DNA of 64,000 nucleotides from positions 537 to 64,536 of the forward strand of contig CAZRDR010000021.1 in NCBI GenBank assembly GCA_964598995.1, given 5' to 3'. A program made the translations under genes and the position numbers. The notes beneath the pieces are model-generated. The model was not told the origin of the DNA. It searched no databases and worked only from the letters and a program-made list of their open reading frames with translations. Source of the DNA: an uncultured Gammaproteobacteria bacterium. GTDB taxonomy: Bacteria; Patescibacteriota; Microgenomatia; Levybacterales; UBA12049. Positions 1 to 64,000 of the stretch are shown here, piece by piece. How positions within the stretch are numbered: position 1 is the stretch's first letter; the number at the start of each line of letters is the position of its first letter.

Positions 1-890
1 ATAGTTTTGTAACGGAGTTCTGAAGGAGTCTTACCAGAAAAACTTGATAGAGTTAATTTCTGAACCAACTGTTCCTTACCAGTTCCAGCCTCACCAACGA
101 GTACGACATTATTATTTTCAAGCTTTGCCAGGCTTTCAATTAACTTTTCGTACTCCTTCTCTCTTCCGACAATTGAGACGTCCTTCTCAGTCAAGCTATT
201 GGTGAAATTGCGGGTATATTTCTTTGTCTCAAGCGTCCAGCCATTAACGAGTACTTCACCGATCCCTCCGCCATTCCCTTCGATATGGAACTTACGGAGT
301 TCTTCCTCATACGGGAACTGCAGCCTCGTCCAAACTAAAATCTGCATGATGTCCTCAGGCTTTAGTTTTTTAGTAAACAACAACTTTGATTGGTCTTCCT
401 CAAGTAGTAAGTAAGCAGCTACGAGGTCCATCGTCGTAACTCTCTTACCCCCTACCTCTTTTGCTAATTTATAAGCAAACTCTGGCAATATAGCATTTTT
501 TAGATCAGATTTAGGCAGATCCTCTCTGGTGATATTTGCCCGTTCCAAGAAGAATCGGACTTGTGGATACTGAAGAAGATCGTGGATGACATGAGACGCC
601 TGCGTGTAATGATAGACAGACGCTAAAGCTGGGAATGTCATGACCTGGAGTGCCTCATGTTCGGTAACCTCGTTTACCGTCTGTTTGGATTGAATCCGCG
701 AAATTTTATACCGATAAAAAATCTCACTCATGATGATCACATTGAGAAGAAATAAAGGAATCGTCGGGGTAGAGTCCATCATCCACGCAAGCAGACTCAC
801 GAGCAGTATCAGGAGTACTAAGGTAATGCGTACAGCTTTACTGAGTGGATTTCGATAAAAACGATAAAGCGTAATAAAATGATAGTCCAT
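1..890 (-). CDS. Partial (C-terminus beyond window) membrane-anchored Clp-N / AAA+ ATPase paralog; start ATG at 890; degenerate Walker A GEAGTGKE
   Basis: Manual translation of the minus strand from the ATG at 890 gives MDYHFITLYRFYRNPLSKAVRITLVLLILLVSLLAWMM..., with an N-terminal hydrophobic anchor. This is followed by a Clp_N-like repeat region and then VGREKEYEKLIESLAKLENNNVVLVGEAGTGKEQLVQKL. That stretch aligns to the ClpA/B/C D1 motif IGRDEEIRRxIQVLxRRTKNNPVLIGEPGVGKT. No stop codon occurs before position 1. It is absent from the ORF track because it is truncated by the window edge. Confidence 0.5.
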   Translation of the reverse strand, partial: MDYHFITLYRFYRNPLSKAVRITLVLLILLVSLLAWMMDSTPTIPLFLLNVIIMSEIFYRYKISRIQSKQTVNEVTEHEALQVMTFPALASVYHYTQASHVIHDLLQYPQVRFFLERANITREDLPKSDLKNAILPEFAYKLAKEVGGKRVTTMDLVAAYLLLEEDQSKLLFTKKLKPEDIMQILVWTRLQFPYEEELRKFHIEGNGGGIGEVLVNGWTLETKKYTRNFTNSLTEKDVSIVGREKEYEKLIESLAKLENNNVVLVGEAGTGKEQLVQKLTLSSFSGKTPSELRYKT

Positions 891-901
891 AGTTAGTTAC
901 C

Positions 902-1231
902 TCACCAGATCAACAGCGCAACGGTAAATATCGGAAAGACGATAAACCCAATGATAAGCGCTGCTTCAAGCAAAAAAATCGGAACGAACAAGATGAGTGA
1001 GGTTAGAATCACCGCACTTTTAACAACGATCCCCATGCCGATTGAAAATCCGACGAGGCCTTTACGATATTCATTTTTGATCGGTTGAAAGAATGTCCGA
1101 AGTAAGAGTGATACTGAGAAAAATTGGAAAAAAGCTTTATTTACCTCGTGGAAGTATTTGAGAAGACGAATTGGTGCTTCGCCAAACCAAAAGGCAAGAA
1201 AATAAAACGGTAAGAACAGATAGGCAGCCAT
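902..1231 (-). CDS. Small polytopic membrane protein (109 aa, 3-4 predicted TM helices), hypothetical
   Basis: The ORF-track protein is dominated by hydrophobic stretches (LFLPFYFLAFWF, LVGFSIGMGIVV, ILTSLILFVPIFLLEAALIIGFIVFPIF). It sits between the two Clp-family genes on the same strand with short gaps. Confidence 0.4.
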   Translation of the reverse strand: MAAYLFLPFYFLAFWFGEAPIRLLKYFHEVNKAFFQFFSVSLLLRTFFQPIKNEYRKGLVGFSIGMGIVVKSAVILTSLILFVPIFLLEAALIIGFIVFPIFTVALLIW

Positions 1232-1294
1232 AAAGTAATACCCCCAAACGAAGAGGTACTTTCATCTTAGTATATTAAGAGGAGAAAACTCAAA

Positions 1295-4015
1295 TTAATT
1301 AGTAGATGTCGAGGAAGCACTCATGCCATTGGCCGAAGTTGTAACGCCATTTGCCCCATTAGTCGTCTCTTCCTTTAAGAAAGGTGGGTTAAAATCAGGA
1401 GTTGCGAACTGTTGTGCCTGTGGCGCATCAGGCATCGCGTGAGCGTCCCCTGTATCACTTGGAGCTGGAGTCTGAGGCTGTGGCTGATCAGGCTGGGTCA
1501 AAACGTCTTGTTGCGTAGTTTCATCGGCCTTTGCTTCACCTTGAAGAGGTGTGCCACTCCCCTTACCAAAACTGAAAGCTGATTTGGACTCATCGTAGTC
1601 GACCACGATCGTGTCACCTGGAACGAACTGTTTACTGATCAGGAGCATCGCAACTTGGTTCTCGATTGCTGTCTGGATCAGTCGGCGCAGTGGCCTTGCG
1701 CCATAGACTGGATCATAGCCTTCTTGAGCAAGCTGGGCAAGCGCTTTATCTGTTGCTTGCATATGATAGCCTTGTTCTTCAAGTAACTTTGCCGTCTTAG
1801 CAATACCTAGCTTGGCAATCTGGGCCATATCCTGTCGGCGTAATGGCTTAAAGATCACGACGTCGTCAAAGCGATTGAGGAGTTCTGGTCTGAAGAACTT
1901 GCGTAATTCATTAGTTACCATCCCAGCTAGCTCTGAGAATTTCTGCGCGAACTGAGCATCAGTCTGCGCAGCAGCCTGTGCTTCAGCTCCATCACTTAAC
2001 TGCTGCTGGATGAGTGCACTTCCGATATTTGAGGTACAGATAACAATCGTATTCTTAAAAGAGATCGTGTTCCCTTTATTATCTGTTAGGCGTCCATCCT
2101 CAAGTAACTGGAGAAGGATATTAAAGACATCAGGGTGAGCTTTTTCTACCTCATCCAAAAGCACAATCGAGTATGGCTTAGCTCTGACTGCCTCAGTTAA
2201 TTGTCCGCCTTCTTCATAGCCGACATAGCCTGGAGGTGCTCCAATAAGCTTAGCCACTTCGTGCTTTTCCATATATTCCCTCATATCAAGACGGATGAGT
2301 GCGTCATCACGCCCAAAGAGGATCTCGGCTAAGGTTTTAGCTAATTCTGTTTTACCTACTCCAGTCGGCCCAAGAAAAACAAAAGAGGCAATTGGGCGGT
2401 TAGCTGGCGCTAAACCAATACGGCCGCGACGAACTGCTTCAGAGACTGCAGCGACAGCTTCTTGCTGGTCGATAAGACGATCATGGATACGATCTTCAAG
2501 CTTAAGTAACTTAGCACTCTCATCTTCGGTTAACTTCGTGATAGGAATACCAGTCCAATTACTGACGACTTTCTCGATATCAGATTTAACGACAGTACTT
2601 CCTGTTGCTTGAGAGGTAACCGGAGATTCAGCCATGCCATTATTTTCAAGCTTTTTCTCTCCCTCTTTGGTATCTGCTTTCGTCTCAACTGCCTTCGTCG
2701 GACCAATCCGTCCTAACTTAACATCAGCTGCAGCCTCATCGATCAGATCGACTGCTTTATCAGGGAGGTACCGCTCACCAATATATTTTTTAGACAATTT
2801 AACCGCTGCGACTAAGGTGTCATCTGGGATAGTGACGCTATGAAACTTCTCATATTTCGGACGAAGCACCTTTAGCATCTCAACAGCTGCTTCCTCAGAC
2901 GGCTCGTCACAAAGGATAGGCTGAAAACGTCTTTCAAAAGCTTTATCTTTCTCAAAATACTTTCGGTATTCAGCAGTAGTCGTAGTACCAATGATTTGCA
3001 TCTGACCACGAGCCAGATACGGCTTTACGATATTTGAAGCGTCTAACGCGCCATCGGTATCACCTGCACCGATAAGTGTATGAATCTCATCGATGAAGAG
3101 AATTATTTTGCCCTCACTGGCAGTTGTTTCATTAATAATACTCTTGAGACGCTCCTCAAACTCCCCTCGATGACTCGCACCTGCGACCATTGATGCCAGA
3201 TCTAATTGATAGATCTTTTTGTCTTTCAAATCCGCTGGAACAGAGCCGCTGACGATCGCCTCAGCTAACCCTTCAACGATCGCTGTCTTTCCGACACCAG
3301 CTTCACCGATGATGATGGGATTATTTTTAGTACGGCGTAACAAGACATGGATAAGGCGATCGACTTCTTTTTCTCGTCCAGCAATCGGATCTAATTTGCC
3401 CTGGCGTGCTTGTTCGGTAAGATCAATTGCATAGGTCTCAAGAACAGACTTTTTACCCGTAGTATAGGTCGGATTTTTAGATAGCTTAGTTTGGATTTCT
3501 TCTTTCTTAACCCCTTTCTCATTAAGCATCTTTGAAACATCTGAATTGCTATTACAGAACGCAACTAATAGATCTTCAGGAGAAATGAAGGAAACACCGC
3601 GAGCCTGGACATCTCGGTATGCCTGTTCGAAAAGCTGAGTCGTTGCGTCACTCAAAGTCGCCTGCCCACTGTAGGTCCCTAAGACTTCTTTACCTTGTAC
3701 TTCTTTAGCAAGTGCAGCTACATCGACAGAGAAGCCACTAAGTAACTTATAAATATCCTCATCATACAAAAGACCAAGCAATAACTGCTCTGGATCGATT
3801 TTCTCATGGCGAACGCGTTTCGCTTCATCTTGCGCGTGGTGAAGGACCTGAGTCGTGCGTGCATCTAAGTGAGAGAGTGCTGAGATGTTTTGGCGAGAAA
3901 CAGGATCCATGCGTGAAGTAGGCATGCTTGATGCTTGAGGCTGATCTTGAGGAGGAACCTGCTGTCCTACAGGCGCAACAGGATCCTTATGCTGATTAAA
4001 AAGATTTCCTAACAT
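1295..4015 (-). CDS. clpC: ClpC/ClpB-family two-ring AAA+ chaperone with short middle domain, Q/P-rich N- and C-terminal low-complexity extensions
   Basis: It has a Clp_N-like N-domain, the D1 Walker [16 protein letters not shown] and the D2 Walker [18 protein letters not shown]. Only about 50 aa separate LIDEAAADV from WTGIPITKL, so the M-domain is short (ClpC/ClpA-like, not the long ClpB coiled coil). I could find no [ILV]GF ClpP-docking tripeptide in D2. The C-terminal roughly 110 aa are Q/P/T/A-rich low complexity. Confidence 0.85.
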
Positions 4016-4087
4016 GGGCAGAAAACACGAGTATACTTCGCGCTATAATTATTTAATACAAATTCTCAAGAAAGAGCAAGTGTTAAT

Positions 4088-7000
4088 CTACTCAGGCTTA
4101 TCTAATGGTATTGCTACTGCTTGCTCTTCAGTTTGAGATTTAGCGCAATTAGCTACATTCACGAGCGACTCTGGTTCGTTCGCTCCAGATAGCGTCGCGA
4201 GAGCCATCACAGCTGCTTCTTTTTTCGCTTTGAGATAACCAAGTACTTCATCATGGGAGAAGCCACCCAAAAGTAAGAAAGGTAGGATATCACCAACTAA
4301 CTTCATACCTTGCGTGATATTCTCTTCGGATTCTGATGTGAGGAGATTAATCACATTTTCTGTCTCTGACTTCTCCTCAGTAACCCATTCTTCTCTACTT
4401 TGTTCTTTATTTTCGCGAGTTTTTGGTACATCACCCTTGATAAATCGTTCATAAAACATCTTCTTGATCGCCTCATAGTCATCAAGGGATACTTTCTGCA
4501 CGTTATTCTGCTTAGGTAGTCGAGCCGGCTTAACTTTATGCTGTTGTTTTGCAAGCCTATCGTTAACAAGTTTTACCAGAACCTTAGCAAATGGATCGCC
4601 TTTCTTTTCGAGTTGTTGATAGATAGTGGTTATCTCCTGTTGAGTAGTACTTGGAATAGAGATAAATTGCTGCATAATCTGCGCAGCATTTTCGTTTTGT
4701 GTGCGGTTTTCAAGTAATAACACTCGAGCTTTATTTGCTGCAACAGGAGTGATCTCCCCATGTGCTAATGAAAGCAATGTCGATGAAACATTGTCAGAAG
4801 TTTTTTCTCTTTCGAGCGTTTCTTTAAGCGTAGAATAAACTTCTCTCAACTTGTCATCAGTGATCTGCAGAGGATTATCGAGATACTGTAGAAACTTCAT
4901 AGTACTCTGAGTCTGCTCAGCTGAAACTTTATCCATTACAGTCATGATTGTTGCAGCTGATTCATTGCCTGACTGACGTGACTTTACGAGTTCTTCTCGA
5001 GCAGAACGGAATTCTTGTTGAAGCGGGAGGGCAATAAGAGATGGATCAAGTACTCCCTGAAGTGTGTTCATAATTGCTGTTGGGGTATCCTCAATCAGTG
5101 GAGCCTCTGAACTTGCGGTCAAAGCCATAAGTGTTGCTGCGGATTGGTCACCTTGTGCTGTTCTCGTCTGGAGTGATTTCTTCAGGGAATTGAGTTGTGC
5201 TGACTCATCTGCAGTCAGACTCAAGTTTTGTAGAGACTTACTGAGTACCCGTGCGAGATCTCTCATACTCCCTTGCTGGCTAGACTGAGTCTCAAATGAG
5301 GCAACATCTCTAAGCGTAGGGACTGTGAGCTTAATCTGTGGAGCCGTCTGTAACGTTTGGTCAGCTTCAGATACAGTTACCTCTGCTGCCTGCATCGTCT
5401 GAGTGTTTGCAGTCTTTTGGGCAGTATTCTTCACTGAAAGAAGCGTTTGTTCATCTGACTGCTGAAGTGTCGTGAGGACACTCTTTCCAGCTTCTAATTT
5501 AGCTTTAAGATATCCAGTTATCTCCTCTTTAGAAAAGCCGCCTAAGAGAAGGAATGGTAAGATTTCACCAACTCTATCCATTCCCATTTGGACTTGGTTT
5601 GGATCACTTGAGGCTAGGAGATTAATCGTATCGCTGATATCAGTCGTCTCTTTCGTAATCCAGGCTTCACGAGTGGTATTAGCTGGTGGTTCTGCGCTCG
5701 AATAGTTATCAGACCAAAGTTTCTTTACACTTTCATAATCCTCAAGTGAAACTTGCTGAATTCGATTCTTGGTCGGAATAGTAGCTGAAGTCACACTCGC
5801 TGCTGCTGGATGAAGTTGTTTAGTAAAGGCCCTCAGGAGTGACGTCGCTAACGTATTATTAGTAGACTTTGCCTCGATAAGTTTTTTGTAGAGAGACTCA
5901 AGCCCTGCCTGTGTCTCTGGTTGAACTGAAGCCACTTCATCTTTAAGATAAATTGCTAACTCATCACCATGAGAAGCATTAGTATTGATGACTGCAATCA
6001 AGTTAACAATACTCTCCTGAGTGAGTGGAGCACGTAAAGTCTTGAGTACTAGTTGGGCTGTCGTATTTCTATCTTCACTTGCTTGGGCTACTCGCTCAAC
6101 CAACTTCTTATAATGCATTTGCTCTGATGCTGTAGATAAATTCTCAGGATTACTTAACCTCGTTAACAATGTCTCTGCGTCAGTCTGATAATTAAGCTTT
6201 AGCTTGGTAGCTTCGTTAGTAATCTCAACAGCGAGTGGGTCATTGGATCTCGTTAGTACCGCAAGCTTGTCATGCAGCTCCTGGAAATACTGAACGGTAT
6301 TTTTTTCTCCAGCAATTTCGGGAGTGACAAGAGCAAGCATGGTTGTTGCAAATTGACTACGTTCACTTTCAGACAGCTTACTTGGCAACGTCTCAAGCAA
6401 TTGTGTTGCACTCAGGATCATCGTAGCCAGCGGGTTGTTTTCACTACTTTCCTTGATAACTTCATCGCGAATCTGAACCATTCTTTCTCGCTCTTTAGTA
6501 TCGGTTATCCTTTCAGGATGAGACAGATGCTCAAGGACATTCTTAATACTGGTGATCTGTGATGACTCTTTCGTTTCTGACTTCGTCTCAAAGCGAGCAA
6601 TATCGGTAAGCTTAGGTACAGACAACTCAGTCTTTTTCAGAAGAGTTACATCAAATGGTGCATTTGGAGCAGCTGTCTGATTGACTACCGTATTCGTTTC
6701 ATCATTATTTGTCGTATTCGTAGTTGAGTAATTGTAGTTATTTACCACTGTCGTTGGCGCGCTAATTGAAGTATCTTTCTCATCGATTTCAGCTGAAGCT
6801 GCCAAGTGTTTTGTCTCAGTCTTTACTGCCTGCTTCGTTTCAACAAGAGTATCTTCTTCATCTTGCTGAGTTGTCGTATCCTCAAGAACGTTCTTGCCTG
6901 CTTCTATTTTAGCTTTGAGATAGGCGATCATCTCAGTCTGTGAGAACCCGCCGATGAGTAGGAATGGTAAGATATCTGAGACCTGCTGCATTCCTTGTTC

Positions 7001-9385
7001 AACTTCTTGGGGATTACTCGATGAGAGTAAATTCACTGTCTCTTGGATACTTGCGATGTCACTCTGGATCCATTCTTTACGACCTGATTGGCCGACAGGG
7101 ACTTCAACATTTTTATAATTTTCTTTCCACATCTTCTTAACCGCTTCATAATCCTCCAGGGACACCTGCTGGATACGGTTAACCTGAGGCAGAGTACCTG
7201 ATTTCAATTTGGCTGTGGCAGAGACAGGAGCAACTGCAGCTTTTTGTGATGTCAGCGTCTTTAACAGGAGCGTTGCGAGTGGATCGCCTTTTTTACTTGC
7301 TTCCTCAAGTGTCGTATGAAGTTGCTCCATGTCTTTCTCTGTTGTCTTATCAGAGGTAGAGACTGTCTTGAGAAGCTCTGCAGCTAATGGATTACCCTGT
7401 GCTTTGGCCTCAAGTAGCTGATCCTGGATCTTTCTAACCTGTTCAGGACTTGAAGCGTTATCGAGATTTTGGGCAAGCATCGTTGCTAACGGATTACCTG
7501 ATTTACTCGCAGCCATAATCTTCTCGCGAAGTGTCGTGTAGTTAGCCTTTTCACTTGTATTGGTTACTTTCTCTGGGTGCGAAATTCCCTGTAGAAGCTG
7601 CTGGAGGTTCGTTACTTGGTTAGTCGTGTAGTTATTAACATTATTAAGAATAGTCGTCGCGAACTGATTGCCTTCCTTTGCGGCTTTACCCAACTCTTGT
7701 TTGATCTCAACTATTTTCTGCTGGTCACGCTTAGAGGTGATGAGTGTCGGCTGCGCTAAGTGCTGTACGAGACTCTGCATCTGCTGGGAGACTGAAGAAG
7801 CCGATGACTGCGATGAGTAACTCGTATAGGTCGTGGCTGCATTAAGTATGTTCGTCGCGACAGAATTGCCTTTCTGACTCTCAGTCACTAACTTTTCTTT
7901 GATAACGCGCAGACGATCTCGCTCGGTGCTTGAGGCGACTGTGGTTGGATTCGCGATATTGATAAGAGTCTGCTTCATGCGCTCAATCTCACGCTGTGAG
8001 TTAACGTCATGACTCAGACGAGTCGACTCATAGCGAGCGATATCACGCATCGTCGGAATTGAAAGATTGGTCAGACGTGAAATTTCTGTCTGGTTATTGC
8101 GAGTTACGAGCGTTGGGCGTTCTACCGTTCGGCTGGCTGTAGTAGGAATATCTCTCGCAAGTCCCGTCGTCTTAGGGATTTCAAACCGCTTCGCAAATGG
8201 AAGAGCCCTTGCCAGTCCAGTCGTAGCTGGTGGAGGAGTTCCTGGAGGGAGCGGCGTAAGAGGAGCTACAGGTCTATTATTAAGCATCGTATAGACCTGT
8301 TTGATCAGAGGGTTATTCTGATAATTAAAGGCCATCATGTAGTCTAAAAAGATCTGCAGCAGAATAAATGGCAAAATAATCACCGTCCAGAGCATCAGGA
8401 GCGCAACTAGGTAGAGAGCGAAAGTATCAGGCAAATTCACACTATTATTAAGACCGATGTTCTGACCTGGGCCACCGAGTAAGATGTTAATAGCGGTCGG
8501 GTAGACAGCATCTGCTGGATTATTTACTCCTGAAAAATTAAAAATGAGCGGCAACCCTGAATGCCAGAGGCGAACCAGACCAGATAAAAATACAGCAAAG
8601 AGAGGCGCATAAAGTAACCATCTGAAGAATTCCCCCACCCAAATTTTGGCAGTATTTCGCAGTGGGTAAAACAAGAGAAGTAGTGGGAAGATGGGCGAGA
8701 CGATGATCAAGAACCACAGGATGATTTTACGGAAAATCAGGAGGATGACCATCGCATAATAGGTAAAGGCTGTAAGTTTTACTAGCAGTAATGAGATAAA
8801 GGCAGACTCATCAAAAGATTGGCCGAAAACCCGCAGTCCCTGAAACGACTGGTAATTAAAGCCAACATATAAAAGATCTTTTTGGGAAATAATTTGTCCG
8901 GCCTGGTTACGCAGGAAAAATCCTTGGAAGATATCAATAATTTGATAGAGAAACTGCACCAGCGAGAATGAAAAAGTCACAAGTAATACCACGAGGAAAA
9001 ATCGCGGCAGGAAGCGTTTGGCAGATAGACTTCTGCCTCGCGTTATGATCAAGATAAATGCTGTAACTAAAATAACGAAGAGAAAAAGTGCATAGACTAT
9101 TCGCTGAATCGTCTGCCAGAGTGGAACAAGCGGATTGTTACTATACGCACTATCTGATGCCCATTTATAGTCTCTTAGCGTCCAGTCCAGTAACTGACCA
9201 GAACGAGCAGCATTTTTACCAATAGTCGTAACCTCAGGGTCTTTAATCCATGAGCCCTCTTGAGGCAAATCTTGAGCTTGGACAGTATCGACCGCTGTAG
9301 TGTCAGCAGCGTGAATAATAGCTGTCGATAGCGGGCTGAGTAAAATCCCTAATACCAATAAAATCGAAACTAAATATTTTTTCAT
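4088..9385 (-). CDS. Giant (1765 aa) secreted/polytopic membrane protein: signal peptide + ~6 TM VirB6/TrbL-like N-terminal domain (aa ~1-375) followed by a ~1400-aa hydrophilic region built from three long tandem repeats
   Basis: A single 5.3-kb ORF. The N-terminus is MKKYLVSILLVLGILLSPLSTAIIHA, a signal peptide, followed by multiple long hydrophobic helices (IVYALFLFVILVTAFILII, FLVVLLVTFSFSLVQFLYQII, FISLLLVKLTAFTYYAMVILLIF, ILWFLIIVSPIFPLLLLFYPL, FALYLVALLMLWTVIILPFILLQIF). Next comes a Pro-rich linker (PVAPLTPLPPGTPPPATTG). The rest is three repeats, each beginning (I/V)P(T/K)(M/L)(R/T)D(I/V)A(R/S)(Y/F)E and ending RIQQVSLEDYEAVKKMW...ILPFLL(I/L)GGFS...YLKAK(I/L)EAGK. Its start codon overlaps the stop of the upstream pilin-like gene (TAATG). 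Confidence 0.8.
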   Translation of the reverse strand: MKKYLVSILLVLGILLSPLSTAIIHAADTTAVDTVQAQDLPQEGSWIKDPEVTTIGKNAARSGQLLDWTLRDYKWASDSAYSNNPLVPLWQTIQRIVYALFLFVILVTAFILIITRGRSLSAKRFLPRFFLVVLLVTFSFSLVQFLYQIIDIFQGFFLRNQAGQIISQKDLLYVGFNYQSFQGLRVFGQSFDESAFISLLLVKLTAFTYYAMVILLIFRKIILWFLIIVSPIFPLLLLFYPLRNTAKIWVGEFFRWLLYAPLFAVFLSGLVRLWHSGLPLIFNFSGVNNPADAVYPTAINILLGGPGQNIGLNNSVNLPDTFALYLVALLMLWTVIILPFILLQIFLDYMMAFNYQNNPLIKQVYTMLNNRPVAPLTPLPPGTPPPATTGLARALPFAKRFEIPKTTGLARDIPTTASRTVERPTLVTRNNQTEISRLTNLSIPTMRDIARYESTRLSHDVNSQREIERMKQTLINIANPTTVASSTERDRLRVIKEKLVTESQKGNSVATNILNAATTYTSYSSQSSASSVSQQMQSLVQHLAQPTLITSKRDQQKIVEIKQELGKAAKEGNQFATTILNNVNNYTTNQVTNLQQLLQGISHPEKVTNTSEKANYTTLREKIMAASKSGNPLATMLAQNLDNASSPEQVRKIQDQLLEAKAQGNPLAAELLKTVSTSDKTTEKDMEQLHTTLEEASKKGDPLATLLLKTLTSQKAAVAPVSATAKLKSGTLPQVNRIQQVSLEDYEAVKKMWKENYKNVEVPVGQSGRKEWIQSDIASIQETVNLLSSSNPQEVEQGMQQVSDILPFLLIGGFSQTEMIAYLKAKIEAGKNVLEDTTTQQDEEDTLVETKQAVKTETKHLAASAEIDEKDTSISAPTTVVNNYNYSTTNTTNNDETNTVVNQTAAPNAPFDVTLLKKTELSVPKLTDIARFETKSETKESSQITSIKNVLEHLSHPERITDTKERERMVQIRDEVIKESSENNPLATMILSATQLLETLPSKLSESERSQFATTMLALVTPEIAGEKNTVQYFQELHDKLAVLTRSNDPLAVEITNEATKLKLNYQTDAETLLTRLSNPENLSTASEQMHYKKLVERVAQASEDRNTTAQLVLKTLRAPLTQESIVNLIAVINTNASHGDELAIYLKDEVASVQPETQAGLESLYKKLIEAKSTNNTLATSLLRAFTKQLHPAAASVTSATIPTKNRIQQVSLEDYESVKKLWSDNYSSAEPPANTTREAWITKETTDISDTINLLASSDPNQVQMGMDRVGEILPFLLLGGFSKEEITGYLKAKLEAGKSVLTTLQQSDEQTLLSVKNTAQKTANTQTMQAAEVTVSEADQTLQTAPQIKLTVPTLRDVASFETQSSQQGSMRDLARVLSKSLQNLSLTADESAQLNSLKKSLQTRTAQGDQSAATLMALTASSEAPLIEDTPTAIMNTLQGVLDPSLIALPLQQEFRSAREELVKSRQSGNESAATIMTVMDKVSAEQTQSTMKFLQYLDNPLQITDDKLREVYSTLKETLEREKTSDNVSSTLLSLAHGEITPVAANKARVLLLENRTQNENAAQIMQQFISIPSTTQQEITTIYQQLEKKGDPFAKVLVKLVNDRLAKQQHKVKPARLPKQNNVQKVSLDDYEAIKKMFYERFIKGDVPKTRENKEQSREEWVTEEKSETENVINLLTSESEENITQGMKLVGDILPFLLLGGFSHDEVLGYLKAKKEAAVMALATLSGANEPESLVNVANCAKSQTEEQAVAIPLDKPE

Positions 9386-9798
9386 TAATGACTAACTCCT
9401 GGCAGCTGCAAAATGTCTACCAAGAAGACTTCGATGAATATAAAGCCGAAAATCGCGAGGAGCAGTCCTAAAACTGCATAAAAAATATAACTTTTACCGA
9501 CATTTACTTTTTCTGGTTTACCTTCTGACGTAAGGAGTGTATAGCCGCCGATAATGATAAAGACTAAGGCAACACCGCCGATAAGTCCCAGCCCAATACC
9601 ATAAAAACTCGTGACGAACTGGATAGGATCTGTAGGCAAACACCCAACTTCAGTCATCGCCTGATCTGAGGGACAACTCGGAGTTGGAGTAGGGACATCT
9701 GCAGCATAGGTAAGCTGAGAGGTAAGTACTAATAAGCAGAATGTTACAAGCACAAGGCTTGTGACCATTCGAATGATGTGGGCAGACATCTTTTTCAT
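9385..9798 (-). CDS. VirB2/TrbC-like pilin candidate (137 aa): long signal peptide, two Cys, two hydrophobic helices separated by a short charged loop
   Basis: MKKMSAHIIRMVTSLVLVTFCLLVLTSQLTYA|ADVP looks like a signal peptide with an A-x-A-type cleavage site. The mature part has hydrophobic helix 1 FYGIGLGLIGGVALVFIIIGGYTLL, a loop TSEGKPEKVNVGKS, and helix 2 YIFYAVLGLLLAIFGFIFIEVFLV. This is the classic T4SS VirB2/TrbC pilin topology. It is translationally coupled to the giant VirB6-like gene. Confidence 0.5.
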   Translation of the reverse strand: MKKMSAHIIRMVTSLVLVTFCLLVLTSQLTYAADVPTPTPSCPSDQAMTEVGCLPTDPIQFVTSFYGIGLGLIGGVALVFIIIGGYTLLTSEGKPEKVNVGKSYIFYAVLGLLLAIFGFIFIEVFLVDILQLPGVSH

Positions 9799-9804
9799 AG
9801 CAGG

Positions 9805-9822
9805 AAAAACCCGAAAACGGGC
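9805..9822 (-). terminator. Rho-independent terminator downstream of dnaJ-like gene (minus strand reads GCCCGTTTTCGGGTTTTT)
   Basis: A GC stem CCCG/CGGG with a 4-nt loop, followed by T5 on the minus strand. It lies about 60 nt after the dnaJ stop at 9884 and immediately upstream of the pilin start. Confidence 0.5.
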
Positions 9823-9883
9823 TATACTCCTGTTAAAAGTATATGGAGTTTATAGATAAATTACAATTGAAGAAGATTAGTTC

Positions 9884-10756
9884 TTAAAACCACTTTTTCT
9901 TCGAGGATTCGGTATCGAACTGTTCAAGTAATTCTTTTTGCTTTTTACTCACGGTTTTTGGGATCACGACTTTTATTTTTACATAATGGTCACCCATGCC
10001 TGAGCCGCGGAGTCGCTGGATGCCTTTGCCGCGTAAGCGAATCAAGCTTTCAGGCTGCGTACCGGAAGGAATTTTAATCTTTACTGGACCTTGGACAGTC
10101 TCGACACTAATCTCACTGCCGAGGACTGCCTGTGGGAAGGTAATCTCCTCCTCAGAGATAACATCTGAACCCTCACGCTGAAATTTTTTATCTGATGCGA
10201 CGTCAAACACGATGTCATAAGTATCAAACCTCATCCTCGTTCCAGAATCAACTCCAGCTGGAACTTTGATCTTTTGTTTTTTACCATCGATGGTGACCTC
10301 TTTTTCTGTTCCGCTCACAGCCTCAGTAAATGAAAGCGAAAGAGAGTAGACCGGCCGACGTGATCGTGACCCAAAAGGTGAAGCACCGCCAAAAAACTGC
10401 TCGAAAATTTCAAAAGGATCTGAAAATCCGCCGAAGTCAAAGCCCTGGCCATTAGTCGTGTACGTGTACTGTCCGCCAAAACCACCAAAAGGCCCCTGAC
10501 CACCAAATGGTCCGCCAGCCCCAGCGCCTCCTTGCTCAAATGCTGCAGCTCCGAACTGGTCATACGTCTGACGCTTCTGTGGATCAGACAAGACCTCATA
10601 GGCTTTAGTAATTTCTTTGAACTTCTCTTCGCCTTCTTTAGTCTTATTACGATCAGGATGATACTGAAGCGCTAACTTACGATAGGATTTCTTAATCTCA
10701 TCCTGTGTTGCCGACTTAGTTACACCTAATAATGAATAATAATCTTGATTTGCCAT
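9884..10756 (-). CDS. dnaJ: DnaJ-class co-chaperone, type II / CbpA-like (J-domain + G/F-rich region + C-terminal substrate-binding domains, no CxxCxGxG zinc finger)
   Basis: The N-terminal [32 protein letters not shown] contains the HPD motif. A long Gly/Phe-rich linker follows. The four Cys-rich zinc-finger repeats are absent. It is the last gene of the hrcA-grpE-dnaK operon. Confidence 0.8.
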
Positions 10757-10757
10757 A

Positions 10758-11525
10758 TTATTTTTTAGCTCTTTTACTTAACTGAGTATATCGATCAAAT
10801 GCACGTGGACCGATGACAGTATGAGCAGTGTTTAACCCTTCAAACCTTCCATTTGGGTAGCCAACTGTTACTTTTGTTTCACGCTTAGTAAGAGCGTCTC
10901 TAAGATCATTATTATACCATGTCCTGCCTCCACCTAAGGTATAAAAGTGAGCATCAGATGAACCCACTGCACCACCTAACTTATCTCCGTATGAACTAAG
11001 ATTTGCAGAATAATAAGCGAGCGCTTGGTCGTTATTGCCGTTAAAACGTGGACTGAATTCAAGCCCCGCGTTATAGACCTCAAATCCATCAAAATACACA
11101 TAAGGATTTTTGCTATTTATGACTAGCTGAATACCCGTCTCTCCTATACCCTTAACAAGAACGGCGAATGGATGAACTGCTATTGCCAAACCATCCTGAT
11201 CGTGAATTGCTTCAAGTGTCCAATCGATATCTTTACCTTGAGGAATATCTGATTTGAGGTAAAGCCCAAGGACATGACCACCACTGGTAGAGATCTCTTC
11301 GCCTGGAATCAGTTCAGTTTCAGGAGAATAGACTTGCGCATAACCTTTCCCAAGAATTCCAGGTAAAAGAAAATTGTGATCTGTTACTCCAACAGCGCAG
11401 ATACCAAGTTCCCGAGCCACTTCGGTGATCTCATCGAGATTCATTTTCCCATCAGAAAATACCCCGTGGGTGTGAAGGTCTGCACATTTAGTTACTGTGT
11501 CTACTGATGAATAAATTTCTCTCAT
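10758..11525 (-). CDS. PHP-domain (polymerase/histidinol-phosphatase-like) metal-dependent phosphoesterase
   Basis: The N-terminal [38 protein letters not shown] matches the PHP H-x-H and D-H metal-binding motifs. It sits between dnaK and dnaJ with 1-2 nt gaps. Confidence 0.65.
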
Positions 11526-11590
11526 AAGGAATTAATCATAAAAAAGCCCCGTCACGAACGAGGCATAGTTTTATAGTTATCTATCTATTA

Positions 11591-13486
11591 TTACTCAACG
11601 ACTTCGCCTTCAACAGGCTCGTCTTTGTTTTTATCAGAATCCTTCTTCTCCTCTGATGTTCCTGTATTTTCAGATGAAGCATCGGTCGAAGTATTAGCAG
11701 CATTCATCGCCTCACCAATTTTCATAAGAGTATCTGACAGCTCTTTGGTCTTTGCTTCAATTTCATCTTTACTGCCAGATTCCAAAACATCTTTGAGAGC
11801 TTTAATCTTGTCCTCAACTTCTTTCTTAGTATCCTCTTGTACTTTATCCCCAGCATCTTTGAGAGCTTTCTCGGCTGTAAAGATAAGTGAATCAGCTTGG
11901 TTACGTGCCTCGACCTGAGCTTTTTTCTCTTCATCTTCTTTTGCATGCATCTCGGCTTCTTTCGTCATGCGCTCGACTTCATCCTTAGACAGGCCAGTTG
12001 ACCCCTGGATCTTAATACTCTGTTCCTTACCACTTGCTTTATCCTTAGCTTTAACACTGAGGATTCCACTTGCATCGATATCGAAAGTGACTTCGACCTG
12101 AGGCATACCACGAGGTGCTGGTGGGATACCATCTAAGATAAATCGACCGAGTGACTTGTTATCTGCAGCCATAGGACGCTCTCCCTGGAGAACATTAATT
12201 TCAACTTGTGTCTGGTTATCAGCTGCTGTTGAGAAGACCTGTGACTTACTGGTCGGGATAGTCGTATTGCGTGAGATAAGAGGAGTTGATACGCCGCCTA
12301 GTGTCTCAAGACCAAGAGTTAATGGAGTAACGTCTAGAAGTAACACATCTTTGACGTCTCCTGAGAGAACGCCTCCCTGAACAGCCGCTCCGATTGCGAC
12401 GACTTCATCTGGGTTAACTGATTTGTTAGGCTCTTTACCAAAGAACTTAGATACCGTCTCGACAATCTTTGGCATGCGAGTCATTCCGCCAACGAGTACG
12501 ATTTCATCTATTGCTGACTTCTCAACACCCGCATCTTTGAGCGCTAACTCAACAGGCTTTAATGTCTTTTGGACGAGATCATCGACGAGCTGTTCTAATT
12601 TCGCACGAGTTAAGGTCATCGTGAGATGAAGTGGACCATTTTCACCTTGGGTAATAAATGGCTGATTGATTTGTGCTTCTTGAGAAGTTGAGAGCTCGAT
12701 CTTTGCTTTTTCTGCTGATTCTTTCAGACGCTGAAGAGCCTGGGCATCTTTACGAAGATCGATATTATTTTCTTTCTTAAACTCATCTGCGAGGTAATCG
12801 ATGATGACCTGGTCGAAGTCGTCTCCGCCGAGGTGAGTATCACCATTGGTTGATTTAACTTCATAGACGCCATCACCAAGCTCCAAAATTGAGATATCGA
12901 ATGTTCCGCCTCCAAGGTCATAGACTGCGATCGTATGTGCATTTTGCTTATCGAGTCCGTAGGCGAGTGCTGCAGCGGTAGGCTCATTAATAATTCGCTT
13001 TACATCAAGTCCAGCGATCTCTCCAGCTTGTTTGGTAGCTTGGCGCTGACTGTCGTCAAAGTAGGCGGGAACAGTAATAACTGCTTCAGTAACTTTTTCT
13101 CCTAAATATGCCTCTGCATCAGATTTGATTTTCTGGAGGATCATAGCAGATACTTCTTGAGGAGTGTAGGTCTTACCATCAACTTCAACTACAGCCATAT
13201 CATCACGGCCTGCTTTGACTGTATATGGCAGCCATTTCATATCACGCTGGACTGACTCGTCATGGAACTTCTTACCCATCAGACGTTTTACTGAAAAAAT
13301 CGTCTCTTTAGGCTTTAAGACCATCTGACGCTTGGCCACGTCCCCTACGACATGCGTCTTTGGATCAACAACTGATGGGATAACATTTCTTCCCTCAGCT
13401 GAGTGGATGACCTTTGGTGATCCACCCTCCATCACAGCCATAGCTGAATTTGTTGTACCTAAATCAATTCCAATTATTTTTGCCAT
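11591..13486 (-). CDS. dnaK: Hsp70 chaperone DnaK
   Basis: Hsp70 signatures [18 protein letters not shown] and [10 protein letters not shown] are present. It is 631 aa and lies in an operon with grpE and hrcA. Confidence 0.95.
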
Positions 13487-13487
13487 A

Positions 13488-13994
13488 TTAATTACTTTCT
13501 TTCTGACCGTTTCCTACGACGACTTGCGCCGCGCGTAAGAGTTTGTCATGCAGCAAGTATCCTGTGCGTACTTCCTGTATAACAACTCCATCCTTACCCG
13601 GACCGGTAGTCACGACTTCCATAGTTACTGGATCAAAATCCTTTCCAATAGTCTCGATCTTGGTTACTCCATCAGATTTTAATGTCTGAAGAAATTGATC
13701 GGTAACTATTTTTAAAGTTCTGTTCTCTTCGTGCTGTTGAGCAAGTATTAATGTATCCAAAATTGGTAAAAATCTCAACAGTAATTCCTTGTTACTTGAT
13801 TGAATTAGAACCAATCGTTCTTCCCGTACTCTTTTCTCAAGATTCTGATAATCTGCGATCGCTCTTAAGCGAGCATTCTCAGCAATCTGTAATTTCTCCT
13901 CGCACTCATCGTGACTCTGCTCTTCGCGTTCGACCTCATTTACTGTCTCTCCAATCTCTTCTTCTGGTTTTGTCGTTTTCTTATCCATTACCAT
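13488..13994 (-). CDS. grpE: Nucleotide exchange factor GrpE
   Basis: It is 168 aa with a coiled-coil N-terminus and a GrpE-like C-terminus. Its position between hrcA and dnaK is canonical. Confidence 0.8.
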
Positions 13995-14728
13995 CCTTTT
14001 GCAACTGTCTCGATGAGGTCACCAAAGTAACGAACAGTCGGTACTACCATTGTATAGTTAAGTCGCACTGGACCAATTACACCGATCTGTCCTGCTCCAT
14101 GCATTGGCGTCTCGTACTGGGTATAGACAAAACTATACGGACCATGCAGTCTCTGACCTAAGTCTTCACCCATCAGAACATGAATGTCTTCGCTGTCAGA
14201 ACTAAATCTGCTACAGAGATCGAAGAAATAATCTTCCTCATCAAGTGTCGCTAAGAGCGTCTTGGTGATAACGATATCATAAAATTCAGGCATTTCTAAG
14301 ATATTTGAATAGCATGAGATGAAGACATCTCCTTCACTAGTTGTCGCGATAGCGAGTGTCCTTGTCTTATTTGCTAACGAGCGGGTTGCTTCCTTTAAGA
14401 AGCGCTGCATCTTTTCTCGGTAATCCCAAACTTTTTCTTTAAGCGCTACTTCCTCAACAGTTGATAGCTCTTTTTCCTTCATCAGCTGAGTTACATAGAA
14501 CTTCATACCGATAGGAGTAGGAACACGTCCAGCTGAAGAGTGAGGCTTTTTAAGATAGCCAAACTCAGAGAGTCTGACCATTTCATTTCGAATAGTCGCA
14601 GGAGAAGCACTAAGATTGTATTTCTTCTCAAGCGTCTCCGAACCTACCGGTTCAGCCGTATTGATGTATTCCTCAATAATAGCTTTAAGAATTTCAATCT
14701 GTCGTTGGGTTAGATTGTGCATATGCAT
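13988..14728 (-). CDS. hrcA: Heat-inducible transcription repressor HrcA
   Basis: It has an N-terminal winged-helix region (LTQRQIEILKAIIEEYINTAEPVGSETL) and HrcA length. It is the first gene of the grpE-dnaK operon, with a CIRCE-like operator just upstream. Confidence 0.85.
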   Translation of the reverse strand: MHMHNLTQRQIEILKAIIEEYINTAEPVGSETLEKKYNLSASPATIRNEMVRLSEFGYLKKPHSSAGRVPTPIGMKFYVTQLMKEKELSTVEEVALKEKVWDYREKMQRFLKEATRSLANKTRTLAIATTSEGDVFISCYSNILEMPEFYDIVITKTLLATLDEEDYFFDLCSRFSSDSEDIHVLMGEDLGQRLHGPYSFVYTQYETPMHGAGQIGVIGPVRLNYTMVVPTVRYFGDLIETVAKGW

Positions 14729-14740
14729 TACCGGACAAGA

Positions 14741-14767
14741 TTAGCAGTATGATAACAAGAGTGCTAG
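14741..14767 (-). promoter_or_regulatory. CIRCE-like HrcA operator (TTAGCAgta-N9-GAGTGCTAg vs consensus TTAGCACTC-N9-GAGTGCTAA)
   Basis: An imperfect inverted repeat with a 9-nt spacer, 13-39 nt upstream of the hrcA start codon (14728). Confidence 0.6.
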
Positions 14768-14843
14768 GACTTGTCAAGCCCATAATTGGAATATTTTTGA
14801 AGCTAGTGTTGTAAGAGTACAGTAAATTCTTTATGCTTTATCT

Positions 14844-15188
14844 ATGCGAAAAAATAAAAAAAGAAACATTATTTACCTTATCAGTAGTATTGTCTCACTC
14901 GTCAGTCTTCTGCTGATCATTTTTTTTCTGCCGCCATTTACCACACTCCAACTCTTATTCCTTATCATCCAGCCGGTCATGCTCCTCTTTCTTCCGCTCA
15001 TCGTACTTCTTTTTAGTTTACCAGCATTTATCTTTAAGACTCGAAAGCATGGCATCTTCCTTAGTATTTTTGTCGTTACGTATCTGTTATTCCGTCTCAA
15101 CGGCCTCACGCATCCGATCTTCTTAGTTCTTCTCGTAGGACTCCTCTTGATGCTTGAGTTCCTGTTCAGCAACCGCCAGCCTCAATAA
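14844..15188 (+). CDS. Small hydrophobic membrane protein (114 aa), hypothetical
   Basis: The ORF is almost entirely hydrophobic (LLLIIFFLPPFTTLQLLFLIIQPVMLLFLPLIVLLFSL...). The competing antisense ORF at 14873..15172 is K/R-rich low complexity and less plausible. Confidence 0.3.
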   Translation: MRKNKKRNIIYLISSIVSLVSLLLIIFFLPPFTTLQLLFLIIQPVMLLFLPLIVLLFSLPAFIFKTRKHGIFLSIFVVTYLLFRLNGLTHPIFLVLLVGLLLMLEFLFSNRQPQ

Positions 15189-15363
15189 AGGTTGCTGGAG
15201 GCTCACTCCTCTGGTACAATTCAGTAGCTGTTAATGCTTACAAGTGCTGCATTGGATGCAGTACAAGGAAGAATCGAGCAGCGGAATAAGACGTACTGAT
15301 ATGTACGTTGTTGAGCAACGCAGATTCTGACGCAGGAATGCGCCAACTGCAGAACTTGTACTT

Positions 15364-16779
15364 ATGAATAAGTTTTATCTTACCAGTGCCATTCCTTATG
15401 TAAATGCGCGTCCCCACATCGGTCATGCATTGGAGTTCCTCCAAGCTGACACGATTCGTCGCTATCGAAAGCTTTTAGGTGATGACGTGTTGTATCTATG
15501 TGGTTCAGATGAAAATGCGATAAAAAATGTCCAGGCTGCCGAAAAAGCAGGTCAGCCTATTCAGGAATTTATCGACGAAAATGCCAAGTATTTTGAGGAA
15601 CTGGCAAAGGAGCTGAATGTCGAATTTGATGTCTTCCAGAAAGGTAGTAGTGATGATCATAAAATAGCCAGTCAGCGACTCTGGGAGTTATGCGATAAAA
15701 ATGGTGATATCTATAAAAAGGCCTACAAAGGTCTTTATTGTGTCGGCTGTGAAGAATTTAAGAGTCCAAGCGAACTAAACGAACAAGGCGAGTGCCCTGA
15801 GCATCCTGGCAAACCACTTGAGGAAATTGAAGAGGAAAATTATTTCTTTAAATTATCAAACTATCAGGACCAACTCTTAGAGCTTATCGAATCAGATGAG
15901 TACAAAATTATTCCTGAGTTTAGAAAAAATGAAATAGTCTCGTTTATTAAATCTGGTCTGCAGGACTTTAGTATCTCCCGCAGTAATGAGCGTGCAAAGA
16001 ACTGGGGAGTACCAGTCCCAGGTGACGATTCACAAAGAATTTATGTCTGGTTCGATGCGCTCAACATCTACCAGTCAGGAATTGGCTTTGGTACTAATGA
16101 AGAAAAGTACAACAAATGGTGGCCGGCTAATCTCCATGTCGTTGGTAAAGGTATCATCAGATTCCACGCTGTCTACTGGCCAGCGATTCTATTATCTGCT
16201 GGACTAAAACTCCCTAAAGCACTTTTCGTCCACGAGTATTTCACCGTCAATGGTCAAAAGATGTCCAAGACACTTGGCAATGTGGTTAATCCTATCGATA
16301 TCACCGCCAAATATGGCACTGATGCCCTCAGATATTACTGTCTCGCCAAAATATCACCATTCCAGGACGGTGATTTTTCTGAAGAGAGATTAAAAGAAGT
16401 CTACAACTCAGACCTTGCCAATGGCCTGGGAAATTTAGTCGCGCGTGTCGCCCGATTAGCTGAGAAACACCAAATTAGTCTTAATCAAAAAGATCAAGCC
16501 TTAACTCAAGAAGTTAATGCAGCTTTAACTGATTACAAATTTAACGAGGCACTTGGCGAAGTGTGGCGACTTATCACCAAAGCTGACCAGCAAATCAACG
16601 AGACAAAGCCATGGGAACTTGAGGGAGAGAAGGCTAAAGAAGTATTATCTGATCTTTCGGAACAAATCGCGATTATTGCGTATAATCTCCAGCCTTTCTT
16701 ACCTGCAACAGCAGAAAAAATTCTCAGTCAATTCTCAGGCGAGATTAAAAGCTCAACTCCACTTTTCCCAAGACTTTAG
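15364..16779 (+). CDS. metG: Methionyl-tRNA synthetase, minimal form (no C-terminal tRNA-binding domain)
   Basis: Class I HIGH (ARPHIGHALE) and KMSKS (KMSKTLGN) motifs. The zinc knuckle is CVGCEEF...CPEHPG. Confidence 0.9.
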   Translation: MNKFYLTSAIPYVNARPHIGHALEFLQADTIRRYRKLLGDDVLYLCGSDENAIKNVQAAEKAGQPIQEFIDENAKYFEELAKELNVEFDVFQKGSSDDHKIASQRLWELCDKNGDIYKKAYKGLYCVGCEEFKSPSELNEQGECPEHPGKPLEEIEEENYFFKLSNYQDQLLELIESDEYKIIPEFRKNEIVSFIKSGLQDFSISRSNERAKNWGVPVPGDDSQRIYVWFDALNIYQSGIGFGTNEEKYNKWWPANLHVVGKGIIRFHAVYWPAILLSAGLKLPKALFVHEYFTVNGQKMSKTLGNVVNPIDITAKYGTDALRYYCLAKISPFQDGDFSEERLKEVYNSDLANGLGNLVARVARLAEKHQISLNQKDQALTQEVNAALTDYKFNEALGEVWRLITKADQQINETKPWELEGEKAKEVLSDLSEQIAIIAYNLQPFLPATAEKILSQFSGEIKSSTPLFPRL

Positions 16780-16784
16780 TCACT

Positions 16785-17591
16785 ATGATCGATGTTCACT
16801 GTCATCTTAATTTTCATAGCTTTGAAAAAGACTATGATGAAGTAATCAAGAGTGCGCTTAGTAAAGGTGTTACGCGTATCATTAATACCGGTACCAAACA
16901 TGACTCCAGTCAATGGGCCGTCGATCTAGCTAAAAAGTACGATGAGTTATACGCAATCGTCGGAGTTCACCCACATCACGCGGATAAAGTCGAGTTGGGA
17001 GAAAACTGGATTGAAGAATTAGAAAAAATCGCTCTTCAGGATAAAGTCGTAGGAATTGGCGAGATAGGCCTAGATTATTTTAGCTATCAGTCAAATGGCG
17101 TTGTTGATCCTACATTACAAAAAGAAGTATTTGACGCACAGATAGAGCTAGCACATAAGCTTCACCTACCTCTCCAAATTCATAACCGCTTAGCTGGCGA
17201 GGATGTAATCGCGATGCTGAAAGAGCGTAAGCATCTCCTTGAGGCAGTTCCAGGCATGTTCCATTGTTTTGCAGGTTCTAAAGAGGTCCTCAAAGACGCT
17301 TTAGATATGGGCTTTTTTATTGGGTTTGATGGGAACAGTACCTATCCAGGTCTCGCTCCTAAAGAGACGGTAGAACTGCGAGAGCTAATGCAGCTTACCC
17401 CTCTTGAGCGTATTGTAACCGAGACAGATAGTCCTTATCTCACTCCTGTCCCGCATCGAGGAAAACGTAATATGCCTGAGTATGTTATCTTAGTTGGCAA
17501 GTTCGTAAGCGAGATTAAAGGTGTCTCTTACGATCAAATTGTGGAACAAACGACCAAAAACGTCTATACTATCTTTACTCGGATGAAATAA
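16785..17591 (+). CDS. tatD: TatD-family metal-dependent DNase/hydrolase
   Basis: It begins MIDVHCHLNF and has the later conserved motifs GEIGLDY and FDG of the TatD family. It is 268 aa. Confidence 0.85.
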   Translation: MIDVHCHLNFHSFEKDYDEVIKSALSKGVTRIINTGTKHDSSQWAVDLAKKYDELYAIVGVHPHHADKVELGENWIEELEKIALQDKVVGIGEIGLDYFSYQSNGVVDPTLQKEVFDAQIELAHKLHLPLQIHNRLAGEDVIAMLKERKHLLEAVPGMFHCFAGSKEVLKDALDMGFFIGFDGNSTYPGLAPKETVELRELMQLTPLERIVTETDSPYLTPVPHRGKRNMPEYVILVGKFVSEIKGVSYDQIVEQTTKNVYTIFTRMK

Positions 17592-17600
17592 AGCCGTATC

Positions 17601-19112
17601 GTGCTGCCTATACCCACTATGACAGATCATTTTGATAGATTATTTACCCGCTACCCCATCAAGACCAAGCGTTTTTTAGAACTCATGCCTGGACTTCTCT
17701 CCTGGACTGTCATCCTCTCACCTATCTGGGCCTCACTCTTAGCACCTACGCTCCTTGCCTACTTCATCCTCTTTTTTGATACCTATTGGTTCTACAAATC
17801 ATACTCGCTCGTCATTAATGCCTATCGCGGTGCAAAACGCATCAAGCAAGCAGAAAGAGCTAACTGGCTCGAGAAAGCTAAAAAGTATGACGACTATCGC
17901 AAGGTTCAGCATATTTTGATCATCCCAAGCTACAAAGAAAGTGTGGCAAAGATGCGAACGACCATCGAGAACCTCTCACGCCAAACACTTCCCTTAGACC
18001 AACTTCATGTCGTCCTGGCTATGGAAGAACGCGAAACTGAAGCTCCAGAAAAAGTCAAAGAAATTACTAATGAATTCAAAGGCAAATTCGGCAGCCTTTT
18101 TGCAACGTACCACGTTGATGCGCCTGGGGAGATTAAAGGAAAATCCTCTAACGAAGCCTTTGCCGGCAAAGCTGCCTACCAAAAACTTATTATTGAGGAA
18201 AAACTCGACATCGACTACGTCACGATCTCCAGCGTCGACGTTGATTCTATCTTTGATAAACAGTTCTTCGCCTACCTCACCTATGCATTCTTAAGTGATG
18301 AAAAGCGCTATAACAAATTCTGGCAGTCTGCCACAGTTTTTTATAACAATATTTGGCAAGTACCAGCCCCAATTCGTATCCTCTCATTCTTCGGCAGTCT
18401 TTGGAGGACTTCTATGCTGGTTCAGGGAGATCGTCTAATTACTCAATCCACCTACTCGCTCTCACTTAAACTCTTGCGAGATATTGGCTTCTGGGATGTT
18501 GATGTCATTCCTGAGGACTACCGCGTCTTCTTCAAAGCTTTCTTTAAGATGAAAGGTCAGGTCTGGACTGAGCCGATTTTCCTTAAGACCTCCATGGATG
18601 CAGCTTTCTCGCACGGTTATGTCAATAGTCTGAAGAATAAATACCATCAAGAGCGCAGATGGTCATGGGGAGTCTCAGATGACCCACTCTTCCTTAAATG
18701 GTGGTTCACCGTCCCAGGTGTTCCTTTTATGCGAAAAACGATTATGGTTTATCATGTCGTTCTCGATCATTTCCTCTGGCCGGTTAACTGGTTCGTCGTA
18801 ACGATTGCAGCCAACGTCATGCCTTTTGTAAATCCTGTTTTCTCACGAACTGAACTTGGCTATATCTTACCTCGTGTTGCAGGATCGATCTTAACCTCAA
18901 CGATCTTAGCTATTTTTGCCCTGATGTTCATCGACTATAAGAATCGTCCTGAGAATACGACACTCTCTCTTCGCCGTAAGATATTCTTCCCTTTTGAATT
19001 TATTCTGATGCCTATCGTTGGATTTTTCCTTTCAGCGCTTCCTGCTTTGATATCTCATACGCAACTTATGTTAGGTAAGCGTATGGAGTACAAAGTAACT
19101 GATAAAGCATGA
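17601..19112 (+). CDS. Membrane-embedded processive family-2 glycosyltransferase (cellulose/chitin/hyaluronan-synthase-like)
   Basis: N-terminal TM helices, then the GT-A motifs IIPSYKE, SVDVDS (DxD) and QERRWSWG (a QxxRW-type processivity motif), and several C-terminal TM helices. Confidence 0.65.
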   Translation: MLPIPTMTDHFDRLFTRYPIKTKRFLELMPGLLSWTVILSPIWASLLAPTLLAYFILFFDTYWFYKSYSLVINAYRGAKRIKQAERANWLEKAKKYDDYRKVQHILIIPSYKESVAKMRTTIENLSRQTLPLDQLHVVLAMEERETEAPEKVKEITNEFKGKFGSLFATYHVDAPGEIKGKSSNEAFAGKAAYQKLIIEEKLDIDYVTISSVDVDSIFDKQFFAYLTYAFLSDEKRYNKFWQSATVFYNNIWQVPAPIRILSFFGSLWRTSMLVQGDRLITQSTYSLSLKLLRDIGFWDVDVIPEDYRVFFKAFFKMKGQVWTEPIFLKTSMDAAFSHGYVNSLKNKYHQERRWSWGVSDDPLFLKWWFTVPGVPFMRKTIMVYHVVLDHFLWPVNWFVVTIAANVMPFVNPVFSRTELGYILPRVAGSILTSTILAIFALMFIDYKNRPENTTLSLRRKIFFPFEFILMPIVGFFLSALPALISHTQLMLGKRMEYKVTDKA

Positions 19113-20614
19113 AAGAACATATCAAACGACTTGAGAGGTCACATGAATTCTGGACTGTTATTGGTCTAGGTGTTGTCTTCTTTCTTCTCCGCCTTCCTTC
19201 TCTGTTCGAGCCATACTGGTATGGAGACGAAGGAATATACCAGACACTCGGACTTGCCATAACAAAAGGCCGCATACTCTACACAGGTATTTGGGATAAC
19301 AAACCTCCATTGCTCTACTATACGTATGCCCTCGTTCACAGCAGTCAGTTCGCCATTCGCTCCCTTTCACTCCTCGTCGGACTAGGAGCAATCGCATTAC
19401 TTTTTCTTTTAGCTAAAAAATTATTTAATGATCGGAAGAGTGCGCTTATTGCAACTGGCGTCTTTGTACTTTCTTTTGGCCTCCCGACATTCGAGGGTAA
19501 TATCGCAAATGCTGAGAACTTCATGCTGCTCCCCATTATCGCTGCAGGGTATGTAATCTACAGTCTGGTAACAAAGAACAGAGACTTCACATCAACCACA
19601 TCTTTGAAATTAGTTTCAGTAGCAGGTCTACTCCTAGGCTTTGCGTTCCTCTATAAAATAGTCGCTATCTTTGATTTTGCTGCTTTTTTTGTTTTTTTGA
19701 TTATCAGCACTTATCGCGAGAGATTTACCCGTGAGCAGATATTCTCCTATCTAAACAACGTTTGGAAACTCTTTGGGGTATTCATCGTTGGCTTTATCTT
19801 TCCTTTCTTTCTGACTATTCTCTATTTCGCTCTAAACCACGCGTTAGGGGAGTATATTCGCGCAACTTTCTTAAGTACCGTCGGCTATGTCGGATATAAA
19901 AATGCCTTTATCATCCCGCAAGGCTTACTCATCTCTAAAGTTATTATTCTTGCCATCTTTTGTCTGATACTCTTTATCAAAAGACAGAAGACCTCATCAA
20001 CTACACTATTTATTAGTCTTTGGGTTGCCTTCTCATTGTTTAATAGTTTCTTCTCTCAGCGTCCCTACACCCATTACGTATTAGTGCTCGTTCCTGCTTT
20101 TTCATTACTCGTTGGCAAAACATTTTTGGAAAGAAAATCTCAGCTAGTTAAATATGCAGTTATTACACTTATCGTCGGGTATCTGGGTATTCATTATTTC
20201 GATCACTGGAACATCAGCAAAACGATCCATTACTATACTAACTTTACGAGCTTTACGAGTGGAAACAAATCAGTGAACGCGTATGACACCTTCTTTGATA
20301 GAAGAACTATCCGTGACTATGAAATTATTTCGTATCTCAACCAACATAAACAAAAAGATTCTACACTCTATGTCTGGGGTAATGATGCTCAGATTTATCC
20401 TCTGACTGGTACTATCCCTCCGGGAAGATTTACTGTCGCGTATCACGTTGCAGGCAATCATAAGTATGAAAAGGAAATAGGAGACATCCTGAAGAACAAT
20501 CCTCCCCATTTTCTTGTGATCATGCGCGATGTGCCAGTTTATCCATTCCCGATGTATAATTACCGACAAGTACTAAGCGTACAGAATGCTGATATCTATG
20601 AACGGAACAATTAA
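19109..20614 (+). CDS. GT-C fold polytopic glycosyltransferase (ArnT/PMT, GT39/GT83-like), polyprenyl-phosphate-sugar dependent
   Basis: It has 10+ TM helices. The first extracytoplasmic loop contains YWYGDEGIY, the DE/DD motif typical of ArnT/PMT-like GT-C enzymes. Its start overlaps the GT2 stop (ATGA). Confidence 0.6.
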   Translation: MKEHIKRLERSHEFWTVIGLGVVFFLLRLPSLFEPYWYGDEGIYQTLGLAITKGRILYTGIWDNKPPLLYYTYALVHSSQFAIRSLSLLVGLGAIALLFLLAKKLFNDRKSALIATGVFVLSFGLPTFEGNIANAENFMLLPIIAAGYVIYSLVTKNRDFTSTTSLKLVSVAGLLLGFAFLYKIVAIFDFAAFFVFLIISTYRERFTREQIFSYLNNVWKLFGVFIVGFIFPFFLTILYFALNHALGEYIRATFLSTVGYVGYKNAFIIPQGLLISKVIILAIFCLILFIKRQKTSSTTLFISLWVAFSLFNSFFSQRPYTHYVLVLVPAFSLLVGKTFLERKSQLVKYAVITLIVGYLGIHYFDHWNISKTIHYYTNFTSFTSGNKSVNAYDTFFDRRTIRDYEIISYLNQHKQKDSTLYVWGNDAQIYPLTGTIPPGRFTVAYHVAGNHKYEKEIGDILKNNPPHFLVIMRDVPVYPFPMYNYRQVLSVQNADIYERNN

Positions 20615-20951
20615 ATTTCTCTCATCTGATCGAACAATCTGGCTCTGTATTATTTGCTCTCTGATATTCATCTTACTTAGTCTTTTTTTTACGGGACTTT
20701 TTTATCATAACCTCCCTCCGCTCATTCCAATTTTCAATCAACTGCCATGGGGAACAGATCGCTTGATGAGTAAACTTGGACTCCTTATTCCTATCGCAGT
20801 TTGTCTTGGGATTCTTGTTATCAACGCATTTACGACTCGATATATCTATGAAAAAATGCCAATCACAGCAAGGATGCTCAACATCACGACATTCCTTATC
20901 ACTCTTCTTACCTTAATTTTTGTCTTTCGAACGATTCAATTGATTTTATAA
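20586..20951 (+). CDS. Small 3-4 TM membrane protein (GtrA/ArnE-like flippase candidate), hypothetical
   Basis: 121 aa, hydrophobic, overlapping the 3' end of the GT-C gene. Its size and topology resemble the small flippase subunits that accompany GT2/GT-C pairs. Confidence 0.3.
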   Translation: MLISMNGTIKFLSSDRTIWLCIICSLIFILLSLFFTGLFYHNLPPLIPIFNQLPWGTDRLMSKLGLLIPIAVCLGILVINAFTTRYIYEKMPITARMLNITTFLITLLTLIFVFRTIQLIL

Positions 20952-20952
20952 T

Positions 20953-22023
20953 ATGATTTTTTCTATCATGCTACCGCCGTTATTATTAGCTTTTGTGGTG
21001 ACTGTTGTTGCTACGTATCTTTTATTACCACTCATCACAAAATTAGGTCTCGTTGATGATCCTAAAAAGCATATTCATCCAGCAATTCTTCATTCTAAAG
21101 TTATCCCTCGCGGTGGGGGTATCCCTCTTTTTATAGGCATTCTGCTGGCAAGTCTCATTTTTATTCCTATTAATTCTGTAACAATTGCCATTTTTTTCGC
21201 GGCACTATTAGCGCTTGTGATTGGCATCATCGACGATAAATTTAACGCGATCTCAAAAGACGTCTCACCTTATCTCCGCTTTCTCGTTAATATTCTGTGC
21301 GCTGTTATCGTCGTCGGTTCAGGAGTGACAATCCCTTTTATTACTAATCCTTTAGGAGGGATCATTAATCTAGGACATAATGTTTTACCATTCCTTCCGA
21401 TTACTTTTGGCGATATTATCACTGGTATGTGGATTATCTGGGTGATGACGATGCTTAACTGGAGTAAAGGAGTGGATGGCCAGATGCCGGGAATAGTTGC
21501 TATCTCTGCACTCGTTATTGGTGTACTTAGTTTACGTTTTCCATTTCTAGATAGCACCAGTCTTATCGACGCTAAACTCTCCTTTATCATTACGGGAGCT
21601 GCACTTGGCTTTTTACTCTTCAATTTTTATCCAGCCAAAATATTTCCTGGCTATGGGGCAACGAGTATGTATCTTCTTCTAGCGGTCGTGTCTATCCTCT
21701 CAAGTGCTAAATTAGCCACAGCAATTCTGGTGATGGGTGTACCAACAGTCGATGCTGTTTTTACTATCCTAAGACGACTCCTTGAGGGAAGATCACCCTT
21801 CTGGGGAGATAAAAAACACCTTCATCACCTTCTCCTTAGGCTTGGCTATAGCCAACGGCAAATCGCGTTGTTTTATTGGGCAATCTCTGCTATAGTGGGC
21901 ACAATTGCTCTTACCGTACACAGCGAAAGTAAACCTTTTGCTCTCCTTCTTTTATTTGCTCTAGCTGGAGGCGGACTACTTTTTTTACATTTATTAATGC
22001 GCAATGAAAAAGACAGTTCGTAA
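20953..22023 (+). CDS. MraY/WecA-family (GT4) polyprenyl-phosphate N-acetylhexosamine-1-phosphate transferase
   Basis: 10-11 TM helices. The IIDDKFN Asp-Asp motif sits in the first cytoplasmic loop, with a later NWSKGVDGQ segment in the position of the MraY/WecA DG(L)DGLA motif. It is 356 aa. Confidence 0.6.
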   Translation: MIFSIMLPPLLLAFVVTVVATYLLLPLITKLGLVDDPKKHIHPAILHSKVIPRGGGIPLFIGILLASLIFIPINSVTIAIFFAALLALVIGIIDDKFNAISKDVSPYLRFLVNILCAVIVVGSGVTIPFITNPLGGIINLGHNVLPFLPITFGDIITGMWIIWVMTMLNWSKGVDGQMPGIVAISALVIGVLSLRFPFLDSTSLIDAKLSFIITGAALGFLLFNFYPAKIFPGYGATSMYLLLAVVSILSSAKLATAILVMGVPTVDAVFTILRRLLEGRSPFWGDKKHLHHLLLRLGYSQRQIALFYWAISAIVGTIALTVHSESKPFALLLLFALAGGGLLFLHLLMRNEKDSS

Positions 22024-22951
22024 TTATCTACGTCTACTCAGACCTCGCCAGTGGTCTAAAAATTTCGCGATCTTTGCTGCGATCACTTTCGGCGGGCAGC
22101 TCTTAGTTTGGAACAGCCTAGTTACAGTTGTATTTGGCTTTCTTATCTTTTGTTCACTTTCAAGTGCTATCTACGTTATCAATGATATTTTTGATATTAA
22201 TAAAGACCGGCTGCATCCTTTTAAAAAATTCCGCCCAATTCCCAATGGTGATATCCCAATCCCGACTGCAATCGTGATCGCAATCATCCTTGCATCAGTT
22301 GCTATCATCGGGAGTTCATTTATCTCCCCAGCTTTTTTCCTTTTGACGCTTTCCTATATGCTTCTCCAGATTCTTTATTCAGTTGTAATGAAAAATATCG
22401 CAGTCATTGATATTCTCGCACTTGCGGCAGGATATATCTTGCGAGTATACGCAGGCGAATTTTTAAGCGGTTATCATATCTCTGTCTGGCTTTTACTGAC
22501 TACTATTTCGCTTTCTCTCTTCTTAGCTATTGGAAAAAGACGTCGAGAATTAACATTAGTATCAGAAGATAGTACTAAAAATATTGCACTTATCAGGAAA
22601 ACACTCTCCCACTATTCAGAGAGACTTCTTGATGTTTATACCTCCATCTTTGCAACCTCAACGTTCATCTCTTATTCTCTTTTCACTTTTTTGGAGAACT
22701 CACATCGATATACTATTACTAATGATCTCCTCTTCCCAGATTTCTTACCAACATCACTCAATCAGAGAAAATGGTTAATGCTTACGATTATCCCAGTCGT
22801 CTATGGGCTGATGCGCTATATGCAGGATATTTATGAGAAACACGAAGGCGAAAGTCCAGAGAAAGTACTTTTTTCGGATAAACCACTGCTGGCTACCATC
22901 ATGATCTGGGCGATCATGGTTTTCGTTATTATCTACATCGTCCAGGGGTGA
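22004..22951 (+). CDS. UbiA-superfamily prenyltransferase, decaprenyl-phosphate phosphoribosyltransferase (DPPR synthase)-like subfamily
   Basis: YVINDIFDINKDRLHPFKKFRPIPNG contains the NDxxDxxxD first Asp-rich motif followed by HPxK(R/K)FRPI. From memory this is characteristic of the Rv3806c-type 5-phosphoribosyl transferase subfamily. It has 8-9 TM helices and is 315 aa. Confidence 0.6.
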   Translation: MKKTVRNYLRLLRPRQWSKNFAIFAAITFGGQLLVWNSLVTVVFGFLIFCSLSSAIYVINDIFDINKDRLHPFKKFRPIPNGDIPIPTAIVIAIILASVAIIGSSFISPAFFLLTLSYMLLQILYSVVMKNIAVIDILALAAGYILRVYAGEFLSGYHISVWLLLTTISLSLFLAIGKRRRELTLVSEDSTKNIALIRKTLSHYSERLLDVYTSIFATSTFISYSLFTFLENSHRYTITNDLLFPDFLPTSLNQRKWLMLTIIPVVYGLMRYMQDIYEKHEGESPEKVLFSDKPLLATIMIWAIMVFVIIYIVQG

Positions 22952-23803
22952 TTATTGTTTTTGGGCGTACTGACTGCTTATCCACCCGACTGTCCCATCA
23001 GTGAGTTTTATCTGATACCATCCATCAGCTTCCGTAACAAGGTCAAATGACTGACCTGGCAGGACTTGGCCAACCGCTGCAGCTGCAACACTTGCACTAG
23101 CCCTTACTCGTAAGAAACCTGTTGGTGTCTGGAGAATCGTTACCTTACTCTTAACTGGAGTCGGCGTTGCTGAAGGAGAAGCTGATTTAGTCGGCGTAGG
23201 CGTCGTCTGAGCTCCACTCTCATCATCAACACCTAAATAAACTGAGGCAATAAGCTTATAACCACTTGGTGTACGTATTCTCACTTTTTTATCAGCATAG
23301 CCTGCTTTTTTCAGCGTTAGCTCATGATCCGAATCAGTAATATTCTTAATTAGAAGCGGTGAGTAACCAGAGGAATTATTATCGAGTAACACCTCGACAG
23401 TATCAGGAATAGACGTAATCAAAAGTTGTCTATCATTACCATTTTTTAATGGCTCAAGCGTAATAATACTGCCTTCACTCGCTGCTCCGGCACCGAATTT
23501 TCGATCAACGACTGTGAGAATTGACTTAGAGATACTGATCTTTTCCTGGAACTCACTATAGTTGCCGCTATTAGGGACAACGCGAATTGTATAATCACCT
23601 GTTCCGATCATGTCATTAGTGTTACATTTACACAGAGGTGTTTGGCCGAGATATTTCCCATTCAAATAGACTTTACTCTGCGGCGCAGCAGTTACTTGCA
23701 ACGCACCTTTATCATTTCCCCGAAGGAGAATTGACTGCACCAGGAGAAAAACAATAGCTGCAAAGATGAAAGATGGAATGAGGATTAAAAGAGCTTTCTT
23801 CAT
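22952..23803 (-). CDS. Membrane-anchored PEGA-domain protein with T/P/S-rich linker and C-terminal SH3b-like domain
   Basis: An N-terminal TM anchor is followed by two PEGA-like beta-sandwich repeats (SKVYLNGKYLGQTPL, VEVLLDNNSSGYSPLLIKNITDSDHELTLKKAGY), a TPTPTKSASPSATPTP linker, and a C-terminal GWYQIKLTDGTVGWISSQY segment typical of SH3b. Confidence 0.5.
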   Translation of the reverse strand: MKKALLILIPSFIFAAIVFLLVQSILLRGNDKGALQVTAAPQSKVYLNGKYLGQTPLCKCNTNDMIGTGDYTIRVVPNSGNYSEFQEKISISKSILTVVDRKFGAGAASEGSIITLEPLKNGNDRQLLITSIPDTVEVLLDNNSSGYSPLLIKNITDSDHELTLKKAGYADKKVRIRTPSGYKLIASVYLGVDDESGAQTTPTPTKSASPSATPTPVKSKVTILQTPTGFLRVRASASVAAAAVGQVLPGQSFDLVTEADGWYQIKLTDGTVGWISSQYAQKQ

Positions 23804-23851
23804 GCAAGTGAGATGTTACTATACCACAGAATGAAAGGCCCGACAAACTAA

Positions 23852-26038
23852 TTATGAGGCTGGTTGTACACCCAGGATCTCGACAGTTCCACCGCAGTAT
23901 TTGGTGATAATCTCACAGGTCTCACGTAACACTTTTTCAACCTGAGCAGGTGTAATATCAAAAACTCCATCGACGTTAATCAGCACATTTTTAGTTGTGA
24001 GACTAACAGCTGTCCGCAGACTATCACGATAATTAAGGTCAAGATTATACGGACCTTTTTGATCAAAATAAGCAAGCTCACCATCTTTACAGGTTGTTTT
24101 TTCGTCATCACCTAATAGAAGGATCGAATCAGTTGAGGTTGCGAGACAGAGCTCAGTCGGCAAAGCTATCTCATCCAAATCAAACGCTCCAACCGAGACA
24201 TGATGCTTCATAACAACCAGGTTATATGCATCAACAAGAGTATTAACAGTGTACAAACCTTTTTTTAAGGCAACTCGTCTTAAAAGAGCCTCAGGACTTG
24301 GTCTGCGCGAATGCCAATCAATTCCCATATCCTTATAGAGTTTTCTATAACTCACAATTTCAGGGAATGATCCGATCTGTTCTGTAGTAAGAGTCTCAAA
24401 CGAACTGAGTAATTCCTTTTTTGCTACTTCTAATTCCTTATCTTCTGTCTTAATAGTCACATTTTTAATAATCGCAACTCCAGTTGAGAGGGAAGGAAAT
24501 TTTTCAGCAGCAGCTGAATTAATAGAAAAAATCTCAGGCTTATTAAGTACTGTCAGTTCTTTTTCTTCGTTACGTGCTCCTGTTTGAGGTTTGTTCTCGA
24601 CTTTTAGCGTTGGGAAAAGAACAACTTCTTTAACTGCCCAGGTATTCGTCAAAAACATTGTTAAGCGGTCGATCCCGATACCAATGCCACCTGTTGGTGG
24701 CATACCGTATTCCATCGCCAGTAAGAAATCTTGATCAATCTGCTGGGCTTCCTCGCGGTCTTTGCGAGTTGCGTTGGTATCTTTGGTAAAGCGTTCGCGC
24801 TGGACTTGTGGATCAGTCAGCTCTGACCAGCCGTCAAAAATTTCTTTTCCGCCGACATATCCCTCAAATCGCTCAACCCAGCCTGGTTTGGAACGGTGAG
24901 GTTTGGAAAGTGGACTGATATCTTCTGGATAATCGATGATCCAGGTTGGTTCTTTGAGGGTTTTCGGGATAATATGATCAAAAATCATAAATATCAGCTG
25001 ACCTTTAGTCTCTCCACCTAAGATTTCCATCTGAGGACAGTGCTCTTTCGCAAATGCCAAAAGTGATTCAACTGTCGCTGTCTCAACATCAAGCCCCAGT
25101 CGTTCCTTCAGGATCGTTGCCATCTCAATTCGAGGCCATTTATTACCGATATCTATTGTCTGGTCATCTACTTGTAATTTGGTATCACCGTAAATTTTAG
25201 TTGCCAAATGCTTGAGTAGTCCCTCAGCAACATCCATGACCCGGTTATAGTCAGCATATGCTTCATACCACTCAATCATCGTAAATTCAGGGAAATGTGT
25301 CTGGTCAATACCTTCGTTACGAAAATCTTTACAGATTTCATAAACTCGTTCATAACCGCCGACTATCAGGCGTTTGAGATAAAGCTCATCTGCGATACGT
25401 AAGAATACATCTTGATCAAGAGCATTAAGGTGGGTTTTAAAGGGTTTGGCATTCGCACCGCCATAAAGCGGCTGAAGAGTTGGAGTCTCGACTTCCCAGA
25501 ATCCAAGTCCATCGAGGTACTCTCTAACTCCTCGGACGACTTTAGTACGCACATTAAAGCGTTCACGAACATCAGGGTTAAGTAGAAGATCCAAATAACG
25601 CTGTCGATAGCGAGTCTCAACGTCTTTGACGCCAAACCATGTACTCGGCAGAGTCCGCATCGCTTTAGTAAGAAGGGTATATTCAGTAGGTGCGACTGAG
25701 GTCTCACCAGCAATTGTCTTGACGACTTCACCTTTCACACCAATGATGTCACCAAGATCTAAGAGCTTAAGATTTTTAAAAGCCTCTGCCCCAAGGAGAT
25801 CTTTTTTGAAGAAAAGCTGGATTTTACCTGTCTCATCCTGTAAATCGGCGAAAGCGATATTCCCATGCTCTCGGAAAGACATGAGCTTGCCGGCTGTACT
25901 GACAGTCTCACCCATACTAGACAACGCGTCCTTGACCATGTGAGTCTTTGGATACGACGCAGCATAAGGATTCCAGCCTAGGGCTTTAATTTTCTCTAGT
26001 TTTTCTTTACGAACTTTTATTAATTCTGAATCATCCAT
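23852..26038 (-). CDS. lysS: Class II lysyl-tRNA synthetase with ~230-aa C-terminal B3/4-like (PheT editing-domain-like) extension
   Basis: An N-terminal OB anticodon-binding domain is followed by a class II core (motif 2 FRNEGIDQTHFPEFTMIEWY, motif 3 GIGIGIDRLTMFLT). After about residue 490 there is an extra domain containing LVDAYNLVVMKHHVSVGAFDLDEIA...LGDDEKTTCKDGELAYFD, which matches B3/4-domain hallmarks (AxN..s...g.p.hafDld). Confidence 0.85.
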   Translation of the reverse strand: MDDSELIKVRKEKLEKIKALGWNPYAASYPKTHMVKDALSSMGETVSTAGKLMSFREHGNIAFADLQDETGKIQLFFKKDLLGAEAFKNLKLLDLGDIIGVKGEVVKTIAGETSVAPTEYTLLTKAMRTLPSTWFGVKDVETRYRQRYLDLLLNPDVRERFNVRTKVVRGVREYLDGLGFWEVETPTLQPLYGGANAKPFKTHLNALDQDVFLRIADELYLKRLIVGGYERVYEICKDFRNEGIDQTHFPEFTMIEWYEAYADYNRVMDVAEGLLKHLATKIYGDTKLQVDDQTIDIGNKWPRIEMATILKERLGLDVETATVESLLAFAKEHCPQMEILGGETKGQLIFMIFDHIIPKTLKEPTWIIDYPEDISPLSKPHRSKPGWVERFEGYVGGKEIFDGWSELTDPQVQRERFTKDTNATRKDREEAQQIDQDFLLAMEYGMPPTGGIGIGIDRLTMFLTNTWAVKEVVLFPTLKVENKPQTGARNEEKELTVLNKPEIFSINSAAAEKFPSLSTGVAIIKNVTIKTEDKELEVAKKELLSSFETLTTEQIGSFPEIVSYRKLYKDMGIDWHSRRPSPEALLRRVALKKGLYTVNTLVDAYNLVVMKHHVSVGAFDLDEIALPTELCLATSTDSILLLGDDEKTTCKDGELAYFDQKGPYNLDLNYRDSLRTAVSLTTKNVLINVDGVFDITPAQVEKVLRETCEIITKYCGGTVEILGVQPAS

Positions 26039-26086
26039 ATCTTATTCTCCTTGCATTATAAATGTTTTACCGTCGCTTTAGAAGGT

Positions 26087-26902
26087 CTACCTTTTATTGA
26101 TAAAGCTCGACCCTTGTCTCCCTCCTTGAATCCGAGCTTGAGCTCGCTGTAACGTCTCACCTGACATTTGTGAGAAATCCAGCTCATCAAACTGTCTAAC
26201 TACCTGCCACCGAGAGTTAGGTAATGAAAAATTACGACCACCTTCTACTAGTTGTTGTGATAACAGCTCTTTATCTTCGTGTCGTTGGGGTCGATACCAG
26301 ACATAAGGTACGATAACTACATCACTATTCCCGCCTGTAGCGATCGCTGGCCTGGAAGTCACCCCCCCTGTGAACCCAAAATGAGCACCAGCCCGAGAAG
26401 ACTTTAAGAGAAAACAACTGGAATCCGAACCTACCATATCTGCATTAACCGCACCAGCCAGATAACCCTCCGACTTCTCACAGAATATCTGGTCAGAAAA
26501 TGTATCAATCGCATAGGGAACCCTCGGTAAGTTAGCTACCCTATCTGAAAGAGCAGGCGACATATTCTCTATTGGGAGTTGGGAATGAAGAACGGCCAGA
26601 ACAAATGGGAAATTCCCTCGTTCTCCTCTCTCAACTCTTTGCCATAATTCACCAAGTAACTCCATCGTTTCCTCACGCTGTGCCAACTCTGAGATAACGC
26701 CACTTGGAGTATGACTACTCCCTGCCAACGTTAATTCTGCTTGAAGTGCTGTCGCGAGAGCTTTTGTTCCATTTCCGATCGCTATATAAGGATTCGCCAG
26801 CAGCCTCCTTGCCTCATCTAACAAATGCTGATCTATCCGTTGTTCTTGCCGATCTCGCATTACCGTTGACTCATCTTGATATGTATTAAATTCAGTACTC
26901 AT
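26087..26902 (-). CDS. Hypothetical protein (271 aa), no recognisable domain; R/Q/G/A-rich composition unlike neighbours
   Basis: A long ORF with no motif I can assign. It starts 9 nt after the hairpin and T-tract of the upstream terminator. Confidence 0.45.
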   Translation of the reverse strand: MSTEFNTYQDESTVMRDRQEQRIDQHLLDEARRLLANPYIAIGNGTKALATALQAELTLAGSSHTPSGVISELAQREETMELLGELWQRVERGERGNFPFVLAVLHSQLPIENMSPALSDRVANLPRVPYAIDTFSDQIFCEKSEGYLAGAVNADMVGSDSSCFLLKSSRAGAHFGFTGGVTSRPAIATGGNSDVVIVPYVWYRPQRHEDKELLSQQLVEGGRNFSLPNSRWQVVRQFDELDFSQMSGETLQRAQARIQGGRQGSSFINKR

Positions 26903-26910
26903 ATTCCACT

Positions 26911-26932
26911 AAAAAACCCCTCCTTGGAGGGG
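26911..26932 (-). terminator. Rho-independent terminator after murB (minus strand CCCCTCCAAGGAGGGGTTTTTT)
   Basis: A perfect 6-7 bp GC-rich stem followed by T6 on the minus strand, downstream of the murB stop (27057). Confidence 0.6.
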
Positions 26933-27056
26933 TCTATTCATAAACACGAAAAGAACCCCTCTTACGAGCGGTTCTTCTTAGCATTAGTTAAAACGTTACG
27001 TGTTTGCATAGGTTGTAAGTGCGTATTATTACTGAACAGTTATCTACTGTCAAGAA

Positions 27057-28022
27057 CTAATCATTGATAATGACAACTTCAGGTTCTGGACGAAAACCGA
27101 ACGTCTCGGCAAATTTATCCTGAATTTCTTTGATGAGTGTCTTTACATCTTCTCCTTTAGCGTGATCGATATTAACAATGTAATTGGTGTGTTTTGAAGA
27201 GACCATCGCCCCCCCGACTTGTTTTTGGGAGAACCCCAAGCGATTAATAAGATATCCCATCGAGACCTTGCCGTACCATTTTTGCTCTGATAATTCTCGG
27301 ACCTCTGGCCAAACCTTAAATATTTTTTCCTCTTCTTCTTTATGCGTTATATTCTTAAATACAGAACCACAGGATGGATATTCCATCGGGTGATGCGTCT
27401 GACGATAGTCGATATTTTTTCTGTAGACCTCTTCTGCTTCTTGGACCTCTGCGACGCTCCCTTCTTTTAATTGAAATGTCGCTGAGACGATGAGAAGATT
27501 TGGGTGATGCTTAAAAAAACTGTCACGATAGCCGAAATGTGCTTCAGTATGAGAATAAGTCTTAATCTTGAGTTCAGGATCGGTGATATCGATGACTTCT
27601 GCCTCAAAGAACGTATCTTTCGTCTCTGCGCCAAAGGCACCTGCATTCCCGCGTACTGCCCCTCCGACACTGCTTGGTAGTCCACCAGCCCACTCAAGGC
27701 CTACTAATGACTCACTGATACTTTCTTTAATGAGTGAATCCATCGTCTCCCCTGCGAAAGCTTTTATTTTCGTTCCTTTCCTCTCAAAAGATGTTCCATC
27801 ACCACTTAAAAAAATTACTGCCCCTAAAAAAGGGCTATCTGGGAGAATGACATTTGAGCCAAGTCCGAGGATCAATATATCGTTGATGTCTTTCTGTCTG
27901 CAAAAGTCCAAGGCTTCTTTAACTTCCGCAACATTACTGACTTCAAGGACGAAGCGCGCCTTGCCGCCAATTTTATAATAAACTAACTCAGACAAAGGAA
28001 AATCTTCACGGATAAGCATCAT
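27057..28022 (-). CDS. murB: UDP-N-acetylenolpyruvoylglucosamine reductase MurB
   Basis: It has an FAD-binding PCMH domain (ILGLGSNVILPDSPFLGAVIFL) and a C-terminal MurB domain. It is 321 aa. Confidence 0.85.
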   Translation of the reverse strand: MMLIREDFPLSELVYYKIGGKARFVLEVSNVAEVKEALDFCRQKDINDILILGLGSNVILPDSPFLGAVIFLSGDGTSFERKGTKIKAFAGETMDSLIKESISESLVGLEWAGGLPSSVGGAVRGNAGAFGAETKDTFFEAEVIDITDPELKIKTYSHTEAHFGYRDSFFKHHPNLLIVSATFQLKEGSVAEVQEAEEVYRKNIDYRQTHHPMEYPSCGSVFKNITHKEEEEKIFKVWPEVRELSEQKWYGKVSMGYLINRLGFSQKQVGGAMVSSKHTNYIVNIDHAKGEDVKTLIKEIQDKFAETFGFRPEPEVVIIND

Positions 28023-28040
28023 GAGGAGAGTATACGGCTT

Positions 28041-28511
28041 TTAGTTAACCGAAACAATGGTATAGTGGATCTTACCAGCTGGTGCCTCGACTTCGATACT
28101 TTCACCAATTTGTTTACCGATAAGAGCTTTACCTAATGGAGATTCATGTGAAATTTTCTTTTCGGCAGGATCTGCTTCCCATTCGCCAACGACTCGATAA
28201 ACTTCCTGTTTGTCATTGATCTTAAGGGTAACTTCTGAGCCAAGAGCAACAGCACTGCCATTTTTGGAACCGCCTTCTTCAATGAGTGAAACCTGCTTGA
28301 GTAACTCTTCAAGTTCATCGATACGTCCATCAATAAATGAAAGCTCTTCACGTGCAGCAACGTACTCAGCGTTCTCTGAGAGGTCACCTTGATTGCGAGC
28401 ATCAGATACGCGAGTGACAACTTCAGGACGTTTTACCTTAGTTAATTCTTCGTATTCCTTTTTAAGATCTGCTAACCCGTCTTTTGTAAGATATATTTTC
28501 TTTGTATCCAT
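28041..28511 (-). CDS. greA: Transcription elongation factor GreA
   Basis: It has an N-terminal coiled-coil (LTKDGLADLKKEYEELTKVKRPEVV) and a C-terminal FKBP-like domain. It is 156 aa. Confidence 0.9.
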   Translation of the reverse strand: MDTKKIYLTKDGLADLKKEYEELTKVKRPEVVTRVSDARNQGDLSENAEYVAAREELSFIDGRIDELEELLKQVSLIEEGGSKNGSAVALGSEVTLKINDKQEVYRVVGEWEADPAEKKISHESPLGKALIGKQIGESIEVEAPAGKIHYTIVSVN

Positions 28512-28517
28512 ATTTAT

Positions 28518-28550
28518 CTAAAAAATCCCTCCTTTTCTGTAAGAGAGGGG
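28518..28550 (-). terminator. Hairpin + T6 in the greA 5' leader (minus strand CCCTC-N13-GAGGGATTTTTTAG), candidate leader attenuator/terminator
   Basis: A GC stem with a T6 run sits between the predicted greA promoter and the greA ATG (28511). Confidence 0.4.
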
Positions 28551-28579
28551 AAGTATTTGGTATATGTAAACCAGAGAAA

Positions 28580-28609
28580 GTATAGATAAAAATTAGTCAA
28601 TTTGTCAAT
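28580..28609 (-). promoter_or_regulatory. Sigma70-like promoter for greA (minus strand TTGACA-N18-TATACT)
   Basis: A perfect -35 hexamer and a near-consensus -10, about 70-100 nt upstream of the greA start. Confidence 0.45.
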
Positions 28610-28677
28610 GATATTTAACCACGACCTGTAGTTGAGTTATCCAAGTATATTGGTAAATAATTAGAAGGTGTATAGTA

Positions 28678-29535
28678 TTATTTTTGGTCATGTAAGCGTT
28701 CGTGGAATTGTGATATGACAGTCTTTCTAGCATCATTCGGATGAAAAGCCAGACGATCATTACCAATAGTTTCAGTCGTTTTATGAGAAGAAATAATCAG
28801 CAGTTCGAGTGATCTGACAATCGGTTCAAAAAATACTAATAATTTGTAAGGACGTTTTTTAAGCTGCCTAAAGTTAACAGCTCTCCCTTTAGCATTCGGT
28901 AGTATCTTGTGTGTCCAACTATTTACTTCCAAAAATCTTTCGTAGGTTTTATCCCTATCAAATAAAGGATACAGTTGCATGATTTCCCTAGCAGTGTAAA
29001 TATCCTGAAATTTTTTAGGGAATGCCATCCCTGACTCAGTTACTAGCATGTTGAGACAGAATTTATTATTAGGGTGAGCGTCCTGACGTTTACGTCTTTT
29101 GCCGCTTAATTGTAAGAGCAGTAATAATAAGAGGCGTGAAGAAAAAAGTGTCCGATCAGCTGTAATAACAAAAAGGTCGATATCATCATCCTGCGCTGCA
29201 TTCATTGCTGCGACACTTCCACTCACACCTACGAATAACACGCTTGGGATTAACGACAAATAACGCCCAACGGTTATAGCTAAACGTAGTTTTGTATCTG
29301 AAAATTCTCTCTTTTCTTGCGATACATCTATCGTCTGTGGATAGTTCTTCAAGGCTACATATCCGTTCTTCATGATAATAGTATCTCGATATGAGGAAAG
29401 AGCATCTTTTACTTCTTGCAAAGTAGCAGGATGTGCGCTTTGCCAGAAATAATGAAGCTCTTCTATCGTTAATGCTGCGTTAAAAAGGTGAGAATAAAGA
29501 AGTGTGTGGATTACTGCTTTTTTATTACTGCCCAT
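28678..29535 (-). CDS. Pol-beta-superfamily nucleotidyltransferase domain protein with ~90-aa N-terminal domain
   Basis: GVSGSVAAMNAAQDDDIDLFVIT fits the G[SG]-x9-13-DxD minimal nucleotidyltransferase signature. No partner genes (HEPN, effector, etc.) are adjacent. Confidence 0.5.
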   Translation of the reverse strand: MGSNKKAVIHTLLYSHLFNAALTIEELHYFWQSAHPATLQEVKDALSSYRDTIIMKNGYVALKNYPQTIDVSQEKREFSDTKLRLAITVGRYLSLIPSVLFVGVSGSVAAMNAAQDDDIDLFVITADRTLFSSRLLLLLLLQLSGKRRKRQDAHPNNKFCLNMLVTESGMAFPKKFQDIYTAREIMQLYPLFDRDKTYERFLEVNSWTHKILPNAKGRAVNFRQLKKRPYKLLVFFEPIVRSLELLIISSHKTTETIGNDRLAFHPNDARKTVISQFHERLHDQK

Positions 29536-31051
29536 ATTTGCTTAAAACTTGGTTTACGCCTTGGGCGAGCGTCTGAATAGCTGTCTGACCGGATGTACTT
29601 CCATTTGAACGGACTGCATTACCTAAGTATCCGTTCATTTGATCATTAATGCCATCGTCATACGTATTGCTCACGAAATAAGATGAGACAGCATAATTTG
29701 CCTGTTCTAAGAAAGGCGCTAAGAGTGGATTACTCTTAACAGTCTGGGCAAGATCACGACGGGGATATGGCTCTCCAAATAATCTCGTCTTGGCTGTCTC
29801 GGTATAGAGTTTTTGAAGCGTCTCTTTCTGAGCCAGATACTTCATAAATAACATTGCTTCTTTTTGATGAGGGGAACGAGATGATACGCCTTCTACCCAG
29901 TAACTCGCGAGTGTCTTCTGACCTCCCGGAAGATTTGGGACAGGGTGAACGCTAAAATTTAGCGTTGGGTTAAGAGCTTTTATAGCAAAGATATCCCAGG
30001 AGTAACCAAAGTACATCGCTAAATTACCTTTAGCAAAAGCTGTCTGGGTCGGATCAAGAGTACTATCCCAGACACTCCCCTCGTCTTTAGCGAAGGCTGT
30101 ATAGAATTCGAGAGCTTGTGCAGCATTATTCTGTGTTTTGGAGAAGTTGGTAAAATCAGTTCCATTTTGCGCCATCAGAAGGGCTATGATATCGGGAGCA
30201 TGTGTAACATTATCATAAGTTCCTAAACCTGCACCTGCCGTTAAAATCTTGCCATCAGCATCTTTAACAACTCTATCTTTAGCTACCTTTATGAATTCAT
30301 CCCACGTCTTTGGCACACTATTACCCCCTGCGCTCAACGCATCATTATTTACAAAAAGTGCGAGAGTGTCTATTTCTAACGGGACGCCATAAAGTCCACC
30401 ATTACGAACGAGATCCTGCTGAATGACTGGATAAAAATTGGCTTTAAAATCTGTCGGCGACATAACATCTGCGGTCATAGTCGAAAGATATGGCTTCATC
30501 ATCCCTACCCATGAATTGTGGAACCTATACATATCGGGACCGTTGCCATTGGTTATTTGTGTAACTAAGCTTTTACGATAATCTTTAATGTCTTTCTGAA
30601 TATAATTAATAGTGATGAGCGGATGCTGAAGATGGAAATCATCTATAAGTGTCTGCATTACTTGCTTGTTTTCAAAAAGTCCCCAGTACGTAAGCGTTAC
30701 TGGTTGATCCTTAGGAGTTGATTTGAATCGCGGCAGAACGAGAAATATGATAGCAAGGACTATAAGAAGTACCCCAACTACGATCCCTGCAATTTTTAGA
30801 ATACCCCCAAATCCAGATGATGAAGGAGGTTTAGGTAAGACGGTATCTGTTGGCGGAGGCGGTGTACCTACTGTTGCGGCAGGCTGGGCAGGTGGTGGAG
30901 GTGGTGTCTGAGGCACGACCGGAGCTGCCACCGGTTGTTGCGGTGGTGTCGTGGGCGTAACAGGTGGAGGTGACTGTTGGGAATCTTTGGAAAAGATAAC
31001 ATTTTCGTCCATAAGGGCGTTATGTATAGTATAATACGTGCTATACACCAT
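29525..31051 (-). CDS. Membrane-anchored extracellular solute-binding protein (ABC transporter SBP family 1-like) with Pro-rich N-terminal stalk; no cognate permease/ATPase nearby
   Basis: A cytoplasmic N-terminus and PPPVTPTTPPQQP...PPPPAQP stalk are followed by a TM helix (GILKIAGIVVGVLLIVLAIIFLVL) and an SBP_bac_1-like body (LTYWGLFENKQVMQTLIDDF..., many W/Y residues). Confidence 0.65.
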   Translation of the reverse strand: MVYSTYYTIHNALMDENVIFSKDSQQSPPPVTPTTPPQQPVAAPVVPQTPPPPPAQPAATVGTPPPPTDTVLPKPPSSSGFGGILKIAGIVVGVLLIVLAIIFLVLPRFKSTPKDQPVTLTYWGLFENKQVMQTLIDDFHLQHPLITINYIQKDIKDYRKSLVTQITNGNGPDMYRFHNSWVGMMKPYLSTMTADVMSPTDFKANFYPVIQQDLVRNGGLYGVPLEIDTLALFVNNDALSAGGNSVPKTWDEFIKVAKDRVVKDADGKILTAGAGLGTYDNVTHAPDIIALLMAQNGTDFTNFSKTQNNAAQALEFYTAFAKDEGSVWDSTLDPTQTAFAKGNLAMYFGYSWDIFAIKALNPTLNFSVHPVPNLPGGQKTLASYWVEGVSSRSPHQKEAMLFMKYLAQKETLQKLYTETAKTRLFGEPYPRRDLAQTVKSNPLLAPFLEQANYAVSSYFVSNTYDDGINDQMNGYLGNAVRSNGSTSGQTAIQTLAQGVNQVLSKYGQ

Positions 31052-31065
31052 AGCAATTCATCTAT

Positions 31066-32502
31066 ATGATTAACCCCTCTCCTCTTCACCACTTACGAAA
31101 AAAGCCGAAGCTTTTTGCGTGGTTAAAAACCACACTTTGGTTCTTCTTAGGCGCTATCATCGGCATTTTTTTCTTCAGCAGCTTCGTCTATATTTACTAT
31201 AAGCAGACCTACCACGATAAAGTCTATCCAGGTGTCATTATTAATAACGTCGAATTCGGTGGCAAATCAAAAGATGACGTCAGACGCTACTTCGCGTCCC
31301 AAAATGCCATTATCAGGAGTAAGCAATTCCAATTTAAGAGTGGAACACTCGTCGCAACTGTCTCAGCCAAACAATTAGGCCTCGGCTACGACGAGGGAAT
31401 GCTTGCATCGCAAGCCTTTAGCATCGCTAGAAGCGGAAATTTCTTTTCAGATATCTATCTCAGCTTTGAAGCCTACTTACACGGAGTAAAACTCCCACCT
31501 GCCTCTCATTACTCTGATACTGCTCTCAATAAAACACTCAAACAATTCCAATCTGCCCTCAACGTCGCTCCGATTGATGCTCGCTTCACGTATACCAATG
31601 GGAGAGTAACTGAGTTCAGAACTGCCAAAGATGGACAACAGGTCGATACTGACCAGCTCATTAATTACATGCAAAATGAAAGTGTCCCAGCACTTTTAGC
31701 GACTTCCAACTCGACACTCGCAGTAGCAATTCCTATTGTTACGCTCAAACCAACTGCCAGTAGCAGTATCCAAGCAAGCAACATGGGTATTGTTGAGCGA
31801 ATTGGCGTCGGGACATCACTTTTCCATGGATCAATTCCAAATCGTATTTATAATATTCAGCTCGCTGCATCACGCTTAAATGGAATTCTTATTAAGCCTG
31901 GTGAGACCTTTTCATTTGATAAAGCAGTTGGTGATGTCTCATCATTAACTGGTTACAAGCAAGCCTATGTTATCCAAAATGGGAAAACTGTACTCGGAGA
32001 CGGCGGCGGTGTGTGTCAGGTCTCAACCACATTCTTCAGAGCTGCTCTTGATGCCGGTATGCCTATCGTTGAACGTCACCCACATGCCTACCGTGTTCAT
32101 TATTATGAGGAAGATACTCCACCAGGAATTGATGCAGCCATTTATACACCTAATGTCGATCTGAAATTCAAAAATGATACAGGGCATTATATCCTTGTTC
32201 AGTCATATGTCGATCCGGATAACGAACAGCTCACGTTCGAACTCTACGGTACATCAGATGGCAGGGTATCCCATGTCTCAACACCTGTCATTGTCTCTCA
32301 GACCCCAGCACCTGAACCACTCTACCAGGATGATCCGACTCTTCCACAAGGACAGGTTAAACAAGTTGATTTCGCAGCCGCTGGTGCTAAAGTTTATTTT
32401 GATTACTCAGTCACCAAGGATGGAAAAGAAATCATTTCCGATCGTTTTACTTCTAACTATCAGCCATGGCAAGCAGTCTTTTTACGCGGCACGAAAGTCT
32501 AA
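31066..32502 (+). CDS. VanW-domain protein (membrane-anchored)
   Basis: An N-terminal TM is followed by PGETFSFDKAVGDVSSLTGYKQAYVIQNGKTVLGDGGGVCQVSTTFFRAA, a strong VanW-family signature. Confidence 0.75.
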   Translation: MINPSPLHHLRKKPKLFAWLKTTLWFFLGAIIGIFFFSSFVYIYYKQTYHDKVYPGVIINNVEFGGKSKDDVRRYFASQNAIIRSKQFQFKSGTLVATVSAKQLGLGYDEGMLASQAFSIARSGNFFSDIYLSFEAYLHGVKLPPASHYSDTALNKTLKQFQSALNVAPIDARFTYTNGRVTEFRTAKDGQQVDTDQLINYMQNESVPALLATSNSTLAVAIPIVTLKPTASSSIQASNMGIVERIGVGTSLFHGSIPNRIYNIQLAASRLNGILIKPGETFSFDKAVGDVSSLTGYKQAYVIQNGKTVLGDGGGVCQVSTTFFRAALDAGMPIVERHPHAYRVHYYEEDTPPGIDAAIYTPNVDLKFKNDTGHYILVQSYVDPDNEQLTFELYGTSDGRVSHVSTPVIVSQTPAPEPLYQDDPTLPQGQVKQVDFAAAGAKVYFDYSVTKDGKEIISDRFTSNYQPWQAVFLRGTKV

Positions 32503-32975
32503 TGGATCAGTTGTTACTACCAACTCAGGCAGCAAATCTCTCAGCATTCCTTACCCAACAGAATAAATCGGTGGTTCTCGTCGGCGGCTGCTTTGATATT
32601 ATCCACCCTGGCCATCTAGCTTTTTTAGAAAAAGCCAAGAAAGAAGGGGATGTCCTCATCTTACTTCTTGAATCAGATCAAGCAGTTACCTCGCGAAAAG
32701 GCGAGGGGCGACCAGTTAACACAGAACAAATACGAGCGAAGAATTTATTGGAACGAACACCAGTCGACTATATCATCTTTCTGCCTTTTCCCTTTGAAAA
32801 TAATGACTATGACGAACTTGTAAGTTCATTAAAACCTGCTATAATCGCAACAACGAAAGGTGATCCGTATCTCGTGCATAAAAAACGCCAAGCCGAGATG
32901 CTAGGTGCAACAGTTGTTGAGGTAATCGATAGATTACCAGATCACTCGACAACTGCTATTATTACTAAACAATGA
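32502..32975 (+). CDS. Cytidylyl/adenylyl-transferase-like nucleotidyltransferase (HIGH superfamily; RfaE-domain-II/TagD-like)
   Basis: VVLVGGCFDIIHPGHLAFLEKAKKEGDVLIL matches the (H/T)xGH nucleotidyltransferase fold. I chose the ATG at 32502, which overlaps the VanW stop (TAATG), over the upstream ATG at 32466. Confidence 0.6.
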   Translation: MDQLLLPTQAANLSAFLTQQNKSVVLVGGCFDIIHPGHLAFLEKAKKEGDVLILLLESDQAVTSRKGEGRPVNTEQIRAKNLLERTPVDYIIFLPFPFENNDYDELVSSLKPAIIATTKGDPYLVHKKRQAEMLGATVVEVIDRLPDHSTTAIITKQ

Positions 32976-33430
32976 CCAAATATATTTTAGGCTTTATCAT
33001 TTTTGTTATCGTCGGAGCACTTATTATCGTGCTTTTAAGCTCAAGTGGCATTCTTGGCAAAAAAGCTACCGCAACACTTAATGGTCAGAAAGTAACTCTT
33101 GATGTAGCCAATACTGAAAAGCTCCGTGAGACTGGACTCTCAGGGCGAAACAACTTAAACGATAACCAAGGTATGCTTTTCCTTTTCGATGAGCCTGGAA
33201 TTCCTACGTTCTGGATGAAGGGAATGAAATTCCCAATCGATATTATTTTCTTAAATAGTAATAAGATCGTCACTATCTATAAAAATGTCCCAGCGCCTAA
33301 GACTACAACTGAGACACCGAATACCTACTACCAGCCAACCTATCCATCAGATAAAGTTATCGAATTAAAGGCTGGTGCAAGTGACAAATACAATCTTCAC
33401 CAAGGTGACACCATCAATCTGTCTCTATGA
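32972..33430 (+). CDS. DUF192 (COG1430) family secreted protein
   Basis: An N-terminal TM/signal is followed by GLSGRNNLNDNQGMLFLFDEPGIPTFWMKGMKFPIDIIFLNSNKIVTI, the characteristic DUF192 core. Confidence 0.55.
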   Translation: MTKYILGFIIFVIVGALIIVLLSSSGILGKKATATLNGQKVTLDVANTEKLRETGLSGRNNLNDNQGMLFLFDEPGIPTFWMKGMKFPIDIIFLNSNKIVTIYKNVPAPKTTTETPNTYYQPTYPSDKVIELKAGASDKYNLHQGDTINLSL

Positions 33431-34470
33431 CGATACTCGGCATCGAAACCTCTTGCGATGAGACAGGGGTTGCCCTCCTCAAAAAAGAAGGTACTACTAT
33501 CTCTATTCTTTCTAATATCGTTGCATCATCACTCTCTTTCCATGCTAGAACTGGTGGTATTATCCCTGAAGTCGCTGCACGTGAACAGGTAAAAGTTATG
33601 CTGCCGACACTCACTGGGGCATTAAAACAAGGATTAGATTTCGATATTACGTCAAAGCAAATTCCTGACATCGATGCTATTGCTGTTACATATGGCCCAG
33701 GTCTCATCGGCTCACTATTAGTTGGTGTCGAGACAGCTAAAACGCTCTCACTCCTCTGGGACAAACCTTTAATTCCTGTTAATCATATGCACGGACACCT
33801 CTATGCTAACTGGATAGAAAACACTGATATTCAGTTCCCATCCCTCGTTCTCATCGTATCTGGCGGCCATACTGATCTCCTTTTACTCAAAAACCATGGC
33901 GATATTGAGGTAATCGGAGGTACTCGAGATGACGCAGCTGGTGAGGCATTTGATAAAATCGGCAGACTGCTTAACTTTCCCTATCCTGCTGGTCCTAAGA
34001 TCTCACAACTTGCAAAAAAAGGAAATCCAAAAGCTTATGCTCTCCCTCGTCCGATGCTAAGTAGTGACGATTTCGACTTTAGTTTTAGTGGTCTTAAAAC
34101 CTCTGTTCTCAATCTCATTAAGAAAAATGGCTGGGATTTCTCAGATGAGAATTTCAGACAACAGAACGAACAACTCCTCTCAGATCTCTGCGCGAGTGTC
34201 GAGCAGGCAATTGTCGATGTCTTAGTCAAAAAAACACTCAAAGCAGCCGAGAAATACCAAGTCAAATCACTTCTTCTTGGTGGAGGCGTCAGTGCTAATA
34301 AGAAATTACGGGATACATTTACTAACCAAACACCAGAGAATATCAAGCTCGCTGCTCCATCACCTAAGCTCTGTACTGACAATGGTGCGATGATAGCCGC
34401 CGACGCATTTTTTGCTAAGCCAGCAGCAAGTTGGAAGGACGTCGACGCAGATCCTAGCCTCTATTACTGA
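33427..34470 (+). CDS. tsaD: tRNA N6-adenosine threonylcarbamoyltransferase TsaD (Kae1/Gcp)
   Basis: It begins ILGIETSCDETGVALL, has a conserved HMHGH metal site and an ASKH-fold. It is 347 aa. Confidence 0.9.
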   Translation: MTILGIETSCDETGVALLKKEGTTISILSNIVASSLSFHARTGGIIPEVAAREQVKVMLPTLTGALKQGLDFDITSKQIPDIDAIAVTYGPGLIGSLLVGVETAKTLSLLWDKPLIPVNHMHGHLYANWIENTDIQFPSLVLIVSGGHTDLLLLKNHGDIEVIGGTRDDAAGEAFDKIGRLLNFPYPAGPKISQLAKKGNPKAYALPRPMLSSDDFDFSFSGLKTSVLNLIKKNGWDFSDENFRQQNEQLLSDLCASVEQAIVDVLVKKTLKAAEKYQVKSLLLGGGVSANKKLRDTFTNQTPENIKLAAPSPKLCTDNGAMIAADAFFAKPAASWKDVDADPSLYY

Positions 34471-34507
34471 TTTGTAATTCTATCTGCTCGTTGTATAATT
34501 TGAACAA

Positions 34508-34984
34508 ATGAATAACCTTACCGAAAAAGCGAAAGACATTATTCAAAATATCCTCTATATTACAATTGCTACTTCTTCAACAGATGGACAACCTTGGAAT
34601 ACTCCAGTGTATGCAGCTTATGATGACGAGTTCAACTTCTATTGGGCATCTGACAAAAATGGAAAACATTCAAAGAATATTGCAGAGAATAATAAAATTT
34701 TTATTGTAATTTATGATTCAAATGCACCTCTAGGTACGGGTGAAGGTGTCTACATCCTCGCCAAAGCACATAGTCTTTCACAAGAAGATGAAATCAAAAA
34801 GGGTCTTGAATTATTAGACACAAGGGCAGGAAATGCTCCTGTCAGCAAACCCAATGAATTCCTTGAAGTTTATCCACGACGAATATATAAAGCTATTCCT
34901 GAGAAAATATGGCTTAACGGCGATGGAGAAGTAGATGGAAATTATATCGATATACGAATGGCTGTGGACTTACTTCATAAATAA
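34508..34984 (+). CDS. Pyridoxamine-5'-phosphate-oxidase-like FMN-binding split-barrel protein (general stress protein 26-like)
   Basis: It is 158 aa. The N-terminal YITIATSSTDGQPWNTPVYAAYDDEFNFYW pattern is typical of the PNPOx-like fold. Confidence 0.5.
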   Translation: MNNLTEKAKDIIQNILYITIATSSTDGQPWNTPVYAAYDDEFNFYWASDKNGKHSKNIAENNKIFIVIYDSNAPLGTGEGVYILAKAHSLSQEDEIKKGLELLDTRAGNAPVSKPNEFLEVYPRRIYKAIPEKIWLNGDGEVDGNYIDIRMAVDLLHK

Positions 34985-34999
34985 GCATCTTGCCTCGGT

Positions 35000-36061
35000 G
35001 TGATACAATACCTCTCAACTATGGAAAACCTGCTCATTCTCCTTATCGTTATCATCCTCGGCTTTGGCATAATTATTTATATCCTCAACCGCAAGCTCTC
35101 CGCTCTCTCAAAAAACTCTGCCGACAGCACGATGCTCGAGTGGCTCAAATCCATGCAGACCTCACTTGAGTCGACGAACAAGACGCTCAATTCTGCGATG
35201 CAGCACAATTCATCTGAGATGGTACGAACGCTCCAGGAAAATTCCAAACAACTTAACGAACGACTCGATAAAGCTGCAGCAGTTATTCGTGATGTCGGAG
35301 TTGAAGTCGGACATATGAGTGAAATCGGACGCTCGATGAAAGAATTACAGGAATTCCTCAAAAGTCCAAAAATGCGCGGAAATATCGGTGAGGAAATCTT
35401 AAAAGATCTCATCGCTCAACTCTTCCCTAAGAATAGTTTTCACCTCCAGTACCAATTTAAATCAGGTGAAAAAGTCGATGCGGCTATTAAGACTGATGCA
35501 GGTATCCTGCCAATTGATAGTAAATTCCCGATGGAAAATTATCAGAAGATGATCAAATCAGAAGACGTGAAAGAAAAAGAAGATTACCAAAAAGAATTTA
35601 CCAGAGACGTGAAAAAGCATATCGATACGATTGCTAAAAAATACATTTTGCCTGATGAAGGCACGATGGATTTTGCCCTCATGTATGTCCCGAGCGAATC
35701 AGTCTTTTATGAGTTATGTAATATGTCAGAACTCATGACGTATGCACGTAAAGAACGTGTCTATATAGTGAGTCCCTCAACACTTTATGTACATTTACAA
35801 ACTATCCTCCTCTCATTTGAAGGCAAAAAAATTGAGTCTCGTTCTAAAGAAGTCTTTAGATTACTTCGCGCAATTCAAATAGAGTACGATAAAGTTAATG
35901 AAAATATGGGAGTACTTGGTAAGCATTTGGGTAATGCGTCAGCACAATTCGCTAATGTTACGACAGGTTTTAATCAAATAGGTAACAAATTAGCAGCGAC
36001 GAAGAATCTCGAGGAGCAAGTAGTAGAAGATATCGAACAAACATCTCTCCTCAATAATTAA
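35000..36061 (+). CDS. rmuC: DNA recombination protein RmuC
   Basis: An N-terminal TM and coiled-coil are followed by an RmuC-like C-terminal domain (FALMYVPSESVFYEL...). It is 353 aa. Confidence 0.7.
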   Translation: MIQYLSTMENLLILLIVIILGFGIIIYILNRKLSALSKNSADSTMLEWLKSMQTSLESTNKTLNSAMQHNSSEMVRTLQENSKQLNERLDKAAAVIRDVGVEVGHMSEIGRSMKELQEFLKSPKMRGNIGEEILKDLIAQLFPKNSFHLQYQFKSGEKVDAAIKTDAGILPIDSKFPMENYQKMIKSEDVKEKEDYQKEFTRDVKKHIDTIAKKYILPDEGTMDFALMYVPSESVFYELCNMSELMTYARKERVYIVSPSTLYVHLQTILLSFEGKKIESRSKEVFRLLRAIQIEYDKVNENMGVLGKHLGNASAQFANVTTGFNQIGNKLAATKNLEEQVVEDIEQTSLLNN

Positions 36062-36762
36062 TATCCTGTAAACTGCTCTTTCTTTAATTGTTCTTTAGCT
36101 ACTCCCATCTCTTCTAACATTTCAGCAATTGTTTCAACACCGCTTGTCGGTCCGCTGATGTAATAGAGTGGCTCCTCAATTTTGTTAACTTGCTTGTTAA
36201 TAATTTTTTCGGTTAGTCTGCCGTGGATAGATGTTGTTAGATAATTAATCGAGATTTTGTTACTCACAGGTGCCTTTAATTCATCATAAAAAACTTCATC
36301 TTCTTTCGTTCTAAAAAATGAGAGAAGTGTAATAGCTGAAGGATAATCTTTCGCAGATAGCAAGATACTGCGGAATGGTGTTATGCCAATACCTAACGAG
36401 ATGAAAACCAATTCATGTTTTTTATCACTCGGCAAAACGAAATTACCAAGTGGTCCCCAAAAATTAACCTCCTCACCTTTGTCTAAACTCATTAACTTTT
36501 TTTTAAAGGGACTGGGGTATGAATCTATTTTTAGCGTGAACATTAGTATATTCTTTTCATGAGGTGATGAAGATATAGACAGGAGACGACTTCTGCCGCG
36601 CATATCGTGCTCGCTAAATTCTAATAATACCCGCATGTACTGACCTGCCTGGAAGGCAAATGTATCATTCTGAGATCTATCAAAATAAAATGAATAGACG
36701 TTGTGAGTAAGTTGCTCTTTCTTAAGAAATGGCAGAGTGAATTCTACCTGAGGCATTAGCAT
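36058..36762 (-). CDS. Ferredoxin-NADP reductase-family FAD/NAD(P)-binding oxidoreductase (no iron-sulfur domain)
   Basis: An FAD-binding R-x-(Y/L)-S motif (RLLSISSS) is followed by a nucleotide-binding GxGxxP segment (FISLGIGITPFRSIL). It is 234 aa. Confidence 0.6.
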   Translation of the reverse strand: MLMPQVEFTLPFLKKEQLTHNVYSFYFDRSQNDTFAFQAGQYMRVLLEFSEHDMRGRSRLLSISSSPHEKNILMFTLKIDSYPSPFKKKLMSLDKGEEVNFWGPLGNFVLPSDKKHELVFISLGIGITPFRSILLSAKDYPSAITLLSFFRTKEDEVFYDELKAPVSNKISINYLTTSIHGRLTEKIINKQVNKIEEPLYYISGPTSGVETIAEMLEEMGVAKEQLKKEQFTGY

Positions 36763-36810
36763 GCAAGGATCATAACAAATTCATAAGCCCTTGTGCTAGA
36801 ATAGTCTCCC

Positions 36811-39720
36811 ATGCCCGATACATCAAATCTCAATCCAGAACAATTAGCAGCCGTTACTCATGGCGAAGGTCCTCTTTTAATTATCGCTGGTGCTGGAACT
36901 GGTAAGACAACAGTTGTTACCAAAAGAGTTGAGCACTTAATCCTTGAGAAAAAAATAGATCCAAGTAACATCCTCGCGCTCACCTTCACTGAAAAAGCAG
37001 CCAGTGAGATGGAGACGAGAGTTGATGAGATTCTTCCATATGGCTATAGCTCGCTTTGGATCGAGACATTCCATGCTTTTTGTGACCGTATACTGCGGAG
37101 TGAGGCCATCCATGTTGGTTTGACACCAAATTATGAACTGATGACTGAGACCGAAGCGCTGATGTTCATGCGTAAGCATCTTTTCTCTTTCGACCTCAAC
37201 TACTTTAGACCAATGGGTAATCCGATGAAATTCCTTCAAGGAATGCTCAATCATTTTAGTCGCCTTAAAGATGACGATATTACACCGAGTCAGTACTTAG
37301 ATTATGCCGAAAGACTAAAAGACAAAGACGTCGAGGATGAAGAAAAAATTAAGACCATAGAACTCGCCAAAGCCTTTAAGGTTTATGAGGAGCTAAAAGC
37401 AAAAGAAGGTGTCATGGATTTCTCAGATCTTATTAGTAACGTCCTCCATCTCTTCAGATCTCGAAAAAATATCTTAAAAAAATACCAAGAACAATTTAAA
37501 TATATTTTAGTTGATGAGTTCCAGGACACTAACTATGCCCAAAATGAAATGGCGATCTTACTCGCGGGGAACACTCAGAACATCACCGTCGTTGGCGATG
37601 ATGATCAGAGTATCTATCGTTGGCGTGGTGCAGCCCTTGCTAATATGCTGCAATTTCGCAATCACTTCCCCAAAGCCAAAATCGTAACGCTTAATAAAAA
37701 TTATCGTTCAACCCAAGTCATCTTAGATAGTGCACATCGTATGATCCAGAACAATAACCCTGATCGCTTAGAGGCGAAGGAAGGGATTGATAAAAAACTC
37801 ATCGCAAGTCGAACCGAAAAAGGTGAAGAAATTAAATTTCTCTTTGCTGATAATGCAGAGGATGAAGCGGAATTAGTTGCGAAAGCCATTAAGGATGAAA
37901 TGAAGAAAAATAAACGATCTTTTAATGATTTTGCGATATTAGTTCGTGCCAATGATCATGCACTTCCATTCCAAAAAGTCTTAGAGCGCCAAAAAATTCC
38001 GTCACAATTTTTAGGACCAAGTCATCTTTTTGAGCAAGAGGAAATTAAAGATCTTATCGCATACCTTAAAGTCTTAGCTAACTTTGATGACAATGCATCT
38101 TTCTACCGGGTTATCACGATGCCGATTTTTGATATAGCAGCGCGTGATGTCGCAACAGTTCTTAATTTCGTTAAGAAAAATAACTGTACCATCTTTGAAG
38201 CGATCGAGCAGATCGAAAGTGTTACCGTAACTGATGAAGGTAAAGCGAAGTTCCAACATATTGAGGAAATGATCAAAAAACATCTGAAAGTGATCTCAAC
38301 AGAAGCCGCAGGACAGATACTTTACTATTTCTTCGAAGACTCAGGGCTGTTGGGTTATTATTTAGACCCCAAGACAGTCCGTACTGAAAGAGAAGCACAA
38401 AATGTCTCCAAGTTTTTTAATAAACTCCAGACATTCGCCTCTAATAGAGAGGATGCTTCAGTCTTTGCCGTTGTTGATTGGATCGAACTCTCCATGGAGT
38501 TAGGCGAAAGTCCAATGGCAGCTGAAGTTGATTGGTCACAAGAAGATGCAGTTAACATCCTCACCGTCCACTCAAGTAAAGGCCTCGAGTTCCCAGTCGT
38601 CTTCGTCGTTAATCTCGTGACACAGCGCTTCCCAAGTCGAGACCGAAAAGAACAAATCCCAGTCCCTGGGGATATCATCCGTGAAGAATTACCAACAGGA
38701 GATGAAAATCTTCAAGAAGAACGACGACTTTTCTATGTCGCAATGACACGCGCTCGCGATAACTTATATTTGTCAGCTGCACGATTTTATGGTGAAGGTC
38801 GCCGTGAACGAAAACTATCACCATTCATTGCCGAAGCACTTGGTAGTGAGGTCATCGAGAAAATTGTTAAGAACAAACAAGCTGTCCAAAACACCCAACA
38901 GTTGACGCTACTAGACTTTTTTAATACCAATCATGTTGAGGATAAGAAGGAAGAAGAAATTCCCCAGCCGACTATTCCTCCACTCACCTATCTTTCCTAT
39001 TCTCAACTGCAAACATTTGAGAGTTGCCCACTTCACTATAAACTCCGCTATATCCTCAATGTGCCTACTAGCCCCAGTCCGGCACTCAGTTATGGCGTCA
39101 GTGTACATAGTGCTCTACGTGATTTTATGATATCACTTAAAAGTGATAGATCTACAAAAGCTGAAAGTATGCATGACTTCTTAGAAAAAAATTGGGTCAA
39201 GCAAGGTTATGTCAGTAAAAGCCATGAGCAAAAAGCATTTGACCAAGCCGACAAAATGCTTAAGTCCTTTGCCGAGAATGCCATAGTCGTTCCCCCCCAG
39301 ACACTCGCTATAGAGTTGCCATTTAATTTTTGGCTGAACAAAATAAAAATTGGTGGACGCATCGACCGTATCGATACACTTTCTGATGGCCGCATAGAAA
39401 TTATCGATTACAAAACAGGCGCTAACGTTCCTGATGAGAAAAAGCTCAAAGAGGATTTCCAGTTAACGTTCTATGCACTCGCTGCGACCAATGTTCGTAA
39501 TGAAATCTTTACCAAATCCTGTGATGAGATCGTCCTAACACTTTACTACTTGGAAGCGAATAAAAAACTCTCAACAGTGAGGACTAAGGAAGAACTAGAA
39601 ATCGCCAAAGAAAAGATAATTAAAAAAGCTGAAGAAATTCAGTACAGTGACTTTAAGTGTAGTGGTGCTATTTTCTGTCGGAAATGTGAATATAAAATGG
39701 TCTGCCGCATCCCCAATTGA
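36811..39720 (+). CDS. UvrD/PcrA-type SF1 helicase fused to a C-terminal PD-(D/E)XK Cas4/AddB-like nuclease domain with 4-Cys cluster
   Basis: The N-terminus has Walker A AGAGTGKTTV and the UvrD motifs (LTFTEKAASEM, VDEFQDTN, VGDDDQSIYRWRGA). The C-terminal roughly 250 aa carry CPLHY...GRIDRIDTLSDGRIEIIDYKTG (a D...E-x-K nuclease core) and CSGAIFCRKCEYKMVC. Together these give a C-x(n)-C-x6-C-x2-C(-x5-C) Cas4/AddB-type Fe-S pattern. Confidence 0.8.
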   Translation: MPDTSNLNPEQLAAVTHGEGPLLIIAGAGTGKTTVVTKRVEHLILEKKIDPSNILALTFTEKAASEMETRVDEILPYGYSSLWIETFHAFCDRILRSEAIHVGLTPNYELMTETEALMFMRKHLFSFDLNYFRPMGNPMKFLQGMLNHFSRLKDDDITPSQYLDYAERLKDKDVEDEEKIKTIELAKAFKVYEELKAKEGVMDFSDLISNVLHLFRSRKNILKKYQEQFKYILVDEFQDTNYAQNEMAILLAGNTQNITVVGDDDQSIYRWRGAALANMLQFRNHFPKAKIVTLNKNYRSTQVILDSAHRMIQNNNPDRLEAKEGIDKKLIASRTEKGEEIKFLFADNAEDEAELVAKAIKDEMKKNKRSFNDFAILVRANDHALPFQKVLERQKIPSQFLGPSHLFEQEEIKDLIAYLKVLANFDDNASFYRVITMPIFDIAARDVATVLNFVKKNNCTIFEAIEQIESVTVTDEGKAKFQHIEEMIKKHLKVISTEAAGQILYYFFEDSGLLGYYLDPKTVRTEREAQNVSKFFNKLQTFASNREDASVFAVVDWIELSMELGESPMAAEVDWSQEDAVNILTVHSSKGLEFPVVFVVNLVTQRFPSRDRKEQIPVPGDIIREELPTGDENLQEERRLFYVAMTRARDNLYLSAARFYGEGRRERKLSPFIAEALGSEVIEKIVKNKQAVQNTQQLTLLDFFNTNHVEDKKEEEIPQPTIPPLTYLSYSQLQTFESCPLHYKLRYILNVPTSPSPALSYGVSVHSALRDFMISLKSDRSTKAESMHDFLEKNWVKQGYVSKSHEQKAFDQADKMLKSFAENAIVVPPQTLAIELPFNFWLNKIKIGGRIDRIDTLSDGRIEIIDYKTGANVPDEKKLKEDFQLTFYALAATNVRNEIFTKSCDEIVLTLYYLEANKKLSTVRTKEELEIAKEKIIKKAEEIQYSDFKCSGAIFCRKCEYKMVCRIPN

Positions 39721-39745
39721 TCTTATAGTAATATAGTGGTATAAT
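39717..39745 (+). promoter_or_regulatory. Sigma70-like promoter for rnpB (TTGATC-N17-TATAAT)
   Basis: A consensus -10 at 39740-39745 with a 17-nt spacer. The predicted TSS falls about 7-9 nt downstream, at the P1 5' end of the RNase P RNA. Confidence 0.5.
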
Positions 39746-39753
39746 ACTGATAT

Positions 39754-40108
39754 CCCAGGAAGAAGGACCACTACGGTAGGTCGCAAGACTTGTCGAGGAA
39801 AGTCCAGACAGCGCCTATACATGGGATGGAGCGTAAGCTCTGACTAGTAATAGCTAGTGATGATAGATCTTCCCCACATATGGTCTATCAGACGGATCCT
39901 GAATTGACAGGATTTGAGAGCAACAGAGACGAGTGGGTGTGAAACGGGCAATCCTCCCAGCTGCAACTTCCGAGAACTGCGTTACTACTTGTATAGAGGA
40001 GCAGTAAAGTTCGAAGGCATTCCGCCTAAAGCGGAACGACGTGGTAGAAAGCATCACGACGAGAGAGATTGTGGTCTAAAACAGAATCTGGCTTACTACC
40101 TTCCTGGG
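39754..40108 (+). ncRNA. rnpB: RNase P RNA (bacterial type A), M1 RNA
   Basis: The 5' segment CCCAGGAAGAAGG pairs with the 3' CCTTCCTGGG to form P1. The universally conserved P4 strand CGAGGAAAGTCCAGAC (cf. GAGGAAAGUCCGGGC) is present, as is the 3' P4 strand ACAGAATCTGGCTTA (cf. ACAGAACCCGGCUUA). Length is about 355 nt. The ORF-track ORFs at 39854..40057 and 39914..40171 are artefacts inside this RNA. Confidence 0.8.
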
Positions 40109-40114
40109 ATACAA

Positions 40115-40897
40115 TTAACTACTAGCGCTGCTATACCGCTTCAACGCCCCTCTCCACGCGTAAAGACTTAACGCTAAAAGCCCTATACTAAAGCCAAAGG
40201 CTATCATGACTCCAGATGGTGTAAGTATTCCTAAAATCGCGTGAGTTGGTAATGTAATCATCGCGGCAACTGGAAGAATAAAAGTAAAGACGAGAGTTAG
40301 CGGTTTGGGATAAATCTGTAAAGGCAGTCTGCCTAACTGGGTTAATTCACGAAACATCCAGATGGCATTATCGACTTCAGTTGTGACGATGCCTAATGCT
40401 AATACCAAAATATGCATGGACATCGCTGTCACTAACCCATTAATAACCATCAAAATATAAAGAATAATCTCTCCAAGTGTTATATGTCCTATGTGCGAAA
40501 TGACATAACCGATAAATATCCCTAAAGGCACCAATGTAATTAGATCTAAGATATCACTCCCCCCGAAAAGAGAACGAAGTAAAGGAGATAATGGTTTGGT
40601 CAGAACCATATCAAAATTACCTGAGACGATATAACTTCTAAAACGATATACATCCCGCCATAAAAACTGCGAAATAATATCGATAAGATTAAAGGTAAGG
40701 AAAAACATCATTACCTGCCACAGACTAAATCCCGCAATTAATTTCGTTCTAGAAATAAGAAGATACAGAAAGACAATAAAGAATATAAAACGAATTATTT
40801 TCCCTAGCGTAAATAAGACGACGCCAAGTCGAGAAGCAAAAGCGATCTGTGTTAGCTGGGTGGTTACTTTGAACCAAAGATAAAGATATTTTTTCAT
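40115..40897 (-). CDS. ABC-2 family transporter permease (DUF990/COG4587-3694-like), type 'SASS' C-terminus, copy 2
   Basis: It has 6 TM helices, a conserved LTKPLSPL loop and a C-terminal WRGALKRYSSASS. It is paralogous to 41690..42478. Confidence 0.55.
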   Translation of the reverse strand: MKKYLYLWFKVTTQLTQIAFASRLGVVLFTLGKIIRFIFFIVFLYLLISRTKLIAGFSLWQVMMFFLTFNLIDIISQFLWRDVYRFRSYIVSGNFDMVLTKPLSPLLRSLFGGSDILDLITLVPLGIFIGYVISHIGHITLGEIILYILMVINGLVTAMSMHILVLALGIVTTEVDNAIWMFRELTQLGRLPLQIYPKPLTLVFTFILPVAAMITLPTHAILGILTPSGVMIAFGFSIGLLALSLYAWRGALKRYSSASS

Positions 40898-41724
40898 ATG
40901 CCTTGAGCCGTGTATTCTTTAAGACCTCTCGCCCATACCTGCTTTACGAGTAAATACATAAGACCTATCCAAATCACTAAAATAGCAAAGCCTCGCATCG
41001 TATCACTCGCACTCACCTCACCAAGATATAATTTCGTTGGGAAATAAATGAGGTAGGAAAAAGGCAAATATTGCAGAATTGTATAGAGTGATTTAGGTAA
41101 AATATCAAGCGGTAACAGACTCCCAGCGAGAAAGCCTACGGTTTGGTAAAAAATAAAACGCGGACCCCACGTCTCATTACTCCAAAAACCGATAAAACTA
41201 ATCGCAACGCTTATAAAAAAATACAGAATAATTCCTAAGATGAGACTAAACAAACATAAAGTAATAGAAAGGATATTCGTCTGGATCATAAATGGCGGAT
41301 GGAAGATGAGGAAAAATAGTAATAGTTCAGAGATTGAGAAAATAATATTCATGACTTTATCACCAATGTCCCGCGCAAAGTAATAAGATAGATAAGACAA
41401 TGGGCGAAGGAGAAATGTCGTCAATCCCCCTTCGTTGATCTCACTTGCGATATTTGTCGTCCGAGTTGAGAAGACTACATCTGATACGAAAGCAGAAATA
41501 AGAACATACGTTATCAGTGAGATTTGTGAATATGATGCAAAACTTCCAGTTCTACCAGACACATAAAACCAAAGAAAATAAAGCGAGAGTAACTGGAGAA
41601 CTTCCCGTAACCTGTAGACGATAAAACTTGTTCTATACGTTAACGTCTCGATCCAGGTATTTTTAGCAACTATCCAATACTTTTCCATCTTAACTGCTAG
41701 CACTCGTATATGATCGTAAAGCAA
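40894..41724 (-). CDS. ABC-2 family transporter permease (partner type, C-terminal EYTAQGI), copy 2
   Basis: It has 6 TM helices, an LLRPLSYL loop and a C-terminal ARGLKEYTAQGI. It is paralogous to the frameshifted gene at 42480..43275. The likely start is the internal Met (MEKYWIV) that overlaps the upstream stop. Confidence 0.55.
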   Translation of the reverse strand: MLYDHIRVLAVKMEKYWIVAKNTWIETLTYRTSFIVYRLREVLQLLSLYFLWFYVSGRTGSFASYSQISLITYVLISAFVSDVVFSTRTTNIASEINEGGLTTFLLRPLSYLSYYFARDIGDKVMNIIFSISELLLFFLIFHPPFMIQTNILSITLCLFSLILGIILYFFISVAISFIGFWSNETWGPRFIFYQTVGFLAGSLLPLDILPKSLYTILQYLPFSYLIYFPTKLYLGEVSASDTMRGFAILVIWIGLMYLLVKQVWARGLKEYTAQGI

Positions 41725-42478
41725 ATTTCCAGTAAAGCCTCGTGAGGATTAAGCAGACCACTGCAAAGCTAAAAAAGAATAAACCATTTAATAATGAAAG
41801 CTTGCCTAAAAATCCGTCAAGCGGTGTCACTCCGAGAATTGTCATAGAAAAAACAACTAAAAAGACGATAAAGCCTAATTCCTGATAAATCTGTGGTGGA
41901 TACCTCGTCACACTATTTAAGTTATAGAGAATCTCAGGCAGATTAGTCAGTCGTGTAAACCAAATAGACAGGACACAGACAACAAACCAAATACTGTAAA
42001 GAATAAACAATCCAATCAGCATTAACGGTATACTCATGATCACGTTAATAAGGCTGATATGAATATCAAAAGTAACACTGACATACCATAAAAAAACCAG
42101 CGCTATTAAAATTCGTGACAGGCTAATGATGCGGATGAACCAGACACTAACTAATACCTGTGAATCAATTGGTTTGAGGAGGTAGGTATCGAGTTTTCCT
42201 TGTTGGACATAGAGTGGGAATCGTTCTAAGTTACTTGAAAAAAGAGCATGAAAAATAGCGATAATAAATTGATTCACGATGGTAAGCAAAAGTATCTCTG
42301 CACGACTCCACCCCAAGACAGTATTTACTCGCGAAGTAATTAGGAGCGTAGAAAAAATTGAAAAGATTCCCCAGATAGTTCCCGATATTAAAAAATTAAT
42401 AAAGTTTGCTCGATACGCAGTTATCTGAGAAAAATTAATAATTAATAATCTTTTGTAGACATTGAGATAATGTTTCAT
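41690..42478 (-). CDS. ABC-2 family transporter permease, 'SASS' type, copy 1
   Basis: It has a YLLKPIDSQ loop and a C-terminal ALRSYTSASS, with six hydrophobic helices. Confidence 0.55.
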   Translation of the reverse strand: MKHYLNVYKRLLIINFSQITAYRANFINFLISGTIWGIFSIFSTLLITSRVNTVLGWSRAEILLLTIVNQFIIAIFHALFSSNLERFPLYVQQGKLDTYLLKPIDSQVLVSVWFIRIISLSRILIALVFLWYVSVTFDIHISLINVIMSIPLMLIGLFILYSIWFVVCVLSIWFTRLTNLPEILYNLNSVTRYPPQIYQELGFIVFLVVFSMTILGVTPLDGFLGKLSLLNGLFFFSFAVVCLILTRLYWKFALRSYTSASS

Positions 42479-42479
42479 C

Positions 42480-43275
42480 TTATTGACCTACGCCAGTATA
42501 CCCAGCAACTCCTCTCTTCCAAAGAACGTTATAAATAAATCCAAGTACGAGTATCCAAAGGATTTGTAACATAAGATACATAAACGCCGTCGGGAAATTA
42601 TATTTCCCTTCCAAAATTGTTAACGGGTAATACACCATATACGCGAACGGTAATAATTTACTGACGATCTGCAAACTCTGGAAAAAACTCAAGCGGCATA
42701 ATAAATCCTGCCAAGACGAGTAGTATGATATCTGAAATATTTTGGATACCACGAAAATCTGTAAACCAAAATGCACTAATTCCTAAAAGCATTTTAAAAA
42801 GGAATGAAATACAAAAACCACACAGTAATGAGATAATAGCGAGGATAAAAATCAATGGATCGCTGGTTATAGAAAAGAATGAACCAAAAAATCTCGTTAA
42901 TACAATGACGACCAAAACGCTAAATACCCCTTGAAGTAATCGCCAACTGATCTCTCCTACAAAGTGATTCCAAAAGTAGGAAAATGGGCGCATCAGATAC
43001 GTACTCAACTGCCCTTCCTGAATATCTCGCACCGCGACATCTTCCTCACTATGAGCGATAAGAAACGAACCCGCAATAACGAGTAAGAAATAATACGATG
43101 TTACCGATGGGAGTGACCACCCAACGATAGTGTGATTACTACTCCCGTAGACTGCAATCCAATAAGCAAGACTTATTAACGGACCAATGATTGCTAAAAG
43201 TAACCAGACAAATGATCGGCCACGGTTCTCAAATGCATCTTGAAAGTGGAGGAGAAATATTCGGAAGTAGCGCAT
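42480..43275 (-). pseudogene. ABC-2 family transporter permease (partner type, copy 1) interrupted by a frameshift: ORFs 42658..43275 and 42480..42776 overlap in different frames
   Basis: The upstream ORF contains the YLMRPFSYF loop motif. The downstream ORF ends VLWKRGVAGYTGVGQ, like the C-terminus of 40894..41724. Together they reconstitute one permease of about 265 aa. The overlap region contains an A6 homopolymer (42677-42682), a plausible indel site. Confidence 0.5.
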
Positions 43276-43280
43276 AGATG

Positions 43281-44270
43281 TTATTTAGCTTCTTGTTTAT
43301 TAGCCACAAAGAAGCCGGCAATAACATCTTCCATCTGCGGATCTTCTATAGTTATATCTTGAACTGGTAACTCTTTCAGAATTTTAGATGCGATTTCATT
43401 TGCCTCATGCTGCTTGATGCGTACTTCCCATTCTGGGAAAGTAAAGTTCCTCGTCTCCCCAAAATGAGCTAACTTTTTCTCATCAACTTTCTCTGAGAAC
43501 ACGACTTTAATAATTTTATACGGTGCATGTTTTTTAACCAGGTCTGAGAGGAGTCCATCATAAAGAATCTGTCCAAAATTAATAACAATAACTCTTTTAC
43601 ATAATGCCTCCACGTCTCCCATGTAATGAGATGTAAGGATGATAGTTGCGTTATATGTCTCGTTATATTCCTTCAAAAAATCTCTGATCGTTTTCTGCAT
43701 CACGACATCAAGTCCGATTGTCGGTTCATCAAGAAATAATACTTTGGGTGAATGGATAAGCGCTGCGATGAGTTCCATCTTCATACGCTGGCCAAGCGAT
43801 AATTTGCGAACCGGAACATGGAGAAAATCTTTTACCGCAAGTCGAGTCGAAAGATCTTCAACTACTTCGTTAAACTTGTCCGTCGGGACTTCATAGATTT
43901 CTTTATTAAGCAGGAAAGTGTCCATTGCAGGCAAATCCCACCATAATTGATTTTTCTGACCCATAACTAAGGAGATTTGCTTAAGAAATTGTGACTTACG
44001 ATCAAATGGCGTAAAGCCTAAGACTTGAACTTTACCCTTAGTCGGATAGAGGAGTCCCGAAAGACATTTCAGAGTCGTTGTTTTGCCTGCGCCATTTGGT
44101 CCGATAAAGCCAATAATTTCTCCTTCATCAATTTCAAATGAGATATTCTCAACAGCTTTAACTGTTTCATACTTACGAGCAAAAAGAGACTTAATTGACC
44201 CCGTAAAGCCAGGCTCTTTCTTGTGGACTGAGTAATATTTAGAGAGGTGATCGATGTTGATGACTGCCAT
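43281..44270 (-). CDS. ABC transporter ATP-binding protein (COG4586-like ATPase of ABC-2 system)
   Basis: Walker A GPNGAGKTT, signature LSLGQRMK, Walker B LFLDEPTIGLD, and a C-terminal extension of about 100 aa. Confidence 0.85.
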   Translation of the reverse strand: MAVINIDHLSKYYSVHKKEPGFTGSIKSLFARKYETVKAVENISFEIDEGEIIGFIGPNGAGKTTTLKCLSGLLYPTKGKVQVLGFTPFDRKSQFLKQISLVMGQKNQLWWDLPAMDTFLLNKEIYEVPTDKFNEVVEDLSTRLAVKDFLHVPVRKLSLGQRMKMELIAALIHSPKVLFLDEPTIGLDVVMQKTIRDFLKEYNETYNATIILTSHYMGDVEALCKRVIVINFGQILYDGLLSDLVKKHAPYKIIKVVFSEKVDEKKLAHFGETRNFTFPEWEVRIKQHEANEIASKILKELPVQDITIEDPQMEDVIAGFFVANKQEAK

Positions 44271-44285
44271 ACACAGCCATTATAG

Positions 44286-44314
44286 CAAAAAGAGGCTCCA
44301 TACCTGGAACCTCT
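44286..44314 (-). terminator. Rho-independent terminator downstream of hup (minus strand AGAGGTTCCAGGTATGGAGCCTCTTTTT)
   Basis: An imperfect 8-9 bp stem followed by T5-6, about 20 nt after the HU stop codon. Confidence 0.5.
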
Positions 44315-44335
44315 TTCACAGCAACACAATCAAGG

Positions 44336-44608
44336 TTATCTAATAACCTTCTTAAAGGTTTTACCAGGGGTAAAACCAGGTGCTTTACGCGCACTTAACG
44401 TAATGCGTTCACCTGTTTTGGGATTTCTTCCAACACGTTGTGCGCGACTGCGTACACTAAAAGTCCCAAAGCCTGTGAGAACTACCTTCTCACCCCTTTT
44501 TAAGGAGTCTCTTATCGTATTCAGCGTAGTTTGGACTGCATCACGAGCAGCTTTGTTCGTGAGATTTGATTTCTTAGCAACGACTTCAATAAGATCTTTT
44601 TTCGTCAT
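44336..44608 (-). CDS. hup: HU/IHF-family nucleoid DNA-binding protein
   Basis: MTKKDLIEVVAKKSNLTNKAARDAVQ...VVLTGFGTFSVRSRAQRVGRNPKTGERITL has the HU arm motif. I take the ATG at 44608, which is preceded by GGAGGTGA at 6 nt. The ORF-track start at 44617 is a GTG that would add MIF. Confidence 0.85.
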   Translation of the reverse strand: MTKKDLIEVVAKKSNLTNKAARDAVQTTLNTIRDSLKRGEKVVLTGFGTFSVRSRAQRVGRNPKTGERITLSARKAPGFTPGKTFKKVIR

Positions 44609-44706
44609 AAAAATCACCTCCTAAAGGAGAAATGAAAAAATTATTTCTTAGATTTAAGGTACAGGGAATAGAGGTGCTTGTCAAGAGATCACATTGATAC
44701 ATCAAG

Positions 44707-46002
44707 CTATTTTAATGATTCGTAAGAGGCAAGAAGAAATTTACCTTGATAAGATCCAAGCGGGATAAGCCCTTCCGGTATCCCAAAGGCAGTGTTTGCA
44801 ATTTCATGTTCCTCTCCAGATTTAACATTAAATATTTTGTAGTTTTTTGACTCATAATCAATTCCAAATAACTTGTCTCCTACAAAAATACTATAGTCGG
44901 TAAAACCACTATTTGGCAATGCAGGATCCAAAGTTGAGGTAGGTATGTGAAAGAGATATATAGAATCTTTGGTGAGAATAGCTAGAATATCCTTATTATC
45001 ATTCAGTAGGATATTCTTAACTTTCCCCTTAATTTGGCTAAGGTCAAACAATGGAGTAGTTACCTTTGAAGTCACTTTCATCAAATTGATTTTACCATCG
45101 GCAAAAGTGTAATCTTCAAAGGAGTACTCCTCAGGTGTTTGTTTAAGCTCTGCGAGAATAATGCTATCTTCCTTTGGTAAGGATCCTATAAATCGCGGGT
45201 TGTTATTACATCCCATTCCTGTCTTAGTCAACTCTTGATTACCAGATGTGGTAACTCGATAAATCTCACCATAGCCACCGCAGCCATCTCCCCCAAATGA
45301 CCCGATAATCTGACCTGCACTAGACGTAAACAGATACTCAGCATCCCCATAAATAACTGGATCTATCGTCGTAAGTTCTGTCTCTTTATTTGATGTTGTA
45401 TCAAAAAGACGTACTGATACTTTCTGGCTATGCTCATAATCTAAGGCTTTGGTTGTGTAAAAGACTTCATTATTGTCACTTATTACAGAACCGGGTCCAT
45501 AACCCGAGGCAAAAGTAACTGGTGAGACTCTAGCTTGGCTAGATGTTCTAAGGTCAAATTTATATAGCGTATTCTCACTAATAAAGTAAATGCTGTTATT
45601 ATTATCCCACGTATGAAATAATCTGGGATTACTTTCGGATTTATAACCTCCTAAGAGGATAAATTTCTCACCATCAAATGAATAGATCTTCATATTTGCA
45701 TCCTTAGGTACGGTAACGGTTGGGACTACTGTTGGAGTTATTTCTTTACTGACTTGAGTTGGAATAGGCACCGTAGCTGACTTCAATTTCTGAGAAGCCG
45801 TATTTACTATAAGGAGCATGCCTGCAATTCCAAGTATTAACACTGCCACAAATCCGATTAAGAGAAATTTCTTTCGTGACCTATGAGGAGGTGGCGGTAC
45901 AGAAGGCTGAGAAGGAATTTGAGCTATTTGAGGCTGCTGTTCTAATGAAGGTTGAGGTTGCTCCACATACTCATCTTTACAGACATTAACAGGTAAAGTC
46001 AA
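44707..46002 (-). CDS. Membrane-anchored hypothetical protein with Pro/Gln-rich cytoplasmic N-terminus and large extracytoplasmic domain (possible beta-propeller)
   Basis: QPQPSLEQQPQIAQIPSQPSVPPPPHRSRKK, then a TM helix (FLLIGFVAVLILGIAGMLLIV), then a 370-aa domain with repeated YxF/D-G segments. Confidence 0.4.
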   Translation of the reverse strand: MTLPVNVCKDEYVEQPQPSLEQQPQIAQIPSQPSVPPPPHRSRKKFLLIGFVAVLILGIAGMLLIVNTASQKLKSATVPIPTQVSKEITPTVVPTVTVPKDANMKIYSFDGEKFILLGGYKSESNPRLFHTWDNNNSIYFISENTLYKFDLRTSSQARVSPVTFASGYGPGSVISDNNEVFYTTKALDYEHSQKVSVRLFDTTSNKETELTTIDPVIYGDAEYLFTSSAGQIIGSFGGDGCGGYGEIYRVTTSGNQELTKTGMGCNNNPRFIGSLPKEDSIILAELKQTPEEYSFEDYTFADGKINLMKVTSKVTTPLFDLSQIKGKVKNILLNDNKDILAILTKDSIYLFHIPTSTLDPALPNSGFTDYSIFVGDKLFGIDYESKNYKIFNVKSGEEHEIANTAFGIPEGLIPLGSYQGKFLLASYESLK

Positions 46003-46007
46003 GAATA

Positions 46008-47279
46008 TTAGATCGTATGTTCAGGATAGACTGAGCGGAACTCTCGGATAGCTGTTACTTTCACTCCACCTGCGACAGCTAGTGCCTTACTGACTTCTTC
46101 TTGGATCTTTTTAGAAAGAATGACTGTCTGAGCATCATCTAAACGTCCTGGATTAATAATGACGCGTAACTCACGACCAGCTTCGAATGCATACGCATCT
46201 TCGACTCCATCATATCGCTTGGCAATTTCTTCCATTTCCTTAAGTCTCTTACCATAGTTCTCGATATCTTCAAAACGAGCACCAGGCCGAGCACCTGAGA
46301 TCGAATCTGCGATATGAACGATGACTGACTCAACACTTGAGAATGGCTTATCTTCATGATGTTCTGCGACACAATTAACGACTGTCTCAGGAAGGTTAAA
46401 GCGCTTGAGGTATTCAACGCCTAACTTAACGTGACTTCCCTCTCCTTCAATGACTTTTCCGATATCATGGAAAAGACAGCCTAAGCGAACGACGTTTACA
46501 TCTGCTCCAATTTCATGAGCGATTTGGATACCAATTTTTGTCTCTTCAAGGGTATGAACAACTAAATTCTGGCCAAATGACGTTCGGAATTTAAAGCGGC
46601 CACGCGTCTGATAAATTTCACTTGGAAGGTTATACACACCGACTTCAGCAGCTAATTTCTGTCCTTCCTCAAACATAATCTTCTCAACTTCTTTACGAGT
46701 CTGTTCGACGATCTCCTCGATGCGGAATGGCTGAATACGGGTATCTTTAAGAAGTTTTTCAAGAGACTGACGAGCGATCTCGCGACGGACACTATCAAAT
46801 GACGAAAGTCTGATGACTCCTTCTTCGTCTAAATCAACATCAACACCAGTTGCTTGTTCAAAGGCGCGAATATTGCGTCCTTCTTTACCGATGATGCGAC
46901 CTTTCATCTCTTCATCAGGGACTTTAACAACAGTAACGGTGTACTCAGCGATATAATCGAGAGCTCCATGACGCATACTGTCAACGAGGATCTCACGAGC
47001 TTTCTGATCACCAGTTGTTTTTGCCTCTTCTTCTTTTTCTTTAATGATTCTCGCGATCATCGCAGCTGAATCACGTTCTGTTTCCTCAAGGAGTGCTTGT
47101 CTTGCTTCTTCACGAGTTAAGCCAGAAGCTTGCTCAAGTTTTTTGAGGTAATCTTGTCGTTTTTTCTCAAGGTCTTCTTTATCTTGTTCGAAACGCTCTA
47201 ACTTTTCTTCAAGTTTTTCTTGACGTTCAAGAAGCTTTTTCTCAAGTAAAATTAAATCTTGTTGTGTAGAATCTGCCAT
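46008..47279 (-). CDS. rny: Ribonuclease Y (KH + HD domains), N-terminal coiled coil, no obvious TM anchor
   Basis: A KH GXXG loop (IIGKEGRNIRAFE) and an HD domain (LFHDIGK...EHHED). It is 423 aa and lies downstream of recA-recX, as in Firmicutes. Confidence 0.8.
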   Translation of the reverse strand: MADSTQQDLILLEKKLLERQEKLEEKLERFEQDKEDLEKKRQDYLKKLEQASGLTREEARQALLEETERDSAAMIARIIKEKEEEAKTTGDQKAREILVDSMRHGALDYIAEYTVTVVKVPDEEMKGRIIGKEGRNIRAFEQATGVDVDLDEEGVIRLSSFDSVRREIARQSLEKLLKDTRIQPFRIEEIVEQTRKEVEKIMFEEGQKLAAEVGVYNLPSEIYQTRGRFKFRTSFGQNLVVHTLEETKIGIQIAHEIGADVNVVRLGCLFHDIGKVIEGEGSHVKLGVEYLKRFNLPETVVNCVAEHHEDKPFSSVESVIVHIADSISGARPGARFEDIENYGKRLKEMEEIAKRYDGVEDAYAFEAGRELRVIINPGRLDDAQTVILSKKIQEEVSKALAVAGGVKVTAIREFRSVYPEHTI

Positions 47280-47382
47280 AAATGTTTGAAGAGTAGGAGA
47301 GGACAGCGATTGCTCGCTTATACTTAGTTTCTAAATAATAGAGACGAAACGTAGTGCATATAACTTTGTAACACTTCTCTTG

Positions 47383-47871
47383 CTACTCTTGGTCATTATT
47401 ATAACCCGTTTTGAGGATATCGTCAATTACACGGCGAATTATATCAAAGTCAAATCCTCGTCTTCCTAGATATGCACCCATCCGTCGATATTGATCCTGG
47501 CGCGGAAGAGCTGTAACTTTTTTGTGATACTTCCGGGCAAGATCTAACGCCTTCTCATAATCAGTCTTTGAGTCTTCTGTTTTTTCACTCATTACTTGCT
47601 CAATAATCTCGTCCTTAATTCCTTTTTGTCGTAGTTCAAGCTTTATGACTCGATCACTTTTGGATTTAAATCTCGTCCTACTTTCTTTCCACCACCTCGC
47701 AAATTGCTCATCATCCTGAAATCTTTGCTCTTGGACTTTTTCGATGACTGCTTCGATAACATCTAGTGGAGCTTTCTTCTTCGTTAAATAATCACGTAAC
47801 TCTTTCTCAGAGCGAAACCGACGAGAAAGCTGGAGGAGGACTAACGTATAATACTTTTCAAATTGGTCCAT
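47383..47871 (-). CDS. recX: RecA regulator RecX
   Basis: It is 162 aa with three-helix repeats (LLQLSRRFRSEKELRDYLTKK...). It sits immediately downstream of recA. Confidence 0.75.
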   Translation of the reverse strand: MDQFEKYYTLVLLQLSRRFRSEKELRDYLTKKKAPLDVIEAVIEKVQEQRFQDDEQFARWWKESRTRFKSKSDRVIKLELRQKGIKDEIIEQVMSEKTEDSKTDYEKALDLARKYHKKVTALPRQDQYRRMGAYLGRRGFDFDIIRRVIDDILKTGYNNDQE

Positions 47872-47895
47872 GGAGACTACTGAGAGTAGTAAAGA

Positions 47896-49005
47896 TTATG
47901 GGGTTGGGACTGCTTCATCTTCTGCATCTTCATCTTCTTCAACGCCAACCGCAACCGGCATACCCCCATCTTTACTCCTACTCATAATCTCTTGTACGAT
48001 TTTTTTCGTATCATCAGGATTTTCTTTCAGCCAATCGATAGCTGCTGCTTTTCCTTGACCTATTAACTGTTCGTTATACCTAAAGAATGCGCCTGATTTA
48101 GAAATAACATTCATCTCAACACCGACATCTAAGACACCGCCCTCACGTGAGATACCTTGCTCGAAGACATCAAACTCCGCGAGTCTAAAAGGTGTCGAAA
48201 CTTTATTTTTGACGACTTTAACACGATGCCTCGAACCGATCACTTTATCACCATCTTTAATCGTCTCAATCTTTCTGATGTCCATACGAACTGAGGCATA
48301 GAACTTAAGCGCGAGTCCACCTGTCGTTGTCTCTGGATTACCAAACATAACGCCGATTTTTTGACGGAGCTGGTTAGTAAAGATAACAACTGTTTTTGAC
48401 TTAGAAATAACAGCTGTTAATTTGCGAAGTGCCTGGGACATCAGACGGGCCTGGAGTCCGACAACCGCATCGCCCATCTCTCCTTCAATTTCTGCACGAG
48501 GAACCAAAGCTGCAACTGAGTCGATAACAAGAACATCAATACCACCACTGCGAACGAGACTCTCAGCAATTTCAAGAGCTTGCTCTCCAGTATCTGGCTG
48601 AGAAATAAGTAATTCGTCAAGCTTTACACCTATTCGCTCTGCCCAGAGTGGGTCGAGTGCATGCTCTGCATCAATAAAAGCTGCAATTCCGCCATGCTTT
48701 TGGGCTTGCGCAATTGTTGAAAGACAAACAGTCGTTTTTCCTGAAGATTCTGGTCCATAGACTTCGATAATTCTTCCGCGGGGCAGGCCTCCGACGCCAA
48801 GCGCGAGGTCTAGCGGAAGACAACCTGTACTAACAACTGAAATATCTAATTTCCCCGCAGCATCGCCAAAGCGCATGATAGACCCTCGACCATACTGTTT
48901 TTCGATCTGATCCATTGCCATACGGATGGATTCGAGTTTTTGTGATGCGTCTGTCTGAGGCTGAATAACTGCAGAAGATTTTGCGTTATTTGAAGACCTT
49001 GCCAT
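47896..49005 (-). CDS. recA: Recombinase RecA
   Basis: Walker [10 protein letters not shown], and L1/L2 DNA-binding loops ([14 protein letters not shown]). It is 369 aa, with a D/E-rich C-terminal tail. Confidence 0.95.
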
Positions 49006-49308
49006 AAAGTAGGATCATAATACCGTTGTTTCGTATTTTTTACAAGCCATCATACTGCCTCTTTCTATATCACTTTTTAGCCTCAAAATTAGCCTTAAAC
49101 GTAACGATTATAAGCTTTAAGGATTGGTAAAGTAGAGATAACTTTGGTAGAATCTTTTCAAGCTTGTAAACAGGATATAAAACACAAAATCGCTGGCTCT
49201 TGAGTCCCGATTTTGTGATCCTTAAAGGGAAATCGTTGGGACGGACTGAAAGGAGTCCACTTGCTGGACAAGTGATAAAATAAATCGTGAGGTTTGTCCC
49301 ATTTGTCG

Positions 49309-49379
49309 CGGGGATTAGTTTAACGGTAGAATGCGCGGATGGGGTCCGTGTGACCGGAGTTCAATTCTCCGATCCCCGA
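49309..49379 (+). tRNA. tRNA-Pro (anticodon GGG), 71 nt, no encoded CCA
   Basis: Hand-folded. Acceptor stem CGGGGAT/ATCCCCG (7 bp). D-arm GTTT-AACGGTA-GAAT, including GG in the loop. Anticodon stem CGCGG/CCGTG with loop AT-GGG-GT (U33 present, anticodon GGG). T-arm CGGAG-TTCAATT-CTCCG. Discriminator A. Confidence 0.8.
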
Positions 49380-49404
49380 CTAAAAAATGCTAAACTAAAT
49401 TTAT

Positions 49405-49935
49405 ATGCCTTGGAAACAACTCAGTCGTAAAACGATAATAGATAACAAATTCCTTAAAGTCTATGAAGATGAGGTAGAACTCCCAAATGGTCATATCATC
49501 CCCGATTACAGTGTCATTGAAAAACAAAGTTTCTCGATGGTAGTGGCTTTAGATAAAGACAATAACGTTATAACGATTGATGAATATAAATATGCTATCG
49601 GTAAGACGATTCATACGCTTCCGGCTGGATGCTTTAACACTGGCGAGTCACCACTTGAGACAGCAAAGCGTGAACTCATGGAAGAAACAGGATACAGTGG
49701 AGGGATATGGGAAGACCTCGGTGAGTATTATGAATATCCTTCTAAAGACTCACATGTTGTTCGCTTTTTTAAAGCAACTGGTGTTGAAAGAACAAGTCAT
49801 ATGAGCCATGAAACAACAGAAAATATTGCGCTGCGAGTTATTAATCTTGAAAAATTAAAAGAAGAAATAAAAAATCACGAATGGCCAGCTAACGCAACAC
49901 TTGCTGCCTTCGTAGCAGCTGGTTTACTCAATTGA
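49405..49935 (+). CDS. NUDIX hydrolase (ADP-ribose pyrophosphatase-like)
   Basis: The Nudix box is GCFNTGESPLETAKRELMEETGY (GX5EX7REUXEEXGU). Confidence 0.8.
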   Translation: MPWKQLSRKTIIDNKFLKVYEDEVELPNGHIIPDYSVIEKQSFSMVVALDKDNNVITIDEYKYAIGKTIHTLPAGCFNTGESPLETAKRELMEETGYSGGIWEDLGEYYEYPSKDSHVVRFFKATGVERTSHMSHETTENIALRVINLEKLKEEIKNHEWPANATLAAFVAAGLLN

Positions 49936-49960
49936 ATAAATCTTTGCACATATTCCTCAA

Positions 49961-50665
49961 TTGGCATATACTTTATACGTGCTAATAAAGAGACTAACGA
50001 CTTTTTTCCCTCACGTTCAAATAATACTGATTCGCTCAGGATTGATTAGTAAAATCTTCGTCGTCCTTTTATTTTTAATTGTGTTTCTCACAGCTCTTGT
50101 CATGAAAGACCTTAGTAGTAAATCAGAAATTCCATCTGCTCAGGATAATAACCCTGAATCAAATTTTATTATTGATCAAGTTGTAACACCTACTCAACTT
50201 CAAAAATCTAATCCTATTACTGTTATCCCTTCTGTCACTACAGCACAACCAACTACTAACGCGATAAATTCACCCACTTCTACTCCCACCCCTGTATCAA
50301 ACTCCTCTCAACAGCCAACTGCTACCCCGACACCAGGAGTAGCCGATACAGAATCTCCTCATACAAATATTTATTTCCCTCAAGAAGGAGGAACTATTAC
50401 GTTTAGCTACCAACCTTCGTCTGGTAATTATCCTTGTATAGCACTTAACCCTCCATCTGATAATGTCTCCTCAACTTCAGATATAATGACTGAATACGCC
50501 GTCGATGGCGGTTCATGGTCAGGCTATGCTAGTGCTGACTCACGTGCATTTATCTGTATGGCGATACCGAATGGTTCACATAGCATACAAATAAGATCAA
50601 AAGATAAAGCTGGAAATGTTGAATCGCCACAGACCCTTCACTTTATTGTCAACATACCTAATTAG
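49961..50665 (+). CDS. Membrane-anchored/secreted hypothetical protein with T/P/S-rich linker
   Basis: An N-terminal hydrophobic segment (IFVVLLFLIVFLTALVM), a TPTPVSNSSQQPTATPTPG linker, and a C-terminal beta-rich domain. Confidence 0.4.
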   Translation: MAYTLYVLIKRLTTFFPHVQIILIRSGLISKIFVVLLFLIVFLTALVMKDLSSKSEIPSAQDNNPESNFIIDQVVTPTQLQKSNPITVIPSVTTAQPTTNAINSPTSTPTPVSNSSQQPTATPTPGVADTESPHTNIYFPQEGGTITFSYQPSSGNYPCIALNPPSDNVSSTSDIMTEYAVDGGSWSGYASADSRAFICMAIPNGSHSIQIRSKDKAGNVESPQTLHFIVNIPN

Positions 50666-51525
50666 GCTGACCAACGTGCGAAAATCCCAGTTGAGAGGGG
50701 ACGCTTATGTGTTTTTTCTTCAAGCACCAGTTCCCCGACTTGTATATTTCCTTTTTTCAAATAATCTCGCATGACGTTTTCAAGCATCAGGCTAGAAGCA
50801 GATAGAGCATAAGCGTTGACGATAACAAATAGTGGTTGAGGAGAAAGGACTTGGGAACAGGCTTTCATCAGTTCAGGAAAACTTTTAGGGAAGTCCCAAA
50901 CCTCGCCAGTTGGACCATGACCATAGACTGGAGGATCCATAATAATTCCCTCATACGTATTGCCTCGACGAATCTCTCGCTCAACAAATTTGAGAGCGTC
51001 GTCTAAAATCCATCTAATCGGTTTATCTGAAAGACTAGAAAGTTCTTGGTTCTCACGTGCCCACGTAATAGCAGGTCGAGACGCATCAACATGGGTGACC
51101 TGTGCGCCAGCTGCTGCTGCCACTAAACTCGCGATACCTGTATAGCCGAATAAGTTGAGCACTTTTACAGATCGATTACTTTTTGTAATCGAACTCCTGA
51201 TAAATTCCCAGTGGAGGTGCTGTTCAGGAAATAGTCCAGTGTGCTTAAAAGGAGTCAACTTCGCATAGAAGGAAATATCTTCATATTTCAAAAGCCATTT
51301 CTCAGGGAGATCAGTCTTTTTAACCCATGTATCTTTGTCAAACGTAGCGTCAGCTTTTTCCCACTCTACTTGAGACAGTTGAGGTAACCAGATAGCTTGT
51401 GGATCAGGTTTGGCGATGGTGTAGGAGCCAAAGCGTTCTAAACGATAGCCATTTCCACTATCTAATAATTCATAATCGCTCCAGCCTCGAGTTGTTAGGA
51501 TTTCCATGGATGTATGATACCACAA
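50662..51525 (-). CDS. Class I SAM-dependent methyltransferase, RlmI/RlmK/L-like rRNA methyltransferase catalytic domain
   Basis: Motif I is [28 protein letters not shown] and motif IV is IIMDPPVYG (a DPPxF/Y type). It is 287 aa. Confidence 0.65.
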
Positions 51526-51550
51526 GTCGTGTCTACACTTTTATCTTTTT

Positions 51551-52081
51551 TTGCGCTACAATAGGCAAATAATGAAGCGCATTATTATTTTCTGCAGTGT
51601 TATCATCGTCATATATGTCTTGGGAGTTATATCCCTTAACTTGCCACAGAAAAACACCAGTAACACTGATACCTCCTTTACTGTTCCATCTCCGACATCA
51701 GCTCAACCTTCAGCAAACCTTAAGTTGGAGGATGAAAAAGTAGGAACTGGTACAGAGGCAAAAGCTGGTGACACGGTAACCGTTAATTATGTTGGAACGC
51801 TAACGAATGGTAAAAAATTCGACAGTTCCTATGATCGTAAAAAACCATTTACCTTTACCTTAGGTACAGGACAAGTCATCCAAGGATGGGACCAAGGCGT
51901 AGCAGGAATGAAAGTTGGCGGTAAGCGCAAACTGACAATCCCACCTGAATTAGGGTATGGCGCATCTCCTCAAGGCGCTATTCCAGCTAATTCAACCTTA
52001 ATATTTGATGTCGAACTAGTAAGTGTCACGGCAGGAACGCCTCAGCCAGCAAATTCACAAAACCCTAATATCAACCTGTAA
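51551..52081 (+). CDS. FKBP-type peptidyl-prolyl cis-trans isomerase with N-terminal signal/anchor
   Basis: [65 protein letters not shown] is a canonical FKBP_C domain. Confidence 0.85.
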
Positions 52082-52755
52082 TGGAGATCATTGCCCTTTT
52101 CTTCGTCGAGCTCTTCGTTTTATTTCTCCTTTCACGCGAACTCCAGAAAAATTTATCCTCTTTTCTTTTCAGTATCACTAAAAGTCATAAATGGACAGTG
52201 ACACTTCTTTCGTTTATTTTCCTCCCCGGAACTGTTATTCATGAAGTTGCGCATTACCTGATGGCTCATCTGATGTTCGTACCTGTAGGGAAAATGGAAC
52301 TCATCCCCAAGCTTGAGGGAACAAGTCTTAAGTTAGGCAGTGTTGCAATTGGCAGATCTGATCCATTTCGCAGACTCCTCATCGGAGTTGCACCTTTTCT
52401 AGTAGGCACCAGCCTCATTATCCTGACTCTTTATATCGCTGAGAAACAAGCTCTCTGGAGCATAACATACGCTGTAATAATTATTTTTTATGTCTTATTT
52501 GAGGTAGGTAACAGTATGTTCTCAAGTAAAAAGGACCTCGAAGGAGCTCTTTTTGTAATTATCTTCTTTATGCTGATCGCTGTTGCACTCTATATCTTCG
52601 GACTTCGCATTTCACTTGAAGATATTCGGACGAGATTAGATCCACGAACAGTTCATCTTTTCTATCAAGGAGTAATTTATCAGATTTTTCCACTTTCTAT
52701 TGATGTGATCCTTATTTTTATCCTCACCATCTCAAATAGATTACTTCGCCGCTGA
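52081..52755 (+). CDS. Polytopic membrane protein with intramembrane HExxH (putative zinc metalloprotease, M50/site-2-protease-like or DUF3267-like)
   Basis: VIHEVAHYLMAHLMF contains HEVAH within a hydrophobic segment, and 5-6 TM helices are predicted. Its start overlaps the FKBP stop (TAATG). Confidence 0.4.
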   Translation: MEIIALFFVELFVLFLLSRELQKNLSSFLFSITKSHKWTVTLLSFIFLPGTVIHEVAHYLMAHLMFVPVGKMELIPKLEGTSLKLGSVAIGRSDPFRRLLIGVAPFLVGTSLIILTLYIAEKQALWSITYAVIIIFYVLFEVGNSMFSSKKDLEGALFVIIFFMLIAVALYIFGLRISLEDIRTRLDPRTVHLFYQGVIYQIFPLSIDVILIFILTISNRLLRR

Positions 52756-53436
52756 GGTAGCAGTCTTTATTGATCCACTCGTTGAACTTGTTTTAGATGG
52801 CACAAGAACTGTTGATTTTTGAGGTAAGGTGAGAGTTTGTAATATCGCTTTGAGATCAGATTCACTGTCTATCATCTCAGAAAATCCTTCTTGATAAAAT
52901 ATGAGGAGTGTGTGGGTTGAGTTCGCTAGGGGGAGTTCGAATACATACACTGGACCCTTTACTTCAGTTGTTAACTTACCACTTAGTGATGCTTCCTTAA
53001 AAAAGTATTTGTTACCGGTAAAGCCACTCTCATTGGTATAAACAGTTTGACTATCAATAATACACGTCGATTTCAGCTCAGTTCTACAAAAAGTAAGTAT
53101 TCCTCCTCTCACAGACAAAGTTGTTTGCATTATTTTTATATAAAACGTTACTTGGTCTCCTACTAGACGGAGTTTGTTGCTGTCTCTATGTAAATCGTAG
53201 TGCGAAGGATAGGAAAAACTAAAATGATACTGAGGATCAGTATAACTACTTGAGCTCGCAGGTAAAGTCTTTTTTGTGGGCGTAGTACTTTTTGAGGACA
53301 AGTGTAATTGATTGAGGATAATAAACCCTGCTATAGAAATACTCAATATAAGAATCCCGACAATAAATACCACTGCCTTCATGAGGATGTCTATTCTGTC
53401 ATAAACAGTCTCATCTGACAAGTGAATCTCAATCAT
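52741..53436 (-). CDS. Membrane-anchored hypothetical protein (231 aa)
   Basis: An N-terminal TM (AVVFIVGILILSISIAGFIIL) and an S/T-rich linker. No recognisable domain. Confidence 0.4.
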   Translation of the reverse strand: MIEIHLSDETVYDRIDILMKAVVFIVGILILSISIAGFIILNQLHLSSKSTTPTKKTLPASSSSYTDPQYHFSFSYPSHYDLHRDSNKLRLVGDQVTFYIKIMQTTLSVRGGILTFCRTELKSTCIIDSQTVYTNESGFTGNKYFFKEASLSGKLTTEVKGPVYVFELPLANSTHTLLIFYQEGFSEMIDSESDLKAILQTLTLPQKSTVLVPSKTSSTSGSIKTATSAAK

Positions 53437-53452
53437 ATATAATTGAGCGCAT

Positions 53453-54589
53453 ATGTATTCAGCCGTTAATCCTGAAGAACAGCAAAAAAGATTTATTATT
53501 GCCAGTATCCTCCCGCATAGGGTATCTGAACAGGATGCCTTTTTAGATCTGAAAGAGCTAAAAGAGTTAGTTGATGCCTTTCATGGAGAGGTAGTCGATT
53601 ATGTTATCCAGAACCGTGAAGTTCATGATAAAGGTCTCTATCTCGGCAGCGGGAAAATTGACGAGATAAAGACTATGGTCAAAGCACAAGAAATTGATGT
53701 TGTTGTTCTTAATGCAGTTGTAAAACCTGGACACCTTTTTGATATTAAACAAACGCTTGAGAAAGCGAATCCACAAATTGAAGTCTGGGATAGAGTCGAC
53801 CTTATCCTCCACATCTTTTCGCAGCATGCAAATACGACCGAGTCACGCTTGCAGATTGAGTTAGCAGCTATGCATCATATGGGTCCGAGAATTTACGGCA
53901 TGGGATATGTTCTTTCTCGCCAGGGAGGAAGTATTGGTACTCGCGGCATTGGAGAAACAAATACAGAACTTATGAAACGTCACTGGAGAAACCAAATTAA
54001 AAAAGTCCAGGAAAAACTTGAAAAGTTATCAAATGACCGCATGCGTCAACTCGAGAGACGGCAACGAATGGGATTAAAAACAGTCTCACTGATTGGCTAC
54101 ACCAATGCCGGCAAAACATCATTATTCAATCTTTTGACAGGTAAGAATCAGCTTGTAGAGAATGCATTATTTGCCACACTTGATAGTCATGTCGGGAAAC
54201 TGTATCTACCTGAGTTAAACGAACAAATTGTTGTCTCGGATACCATTGGATTTATTCGTAATCTGCCTACATCACTCATTGATGCGTTTCGTTCAACGCT
54301 CATGGAGTCAATTTATGCTGATCTTCTCATCCATGTTATCGACTGTTCAGACCCCGATATCAAACGTAAAATTCGTTCAGTTCAGGCAGTTCTCCATGAA
54401 CTTAATCTCGTAAAAAAACCTCAGCTCTTTGTATTTAATAAATCAGATCTCATCACGAAAAAAGATAAAGAACTGATTTCTACACAATTCTCGACACATC
54501 AGTCGGTCTTTATCTCAGTAAAAAATGGAAATGGCATTGATACACTTCAGACAACGATTACAAGATTTTTCAAAGGAGGAGATCTATGA
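53453..54589 (+). CDS. hflX: GTPase HflX
   Basis: An HflX N-domain, then G1 GYTNAGKTSLFN, G3 DTIGF and G4 NKSD. It is 378 aa. Confidence 0.85.
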   Translation: MYSAVNPEEQQKRFIIASILPHRVSEQDAFLDLKELKELVDAFHGEVVDYVIQNREVHDKGLYLGSGKIDEIKTMVKAQEIDVVVLNAVVKPGHLFDIKQTLEKANPQIEVWDRVDLILHIFSQHANTTESRLQIELAAMHHMGPRIYGMGYVLSRQGGSIGTRGIGETNTELMKRHWRNQIKKVQEKLEKLSNDRMRQLERRQRMGLKTVSLIGYTNAGKTSLFNLLTGKNQLVENALFATLDSHVGKLYLPELNEQIVVSDTIGFIRNLPTSLIDAFRSTLMESIYADLLIHVIDCSDPDIKRKIRSVQAVLHELNLVKKPQLFVFNKSDLITKKDKELISTQFSTHQSVFISVKNGNGIDTLQTTITRFFKGGDL

Positions 54590-55077
54590 CTCAACAAGCA
54601 ATTCTCTGCTTCCTCATAAAAGATGACCAGATCCTCTTAGCAGAAAGCGATTATAGACTCGATCGAAAAACATGGAATGGGATAACTGGATTTATTACCA
54701 ATCAGCAAAAAATTGAATTTGAAACTGCAAAAATAATCTATGACGCCATAAAGGTACAGATCAACCCACGAGACTTAGAGAAAGTTGCTGTCCAACATGT
54801 ATTCCAGAAAAACTCGGACGAAAGTATACAAGAGACTGTAACTATTTCTATCTTTTTCTGTGACCGATTTATTGGTGAACCTCACTTAACTGGGAACTTC
54901 CGCCCTCGCTGGTTCTCACTAGATGACATACCTTATGAAGAAATGTTTGAGGATACAAAAGACTGGTTACCTCGTTTACTGTCTGGAGAAAAATTAATAA
55001 TTGAGATTCTAACTGAAGAAAATACAAATAATCAGATAGTGATAAAAGACGTTACAGTTCGGAATATTTTTAGCTAA
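54586..55077 (+). CDS. Hypothetical protein (163 aa), possibly degenerate Nudix-fold
   Basis: It is co-oriented with, and overlaps, the hflX stop. It has no intact Nudix box. Confidence 0.35.
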   Translation: MTQQAILCFLIKDDQILLAESDYRLDRKTWNGITGFITNQQKIEFETAKIIYDAIKVQINPRDLEKVAVQHVFQKNSDESIQETVTISIFFCDRFIGEPHLTGNFRPRWFSLDDIPYEEMFEDTKDWLPRLLSGEKLIIEILTEENTNNQIVIKDVTVRNIFS

Positions 55078-55089
55078 AATATAAATAGT

Positions 55090-55482
55090 ATGGAAGAACA
55101 ACGAGTAGCAGTCTATGGATGTATCCTTAATGATCAAAAGAAAATATTAGTTGTTAAGAGGTCACCCAATGAGTCCTCCCCTAATTTCTGGGAAATGCCT
55201 GGTGGGAAATTAGAATCTGGTGAAAAAATTGAACAGGGAATTATACGAGAAGTTAAGGAAGAGACTGGGCTAGATGTAATCCCACTATCACTTTTATCTT
55301 CGTTACACGATCCAATCAAACAAGTTAATCGGATCGCTTATCTTTGTAAATTAGAGAATCAATCACAAGAGATACGTCTTAGTGCAGAACATAGCACCTA
55401 TGCCTGGATTGACACTACCGATAAATCACATACTCCTCTCTCTGATCTGTTAATTAAAACACTGGCGGAACTGAATAAGTAG
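55090..55482 (+). CDS. NUDIX hydrolase (MutT-like, 130 aa)
   Basis: The Nudix box is GGKLESGEKIEQGIIREVKEETGLDV. Confidence 0.75.
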   Translation: MEEQRVAVYGCILNDQKKILVVKRSPNESSPNFWEMPGGKLESGEKIEQGIIREVKEETGLDVIPLSLLSSLHDPIKQVNRIAYLCKLENQSQEIRLSAEHSTYAWIDTTDKSHTPLSDLLIKTLAELNK

Positions 55483-55489
55483 TTAGAAA

Positions 55490-56362
55490 TTATCGAGGAA
55501 GATAATCAAAATTACTTAATTTTGTCGGTTCATTATCTAGACAAACCATGCCTAATTTATTATCAGCTGATGACCAGAGGAAAAAGTATCCGCTATCAAC
55601 ACAGATATCATTATCGGCTGGACTATCAAGTCGAACATAGATGATTGAGTTCTGACCATCTGTCTGATAGCAGTAGCCTGTCTGAGTAACTGTCCCACAA
55701 TATGAAACGGGTGATGTCGTCTCTAAGACGTACTCGTAAACACCTGACACTTCATTCTTATCAACCATTTCTTTAATCCAATCATAACTCATAGAATCTG
55801 ATGCTGGAAATTTAGTATATGAGACATAATACCGAGAGACGGCATCAACCAATTTGATAAGCGTTGTCTGCTTATTATTATTCATATATCCTGAGGTAAA
55901 AGAATAACTAAGTTTCTGGACAGCTGTTATTGGATTTTTAAGTAGTTCTGATAAAAAACTCTCATGCGAATTCCTGCTTCCTGAAGTTGACGTCTGGGAT
56001 CCACCTGGTGAATATTGATTCTCTTTTACATATGAATCAAGTTGCTCGTTAATATAACTTGAACCTTTTAATGGCACCGGACCAAAATAAACATCATGTG
56101 CTTTTTGAGGTGTAGCAACAGGATCACCATTTACTTGATCTACTTCGTTTTCTGTGTTTGTTAAATCGGATCTCTCAGAAAAAGATTTGTTAAGAGGATT
56201 TCGCTCTGAGAGTTTGTCCTGATTATTACTTATGTTGAGAAAATATGATGGTATAGCCACCAACAATATAAGGAGAGTTACCAAGATAATTAATTTCTTC
56301 TTTGTGAAGGAAAATCTTTTTCGCTTTATAGTTACTTGGACAGGTTTGGAGGAAGGAGGCAT
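55490..56362 (-). CDS. Membrane-anchored secreted hypothetical protein (290 aa)
   Basis: An N-terminal TM (LIILVTLLILLVAIPSYFL). The C-terminal domain has several Cys (CGTVTQTGYCYQ, CVDSGYF) that may form disulfides. No known domain. Confidence 0.4.
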   Translation of the reverse strand: MPPSSKPVQVTIKRKRFSFTKKKLIILVTLLILLVAIPSYFLNISNNQDKLSERNPLNKSFSERSDLTNTENEVDQVNGDPVATPQKAHDVYFGPVPLKGSSYINEQLDSYVKENQYSPGGSQTSTSGSRNSHESFLSELLKNPITAVQKLSYSFTSGYMNNNKQTTLIKLVDAVSRYYVSYTKFPASDSMSYDWIKEMVDKNEVSGVYEYVLETTSPVSYCGTVTQTGYCYQTDGQNSIIYVRLDSPADNDICVDSGYFFLWSSADNKLGMVCLDNEPTKLSNFDYLPR

Positions 56363-56402
56363 ACTATTATTTACTATACATCATCAGACTAATGAAACAT
56401 AG

Positions 56403-56693
56403 TTATGATATCTGCCCTACCGCATCAATTTTAGGGAAAAGCCTTCTTATAGCTTCCCAATATTTTTCAGAAAGCGTTGTGGAGAACTTACCATATTTTC
56501 CGCTTTCAGACTTACCACAGAGAATATTCTCATAGCGTCGAATTATTCTCAGAACTTTTTCTCCTTCAGTATTAAATTCTTCTTGGTACGTCTTTGGATC
56601 TGATACGTATTTATCATGCAACTCACGAAACGCATCAAAAACCTCCTTATTATACTTGAGCATGTCTTGGATAACTTCTGTATATTTTGCCAT
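56403..56693 (-). CDS. Small hypothetical protein (96 aa), translationally coupled to upstream zinc-ribbon gene
   Basis: Its start overlaps the stop of 56693..57247. It is helical and charged. Confidence 0.4.
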   Translation of the reverse strand: MAKYTEVIQDMLKYNKEVFDAFRELHDKYVSDPKTYQEEFNTEGEKVLRIIRRYENILCGKSESGKYGKFSTTLSEKYWEAIRRLFPKIDAVGQIS

Positions 56694-57247
56694 TATTCTT
56701 CAGGTTCTGGAGGGAGGAACTCTTCCCCTGTATCTTGGGAGGAAGAAGGGTATTCTGATGGTTTAAGCCAATAGACATACGTGCAGCCAGTTGCTTTTCT
56801 CTTAACCTTATCCCAACCCGCAGTCGAACACTTCTTCATCTTCTTGCCACTATTTGTGGTAAAGAGTACGAGCTTTGCACCGCACTCAGGACAATTCTCG
56901 TCGAGTTGTTCTGTTGTGCCATTAATCCACTCAACATAGTCGCAGCCTATTGCTTTTTTCGCTTCTTTATCCCAAGACGAAGTGGAGCATTTTTTCATTT
57001 TTTTGCCAAAGCGCGTCACTGCTAAGATCAATGGGGCACCACATTTAGGACATTTTTCATCAAGTGCCTCTGGCTCAACTTCAAGCCACTTCACATAATC
57101 ACAGCCTGTATTTGAGCGAGTCGTAGGATCCCAGATAGATGTTGAGCAGCGCTGAAGTTTTCTGCCTGTTGCAGTAGTTACGATCTCAGAAAGAGGACTG
57201 CCACACTTTGGACATACATCAGAAGTAACTGGTTGAGTATCTGCCAT
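56693..57247 (-). CDS. Topoisomerase-type C4 zinc-ribbon repeat protein (three zf-C4_Topoisom-like repeats; YrdD-like ssDNA-binding protein)
   Basis: There are three repeats of CPKCG(S/A)PL...GKK(L/M)(Q/K)(R/K)CST(S/A)xWD...GCDYV(K/E)W, each with 4 Cys. This matches the Topo I C-terminal zinc-ribbon pattern (CPxCG...C..Y..C). Confidence 0.55.
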   Translation of the reverse strand: MADTQPVTSDVCPKCGSPLSEIVTTATGRKLQRCSTSIWDPTTRSNTGCDYVKWLEVEPEALDEKCPKCGAPLILAVTRFGKKMKKCSTSSWDKEAKKAIGCDYVEWINGTTEQLDENCPECGAKLVLFTTNSGKKMKKCSTAGWDKVKRKATGCTYVYWLKPSEYPSSSQDTGEEFLPPEPEE

Positions 57248-57292
57248 ATAGAATAACTATAGTAAATTATTTTTGATTAGCGCGTCAAGAGA

Positions 57293-59062
57293 TCAATAAA
57301 TATCGTATTTCTCCAAGAGCTTTTTATTTCCTTCTACTTGATAGTGGAGAAGATCTCGATAAAGTCCCGGCTTCTCAGCGAGCTCTTTCGGACTGCCATT
57401 ATCAACTATCGTTCCTGAGTCAATCACAATGATTCGATCAACATTTTGAATAGTTGAAAATCTATGCGCAATAATAATGACTAATTTATCCTTCATCAGT
57501 TTATCTAATGCATCTTGTACTTCTCGTTCTGACTTAGCGTCAAGTGATGACGTCGCTTCATCAAGAATGAGAATAGGCGCTTTCTTAAGGATAGCTCTGG
57601 CGATTTGAATTCTCTGCTTTTGACCACCTGATAACCGTACTCCTCGTTCACCAACTTCACTGTCTAATTTTTTAGGCAGTTTCATGACGAAATCATAGGC
57701 ATTAGCCATTTTAAGCGCTTCTATGATTTCTTTTTCAGTTGCATCGTCTTTTCCATAAGCTACATTCTCACGAATTGTTGAGGAGAACAGCTCATTTTCC
57801 TGGAATACTAAAGCGATATTTTGCCTTATGAGCTGATGATTTAATTCTTTATAGTCTTTATCTTTCAGCATTACTCTGCCACCCGTCGGGTTATAGAATT
57901 TCAAAATAAGATTAACAATTGTTGATTTACCTGCACCACTATGGCCTACCAATGCTACTGCCTGATTTTTCTGAAGAGAGAAAGAAACATTTCTCAAGAC
58001 AGGATTTTCTTCGTTGTAATAAAATGAAACATCGTCAAATGTAATTGTCGGATCTTTAATCTTCTCAACAGGAGTCTTCTTACGGAAGTCCTCAGACGAT
58101 GGAAGATTAAGTATCTCAAAGAATTCCTTTGAGCCAGCTTCGGCGGTCTGAACCTGAGTTAGAATATATGACATAGCAAAAAGTGGTATACGTGCTTGAT
58201 TTACTAGTTGCAGGATAAGTACCATTTCACCTAATGTCAGATGGCGTTGAAAAGTGTTATAGAAGACCAAAATATTTATGGCAAAGAGGATAATATTTAA
58301 CGAAAGTCCTCTGAAGAAATCGAACTTATGAAAAGTCGTACTTTGACGAGCATAAATCTTATTCGAAGCTTCTAAGTTATCAGAGACTAAGTCATACTCT
58401 CTTTTTTCATTAGTAAAACTTTTTACCAGTGTAATATTACTAATGACTTCATGCATCCTTCCTCTTGTTCTATCTTCTATAGCGTTTTTCTTGACCTCTT
58501 CTTTTCCCCATTTAACTGTTGAGTAATAACTCAATATCAAATAAATTGGAAATAGGATAAAGGTAAAGAGAGCAATTGGGATGTTGTAATAAGCTAATAT
58601 CGCAACCGTAAATATACTCTGCAGGAAAGTTGGGAGGATAAAATTAGTCGTAGAATTGAGGAATCCCTGAATCGTGACAATCCCCCGATTTAATTGATTA
58701 AGAATTTTCCCTGATACCTCTGAATCAAAATATGATTGGGGAAGAGTTAATACTTTATCATAATATTTCTCAGTGAGGAATTTTCTAATTCTTCCAGAAA
58801 AATGGTCACCAATGCGATCACTAATCGTTGAGGTGATTAAGCCAAGGAGATTACTTGCAAATGCAATTACTATTAAGAGTATGAGATATGATACATTGCC
58901 GCCCTTTCCTTGCAGTTGCCTAACAATCTCATCAACAATGAATTTTGAGAATAACGGAGCGATCAGCTGAAGTACTGCTGATAAGAGAATCAGGCCAGCT
59001 AATATCCCAACTAAGTGATATAGCGGACGAGACAATTTAACAATTTTAAAGATATTCTGCAT
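57293..59062 (-). CDS. ABC exporter, fused 6-TM permease + ATPase (multidrug/lipid exporter type)
   Basis: An N-terminal TMD, then Walker A GHSGAGKST, signature LSGGQKQR and Walker B LILDEATSSLD. Confidence 0.85.
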   Translation of the reverse strand: MQNIFKIVKLSRPLYHLVGILAGLILLSAVLQLIAPLFSKFIVDEIVRQLQGKGGNVSYLILLIVIAFASNLLGLITSTISDRIGDHFSGRIRKFLTEKYYDKVLTLPQSYFDSEVSGKILNQLNRGIVTIQGFLNSTTNFILPTFLQSIFTVAILAYYNIPIALFTFILFPIYLILSYYSTVKWGKEEVKKNAIEDRTRGRMHEVISNITLVKSFTNEKREYDLVSDNLEASNKIYARQSTTFHKFDFFRGLSLNIILFAINILVFYNTFQRHLTLGEMVLILQLVNQARIPLFAMSYILTQVQTAEAGSKEFFEILNLPSSEDFRKKTPVEKIKDPTITFDDVSFYYNEENPVLRNVSFSLQKNQAVALVGHSGAGKSTIVNLILKFYNPTGGRVMLKDKDYKELNHQLIRQNIALVFQENELFSSTIRENVAYGKDDATEKEIIEALKMANAYDFVMKLPKKLDSEVGERGVRLSGGQKQRIQIARAILKKAPILILDEATSSLDAKSEREVQDALDKLMKDKLVIIIAHRFSTIQNVDRIIVIDSGTIVDNGSPKELAEKPGLYRDLLHYQVEGNKKLLEKYDIY

Positions 59063-59118
59063 GAGATAAGTATAGCAAAATCTCTTTAAGATTAACAGTT
59101 AAGAGTTTTGAGTGCTAA

Positions 59119-59301
59119 TTAGCGAGGATCGTCATCATGACCTTCATCAGTAGATGAAGACTGATTCCACTCACCTTTTAATTTATCAACAGCTCCTTTA
59201 ACTTTGTCATCAACATGTGGAGATTTCATTTCGATATCACCTTTGATTTTTTGAACTGTTCCTTTAATGTTCTGTCCAATATTATCTGCCATTCGTCTCA
59301 C
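59119..59301 (-). CDS. CsbD-family general stress protein (60 aa)
   Basis: NIKGTVQKIKGDIEMKSP...VKGAVDKLKGEW matches the CsbD repeat (G-x-x-K-x-x-x-G). Confidence 0.55.
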   Translation of the reverse strand: MRRMADNIGQNIKGTVQKIKGDIEMKSPHVDDKVKGAVDKLKGEWNQSSSTDEGHDDDPR

Positions 59302-59397
59302 CTCCTTTTGAAGGTACTCTACGCCAATGAGTTAGGATTAAAAATAATTTTGGGTAAGACAAAAGTAATAACTACTCTTTGGGTGCTCGAGGAATAA

Positions 59398-60375
59398 TTA
59401 AGCTGATAGTTCTTTTTGGTAGCGAACAATGAGTTCTTGTTTGAAAGCTTCAATTGCTGTATCGTCAAAAGCTGATAATGGAAAAATCTGATTATTCAAG
59501 GGGCTAAGCGACTCGATCTTCTTCGCAAGTTCTTCTGGACTGACAAGATCTGTCTTGGTAAGTACGATAATTTCAGGTTTGGTCAGAAGTTCTGTATTAA
59601 ACTTCTCGAACTCACGTCTTACTACCTGATAATTTTTCGGTAAATCATCTTGTGATGCATCAATACAATGGACTAAGAGATATGTCTTCTCAATATGCTT
59701 AAGGAATGTTAATCCAAGTCCTCGTCCTTCACTTGCTCCTTCGATAAGTCCTGGGATATCAGCTAACATGACTCGACCTAACATACCAACATTGGGCTCA
59801 AGTGTCGTGAAGGGGTAATCACCAATTTTTGGTTTGGCACTGGTGAGTAATGAGAGTAACGTACTTTTACCCGCATTTGGTAGACCAATAAGACCAATAT
59901 TGGCGATTAATCTAAGGACAAGATGGAGCTGTTTTTCCTCACCCATCTCGCCTTTTTCGGCAAAGCGAGGTGCTTGATTGGTAGCTGACTTGAATTCGTT
60001 GTTGCCTCTGCCGCCTTTACCACCTCGCGCGATGAGGTGACGAGTGATAGTATCAGTAATTTCATATGTCTCATCTGTCTCCTCTACATGAACGCTTGTC
60101 CCTACTGGTAGCAAAATGATCAAATCTTCGGCATTTTTCCCAAATAAATTGTTACGCTTTCCTGGTATCCCATCCTCTGCCTTCCAAACTTTTTTGTATT
60201 GAAATTTTGACAGAGCCGTCAAATCATCTACTCCTTGGAGATAGACTGATCCGCCATTTCCACCATTACCTCCATCTGGACCACCTTTAGGGTTACCTTC
60301 ACGAGTACGGAATGAGACAGCACCATTGCCTCCTTTACCAGCATGAATTGTAACTATAACATCATCGATTAGCAT
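59398..60375 (-). CDS. obg: GTPase Obg (short form lacking C-terminal OCT/TGS domain)
   Basis: An Obg fold N-domain with Gly-rich segments (GGNGAVSF, GGPDGGNGGNGG), then G1 GLPNAGKST, G3 DIPG and G4 TKTD. It is 325 aa. Confidence 0.85.
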   Translation of the reverse strand: MLIDDVIVTIHAGKGGNGAVSFRTREGNPKGGPDGGNGGNGGSVYLQGVDDLTALSKFQYKKVWKAEDGIPGKRNNLFGKNAEDLIILLPVGTSVHVEETDETYEITDTITRHLIARGGKGGRGNNEFKSATNQAPRFAEKGEMGEEKQLHLVLRLIANIGLIGLPNAGKSTLLSLLTSAKPKIGDYPFTTLEPNVGMLGRVMLADIPGLIEGASEGRGLGLTFLKHIEKTYLLVHCIDASQDDLPKNYQVVRREFEKFNTELLTKPEIIVLTKTDLVSPEELAKKIESLSPLNNQIFPLSAFDDTAIEAFKQELIVRYQKELSA

Positions 60376-60428
60376 ACGCGCATTATATCATTTCTCACAG
60401 CTATTGAAGTTTTGCTTTTTCTGTTAGT

Positions 60429-61361
60429 ATGAATTACGTGAAATTACTCAAAGCTCTCGTCTTTATCCTCTTCTCTTTTATAGTTCTCATTTCGCTTGTA
60501 GTAGTCTTATTGTATTCAATTCGTGAGAAGCAGACGACAGAACTGATTAACCCTATCGTGTCAAATGTCGTTAAACGTGCATATTCGATCCATTCACTCT
60601 TCACATCCGGAATTGAAAAAGTTGTTGACCAATCTCTTTCAAAGACAGATGGTACCTACAGCATCGTTGTTCGTAATATGAAAACAGGTGAATCCTACAG
60701 TCAAAACCCTGATCGTGTTTATGAGAGTGCCAGTCTCTATAAATTGTGGGTTATGGCATGTGTCTATCAGCAACTGAATTCTGGAAAATTAAAAAAATCT
60801 GACACGCTCACGGGGACTGTCGAGGATTTGAATCTATCATTTGGCATAGCCTCAACTGATGCAGAACTCACAACTGGGAAGATATCCTATACCGTAGGAG
60901 ATGCATTAACGAATATGATTACTGTTTCGGATAACTATTCAGCACTCCTTCTAGCCAAAAAAATTGGGATGAGTAATATAGCAAAGTTCCTCAATAGTCA
61001 GGGTCTTTCGTCCTCTCAAACGGGTAACCCTCCGACAACCACTGCATCAGATATTATGCAATTTTATTCCAAGCTCTATCATCATGAACTGATAAATTAC
61101 GAGAGTTCTGAGGAAATGATAGCTCTTCTCAGGGGACAAGCCATCAATGACCGTATTCCTAAATATTTACCAACTGGGATAAGTGTTGCTCATAAGACTG
61201 GGGAATTAGATGACTTTAAGCATGATGCAGGAATTGTTTATACCCCAAAAGGAGATTACATTATTGTTCTGCTTTCGCAAACCGATGACCCAGATCAAGC
61301 TTCAGAAATCATGGCAGAATTATCAAAGCAGATCTATCTTCACTTCATCTCATCCACTTAA
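60429..61361 (+). CDS. Class A beta-lactamase-like / PBP-like serine hydrolase with N-terminal membrane anchor
   Basis: The SxxK, SDN and KTG active-site triad motifs are present in order: ASLYK, VSDNYS and HKTGELDD. Confidence 0.6.
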   Translation: MNYVKLLKALVFILFSFIVLISLVVVLLYSIREKQTTELINPIVSNVVKRAYSIHSLFTSGIEKVVDQSLSKTDGTYSIVVRNMKTGESYSQNPDRVYESASLYKLWVMACVYQQLNSGKLKKSDTLTGTVEDLNLSFGIASTDAELTTGKISYTVGDALTNMITVSDNYSALLLAKKIGMSNIAKFLNSQGLSSSQTGNPPTTTASDIMQFYSKLYHHELINYESSEEMIALLRGQAINDRIPKYLPTGISVAHKTGELDDFKHDAGIVYTPKGDYIIVLLSQTDDPDQASEIMAELSKQIYLHFISST

Positions 61362-62368
61362 TGGACAGTAGATGGTTTGACATTCTCTTCTTGATCTAAC
61401 GCATAATCAACGACAGCAAGTAAGAGAAGATTAATGGATAATCCAATAAGTGCCCTAAACTGTTCCTCATAAAAGGTGAAGAACTGCGTTACCAGAAGAA
61501 GGATAAGAATCGCAATTTTGAATATACGAAATCCTTGCTTCCGAGATTTACTCATCATAATGGCACCGATAAGAGCCACTATTAACGCAGCGCCGGATGA
61601 TAATATCTCTCCTGTTTCAGAAAACGACAATGTAGTTCTTGTTAATAGATACGAAAGAGAAGATAAGATAGTTAAAACTGATTCGATAGCAACGATAGCA
61701 ATTAACCCTCCTGTGAGAACCTTATTACGAAGTACCCTCGCATAAAGATCAGAAAGAAAGTGTTTTAACCTATTCAGCAGTGACGGCTGAGGAGCAGGAA
61801 TTGACTGTACTTGAGAAAAAAACTCTCGCAATGATTTCACTAACGGATCTTTCTGGTCACTTTTTTGGAGATATAACAGCGCTCTCTTTTTTTCTTCACT
61901 ATCTAAGTCGTTCATGACAGCTTCAGCGACCATCTCTAACGTATTAACGAGATATTCTTTAGGTGTGATCTTTTTATCTTTTGCTAAGGCTTTAGAAATA
62001 ATATAAATAAAGATAAAAATTACATATACGATTGCGATTGTTGGTTGAAAAAAATAATTATTATCACTTGTTACGAACTTACCTAGTTCATCGATAAACG
62101 CACCAAATCCTATTCCACCTAATATAGAAGCAAGACCCAGAATTCCCCGTCCGAGGAATGACAGAAGGAGGAGAAGTGACGTCAGCATAAAAAAACCACC
62201 CCATAACAGGTGGGCAATATGTAATCCAGAACCACTAAGCTGAGGATAATCAGTGATTTTCAGGAAGAACCGAATCACAAATATTGTAACAATTGATGCA
62301 ATAAGGAAATTCTCTCGTAAAAAATAACCATCGAGATTCTGAATAAAGTATTTTGAGAGTGGTCTCAT
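61358..62368 (-). CDS. Polytopic membrane hypothetical protein (336 aa)
   Basis: About 7 hydrophobic helices, with a central cytoplasmic region. No identifiable domain. Confidence 0.4.
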   Translation of the reverse strand: MRPLSKYFIQNLDGYFLRENFLIASIVTIFVIRFFLKITDYPQLSGSGLHIAHLLWGGFFMLTSLLLLLSFLGRGILGLASILGGIGFGAFIDELGKFVTSDNNYFFQPTIAIVYVIFIFIYIISKALAKDKKITPKEYLVNTLEMVAEAVMNDLDSEEKKRALLYLQKSDQKDPLVKSLREFFSQVQSIPAPQPSLLNRLKHFLSDLYARVLRNKVLTGGLIAIVAIESVLTILSSLSYLLTRTTLSFSETGEILSSGAALIVALIGAIMMSKSRKQGFRIFKIAILILLLVTQFFTFYEEQFRALIGLSINLLLLAVVDYALDQEENVKPSTVH

Positions 62369-62451
62369 GCCCTCCTAGTATATCGCAAAATGCATTGCTG
62401 TGCTTGCATTCCGTGAAGTATTCTGTGTATGCTAATTATTAGATAACGACT

Positions 62452-63018
62452 ATGAGAAGACTGCCCGACAAAGAAGAACAAGTTATTGATCCTGCTGTTC
62501 AACGCATTTGGGAAGAAATCATCTATTCGATGGATCAATATACTCACGACAGTAGTCTATCTAAATTTTATCTGCCTGAGGAAATTCTTTCTCACTGCCG
62601 CTCAGCTGCAAATATTTTTACTCAGTTACTCTATACACCTATTCCTTCTCCAACTGAAGTCCAAAAAACTCGCCTTTATGGCATGCTTCATTTATCAATG
62701 ACCTGTGGTGTCCAAATTTATCTTAAGGAGCGCGCGCTCACTAAAGGTTACCTCCCGTATCGCATAACAACTGATGACAAAACAATTCGATCAGCTCGAA
62801 ATAAAATAGGGAGACTTCTTTCTGAAGGAATTAAAGTCCAGCCACCTGTGAGTCAGGTAATGGAATTATTTATCACTCAGCTCAATACTGATCACTATAT
62901 TAGGCGTTTTTCAATGAAAGGACGCGAATTTAACGCTGAGAAATTTGAAAATCTTCTCCCTGCAGCCATTATGTGGGGATATCTCCTCGCGCAAGAACTC
63001 ATCATTAATGAGAACTAA
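62452..63018 (+). CDS. Hypothetical cytoplasmic protein (188 aa)
   Basis: An ORF with a mixed charged composition. No motif recognised. Confidence 0.4.
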   Translation: MRRLPDKEEQVIDPAVQRIWEEIIYSMDQYTHDSSLSKFYLPEEILSHCRSAANIFTQLLYTPIPSPTEVQKTRLYGMLHLSMTCGVQIYLKERALTKGYLPYRITTDDKTIRSARNKIGRLLSEGIKVQPPVSQVMELFITQLNTDHYIRRFSMKGREFNAEKFENLLPAAIMWGYLLAQELIINEN

Positions 63019-63021
63019 CCT

Positions 63022-63363
63022 TTATCTATTCTTAACAAGAGCGTTAAGAAATGAGGATATAACTGCAATCACTAAGCTAAAGGCTAACGCCCACCAAAAT
63101 CCATCCACCGCAAAGCCTCGTACGACGTGACTAACGAGAAGAACAAGTAACGCATTAATAACAAAAGAAAAAAGCCCAAAGGTCAGAACAGTCAAAGGCA
63201 GCGTCAGAATAATAAGAAGCGGCTTAATTAATGTATTCACGACACCTAATACGATTGCAACGATCAGGGCTGTGACAAAACCATCCACATGAACTCCTGA
63301 GAGGACCTGAGATGCGACAAATATAGCTAAACCATTAACCAATAGATAGGTAATAATCCCCAT
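63022..63363 (-). CDS. DUF360 / YvlD-like 4-TM membrane protein (phage-holin-4_2 superfamily)
   Basis: The 113 aa contain GFxVDGF segments (GVHVDGFVTALIVAIVLGVVNTLIKP and RGFAVDGFWWALAFSLVIAVISSFLNALV), the hallmark duplicated motif of the DUF360 family. Confidence 0.55.
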   Translation of the reverse strand: MGIITYLLVNGLAIFVASQVLSGVHVDGFVTALIVAIVLGVVNTLIKPLLIILTLPLTVLTFGLFSFVINALLVLLVSHVVRGFAVDGFWWALAFSLVIAVISSFLNALVKNR

Positions 63364-63469
63364 AGCTCTACCTTAACATAGCATATCCATACAGTCAAAC
63401 ATGGCTACCTCACATGAAATTTACTATTTTCATACGCTGTACACACTCTCATATGTTAGTGGTGGTAGT

Positions 63470-64000
63470 ATGGCATTGAGTCTCTATAACGATCATGTCC
63501 AACAGACCAAGCCCATTCCTCAGACATTACGTGTAAAATTACCTCCAACGTCTGTACAAAAGAATAAGCAAGATGGTCTCAAAGATGCGGCAAAAGAAAG
63601 TGTAAAAATTGAGCAGATCAACAATGATCGATTTAAGAATCTTGTTAGAGCATCAAATCAAACGCTTTATAAAGTGAAGACGGTCTTCCCTTTTGATTTT
63701 TTCCCAGACGAGATGAGTATTGAGATCACGCAAATTAATGTGATTAAACGCTATTTCTTCGCAACTGCTCATCTCCAAACGATTCCTATAAAAAATGTGG
63801 CTGATGTCTTTCTCGAGACGAGCCTCTTTTTCGCTTCGATAAAGATTATCGATAGTAGCTATATCGAGAACTCTATCCAGGTAGAGTACCTTAAAAAAGC
63901 TGATGCTTGTCGAGCACGCAAAGTTATCCAAGGCTTAGTTATCGCCAATAAAGAAGGAATTGATCTAGCAAAAGTTCCGCCAAAGTCTCTCCTTGATAAC
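63470..64000 (+). CDS. Partial hypothetical protein (N-terminal 177 aa; continues beyond window)
   Basis: The ORF from the ATG at 63470 (MALSLYNDHVQQTKPIPQ...) is open to the window end. The competing 92-aa antisense ORF at 63653..63931 is shorter. It is not in the ORF track because it is truncated by the edge. Confidence 0.4.
   Translation, partial: MALSLYNDHVQQTKPIPQTLRVKLPPTSVQKNKQDGLKDAAKESVKIEQINNDRFKNLVRASNQTLYKVKTVFPFDFFPDEMSIEITQINVIKRYFFATAHLQTIPIKNVADVFLETSLFFASIKIIDSSYIENSIQVEYLKKADACRARKVIQGLVIANKEGIDLAKVPPKSLLDN

Follow-up and report, generated by a model that had tools for sequence, protein, structure and literature searches.

A predicted membrane-anchored Clp paralogue of Patescibacteria with a degenerate first ATPase ring and a small membrane partner gene

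We describe here a Clp-like ATPase, TM-Clp, whose gene is cut by the start of the window (the whole stretch of 64,000 nucleotides that was analysed), and report its architecture, the state and conservation of its motifs, its pairing with the gene of a small membrane protein (sm109) and the gene fusions that link the two. TM-Clp is predicted to combine an N-terminal membrane hairpin with two AAA+ rings, the first of which (D1) has lost several catalytic motifs and the second of which (D2) has kept them. The family is undescribed and comes from Patescibacteria, which are tiny, uncultured bacteria.

Locus, anchor and fold of TM-Clp

As listed in Table 1, clp906, sm109 and the start of TM-Clp all lie on the minus strand; the ORF listing and translation of the window bear out the initial annotation, which had described three co-directional genes with the third cut by the window edge. 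The motif block that it had read in the third gene (VGREKEYEKLIESLAKLENNNVVLVGEAGTGKEQLVQKL) was found there, with GEAGTGKE encoded at 95..72. The full gene, whose recovery it had proposed, was retrieved from a public contig (L001, 10342-12750) and encodes 802 amino acids (P0011), residues 1-296 of which are identical to the window fragment.

Table 1. Features of the locus in the window
Feature	Position	Strand	Basis
TM-Clp (membrane-anchored Clp-like ATPase), first 296 codons	3..890	-	Translation; ATG at 890; runs past window start
TM-Clp N-terminal hydrophobic hairpin	702..848	-	Helix 15-37 = 780-848; helix 43-63 = 702-764; hydropathy and AlphaFold2
TM-Clp predicted helical N-domain, residues 77-191, partly Clp_N-like	318..662	-	AlphaFold2 helices, NCBIfam alignments
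TM-Clp degenerate D1 Walker A GEAGTGKE, residues 266-273	72..95	-	Sequence; aligned to ClpB GEPGVGKT
sm109, 109-aa small membrane protein	902..1231	-	ORF; 11 bp upstream of TM-Clp
clp906, 906-aa canonical-type two-ring Clp ATPase	1295..4015	-	ORF, Pfam, NCBIfam, alignments
Optional cassette accompanying clp906	4088..9798	-	Pfam near-threshold matches, hydropathy, repeats
1765-aa protein, TrbL/VirB6-like membrane region	4088-9385	-	Pfam TrbL, hydropathy
137-aa protein, VirB2/T4SS-pilin-like, four hydrophobic segments	9385-9798	-	Pfam T4SS_pilin, hydropathy
hrcA	13988-14728	-	Directly after CIRCE-like repeat
CIRCE-like inverted repeat just upstream of hrcA	14741..14767	.	Pattern search and shuffles

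The sm109/TM-Clp pair sits between CIRCE-preceded hrcA-grpE-dnaK-dnaJ genes and nusA-infB. The CIRCE-like repeat heads an hrcA-grpE-dnaK-PHP-dnaJ string, which runs on into the cassette, clp906, sm109 and TM-Clp. There are two CIRCE-like matches in the window, a number reached in 0 of 100 shuffles, and similar elements were seen in eight related loci (e.g. at 702-728 in locus L009, upstream of hrcA at 878). From the place of the pair beside the dnaK operon we infer a stress role; distant members of the family occupy unrelated gene contexts, so that the link to heat shock may hold only for Levybacteria and their near relatives. The earlier statement that the window holds no clpP stands: a tblastn search with E. 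coli ClpP gave no match, either in the window or across related loci totalling 1.28 Mb, which represent locus flanks rather than whole genomes.

Residues 20-38 of TM-Clp have a hydropathy of 2.47 (Kyte-Doolittle, 19-residue window). Both anchor segments reach family means of 1.7-2.1 and are helical in the AlphaFold2 model (pLDDT about 90), basic residues stand at both ends of the hairpin, and Glu56 in the second helix is invariant (90/90 sequences). Judging from hydropathy and the modelled helices, TM-Clp is an N-terminally membrane-anchored Clp paralogue and not an ordinary soluble duplicate, in agreement with the initial annotation. Further along the protein, NCBIfam models of ClpA, ClpV and ClpB align their N-domain/D1 region with residues 137-295, the ClpA and ClpV alignments beginning at residues 137-140 and hence covering the second Clp_N repeat only; Pfam gave no Clp_N match. 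PDB sequence alignments span D1 (residues 238-454) and D2 (466-795), the precomputed Pfam assignment of the 802-residue protein includes AAA_2 and ClpB_D2-small, and a Foldseek search with the AlphaFold2 model returned ClpC, ClpB and ClpA protomers, the best-fitting ones with target-normalised TM-scores of 0.7-0.8. By its tandem AAA+ modules and D2-small domain, TM-Clp is thus assigned to the Clp/Hsp100 class-1 two-ring AAA+ superfamily.

TM-Clp could not be placed in any of the characterised Clp families that we considered. It resembles ClpB/Hsp104, which provide its best sequence and structure matches, in having two AAA+ rings and ClpB_D2-small, in lacking a ClpP-docking loop and in being encoded near dnaK/dnaJ; it differs in its membrane hairpin, its apparently dead D1, the absence of both pore tyrosines and the absence of a coiled-coil M-domain. 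The D1-small motif and the start of D2 are only 64 residues apart, with no insertion relative to ClpB, and without an M-domain TM-Clp is not expected to be a DnaK-coupled ClpB; it scores 447 bits against the ClpB model TIGR03346 (cut-off 1232). With ClpC, ClpA and ClpE it shares the two rings, a partly Clp_N-like N-domain and, as in ClpA, a short D1-D2 linker, but it has the anchor and the degenerate D1, and the ClpP-docking tripeptide [ILV]G[FL] is absent throughout the 802 residues, the aligned loop region being short, so that TM-Clp is not predicted to feed ClpP. The ClpA model gives 408 (cut-off 993) and the model of the type VI secretion ATPase ClpV/TssH (TIGR03345) 369 bits (cut-off 885), with no T6SS families among the listed neighbours. 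A PADLOC search for known anti-phage defence systems returned only ClpB-D2-like matches (DolB, PDC-M37B), which the canonical Clp matched comparably, and no match for sm109, the cassette proteins or the VWA protein described below.

A degenerate D1 ring and a conserved D2 ring

For residue-level alignment, T. thermophilus ClpB and B. subtilis ClpC served as references (PDB sequence search); motif counts refer to 120 full-length homologues and invariance to a 90-sequence alignment. In D1, the reference Walker A motif GEPGVGKT is GEAGTGKE in TM-Clp (Thr to Glu), the Walker B motif LFIDEL is LYIPEF (Asp to Pro), the segment ERRFQP is NQLFTP, with loss of both arginine fingers, and the pore loop AGAKYRGEFE is AGATTQGELQ, with loss of the pore tyrosine. 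The initial annotation had noted that the P-loop lysine is followed by Glu instead of Thr/Ser, and this holds in the complete gene and in 106 of the 120 homologues (R-E occurs in 6 and K-T in 4); Pro is present in every one of the frequent D1 Walker B variants listed. Because these odd motifs recur across the homologues, they reflect neither chance nor sequencing error. That D1 is under constraint is indicated by its large domain, whose mean pairwise identity of 0.57 lies between those of the N-domain (0.38) and of the D2 large domain (0.71). With Pro for the Walker B Asp, Glu for the Walker A Thr and no arginine fingers, the D1 site is predicted to be unable to hydrolyse ATP; as it retains the glycines and the lysine of the P-loop, D1 probably still binds nucleotide or phosphate. 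We hypothesise that the Walker A Glu could supply a carboxylate in compensation for the missing Walker B Asp and so lock Mg-ATP in D1.

The D2 ring has the Walker A motif GPTGVGKT in 116/120 homologues, and its Walker B Asp-Glu, sensor-1 Thr-Ser-Asn, the Asn-Arg of LLNRFD and the sensor-2 Gly-Ala-Arg-Pro (GARPxRR) are invariant. As judged by these motifs, D2 is catalytically intact and TM-Clp as a whole is not a pseudo-ATPase. The earlier description of an ATP-hydrolysis-defective pseudo-ATPase thus fits D1, where the defect is broader than had been stated, and fails for the whole protein; the proposed comparison of Walker B, sensor and arginine-finger motifs found the Walker B and the fingers lost in D1 and all of them kept in D2. 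The D2 pore loop is altered: GYVGYEEGG in the reference is GQGEERG in TM-Clp, a two-residue deletion that leaves no aromatic residue, and the charged, shortened pattern, PG[EQ]G[DEN]ERGE in the Levybacterial clade, is family-wide. With both KYR (D1) and GYVG (D2) missing, TM-Clp does not qualify by its pore loops as a threading unfoldase of the ClpB/ClpC/ClpA type.

We noted the same tendencies beyond the close homologues. The best 150 representatives at 50% identity include 110 full-length proteins (≥700 aa), of which about 88 carry an N-terminal anchor. According to the motif table, the anchored proteins lack the D1 pore Tyr and the D1 Arg fingers and almost all of them lack GYVGY; the soluble matches keep all three. 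When a tree is computed from only the AAA columns, anchored and soluble proteins separate in 111 of 112 cases, and the sole named member of the wider clade is Patescibacterial. The features of TM-Clp are variants of those of a broader clade of Clp-like proteins that bear an anchor.

The sm109 gene, clp906 and the optional cassette

The sm109 protein is very hydrophobic, with two to four predicted membrane passes, and AlphaFold2 models it as a helical hairpin (pLDDT 92.5). It has no Pfam or NCBIfam match, and no Pfam domain was found in any of 73 homologues, whose alignment has an invariant loop (T-F-F-x-P-x-K-x-E-Y-R-x-G-L) and an invariant K71. Its gene abuts that of TM-Clp in each of the 62 loci that yielded both, with extrapolated gaps of mostly -7 to +8 bp, and a profile of sm109 selects exactly the ORF upstream of the ATPase in three distant loci. 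Further, sm109 matches over its full length the N-terminal ~110 residues of longer members of the family (P0285, E=5e-12; P0299, 3e-9; P0338, 1.5e-8; and others), which are N-terminal sm109-ATPase gene fusions present in some lineages. Opposite invariant charges lie within the hydrophobic helices of the two proteins (E56 in TM-Clp, K71 in sm109), and we infer that TM-Clp and sm109 would form a complex.

The product of clp906 can be aligned over its whole length with both ClpB and S. aureus ClpC, and its Pfam domains are Clp_N, two AAA modules, AAA_lid_9 and ClpB_D2-small. The segment of ClpC with the ClpP-docking 'AGF' is replaced by a different 12-residue stretch, and the only two [ILVMA]G[FL] tripeptides of the protein, LGL (residue 80) and IGL (residue 533), do not lie in the docking loop; the loop is absent in 33 of the 34 orthologues with a scorable loop region. 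Alignment, tripeptide scan and orthologues thus agree with the earlier claim that clp906 lacks this loop, and clp906 is not a ClpC. Nor is it a ClpB: it scores 914 bits against TIGR03346 (cut-off 1232), and a short low-complexity linker, with no coiled coil, takes the place of the M-domain. Both of its tails are Q/P/T-rich, and its D1 pore loop has Tyr replaced by His, a type found in 35/40 orthologues.

Upstream of clp906 lie genes of a VirB2-like and a VirB6-like protein. The latter (1765 aa) has a TrbL/VirB6-like membrane region, an N-terminus that resembles a signal sequence and, in its C-terminal part, three repeats ~420-470 aa apart. The Pfam scores (T4SS_pilin, 23.6 bits, for the 137-aa protein; TrbL, 24.0 bits, for the 1765-aa protein) are both just under the curated cut-offs. 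Across loci, the presence of this cassette tracks clp906. Among the 60 species loci with a full-length TM-Clp ORF, a canonical Clp ORF of >600 aa lies within ~10 kb in 36 and is absent there in 24. The three-gene Clp module of the initial annotation therefore resolves into a two-gene core (sm109 and TM-Clp) beside a present-or-absent cassette with which the canonical Clp travels; the constant, obligate partner gene of TM-Clp is sm109, not canonical Clp.

Possible modes of action

The initial annotation had suggested that TM-Clp, encoded next to the canonical Clp, serves as a regulatory or adaptor-like pseudo-ATPase; TM-Clp could then act on that Clp via mixed hexamers or by recruiting it to the membrane. 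The genes are co-directional and close in the window, canonical Clp lies a few kb upstream in the 36 loci just mentioned, and the Walker A GKT of TM-Clp D1 occurs in 0/36 cassette-bearing and 11/24 cassette-free loci, raw counts that ignore shared ancestry, the Thr to Glu change being found in every cassette-bearing locus type. However, co-conservation does not back this suggestion: in the 24 other loci no canonical Clp ORF of >600 aa lies within ~10 kb, and canonical Clp varies with the cassette instead of with TM-Clp and, where present, is often separated from TM-Clp by inserted genes. The identity between the two paralogues is only about 35%, and the intact D2 speaks against a pure pseudo-enzyme, and we regard an adaptor role as improbable. 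We consider it slightly less probable again that TM-Clp energises a secretion- or conjugation-like apparatus made of the VirB2-like and VirB6-like proteins, with or without a VWA protein. The cassette lies directly upstream, the ATPase is predicted to be membrane-anchored, and a membrane-anchored VWA-domain protein is encoded directly downstream in the closest relatives; yet the sm109/TM-Clp pair persists in the 24 loci without the cassette, a VWA-assigned ORF occurs in 7 loci only, the VirB2 and VirB6 matches are sub-threshold, and the flanks that we examined showed neither VirB4 nor VirD4.

It is very improbable that TM-Clp is a decaying, non-functional Clp duplicate. Several D1 catalytic motifs are destroyed, as decay would have it, but full-length ORFs occur in at least 120 sequences at 46-100% identity, and the replacement residues, namely the Glu that follows the Walker A Lys and the Walker B Pro, are conserved beside invariant D2 catalytic residues, a pattern that contradicts decay. 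An unlikely reading, though one to which we give much more weight, is that of a true threading motor which, like Msp1 or a protease-less FtsH, extracts proteins from the membrane or disaggregates them close to it, with a non-canonical pore grip and sm109 as substrate gate or adaptor. An intact D2, a membrane anchor and a gene adjoining the dnaK operon would suit such a motor. TM-Clp may thread substrates with other grips: an aromatic residue (Phe in 47, Tyr in 43 of 90 sequences) invariably occupies position 348, in the second D1 loop that faces the channel, and the D2 loop of some members of the wider family retains a Tyr/Phe at a shifted place (e.g. PGEEY, PGMGY). Against this, the canonical pore tyrosines of both rings are missing in the Levybacterial clade, where the D2 loop is charged and two residues short, and it is stated in general terms that loss of pore aromatics abolishes processive threading in characterised Clp/Hsp100 proteins (PMC5425593). 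Processive polypeptide threading of the ClpB/ClpC kind is thus unlikely.

We lean, with somewhat better than even confidence, towards a D2-driven, membrane-tethered remodeller that acts on membrane clients in the dnaK stress/proteostasis neighbourhood. Together, sm109 and TM-Clp would form a two-component membrane machine specific to Patescibacteria, in which the two-helix hairpin would hold TM-Clp at the cytoplasmic face of the membrane. A hexamer would assemble on sm109 and on D1, a conserved non-catalytic ring, and hydrolysis in D2, the sole motor, would remodel or pull membrane-embedded or membrane-proximal clients. A role as a membrane-protein quality-control partner is plausible. The division of labour has parallels: in NSF D2 and Pex1/Pex6 D1, an inactive ring serves assembly or nucleotide binding while the work falls to the second ring, but these proteins belong to another AAA+ clade, are eukaryotic and not integral to the membrane, and have functional pore loops in the active ring. 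FtsH and Msp1/ATAD1 likewise have an N-terminal transmembrane anchor that sets a hexameric AAA+ ring at the membrane face. Each of them, however, is built on one classical AAA module whose pore loops are aromatic, both lie outside the Hsp100/Clp clade, and FtsH differs further in its protease domain. One passage in the literature describes FtsH as the only known membrane-anchored AAA+ protease family (PMC8943139).

The closest analogy for how the TM-Clp machine might work is offered by Torsin with LAP1/LULL1. Torsin is a Clp/Hsp100-related AAA+ protein with an N-terminal hydrophobic segment, no aromatic pore loops and a membrane-spanning partner (PMC5425593), and the resemblance lies in membrane association, the loss of pore aromatics and the membrane partner. 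Torsin is, however, luminal and eukaryotic (ER, nuclear envelope) and has a single AAA module whose arginine finger is supplied by the cofactor, whereas TM-Clp has two rings, a D2 arginine finger (the invariant Arg699) and a small non-AAA membrane partner, and its ATPase is predicted to face the cytoplasm; TM-Clp is hence not a Torsin-like single module without its own arginine finger. Only tentatively, we suggest that sm109, paired with or fused to an Hsp100 that has a nucleotide-binding pseudo-ATPase D1 and no threading tyrosines, could constitute a lineage-wide membrane machine of the Patescibacteria. If so, it would be a previously unrecognised bacterial, Torsin-like, non-threading membrane remodeller.

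Full-length TM-Clp and its motifs

Translation of the window edge starts TM-Clp, the membrane-anchored Clp-like protein, at an ATG 11 bases past the end of the gene for the small hydrophobic protein sm109, and, as the initial annotation had claimed, TM-Clp, sm109 and the two-ring Clp ATPase clp906 are all encoded on the same strand. The GEAGTGKE sequence and the motif block reported there were confirmed, and residues 137-295 of the fragment align in NCBIfam with the N-domain/D1 region (D1 and D2 being the first and second AAA+ rings) of ClpA, ClpV and ClpB. Upstream on this strand lie hrcA, grpE, dnaK, a PHP protein gene, dnaJ and the genes for two membrane proteins of 137 and 1765 aa. A look-up of sm109 led us to a 70-kb public contig, on which the window genes are found at 100% protein identity and from which the complete third gene could be retrieved; it encodes 802 aa, of which residues 1-296 are the window fragment, and is followed on its 3' side by genes for a membrane-anchored VWA protein, then nusA, infB, rpsO and pnp. 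Only spacing and orientation suggest an operon structure; promoter and terminator scans did no better than with shuffled sequence.

Positions of the features discussed (window coordinates except where stated)
Feature	Position	Strand	Remark
TM-Clp start	ATG at 890; 3-890	-	296 codons to window start; translation
GEAGTGKE of TM-Clp	95..72	-	D1 Walker A
sm109, 109-aa hydrophobic protein	902-1231	-	ORF
clp906, 906-aa Clp ATPase	1295-4015	-	ORF
137-aa and 1765-aa proteins	4088-9798	-	near-threshold Pfam matches
CIRCE-like inverted repeat 1	14741-14767		just upstream of hrcA; 3 mismatches
728-aa protein	23855-26038	-	class II synthetase core
CIRCE-like inverted repeat 2	59092-59118		precedes fused ABC transporter (57296-59062); 3 mismatches
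VWA protein, 367 aa	L001 12806-13909		outside the window, downstream of TM-Clp

The 802-aa protein was aligned to solved ClpB and ClpC for the motif comparison tabulated below. The claim that D1 is defective in ATP hydrolysis was upheld, given the GKE, the Asp-to-Pro change in Walker B and the loss of the arginine fingers and the pore tyrosine. The idea that the whole protein is a pseudo-ATPase was not, because D2 is intact; TM-Clp as a whole is thus an ATPase, and its D2 retains GARPIRR. Neither an M-domain insertion nor an [ILV]G[FL] tripeptide was found in the 802 residues.

Motifs of TM-Clp compared with ClpB and ClpC
Motif	ClpB/ClpC	TM-Clp
D1 Walker A	GEPGVGKT	GEAGTGKE
D1 Walker B	LFIDEL	LYIPEF
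D1 arginine fingers	ERRFQP	NQLFTP
D1 pore loop	AGAKYRGEFE	AGATTQGELQ
D2 pore loop	GYVGYEEGG	GQGEERG (two-residue deletion, aromatic absent)

An AlphaFold2 model built from a 90-sequence alignment (mean pLDDT 85) begins with a short helix and long hydrophobic helices at 15-37 and 43-63, continues with a helical domain at 77-191 and ends in two AAA+ modules; its top Foldseek matches are ClpC, ClpB and ClpA protomers. The two hydrophobic helices, together with a hydropathy of 2.47 over residues 20-38 (family mean 1.7-2.1 across both helices), bear out the proposed membrane tethering. Basic residues stand at both ends of the hydrophobic segments and fit a hairpin anchor that would leave the ATPase and both termini in the cytoplasm.

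Conservation of TM-Clp and the wider anchored clade

Homologues were collected with the full-length query, since the 296-aa fragment gave only weak partial matches to ordinary Clp proteins and missed itself. This retrieved at least 120 full-length homologues with 46-100% identity; those that are named come from Levybacteria or Patescibacteria and are labelled only "ATP-dependent Clp protease ATP-binding subunit." Among 120 homologues, the D1 Walker A pair is K-E in 106, R-E in six and K-T in four, Pro replaces Asp in every frequent variant of the D1 Walker B, and the D1 arginine fingers and pore tyrosine are missing throughout. As a caveat to the loss of the pore tyrosine, we note that position 348, in the second channel-facing loop of D1, is always Phe or Tyr. 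In D2, 116 of the 120 have GPTGVGKT as Walker A, the pore loop follows the pattern PG[EQ]G[DEN]ERGE, and the 90-sequence alignment shows no variation in the key catalytic residues. Mean pairwise identity is 0.71 in the large domain of D2, 0.38 in the N-domain and 0.57 in the large domain of D1, and this last value indicates that D1 is a maintained pseudo-ATPase ring and not one in decay.

The N-terminal 470 residues of TM-Clp were then used as a profile in a search of 1.84 billion cluster representatives. The best 150 matches include 110 full-length proteins (≥700 aa), of which about 88 are Clp-like proteins of 780-950 aa with an N-terminal hydrophobic anchor. By the motif table, none of these anchored proteins has the D1 pore tyrosine or the D1 arginine fingers, and GYVGY is missing from almost all. 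Their Walker A and B of D1 are intact in some (GKT with DE) and take many degenerate forms in others; the soluble matches among the best 150 retain all the canonical motifs. In a neighbor-joining tree of the AAA+ columns alone, a single split divides anchored from soluble proteins (111 of 112). The only named member of the wider clade is from a Patescibacteria bacterium, and scanning a single genome from each species gave 64 loci, 62 of them in the TM-Clp family, labelled Levyibacteriota, Patescibacteria or with generic or other automated MAG names. Overall, the analysis shows that the anchor-bearing Clp proteins form a large, monophyletic clade in which loss of the pore-loop tyrosines, degeneration of D1 and an obligate small membrane partner go together. 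It also shows that D1 degeneration is progressive, from intact GKT/DE in some forms fused to the partner to the GKE/PE that predominates in Levybacteria.

The small membrane partner and the genomic neighbors

The window proteins were compared with all loci by tblastn. In all 62 loci where both genes were detected, the gene immediately before the anchored ATPase is a homologue of sm109, with extrapolated gaps of mostly -7 to +8 bp. sm109 has 73 homologues, and its two long hydrophobic helices are separated by an invariant loop, T-F-F-x-P-x-K-x-E-Y-R-x-G-L; searches of Pfam, NCBIfam and PADLOC with sm109, permissive thresholds included, returned no match. Three distant family members, in different gene contexts, have a small Pfam-less gene immediately upstream, and the sm109 profile selects exactly these ORFs. 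Further, a broadened profile finds the small protein over its full length in the N-terminal ~110 residues of longer family members (P0285, E = 5e-12; P0299, 3e-9; P0338, 1.5e-8; and others), indicating that the two proteins are fused in some lineages. The fused representatives, all outside the window, are P0264, P0266, P0284, P0285, P0287, P0299, P0337, P0338 and P0352, and four have an intact-looking D1 (GKT with DE in P0264, P0266 and P0337; GKT with DD in P0284), possibly an earlier stage of the system. Such gene fusions strongly suggest, at the genomic level, that sm109 and the anchored ATPase are physical partners. A hydrophobic helix of each protein contains an invariant charged residue, Glu-56 in the ATPase and Lys-71 in sm109, and we hypothesize that the two could form a salt bridge.

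clp906 had been grouped with these two genes, and the co-conservation of the three does not make it a partner of the anchored ATPase. A full-length ATPase ORF is present in 60 species loci, of which 36 have a clp906 orthologue upstream, often with other genes intervening; the remaining 24 lack one and follow the order dnaJ, (x), sm109, ATPase, nusA. The presence of clp906 follows that of the 137-aa and 1765-aa proteins, except at L033 and L072, where the 137-aa gene is followed by a truncated Clp match and the 1765-aa gene is absent; in related genomes the three genes mostly come and go together, at a site between dnaJ and the sm109 gene. GKT-type anchored ATPases are confined to loci without this cassette (11 of 24 versus 0 of 36, a comparison that ignores shared ancestry; L009, L035, L038, L040, L048, L051, L054, L057, L060, L061 and L070).

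clp906 itself is an atypical Clp. The ClpP-docking loop is absent, as the initial annotation held, and what had been read as a short M-domain has no coiled coil and is a low-complexity linker; the D1 pore loop has His in place of Tyr in 35 of 40 orthologues. Orthologues (L007-L068) vary from 726 to 1513 aa, apparently through variable tails. The 137-aa protein has four hydrophobic segments and a match to T4SS_pilin (VirB2-like), and the 1765-aa protein has a signal-like N-terminus, about six hydrophobic segments and a TrbL/VirB6 match in its membrane region, both matches falling just under the Pfam cut-off. Three C-terminal repeats in the latter, spaced by about 420-470 aa, are anchored by VSLEDYEAVKKM... 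at residues 741, 1212 and 1632 and by ILPFLL.GGFS at 805, 1275 and 1700.

Two CIRCE-like sites occur in the window, a number reached in none of 100 shuffles, and eight related loci contain such elements, that of L009 lying ~150 bp upstream of hrcA. The repeat before hrcA indicates that, in Levybacteria and near relatives, the sm109-ATPase pair comes last in a string of heat-shock genes of the HrcA type; in distant family members the pair is found elsewhere in the genome, in different gene contexts. The ABC transporter behind the second site is not a chaperone gene and not an expected HrcA target.

The VWA protein downstream of TM-Clp, whose VWA domain passes the Pfam cut-offs, looks extracellular because of its N-terminal membrane anchor and Pro/Thr-rich linker. 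An ORF was assigned to it in only seven related loci, and in other genomes its place is empty or taken by different large secreted proteins; a core partnership of the MoxR-like AAA+/VWA type was therefore rejected. Elsewhere in the window, the 728-aa protein combines a class II aminoacyl-tRNA synthetase core (Asp/Lys/Asn type) and an anticodon OB-fold with a C-terminal B3/4 domain. The B3/4 domain is normally found in the PheRS beta subunit, and its joining to this core is an unusual fusion.

Relation to known Clp proteins and a proposed mechanism

TM-Clp scores far below the cut-off of every curated Clp family (NCBIfam score versus cut-off: ClpB, 447/1232; ClpA, 408/993; ClpV, 369/885; ClpK/ClpG, about 370-395 versus 1900). 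Clp/Hsp100 machines are textbook soluble unfoldases, and to our knowledge no integral-membrane member has been described; literature searches likewise returned neither such a member nor a description of the anchored family. A role in anti-phage defense was considered and dropped, as the PADLOC matches reflect generic ClpB-D2 homology and are also given by clp906. The nearest functional analogy is Torsin, which is Clp-related, membrane-associated and partner-dependent and lacks aromatic pore loops (PMC5425593), but TM-Clp differs from the Torsin family in the number of modules and in the arginine finger.

The analysis shows TM-Clp to be a two-ring Hsp100 that is anchored in the membrane and whose D1 is dead and D2 live; it lacks the ClpP loop, the M-domain and the canonical pore tyrosines and has an obligate, sometimes fused, small membrane partner. 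We propose that D1 and the membrane segments would scaffold a hexamer in which D2 drives the remodeling of membrane or membrane-proximal clients. D1 may keep nucleotide bound without hydrolysis, its P-loop glycines and lysine being conserved, and the Walker A Glu may stand in for the missing carboxylate of the Walker B Asp. The Asp-to-Pro change probably preceded Thr-to-Glu, since Pro is general in Walker B while some family members are still GKT, and the GKT-type anchored ATPases already carry this Pro. The main rival to remodeling on a D1 scaffold is that TM-Clp is a threading extractor with unusual grips; the aromatic residue kept at position 348 speaks for this reading, and the non-aromatic D2 pore loop speaks against it.

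The anchored clade offers a natural series for asking why an inactive AAA+ ring is retained and raises the question of how an Hsp100 can function once its canonical pore loops are lost. TM-Clp and sm109, which come from uncultured organisms, are small enough for expression and testing, and together they are a candidate membrane-proteostasis system in bacteria whose genomes are very small and whose envelopes are unusual.

What the first reader, a model, noticed from the sequence alone, without database searches (positions are those of the whole stretch)
4088..9798. Translationally coupled VirB2-like pilin + 1765-aa VirB6-like polytopic membrane protein: candidate surface/type-IV-secretion-like module without other T4SS genes in view
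Nothing else in the window resembles the 137-aa protein or its partner. The 137-aa protein has the VirB2/TrbC pilin topology: a long signal peptide, two Cys, and two hydrophobic helices around a short charged loop. Its stop overlaps the start (TAATG) of a 5.3-kb gene. That gene's first 375 aa have a signal peptide plus about 6 TM helices, arranged like VirB6/TrbL. It is followed by a Pro-rich linker and 1400 aa of repeats.

Long hydrophilic C-terminal extensions on VirB6 are known in Rickettsiales and in Gram-positive conjugation proteins. In an epibiotic CPR-like organism such a protein could be a host-contact or adhesion device. VirB4, VirD4 and VirB11 are not within this window, so this may be an orphan or distributed system, or a novel use of the pilin/VirB6 pair.
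Basis: partly seen in the sequence, partly recalled or inferred. Interest (0 to 1): 0.75.

Follow-up and report, generated by a model that had tools for sequence, protein, structure and literature searches.

The report
VirB2/VirB6-like pair beside an Hsp100
Two overlapping genes in this ultra-small (CPR, Levybacteria-like) bacterium are real relatives of the pilin (VirB2) and pilus-platform (VirB6) parts of type IV secretion systems; unusually, they sit in the heat-shock gene cluster, and the platform protein shares a repeat motif with the neighbouring Clp-type ATPase.

Summary
On the minus strand a 137-aa gene (9385-9798) ends in TAATG, overlapping the start of a 1765-aa gene (4088-9385).

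The small protein has a signal peptide, a conserved Cys pair and a helix-loop-helix. It scores just below the Pfam T4SS_pilin cut-off, and many of its close homologues carry that family.

In 80 species-level relatives, mostly Levybacteria, the order is hrcA-grpE-dnaK-(dnaJ)-pilin-VirB6-like-Clp ATPase. No VirB4 or VirD4 lies within 10 kb of any copy.

The neighbouring Clp ATPase lacks both the ClpB middle domain and the ClpP-docking loop. In 20 species its C-terminus carries the same 45-aa repeat that fills the VirB6-like tail. This repeat sharing and the charge distribution both place the tail in the cytoplasm, which argues against the proposed surface adhesin.

Verdict: this is a new variant of a known kind, an extended VirB6/VirB2 pair probably coupled to an Hsp100 ATPase. 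Whether it works without VirB4 is open.

The parts
9385..9798 (-). Gene for a 137-aa VirB2-type pilin-like protein: signal peptide (aa 1-33), beta-hairpin with Cys42/Cys53, helix 58-89, positively charged loop 90-102, helix 95-129
   Evidence: Pfam PF18895 E 5.6e-5 and NCBIfam Mbov_0395 pilin-like E 1.8e-6, both below cut-off. 313 homologues, about half of those listed with precomputed PF18895. AF2 pLDDT 86.
9838..9866 (-). Promoter-like site (TTGTAA-17-TATACT) in the dnaJ-pilin spacer. A small hairpin (9809-9822) lies between it and the ATG.
   Evidence: 9 of 12 matches, no better than chance in number; for the hairpin. Weak evidence only.
4088..9385 (-). Gene for the 1765-aa extended VirB6-like protein
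8330..9130 (-). VirB6/TrbL-like polytopic domain (aa about 86-352). A signal peptide (aa 1-26) and an acidic extracytoplasmic segment (27-85) precede it.
8072..8263 (-). Pro-rich, K/R-rich low-confidence linker (aa 375-438)
   Evidence: pLDDT below 50 at 375-425. Net charge +4.7 over aa 353-440 across 67 homologues.
6782..8071 (-). Tail module 1 (aa 439-868): 'LSIPTMRDIA' motif, about five 45-aa 'GNPLA' helical repeat units, then a conserved 110-aa terminal helical domain ('VSLEDYE...ILPFLLIGGFS...YLKAKxEA')
5378..6631 (-). Tail module 2 (aa 919-1336)
   Evidence: 35% identical to module 1, E 3e-69; alignment
4100..5332 (-). Tail module 3 (aa 1352-1762)
   Evidence: 29% identical to module 1, E 2e-49; alignment
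1295..4015 (-). Adjacent 906-aa two-ring Clp/Hsp100 ATPase, the candidate partner. It has no ClpB-length middle domain, no ClpP-docking loop, and a PQ-rich C-terminal tail.
   Evidence: Follows the VirB6-like gene in 66 of 69 relatives, median gap 50 nt. Carries the tail repeat in 20 species, though not in this window's copy.
9884..14767 (-). Upstream chaperone genes that frame the pair: CIRCE-like operator and promoter (14741-14777), hrcA, grpE, dnaK, terminator (11546-11564), PHP-domain gene, dnaJ
   Evidence: Same order in most of the 80 loci.

Best explanation
The two genes encode a T4SS-derived envelope module: a VirB2-type pilin-like subunit and an 'extended' VirB6-type platform protein. 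In Levybacteria-like CPR bacteria it is a single-copy core module that evolves at housekeeping rates. It sits between dnaK/dnaJ and a non-canonical Hsp100 ATPase.

Proposed mechanism, with each step marked as shown or inferred:
1. Both proteins are Sec-exported or inserted. The pilin-like protein sits in the membrane with both ends outside and its basic loop inside (shown from sequence and model).
2. The VirB6-like domain oligomerises in the membrane, as a pentamer by analogy with R388 TrwI. It recruits the pilin-like subunits through its first transmembrane helix and lifts them to build a short pilus or conduit (inferred from homology only).
3. The 1400-aa tail is cytoplasmic. It consists of three copies of [45-aa helical repeats + a conserved 110-aa helical domain]. 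It acts as a docking or recruitment scaffold (location inferred from three independent lines of evidence; function inferred).
4. The scaffold is functionally tied to the neighbouring Clp/Hsp100 ATPase. That ATPase has lost the DnaK-coupling middle domain and the ClpP loop, and in some species carries the same repeats. It could therefore supply unfolding or extraction work at this platform, either alongside or instead of a VirB4 encoded elsewhere (inferred).
For: Identity:
- Sub-threshold but specific Pfam and NCBIfam hits.
- PF18895, PF04610 and PF19590 on homologues.
- The pilin model is a helix-loop-helix with a signal peptide.

Pairing: the pilin gene lies directly upstream in 71 of 77 loci, with gaps of a few nucleotides or an overlap.

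Core status: median identity to the window is 57% for the pilin and 63% for the VirB6 domain, against 62% for DnaJ, 69% for HrcA and 50% for GrpE.

Cytoplasmic tail:
- Family-wide net charges alternate as -2.9, +1.6, -2.3, +2.0, +2.0, -1.2, +4.7.
- A repeat-unit HMM run over 5293 ORFs hits only the 81 VirB6-like proteins and 20 Clp ATPases. Those Clp proteins have no signal peptide; in 17 of 20 no hydrophobic stretch passes the scan, and the other three have one marginal stretch each.
- Distant members carry HTH-like tail units.

Hsp100 link:
- A Clp gene lies within 3 genes downstream in 66 of 69 loci and is immediately adjacent in 60. The median gap is 50 nt.
- Adjacency is kept even where the upstream genes differ (L010, L012) or where dnaJ has moved.
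- The middle region is 30-60 aa in 59 of 60 copies, and the ClpP loop is absent in 55 of 56.

Known VirB2-VirB6 mechanism: PMC9259494, PMC12624023.
Against: - Neither window protein reaches its Pfam gathering score.
- A sequence profile of the family finds no VirB6 in the PDB.
- The pilin fold search is non-specific.
- In the R388 structure only two VirB6 helices are in the membrane and the rest is periplasmic (PMC9259494). By that precedent the tail could lie outside.
- The C-terminal part of F-plasmid TraG acts in mating-pair stabilisation (PMC4027160).
- A Pro-rich linker, T/S/Q-rich composition and copy-number variation (1-3 modules, 1-18 repeat units) are typical of surface proteins.
- This window's own Clp ATPase has no repeat.
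- The Clp gene could be adjacent only because both belong to a conserved heat-shock neighbourhood.
- More distant family members have neither a pilin nor a Clp gene next to them.
- No promoter, terminator or expression data show co-transcription.
Confidence: 0.5

Rival explanations
1. Ordinary dispersed T4SS parts. The pair is simply the VirB2 and VirB6 of the known Patescibacteria T4SS. It works with a VirB4/VirB3/(VirD4) set encoded elsewhere, typically near dnaA. The Clp ATPase is an unrelated chaperone neighbour.
For: - T4SS with VirB2-like pilins and VirB6 is widespread and essential in Patescibacteria. VirB6 was reported as 'scarce' in Microgenomatia, 'suggesting extreme sequence divergence', and VirB3 is often unlinked from virB4 there (PMC12102498).
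- One of the three genomes that could be checked and that carries the pair has VirB4.
- A distant family member lies beside yidC-jag, the origin-type region where virB4 usually lies.
- This window's own Clp has no shared repeat.
Against: - No VirB4 or VirD4 lies within 10 kb in any of 80 loci.
- VirB4 was detected in only 20 of 44 Levybacteria MAGs in one published table, against nearly all ABY1 genomes in the same table. Two of the three checkable genomes with the pair are VirB4-negative, though these MAGs are incomplete.
- The repeat shared with the Clp ATPase in 20 species is hard to explain by neighbourhood alone.
Confidence: 0.33
2. Surface fibre or adhesin. The VirB6-like domain anchors a 1400-aa extracellular helical repeat arm that contacts the host cell, and the pilin-like protein is a co-anchor.
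For: - The R388 structure places most of VirB6 outside the membrane (PMC9259494).
- The C-terminal part of F TraG acts in mating-pair stabilisation (PMC4027160).
- The protein has a Pro-rich linker, a T/S/N/Q-rich and Cys-free composition, and variable module number.
Against: - The positive-inside pattern holds across the family.
- The identical repeat type is found on a cytoplasmic AAA+ ATPase.
- Relatives have HTH-like tail units.
- The terminal domain is conserved at 55% identity, like a housekeeping protein, and is not diversifying.
Confidence: 0.12
3. An exapted membrane quality-control or export platform with no secretion or pilus role. The T4SS-derived proteins would now serve heat-shock proteostasis, for example by handing membrane proteins to the Hsp100s.
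For: - The pair is embedded between hrcA-grpE-dnaK/dnaJ and two Hsp100-type ATPases. The second of these is membrane-anchored.
- The pair evolves at housekeeping rates.
Against: - A strong terminator follows dnaK, and no CIRCE element lies in front of the pair.
- There is no precedent for such a role for VirB2 or VirB6.
- The conserved extracytoplasmic Cys pair and beta-hairpin of the pilin-like protein suggest an exposed, assembled structure.
Confidence: 0.05

Closest known systems
TrwI/VirB6 with TrwL/VirB2 of plasmid R388 (and A. tumefaciens VirB6/VirB2)
   Different: Sequence identity is about 10%. The window protein has a cleavable signal peptide and a 1400-aa tail. The organism is a monoderm. 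No VirB3, B4, B5, B8 or B10 genes are nearby. Oligomeric state was not tested.
T4SS of Patescibacteria (Southlakia epibionticum; survey of Quinonero-Coronel et al. 2025, PMC12102498)
   Same: It is from the same superphylum and uses PF18895-type VirB2-like pilins together with a VirB6 homologue.
   Different: There the genes cluster with virB4 near dnaA, and the pilins form variable arrays averaging 25% identity. Here a single, highly conserved pilin gene and the VirB6-like gene sit in the heat-shock cluster, and no ATPase of the VirB4 family is nearby. That survey reported VirB6 as scarce in Microgenomatia.
Extended VirB6 proteins (Rickettsiales VirB6 paralogues, F-plasmid TraG, 700-900-aa VirB6 of MPF_FA systems such as Tn916 Orf15)
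   Same: These also have a VirB6-like hydrophobic domain followed by a large hydrophilic domain whose function is unknown (PMC12857230).
   Different: The tail here has no detectable similarity to those extensions and matches no Pfam or PDB sequence. It is modular, with 1-3 copies, and shares its repeat with an Hsp100 ATPase.
ClpV of type VI secretion (own knowledge; analogy only)
   Same: ClpV is a ClpB-family AAA+ ATPase that does not dock ClpP, is encoded with a secretion apparatus and works on that apparatus's structural subunits.
   Different: ClpV is unrelated to the type IV machinery. No interaction has been shown here, and the N-domain specificity is unknown.
Mbov_0395-family pilin-like conjugal transfer proteins of Mycoplasma ICEs (NCBIfam NF045849)
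   Same: It is the best NCBIfam match of the 137-aa protein (E 1.8e-6, aa 60-126), and it also comes from wall-less or monoderm bacteria.
   Different: The score of 27.5 bits is below the cut-off of 40. Those proteins are ICE-borne, whereas this gene is chromosomal and core.

Membership tests
VirB2/TrbC-type T4SS pilin (Pfam PF18895 T4SS_pilin, PF04956 TrbC) | Profile match at or above the Pfam gathering score | tested here: not met
   PF18895 scores 23.6 bits against a cut-off of 26.6 (E 5.6e-5). PF04956 scores 12.4 against 27.9.
VirB2/TrbC-type T4SS pilin (Pfam PF18895 T4SS_pilin, PF04956 TrbC) | Close homologues belong to the family | tested here: met
   About half of the 120 listed homologues (49-79% identical) carry a precomputed PF18895 hit. 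Neighbour genes in L008-L014 are also marked PF18895.
VirB2/TrbC-type T4SS pilin (Pfam PF18895 T4SS_pilin, PF04956 TrbC) | Signal peptide plus two hydrophobic helices joined by a short basic loop | tested here: met
VirB2/TrbC-type T4SS pilin (Pfam PF18895 T4SS_pilin, PF04956 TrbC) | Structural similarity to solved conjugative pilins | tested here: inconclusive
   The best Foldseek E-value is 0.9. The A. pernix conjugative pilin 8dfu ranks 10th (TMt 0.61), among many generic helical hairpins.
VirB2/TrbC-type T4SS pilin (Pfam PF18895 T4SS_pilin, PF04956 TrbC) | Polymerises into a pilus | not testable with these tools
   Needs microscopy or multimer modelling.
VirB6/TrbL (Pfam PF04610) | Profile match at or above the Pfam gathering score | tested here: not met
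   24.0-24.6 bits against a cut-off of 25.9. 19 of 71 relatives match at E of 1e-3 or better, best 1.6e-7. Some relatives have precomputed PF04610 or PF19590 hits.
VirB6/TrbL (Pfam PF04610) | Polytopic protein with about five hydrophobic helices | tested here: met
VirB6/TrbL (Pfam PF04610) | Fold of a solved VirB6 | tested here: met
VirB6/TrbL (Pfam PF04610) | Encoded with virB4 and other T4SS genes | tested here: not met
   None is in the window. None is among the recurrent neighbours within 10 kb in 80 loci.
VirB6/TrbL (Pfam PF04610) | Pentameric assembly with a VirB2 recruitment site | not testable with these tools
   No multimer prediction is available.
Complete T4SS (Patescibacteria MPF_FATA-like) | VirB4 ATPase present in the same genome | not testable with these tools
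   Only 64 kb of the genome is available. In a published table, VirB4 is present in 1 of the 3 genomes that carry the pair and in 20 of 44 Levybacteria MAGs.
ClpB disaggregase (for the neighbouring gene 1295-4015) | Two AAA+ rings plus a middle coiled-coil domain of about 125 aa | tested here: not met
   Both rings are present. The middle region is 59 aa here and 30-60 aa in 59 of 60 relatives.
ClpA/ClpC unfoldase of ClpP (for the neighbouring gene) | (I/V/A)G(F/L) ClpP-docking loop | tested here: not met
   The loop is absent here and in 55 of 56 relatives. The alignment to S. aureus ClpC shows AGFGG replaced by an Ala/Gln-rich stretch.

The most novel reading that the evidence does not exclude
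Levybacteria may run a VirB4-independent machine derived from type IV secretion. In this reading the VirB6-like platform and its pilin-like subunit are energised by an Hsp100/Clp AAA+ unfoldase that has lost both its DnaK-coupling middle domain and its ClpP loop. The unfoldase would dock through the repeat and terminal-domain scaffold on the cytoplasmic tail of the VirB6-like protein. This would be a type IV counterpart of ClpV in type VI secretion.
Probability: 0.2. Interest if true: 0.85.

Novelty: new variant of a known kind. Interest (0 to 1): 0.6.

Why it matters
Type IV secretion genes are essential for the epibiotic life of the one CPR bacterium tested genetically. A recent survey found VirB6 'scarce' in Microgenomatia. 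This family supplies a structurally validated VirB6 homologue for Levybacteria and shows that it is not encoded where people have looked, next to virB4.

It also offers a concrete, testable clue to the unknown role of 'extended VirB6' tails. The tail here is a cytoplasmic scaffold whose repeat is shared with a neighbouring Hsp100 ATPase. If the coupling is real, it would be the first link between a T4SS platform and a Clp-family motor. It could also explain how lineages with patchy VirB4 still assemble the pilin.

Tried and rejected
- A profile of 71 family members searched against PDB sequences found no VirB6; only weak coiled-coil noise came back. The relationship shows up only at fold level.
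- Foldseek of the pilin model is dominated by generic helical hairpins, so it was not used as evidence.
- tblastn of the N-domain against 72,556 plasmids found no match, so nothing suggests a mobile-element origin.
- I tried to fetch R388 (BR000038) for a profile-sequence comparison with TrwI, but the record is not held. The TcpH paper (PMC2447013) is also not held.
- 'Split' versions of the large gene looked like natural TM-domain plus soluble-tail pairs, which would have settled the topology. Both are frameshifts: L007 381+911 aa at a G-run in a nanopore assembly, and L009 475+249 aa.
- A CIRCE operator in front of the pair or of the Clp gene was not found. The only good CIRCE-like site is upstream of hrcA, and a strong terminator follows dnaK. 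Direct HrcA control of the pair is therefore not supported.
- I considered that the B6 paralogues in L023 and L085 might mark the 'real' T4SS locus. Their neighbours are S8 proteases, LepA and tRNA synthetase genes.
- I considered that the 109-aa membrane protein plus 800-aa ATPase downstream might be VirB3 and VirB4. The ATPase is a Clp-type AAA+ (AAA_2, ClpB_D2-small), not of the VirB4 family.
- Weak hits of the tail to MA3 and to the AAC(6') acetyltransferase were dismissed as noise.
Full report
**1. Observation**

The minus strand carries a 137-aa ORF (9385-9798). Its stop overlaps the ATG of a 1765-aa ORF (4088-9385) in the sequence TAATG.

The surrounding genes on the same strand run in this order:
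- hrcA (13988-14728)
- grpE
- dnaK (11591-13486)
- a PHP-domain gene
- dnaJ (9884-10756)
- the pair under study
- a Clp/Hsp100 ATPase (1295-4015)
- a 109-aa membrane protein (902-1231)
- a second Clp-like gene that runs off the window

Identical copies of the 137-aa protein lie on 10 contigs from several samples, with the same neighbours. The genes are therefore real and not an assembly artefact. The rest of the window is housekeeping. It holds no VirB4, VirD4 or VirB11-like gene and no paralogue of either protein.

**2. The small protein**

Its features are:
- a signal peptide
- a beta-hairpin with two conserved cysteines (C42 nearly invariant, C53 invariant)
- two long hydrophobic helices (58-89 and 95-129) joined by a basic loop

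Pfam T4SS_pilin (PF18895) matches at E 5.6e-5 but below the gathering score. The NCBIfam Mycoplasma-ICE pilin-like family matches at 1.8e-6, also below its cut-off. Of 313 homologues, all from CPR Microgenomates and mostly Levybacteria, about half of those listed carry a precomputed PF18895 hit. The 97-aa database versions begin at 'MCP', so their start codons are probably mis-called. The fold search was not discriminating.

I accept that it is homologous to the VirB2-type pilins of Patescibacteria. Whether it polymerises is untested.

**3. The large protein: N-terminal domain**

After a signal peptide come hydrophobic helices at about 86-115, 122-157, 189-241, 240-276 and 319-352. Pfam TrbL/VirB6 (PF04610) matches aa 107-269 at 24 bits, against a cut-off of 25.9. 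Nineteen of 71 relatives match at E of 1e-3 or better.

This is a divergent but genuine VirB6-fold domain.

**4. The large protein: tail**

A Pro-rich, K/R-rich linker (375-438) is followed by three tandem modules at 439-868, 919-1336 and 1352-1762. They are 27-35% identical to one another. Each module has three parts:
- an 'LSIPTMRDIA' motif
- several 45-aa helical hairpin units ending in 'GNPLA'
- a very conserved 110-aa helical domain ('VSLEDYExVKKMW...ILPFLLLGGFS..E..YLKAKxEA')

The tail has no Pfam or PDB sequence match. Its structural neighbours are generic helical repeats and four-helix bundles such as FliS and HPt.

A search of 1.84 billion representative proteins with the three modules finds only 354 relatives. 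Every long relative that I inspected is again a VirB6-like N-domain followed by a tail with 2-4 terminal domains.

Among the window protein and 80 species-level relatives, lengths run from 678 to 2147 aa. The terminal domain was detected in 80 of these 81 proteins: once in 50, twice in 22 and three times in 8. Repeat units number 1-18 per protein. The window's protein is thus an expanded member of a family whose usual size is 700-830 aa.

**5. Gene neighbourhood**

A scan of one genome per species found 188 relatives, and the best 80 loci were analysed.
- The pilin-like gene lies directly upstream in 71 of 77 assessable loci, usually separated by a few nucleotides or overlapping.
- A Clp/Hsp100 gene follows within three genes in 66 of 69 loci and is immediately adjacent in 60. 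The median gap is 50 nt.

The usual order is hrcA-grpE-dnaK-(dnaJ)-pilin-VirB6-like-clp-...-109-aa membrane protein-second clp. The pilin-VirB6-Clp triad persists where the upstream genes differ and where dnaJ has moved downstream.

The other recurrent neighbours are S8 and M4 proteases, SdrD_B surface proteins and housekeeping genes. No VirB4 or VirD4 appears.

There are three kinds of exception:
- two VirB6-like paralogues without a pilin, followed by subtilases (L023, L085)
- loci with pilin arrays where the Clp gene lies upstream (L009, L090)
- more distant family members with neither neighbour, one of which lies beside yidC-jag

Median identity to the window is 57% for the pilin, 63% for the VirB6 domain and 55% for the terminal domain. 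This is in the range of DnaJ (62%), HrcA (69%) and GrpE (50%). The repeats are only 29% identical. The pair therefore behaves as a core gene set, unlike the variable pilin arrays (average 25% identity) described for other Patescibacteria (PMC12102498).

**6. The neighbouring ATPase and the shared repeat**

The 906-aa Clp protein matches ClpC and ClpB equally well (E about 1e-210). The stretch where ClpB has its middle domain of about 125 aa is 59 aa here, and 30-60 aa in 59 of 60 relatives. The ClpP-docking loop is missing in 55 of 56. It is therefore neither a canonical DnaK-coupled ClpB nor a ClpP partner.

In 19-20 of 63 species this ATPase has a C-terminal extension of 225-640 aa. The extension consists of 2-7 copies of the same 45-aa 'GNPLA' unit found in the VirB6-like tail. 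Per-domain E-values reach 4e-13 and whole-sequence E-values reach 6e-27.

A repeat-unit HMM run without filters over all 5293 ORFs of the loci hits only two groups: the 81 VirB6-like proteins and these 20 Clp proteins. These Clp proteins show no N-terminal signal-like segment. In 17 of 20 no hydrophobic stretch passes the scan, and the other three have one marginal stretch each. The window's own Clp has only a PQ-rich tail.

**7. Where is the tail?**

Three lines of evidence favour the cytoplasm.
- (i) Charge distribution. Across 61-71 homologues the net charge of successive hydrophilic segments is -2.9, +1.6, -2.3, +2.0, +2.0, -1.2 and +4.7. By the positive-inside rule this fits an N-terminus outside, five spans, a re-entrant segment (221-241) and a C-terminus inside. 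This is also the experimentally derived topology of A. tumefaciens VirB6 (own knowledge).
- (ii) The repeat is shared with a cytoplasmic AAA+ ATPase.
- (iii) In distant family members the repeats are replaced by HTH-like units that collect many weak Pfam HTH hits.

Against this, the R388 structure has only two VirB6 helices in the membrane and the bulk in the periplasm (PMC9259494). The C-terminal part of F TraG acts in mating-pair stabilisation (PMC4027160). The linker, composition and copy-number variation also look surface-like. I put the cytoplasmic location at about two in three.

**8. Relation to known systems**

The Patescibacteria T4SS, with VirB2-like pilins and VirB6, is known and is essential in Southlakia (PMC12102498, PMC12857230). 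Extended VirB6 proteins are known, but their tails are unexplained (PMC12857230).

The survey of 3,035 genomes looked around virB4 and reported VirB6 as scarce in Microgenomatia, 'suggesting extreme sequence divergence'. It does not mention ClpB or DnaK. Its Table S1 lists VirB4 in 20 of 44 Levybacteria MAGs on the page I read, against nearly all ABY1 genomes on that page. Of three genomes that carry our pair, one is VirB4-positive and two are negative. All are incomplete MAGs.

So the identity of the parts is known biology. The location, the tail architecture, the link to an Hsp100 and the possible independence from VirB4 are not.

**9. Regulation (weak evidence)**

The best promoter-like site of the region overlaps a CIRCE-like inverted repeat just upstream of hrcA. 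A strong terminator follows dnaK. A weak promoter-like site precedes the pilin gene, and no terminator-like site lies between the VirB6-like and Clp genes. The pair is thus probably not part of the hrcA-dnaK transcript. It may be co-transcribed with clp, but this has not been shown.

**10. Verdict**

The adhesin idea is disfavoured. The finding is a new variant of a known kind: a core, single-copy VirB2/extended-VirB6 module of Levybacteria. It is tied by conserved adjacency and a shared repeat to a non-canonical Hsp100 ATPase.

Confidence:
- about 0.85 for the homology
- about 0.65 for a cytoplasmic tail
- about 0.4-0.5 for functional coupling to the Clp ATPase
- about 0.2 for full VirB4 independence

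Noticed in passing
window 1-1231 (minus); full copy at L016:16889-19625: A second conserved pair lies downstream: a 109-aa polytopic membrane protein followed by a two-ring Clp-like AAA+ ATPase of about 800 aa. The ATPase has two predicted N-terminal transmembrane helices, so it looks like a membrane-anchored Hsp100. The pair is present in 43-49 of the 80 related loci. It is not of the VirB3/VirB4 type.
   Followed up: partly
window 1295-4015 (minus): The 'ClpB' of this organism lacks both the ClpB middle domain and the ClpP-docking loop, and ends in a PQ-rich low-complexity tail of about 95 aa. In relatives the protein ranges from about 800 to 1513 aa because of C-terminal extensions.
   Followed up: yes
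window 14741-14777: A CIRCE-like inverted repeat (TTAGCAGTA-N9-GAGTGCTAG) overlaps the best sigma-70-like promoter of the region (TTGACA-17-TATCAT with a TG extension), just upstream of hrcA. A strong intrinsic terminator follows dnaK at 11546-11564.
   Followed up: partly
window 59092-59118: A second CIRCE-like site (3 mismatches) lies just upstream of the start (59062) of a 589-aa ABC-transporter gene on the minus strand. Shuffled controls predict about 0.03 such matches per window.
   Followed up: no
window 10758-11525 (minus): A PHP-domain gene is inserted between dnaK and dnaJ. Only 2 of the 80 related loci have a homologue in this cluster.
   Followed up: no
window 9805-9831: A 5-bp GC-rich hairpin followed by a T-run (GCCCG-TTTT-CGGGT-TTTT) ends 7 nt before the pilin ATG. 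The only AGGAG lies 28 nt upstream. This could be a structured leader or an attenuator.
   Followed up: no
P0332, P0344, P0356, P0329, P0368; L096:3419-7318: Distant members of the same VirB6-like family (up to 3266 aa) keep the conserved terminal domain but fill the tail with tandem HTH-like units of about 35 aa ('IAxKTxVSxExVxxVL'). These units give many weak Pfam HTH hits. One such gene lies next to yidC-jag.
   Followed up: partly
L023:9941-18498, L085:10001-18615: VirB6-like paralogues without an adjacent pilin or Clp gene are followed by two S8 subtilase genes and lepA. S8 and M4 proteases and SdrD_B surface proteins also recur between the two Clp genes in many loci.
   Followed up: partly
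L027, L030, L033, L034, L037, L041, L042, L054 (minus strand, upstream of hrcA); L009:1-1191: Proteins of 400-470 aa containing a pilin-like (PF18895-like) segment are encoded divergently from hrcA in about a dozen relatives. No counterpart exists in this window.
   Followed up: no
L016, L017 and other loci: Many of the closest genomes are deposited under the title 'uncultured Gammaproteobacteria bacterium', although their gene content and closest relatives are Levybacteria (CPR). The titles are evidently placeholders.
   Followed up: no

What the first reader, a model, noticed from the sequence alone, without database searches (positions are those of the whole stretch)
4150..8070. Three ~430-470-aa tandem repeats inside the giant protein, each with a conserved start motif and an ILPFLLLGGFS...YLKAKxEAGK end module
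On the minus strand the repeat starts can be read at about 8020-8070 (IPTMRDIARYESTRL), 6590-6632 (VPKLTDIARFETKSE) and 5285-5335 (VPTLRDVASFETQSS). The end modules (RIQQVSLEDYEAVKKMW ... DILPFLL(I/L)GGFS ... YLKAK(I/L)EAGK) lie at about 6940-7010, 5520-5600 and 4240-4290. Between them are mini-repeats of the form G(N/D)PLAT(M/L)L.

The repeats have diverged considerably (perhaps 35-50% identity by eye), so this looks like an ancient triplication under selection rather than a recent slippage. The short hydrophobic LPFLLLGGFS element inside an otherwise polar repeat could be a re-entrant or amphipathic membrane-contact segment. I do not recognise the module as any named domain.
Basis: seen in the sequence. 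Interest (0 to 1): 0.5.

Follow-up and report, generated by a model that had tools for sequence, protein, structure and literature searches.

The report
Repeated arms on a VirB6-like protein
The three repeats are real: they are three copies of an undescribed all-helical module that forms the long tail of a type-IV-secretion-like (VirB6-like) membrane protein found only in one group of ultra-small "candidate phyla radiation" bacteria, where the gene always sits inside the heat-shock chaperone operon.

Summary
ORF 4088-9385(-), 1765 aa, ends in three tandem units (aa 443-922, 923-1354, 1355-1765) that are 29-35% identical (E 1e-34 to 1e-72).

The LPFLLLGGFS element lies inside the folded head and is too short and too weakly hydrophobic to span a membrane. 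The re-entrant reading is therefore not supported.

The N-terminus has a signal peptide and about six hydrophobic helices that weakly match TrbL/VirB6. The gene is translationally coupled to a VirB2-like pilin gene. The protein is best read as an "extended VirB6".

The head occurs in only 337 of 1.84 billion representative proteins, always with this membrane domain, in 1-5 copies. Named source genomes are almost all Levybacteria.

In about 70 species the pair lies in hrcA-grpE-dnaK-(dnaJ)-pilin-giant-clpB.

Most likely function (inferred, not shown): extracytoplasmic arms displaying conserved binding heads. This is a new variant of a known kind, of moderate interest.

The parts
4088..9385 (-). 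Giant ORF, 1765 aa: signal peptide, VirB6/TrbL-like hydrophobic domain, Pro/Thr/Arg-rich linker, then three tandem units
   Evidence: The identical 1765-aa protein is found in three other assemblies.
9308..9385 (-). Predicted signal peptide (aa 1-26, ...IIHA|AD)
   Evidence: Sequence; hydropathy 2.42. The cleavage site is inferred by eye.
8342..9109 (-). Hydrophobic domain with about six helices (aa 93-348). The Pfam TrbL/VirB6 match covers aa 107-269.
   Evidence: 23 of 40 family members hit only PF04610. This domain is 52-80% identical across species.
8060..8305 (-). Pro/Thr/Arg-rich linker (aa 361-442)
   Evidence: Composition: P 14.6%, T 17.1%, R 9.8%.
6620..8059 (-). Repeat unit R1 (aa 443-922). 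Mini-repeat zone is about nt 7253-7954. An S/T/N-rich linker sits at the C-terminal end of the unit.
   Evidence: AlphaFold2 model of aa 443-838 has pLDDT 80.9.
5324..6619 (-). Repeat unit R2 (aa 923-1354). Mini-repeat zone is about nt 5828-6523.
4091..5323 (-). Repeat unit R3 (aa 1355-1765), the most diverged unit. Mini-repeat zone is about nt 4565-5236.
6890..7183 (-). End module (head) 1, aa 735-832
   Evidence: HMM hits. AlphaFold2 pLDDT 87.7, helical bundle.
5480..5770 (-). End module (head) 2, aa 1206-1302
4205..4510 (-). End module (head) 3, aa 1626-1727
9385..9798 (-). VirB2-like T4SS pilin gene (137 aa: signal peptide, Cys-x10-Cys segment, two hydrophobic helices). Its stop codon overlaps the start codon of the giant ORF (TAATG).
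   Evidence: PF18895 E 5.6e-5; NCBIfam Mbov_0395 pilin-like E 1.8e-6; sequence.
1295..4015 (-). clpB, 72 nt downstream of the giant ORF on the same strand
   Evidence: The adjacency is conserved.
9884..14728 (-). hrcA-grpE-dnaK-PHP-dnaJ, directly upstream on the same strand
   Evidence: The synteny is conserved.
14741..14777 (-). Strong sigma-70-type promoter (TTGACA-17-TATCAT, 14777->14749) overlapping a CIRCE-like inverted repeat (14741-14767), upstream of hrcA

Best explanation
**What it is.** The three repeats are three copies of an undescribed, all-alpha module of about 390 aa. Together they form the hydrophilic C-terminal extension of an "extended VirB6" protein. That protein has a signal peptide and a polytopic TrbL/VirB6-like domain. 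Its gene is translationally coupled to a VirB2-like pilin gene, in a Levybacteria (Microgenomatia, CPR/Patescibacteria) genome.

**Anatomy of one unit (shown):**
- a conserved start helix, (I/V)PT(M/L)RDIAxFE;
- about five helical hairpins whose turn is the GNPLA motif;
- a flexible linker;
- a ~100-aa helical-bundle head, which is by far the most conserved part.

**Mechanism (inferred, not shown).** The tail most likely lies outside the cytoplasmic membrane. If this protein is pentameric like R388 TrwI/VirB6, the tail would project from that platform as flexible arms. The helical hairpins would act as spacers. The heads would be binding modules for a conserved partner, such as the pilin or pilus, the organism's own envelope, or a conserved host-surface feature.

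**Copy number.** It ranges from 1 to 5 in the family and is 3 here. It would set the reach and valency of the arms (3 heads x 5 subunits = 15 here). The middle unit appears to be a lineage-specific addition or loss, because two-unit relatives have only R1-type and R3-type units.
For: **Shown: repeats and fold.**
- Unit similarity.
- Mini-repeats are present in all three units.
- Confident all-alpha models: head pLDDT 87.7; whole unit pLDDT 80.9, with a disordered 277-296 linker and pTM 0.46, meaning the arm and head are flexibly joined.

**Shown: distribution.**
- The head profile finds only 337 of 1.84e9 representative proteins, 312 of them at E < 1e-10.
- Every full-length hit carries the same membrane domain, with 1-5 heads.
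- Named source genomes are almost all Levybacteria.

**Shown: link to VirB6 and T4SS.**
- PF04610 is the only Pfam family hit, by the window protein (E 1.7e-5) and by 23 of 40 relatives.
- Some relatives carry precomputed PF04610 or PF19590 TrbL_3.
- The adjacent pilin-like gene matches PF18895 and NF045849. The median gap between the pilin gene and the giant ORF is about 3 nt in about 70 species.

**Inferred: tail is extracytoplasmic.**
- A signal peptide followed by six hydrophobic helices puts the C-terminus outside.
- Only the TM1-TM2 and TM3-TM4 loops are strongly positive.
- The R388-type VirB6 topology also puts the C-terminus outside: two N-proximal membrane helices, with the bulk of the protein in the periplasm (PMC12857230).
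- S+T+N in the tail is 25%, like the exported proteins of this window (26%) and unlike the cytoplasmic ones (15.7%).
- The linkers are Pro/Thr-rich and S/T/N-rich.

**Inferred: heads bind a conserved partner.** Head conservation is 57% mean column identity, with invariant P76, G81, G82, Y91 and K95. The arms are much less conserved.
Against: - The VirB6 assignment is marginal by sequence: 24-25.1 bits against the Pfam cut-off of 25.9. The profile match to TrwI (7o3v_F) is not significant, E 6.7.
- No VirB4, VirD4 or other T4SS gene is present in the 64-kb window.
- Topology is not settled. TM5 is weakly hydrophobic (mean 1.38). A five-helix model like that of A. tumefaciens VirB6 would put the tail in the cytoplasm. 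The linker after the last helix is net positive (7.6 K+R against 3.2 D+E).
- A host-contact surface would usually be variable, whereas the heads are highly conserved.
- No binding partner has been identified.
- I could not inspect the model coordinates to measure burial of the LPFLL segment.
Confidence: 0.5

Rival explanations
1. The tail is cytoplasmic. It is a multivalent scaffold whose heads dock cytoplasmic partners at the base of the membrane channel. Candidate partners are the chaperones or AAA+ proteins encoded around the gene (DnaK/DnaJ, ClpB), or a T4SS ATPase or substrate.
For: - The pilin and giant genes are embedded between dnaJ (or dnaK) and clpB, with short gaps, in about 70 species.
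- ClpB is also adjacent to pilin plus short VirB6-like genes outside the hrcA operon (L083, L087).
- The linker after the last hydrophobic helix is net positive, and TM5 is weak.
- Reporter-fusion work on A. tumefaciens, Brucella and H. pylori VirB6 homologues places the C-terminus in the cytoplasm (summarised in PMC7648143).
- High conservation of the heads fits a conserved intracellular partner.
Against: - The composition of the tail resembles exported proteins of this window, not cytoplasmic ones.
- The linkers are Pro/Thr-rich and S/T/N-rich.
- A signal peptide plus six helices predicts the C-terminus outside.
- The head shows no similarity to J-domains or any other known chaperone-interaction domain.
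- Gene adjacency alone does not show physical interaction.
Confidence: 0.25
2. One reading: the LPFLLLGGFS element is a re-entrant or amphipathic segment that contacts a membrane, so the repeats tether the tail to a membrane at three points.
For: - It is the most hydrophobic stretch in an otherwise polar tail.
- P76, G81 and G82 are invariant and L75, F77, L78 and F83 nearly so.
- I could not inspect the model coordinates, so partial exposure of the FLLI mini-helix is not excluded.
Against: - The maximum 19-residue hydropathy there is 1.36, 0.94 and 1.16 in the three copies, all below the 1.6 threshold.
- Only about 8 hydrophobic residues are involved.
- In the model the element is a short helix plus a GG turn inside the head, with local pLDDT about 89-96.
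Confidence: 0.07
3. The repeats are a neutral, expandable filler with no specific function beyond length, like low-complexity coiled-coil spacers in many giant CPR proteins.
For: - Copy number (1-5) and arm length vary widely. Head-to-head spacing ranges from about 270 to about 1060 aa.
- The arms are poorly conserved.
Against: - The heads are strongly conserved across species, with invariant residues.
- Positional orthology of the units is kept in relatives that are 42-50% identical.
- Folded, confident models were obtained.
- At least one head is present in every full-length family member.
Confidence: 0.08

Closest known systems
Extended VirB6-like proteins of Rickettsiales (Anaplasma phagocytophilum VirB6-3 and VirB6-4; Rickettsia RvhB6 paralogues)
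   Same: - A TrbL/VirB6-type polytopic domain is followed by a very large hydrophilic C-terminal extension made of tandem repeats whose number differs between lineages.
- The genes are associated with VirB2-type pilin genes.
- The Anaplasma C-terminal repeats are surface exposed (PMC3556328, PMC7648143).
   Different: - The Anaplasma repeats are short (e.g. 41-mers, or DNA units of 231-405 bp), acidic and near-identical. They vary between strains.
- Here the units are about 400-aa folded helical modules that are only 29-35% identical. Their number is the same in the three full-length members of the 90%-identity cluster.
- There is no sequence similarity to the Anaplasma repeats.
- The host organism is a monoderm CPR bacterium.
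- The gene lies in the heat-shock operon, not a virB operon.
F-plasmid TraG and SXT TraG (VirB6-like N-terminus plus a large C-terminal domain)
   Same: - A polytopic VirB6-like N-terminal domain is fused to a large hydrophilic C-terminal domain.
- That domain is described as acting in mating-pair formation and entry exclusion (PMC7648143); its periplasmic location and cell-to-cell contact role are from my own knowledge.
   Different: - No homology to the TraG C-terminal domain was detected.
- The tail here is repetitive and purely helical.
- No conjugation genes lie nearby.
Patescibacteria T4SS (VirB4, VirB3/PrgI, VirB6, TrsD and VirB2-like pilin arrays; Southlakia epibionticum, TM7x)
   Same: - VirB2-like pilin genes (PF18895) sit next to a VirB6-like gene in a CPR genome.
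- Pilin arrays are common in Microgenomatia (PMC12102498).
   Different: - That study found VirB6 homologues scarce in Microgenomatia and mostly near virB4.
- Here the pair is far from any virB4 (none in 64 kb).
- The VirB6-like protein carries 1-5 C-terminal modules not described there.
Generic up-down four-helix bundles (HPt domains, FliS flagellin chaperone)
   Different: - No conserved His as in HPt domains.
- The resemblance is at the level of a common small fold, not a family.

Membership tests
TrbL/VirB6 (PF04610; T4SS inner-membrane/stalk subunit) | Polytopic protein with five or more hydrophobic alpha-helices | tested here: met
   Six hydrophobic segments at aa 93-348 after a signal peptide. 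They are conserved in 177 aligned relatives.
TrbL/VirB6 (PF04610; T4SS inner-membrane/stalk subunit) | Sequence match to the family profile above Pfam's gathering score | tested here: inconclusive
   - 24.0 to 25.1 bits against a cut-off of 25.9, E 1.7e-5 to 3.7e-5.
- It is the only family hit, and 23 of 40 relatives hit it.
- Some relatives carry precomputed PF04610 or PF19590.
- The profile match to TrwI (7o3v_F) covers the equivalent region, but E is 6.7.
TrbL/VirB6 (PF04610; T4SS inner-membrane/stalk subunit) | Encoded together with other T4SS genes (VirB4 at the least) | tested here: not met
   - Only a VirB2-like pilin gene is adjacent.
- None of the larger ORFs scanned in the 64-kb window (19 of about 54, including every ORF long enough to be VirB4 or VirD4) is VirB4- or VirD4-like.
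- The rest of the genome could not be searched.
TrbL/VirB6 (PF04610; T4SS inner-membrane/stalk subunit) | Pentameric assembly that serves as a platform for VirB2/VirB5 | not testable with these tools
   This needs multimer modelling or cryo-EM.
Extended VirB6 subtype | Large hydrophilic central or C-terminal domain added to the VirB6 core | tested here: met
   The 1323-aa hydrophilic tail has no 19-residue hydropathy window at or above 1.6. The definition is taken from PMC12857230.
Anaplasma-type VirB6 C-terminal tandem repeats | Near-identical short tandem repeats whose number varies between strains | tested here: not met
   - Units are 29-35% identical.
- DNA similarity is 69-71% and only over 100 nt.
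- The three full-length members of the 90%-identity cluster are all 1765 aa.
Named helical-repeat or cell-wall-binding domains (HEAT/ARM/TPR/Sel1/MA3; SLH, LysM, PG_binding) | Significant match to the Pfam profile | tested here: not met
   - Only MA3 appears, at E 0.003 and below its cut-off, in one unit.
- No family is matched by more than 3 of the 34 units scanned, and that one only at E 0.023.
- The units are all-alpha, unlike SLH or LysM folds.
T4SS pilin (PF18895 / VirB2-like), for the upstream gene | Small protein with a signal peptide and two hydrophobic helices, plus a profile match | tested here: inconclusive
   - The architecture is met.
- PF18895 scores 23.6 bits against a cut-off of 26.6.
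- NF045849 scores 27.5 bits against a cut-off of 40.
- The orthologue in L002 has a precomputed PF18895 hit.

The most novel reading that the evidence does not exclude
In Microgenomatia, the VirB2-like pilin, the VirB6-like protein and ClpB (with DnaK and DnaJ) form a functional unit that is independent of VirB4. It would be a heat-shock-regulated surface-filament or protein-transfer device in which an AAA+ unfoldase feeds or extracts subunits through the VirB6-like platform. The repeated heads of the tail would be its docking sites.
Probability: 0.07. Interest if true: 0.85.

Novelty: new variant of a known kind. Interest (0 to 1): 0.48.

Why it matters
- A recent survey reported VirB6 homologues as scarce in Microgenomatia and attributed this to extreme divergence (PMC12102498). 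This family looks like the missing VirB6-type component of Levybacteria. It would show that the component is encoded away from virB4, paired with a pilin gene.
- What the large hydrophilic domains of "extended VirB6" proteins do is an acknowledged open question (PMC12857230). Here the extension is a folded, modular, well-conserved unit with a natural copy-number series of 1 to 5. That makes it a tractable case for structure and binding studies.
- The invariant placement between dnaK/dnaJ and clpB suggests that envelope or pilus functions and the heat-shock regulon are co-regulated in these epibiont-like bacteria. I found no paper describing this.

Tried and rejected
- **Whole-protein self-BLAST.** It returned only the identity hit, so the protein had to be cut into units.
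- **Search for a known domain in the units.** All negative or generic:
  - Pfam on the protein and on 34 units.
  - NCBIfam: only spurious AAC(6') hits far below cut-off.
  - PHROGs.
  - PDB sequence profile.
  - BFVD.
- **afdb50 fold search.** The library was not available.
- **Is the head a derived pair of mini-repeats?** hhalign gives probability 0.5%, so this was rejected.
- **Cysteine depletion as a marker of export.** The family tails have 0.02% Cys, but exported-like proteins of this window have as much Cys as cytoplasmic ones (0.70 against 0.69%). This was not usable. S/T/N content was used instead.
- **Profile of the membrane domain against PDB.** The TrwI match is only E 6.7, so it gives no independent confirmation.
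- **Paralogue in the window.** None found.
- **Metagenome scan with the Daviesbacteria short homologue**, meant to test the ClpB link more widely. It gave only 3 loci and was uninformative.
- **Literature search** for Microgenomat* + VirB2 + ClpB: no paper.
Full report
**1. Observation**

The region lies inside one minus-strand ORF, 4088-9385, encoding 1765 aa.
- The three start motifs are at aa 443, 923 and 1355.
- The three ILPFLL...YLKAK elements are at aa 805/822, 1275/1292 and 1700/1717.
- Cutting the protein at the start motifs gives units of 480, 432 and 411 aa.
- Pairwise BLASTP: R1/R2 35% over 409 aa (E 2.5e-72), R1/R3 29% over 432 aa (E 8e-52), R2/R3 35% over 189 aa (E 7e-34). None of the units resembles the N-terminal 442 aa.
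- A three-way alignment shows conservation concentrated in the last ~100 aa of each unit.
- At the DNA level only that part is still recognisable, at 69-71% over 100 nt.

The repeat is therefore real, far beyond chance, and old.

**2. Anatomy of a unit**

Mini-repeats:
- Iterated HMM searches find about five mini-repeats of 35-60 aa per unit. Their pattern is "..P..(I/V)(T/S)....E....L...L..A...G(N/D)PLA..LL".
- An HMM trained only on the five R1 copies finds 5 hits of at least 5 bits in the helical parts of R2+R3. In 200 shuffles the mean is 0.01 such hits.
- The consensus of 34 units from different species shows five GN/GD turns, with nearly invariant Pro caps, Gly and Ala.

Whole-unit model:
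- AlphaFold2 on that alignment gives an all-alpha model for aa 443-838 (mean pLDDT 80.9).
- It has helix pairs joined by the GNPLA turns, a low-confidence linker at residues 277-296, and then the end module.
- pTM is 0.46, which indicates that the arm and the head are not rigidly packed.

End module (head):
- Modelled from 67 diverse copies, it is a confident small helical bundle (pLDDT 87.7, pTM 0.78). It has four long helices (12-28, 38-56, 61-74, 85-103) plus a four-residue helix at 77-80.
- In the model, "ILPFLLIGGFS" is the end of the third long helix, a Pro, a four-residue helix (FLLI), a GG turn, and the N-cap of the last helix.
- Its best 19-residue hydropathy is 1.36, 0.94 and 1.16 in the three copies, below the 1.6 that detects every N-terminal hydrophobic helix.
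- It is thus part of a folded soluble domain, not a membrane segment.
- The head is unrelated to the mini-repeat (hhalign probability 0.5%).

**3. No known relative of the unit**

- Pfam gives nothing consistent for the protein or for 34 units.
- NCBIfam and PHROGs give nothing meaningful.
- A profile of the head finds no PDB sequence (best E 0.064).
- BFVD gives nothing at E of 0.001 or better.

**4. What the giant protein is**

- The N-terminus has a signal peptide (aa 1-26) and six hydrophobic helices (aa 93-348).
- Pfam's only hit there is TrbL/VirB6 (PF04610), at 24-25.1 bits against a cut-off of 25.9.
- 23 of 40 orthologous domains hit the same family and no other.
- Several relatives carry precomputed PF04610 or PF19590 (TrbL_3).
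- A family profile touches TrwI/VirB6 of R388 in the equivalent region, but not significantly (E 6.7).
- The gene immediately upstream (9385-9798) encodes a 137-aa protein with a signal peptide and two hydrophobic helices. It matches T4SS_pilin PF18895 (E 5.6e-5) and the Mbov_0395 pilin-like conjugal transfer family (E 1.8e-6).
- The pilin gene's stop codon overlaps the giant's start codon (TAATG).
- The membrane domain is 52-80% identical across species, much more conserved than the tail.

I therefore read the protein as an "extended VirB6". That is a recognised subtype whose added hydrophilic domains have no known role (PMC12857230). The sequence evidence for VirB6 membership is marginal, and no VirB4 or VirD4 is present in the window.

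**5. Distribution and copy number**

- The whole protein finds relatives named Patescibacteria or Levybacteria.
- The head profile, scored against 1.84 billion representative proteins, finds only 337 (312 at E < 1e-10).
- Every full-length hit also has the membrane domain. Hits without it are short fragments.
- Among the 239 proteins collected, head copy number is 1 (93 proteins), 2 (106), 3 (35), 4 (3) or 5 (2).
- Head-to-head spacing ranges from about 270 to about 1060 aa, so arm length varies too.
- In one-per-species genomes the named hits are almost all Levybacteria/Levyibacteriota, plus single Gottesmanbacteria and "Microgenomates" records and a few records titled as other groups (Saccharimonadales, Parcubacteria and non-CPR names). 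Most species there have a single-unit protein of 700-870 aa.
- R1, R2 and R3 each match best the same-position unit of three-unit relatives (P0003, P0009; for P0004 and P0016 the middle head is roughly equally close to R1 and R2). Two-unit relatives carry R1-type and R3-type units. The triplication therefore predates these species, and the middle unit was gained or lost in a sub-lineage.
- The three full-length members of the 90%-identity cluster are all 1765 aa. I saw no strain-level variation.

**6. Context**

- The gene order is hrcA-grpE-dnaK-PHP-dnaJ-pilin-giant-clpB, all on the minus strand.
- Upstream of hrcA there is a strong promoter overlapping a CIRCE-like inverted repeat.
- A terminator-like hairpin follows dnaK, and a weak promoter-like site precedes the pilin gene.
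- The same order holds in relatives and in nearly all of 79 species-level loci. In some, dnaJ has moved downstream so that the pilin gene follows dnaK.
- Median gaps are about 3 nt between pilin and giant, about 50 nt between giant and clpB, and under 100 nt between dnaJ or dnaK and pilin.
- Shorter homologues of the membrane domain without any unit exist outside this operon.
  - In a Daviesbacteria contig, clpB is followed by several T4SS_pilin genes and a 475-aa VirB6-like gene.
  - In another contig the order is pilin-like, VirB6-like, a 238-aa gene, then ClpB.
  - Other homologues have a pilin but no ClpB, or neither.
- I found no paper on this association.

**7. Where is the tail?**

Not settled.

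For an extracytoplasmic tail:
- A signal peptide plus six helices predicts the C-terminus outside.
- Only the TM1-TM2 and TM3-TM4 loops are strongly positive.
- The R388 structure places all but two N-proximal VirB6 helices in the periplasm (PMC12857230).
- S+T+N in the tail is 25%. Exported-like proteins of this window have 26% and cytoplasmic ones 15.7%.
- The linkers are Pro/Thr-rich and S/T/N-rich.
- The Anaplasma VirB6-3 and VirB6-4 repeat tails are surface exposed (PMC7648143).

Against:
- TM5 is weak.
- The linker after TM6 is net positive.
- Reporter-fusion topologies of short VirB6 proteins put the C-terminus in the cytoplasm (PMC7648143).

I put about two to one on an extracytoplasmic tail.

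**8. Mechanism**

The anatomy is shown; the function is inferred.
- The most likely reading is a VirB6-like membrane platform paired with its pilin. Its C-terminal tail would form flexible helical arms that display one to five conserved heads.
- Strong conservation of the heads points to a conserved ligand rather than a variable host receptor.
- Copy number and arm length would tune reach and valency.
- The main rival is a cytoplasmic scaffold for the neighbouring chaperones.
- The membrane re-entrant idea and a purely neutral filler are unlikely.

**9. Novelty**

- The kind (extended VirB6 with a repetitive C-terminal extension) is known from Rickettsiales and from F and SXT TraG.
- The module itself is not described. 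The same is true of its restriction to Levybacteria, its 1-5 copy series and its fixed place in the heat-shock operon.
- Verdict: a new variant of a known kind, of moderate interest.

Noticed in passing
window 1295-14777 (-); loci L001-L082: The pilin and VirB6-like genes are embedded in hrcA-grpE-dnaK-(PHP)-dnaJ-pilin-giant-clpB. This order is kept, with short intergenic gaps, in about 70 Levybacteria species. In some species dnaJ has moved downstream and the pilin gene follows dnaK directly.
   Followed up: partly
L083:1887-8391 and L087:7700-12582: Outside the hrcA operon, ClpB is again adjacent to pilin-like genes plus a short VirB6-like gene that has no C-terminal units. In the Daviesbacteria contig L083 the order is clpB, several PF18895 pilin genes, then a 475-aa VirB6-like gene. 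In L087 the order is pilin-like, a 471-aa VirB6-like gene, a 238-aa gene, then ClpB. This is a possible functional link between ClpB and the pilin/VirB6-like pair. No paper on it was found.
   Followed up: partly
window 14741-14777: A CIRCE-like inverted repeat (TTAGCAGTA-N9-GAGTGCTAG, 3 mismatches to consensus) overlaps a near-consensus promoter (TTGACA-17-TATCAT with TG) just upstream of hrcA. A second, weaker CIRCE-like match lies at 59092-59118.
   Followed up: partly
window 11546-11564 (-): A terminator-like hairpin (8 pairs plus a T-run) lies between dnaK and the PHP-domain gene. It is possibly an internal attenuator of the operon. A weak promoter-like site at 9866->9838 precedes the pilin gene.
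   Followed up: no
window 6-482 (-): A second Clp/Hsp100-type ATPase gene fragment sits at the left edge of the window (28% identity to ClpB aa 130-266). Relatives also carry a second AAA+ Clp gene downstream of clpB (L001, L002).
   Followed up: no
L084:10001-13865: In a nanopore-derived contig the giant gene is split into a 381-aa membrane part and a 911-aa tail ORF that overlap by 17 nt. This is probably an assembly frameshift, but a genuinely split gene is not excluded.
   Followed up: no
window 9385-9798 (-): The pilin-like protein has two cysteines 11 residues apart (CPSDQAMTEVGC) just after the predicted signal-peptide cleavage site, suggesting a disulfide loop. The 173,000 residues of family tails contain almost no cysteine (0.02%).
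   Followed up: partly
loci L004-L082 (record titles): Many species-representative MAG records that carry this Levybacteria-type locus are titled 'uncultured Gammaproteobacteria bacterium'. Others are titled Limnocylindrales, Acidiferrales or Xanthomonadales. These titles look like placeholder or wrong taxonomy.
   Followed up: no
P0135 (3266 aa), P0006 (2790 aa), P0023 (2370 aa): These are extreme family members. P0135 has three heads spaced about 1000 aa apart, so its arms are very long. P0006 and P0023 have five heads each. These expansions look independent of the one in the window.
   Followed up: no
window 17601-19112 (+) and 44707-46002 (-): Two ORFs of 503 aa and 431 aa have no Pfam match at E of 1e-5 or better.
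   Followed up: no
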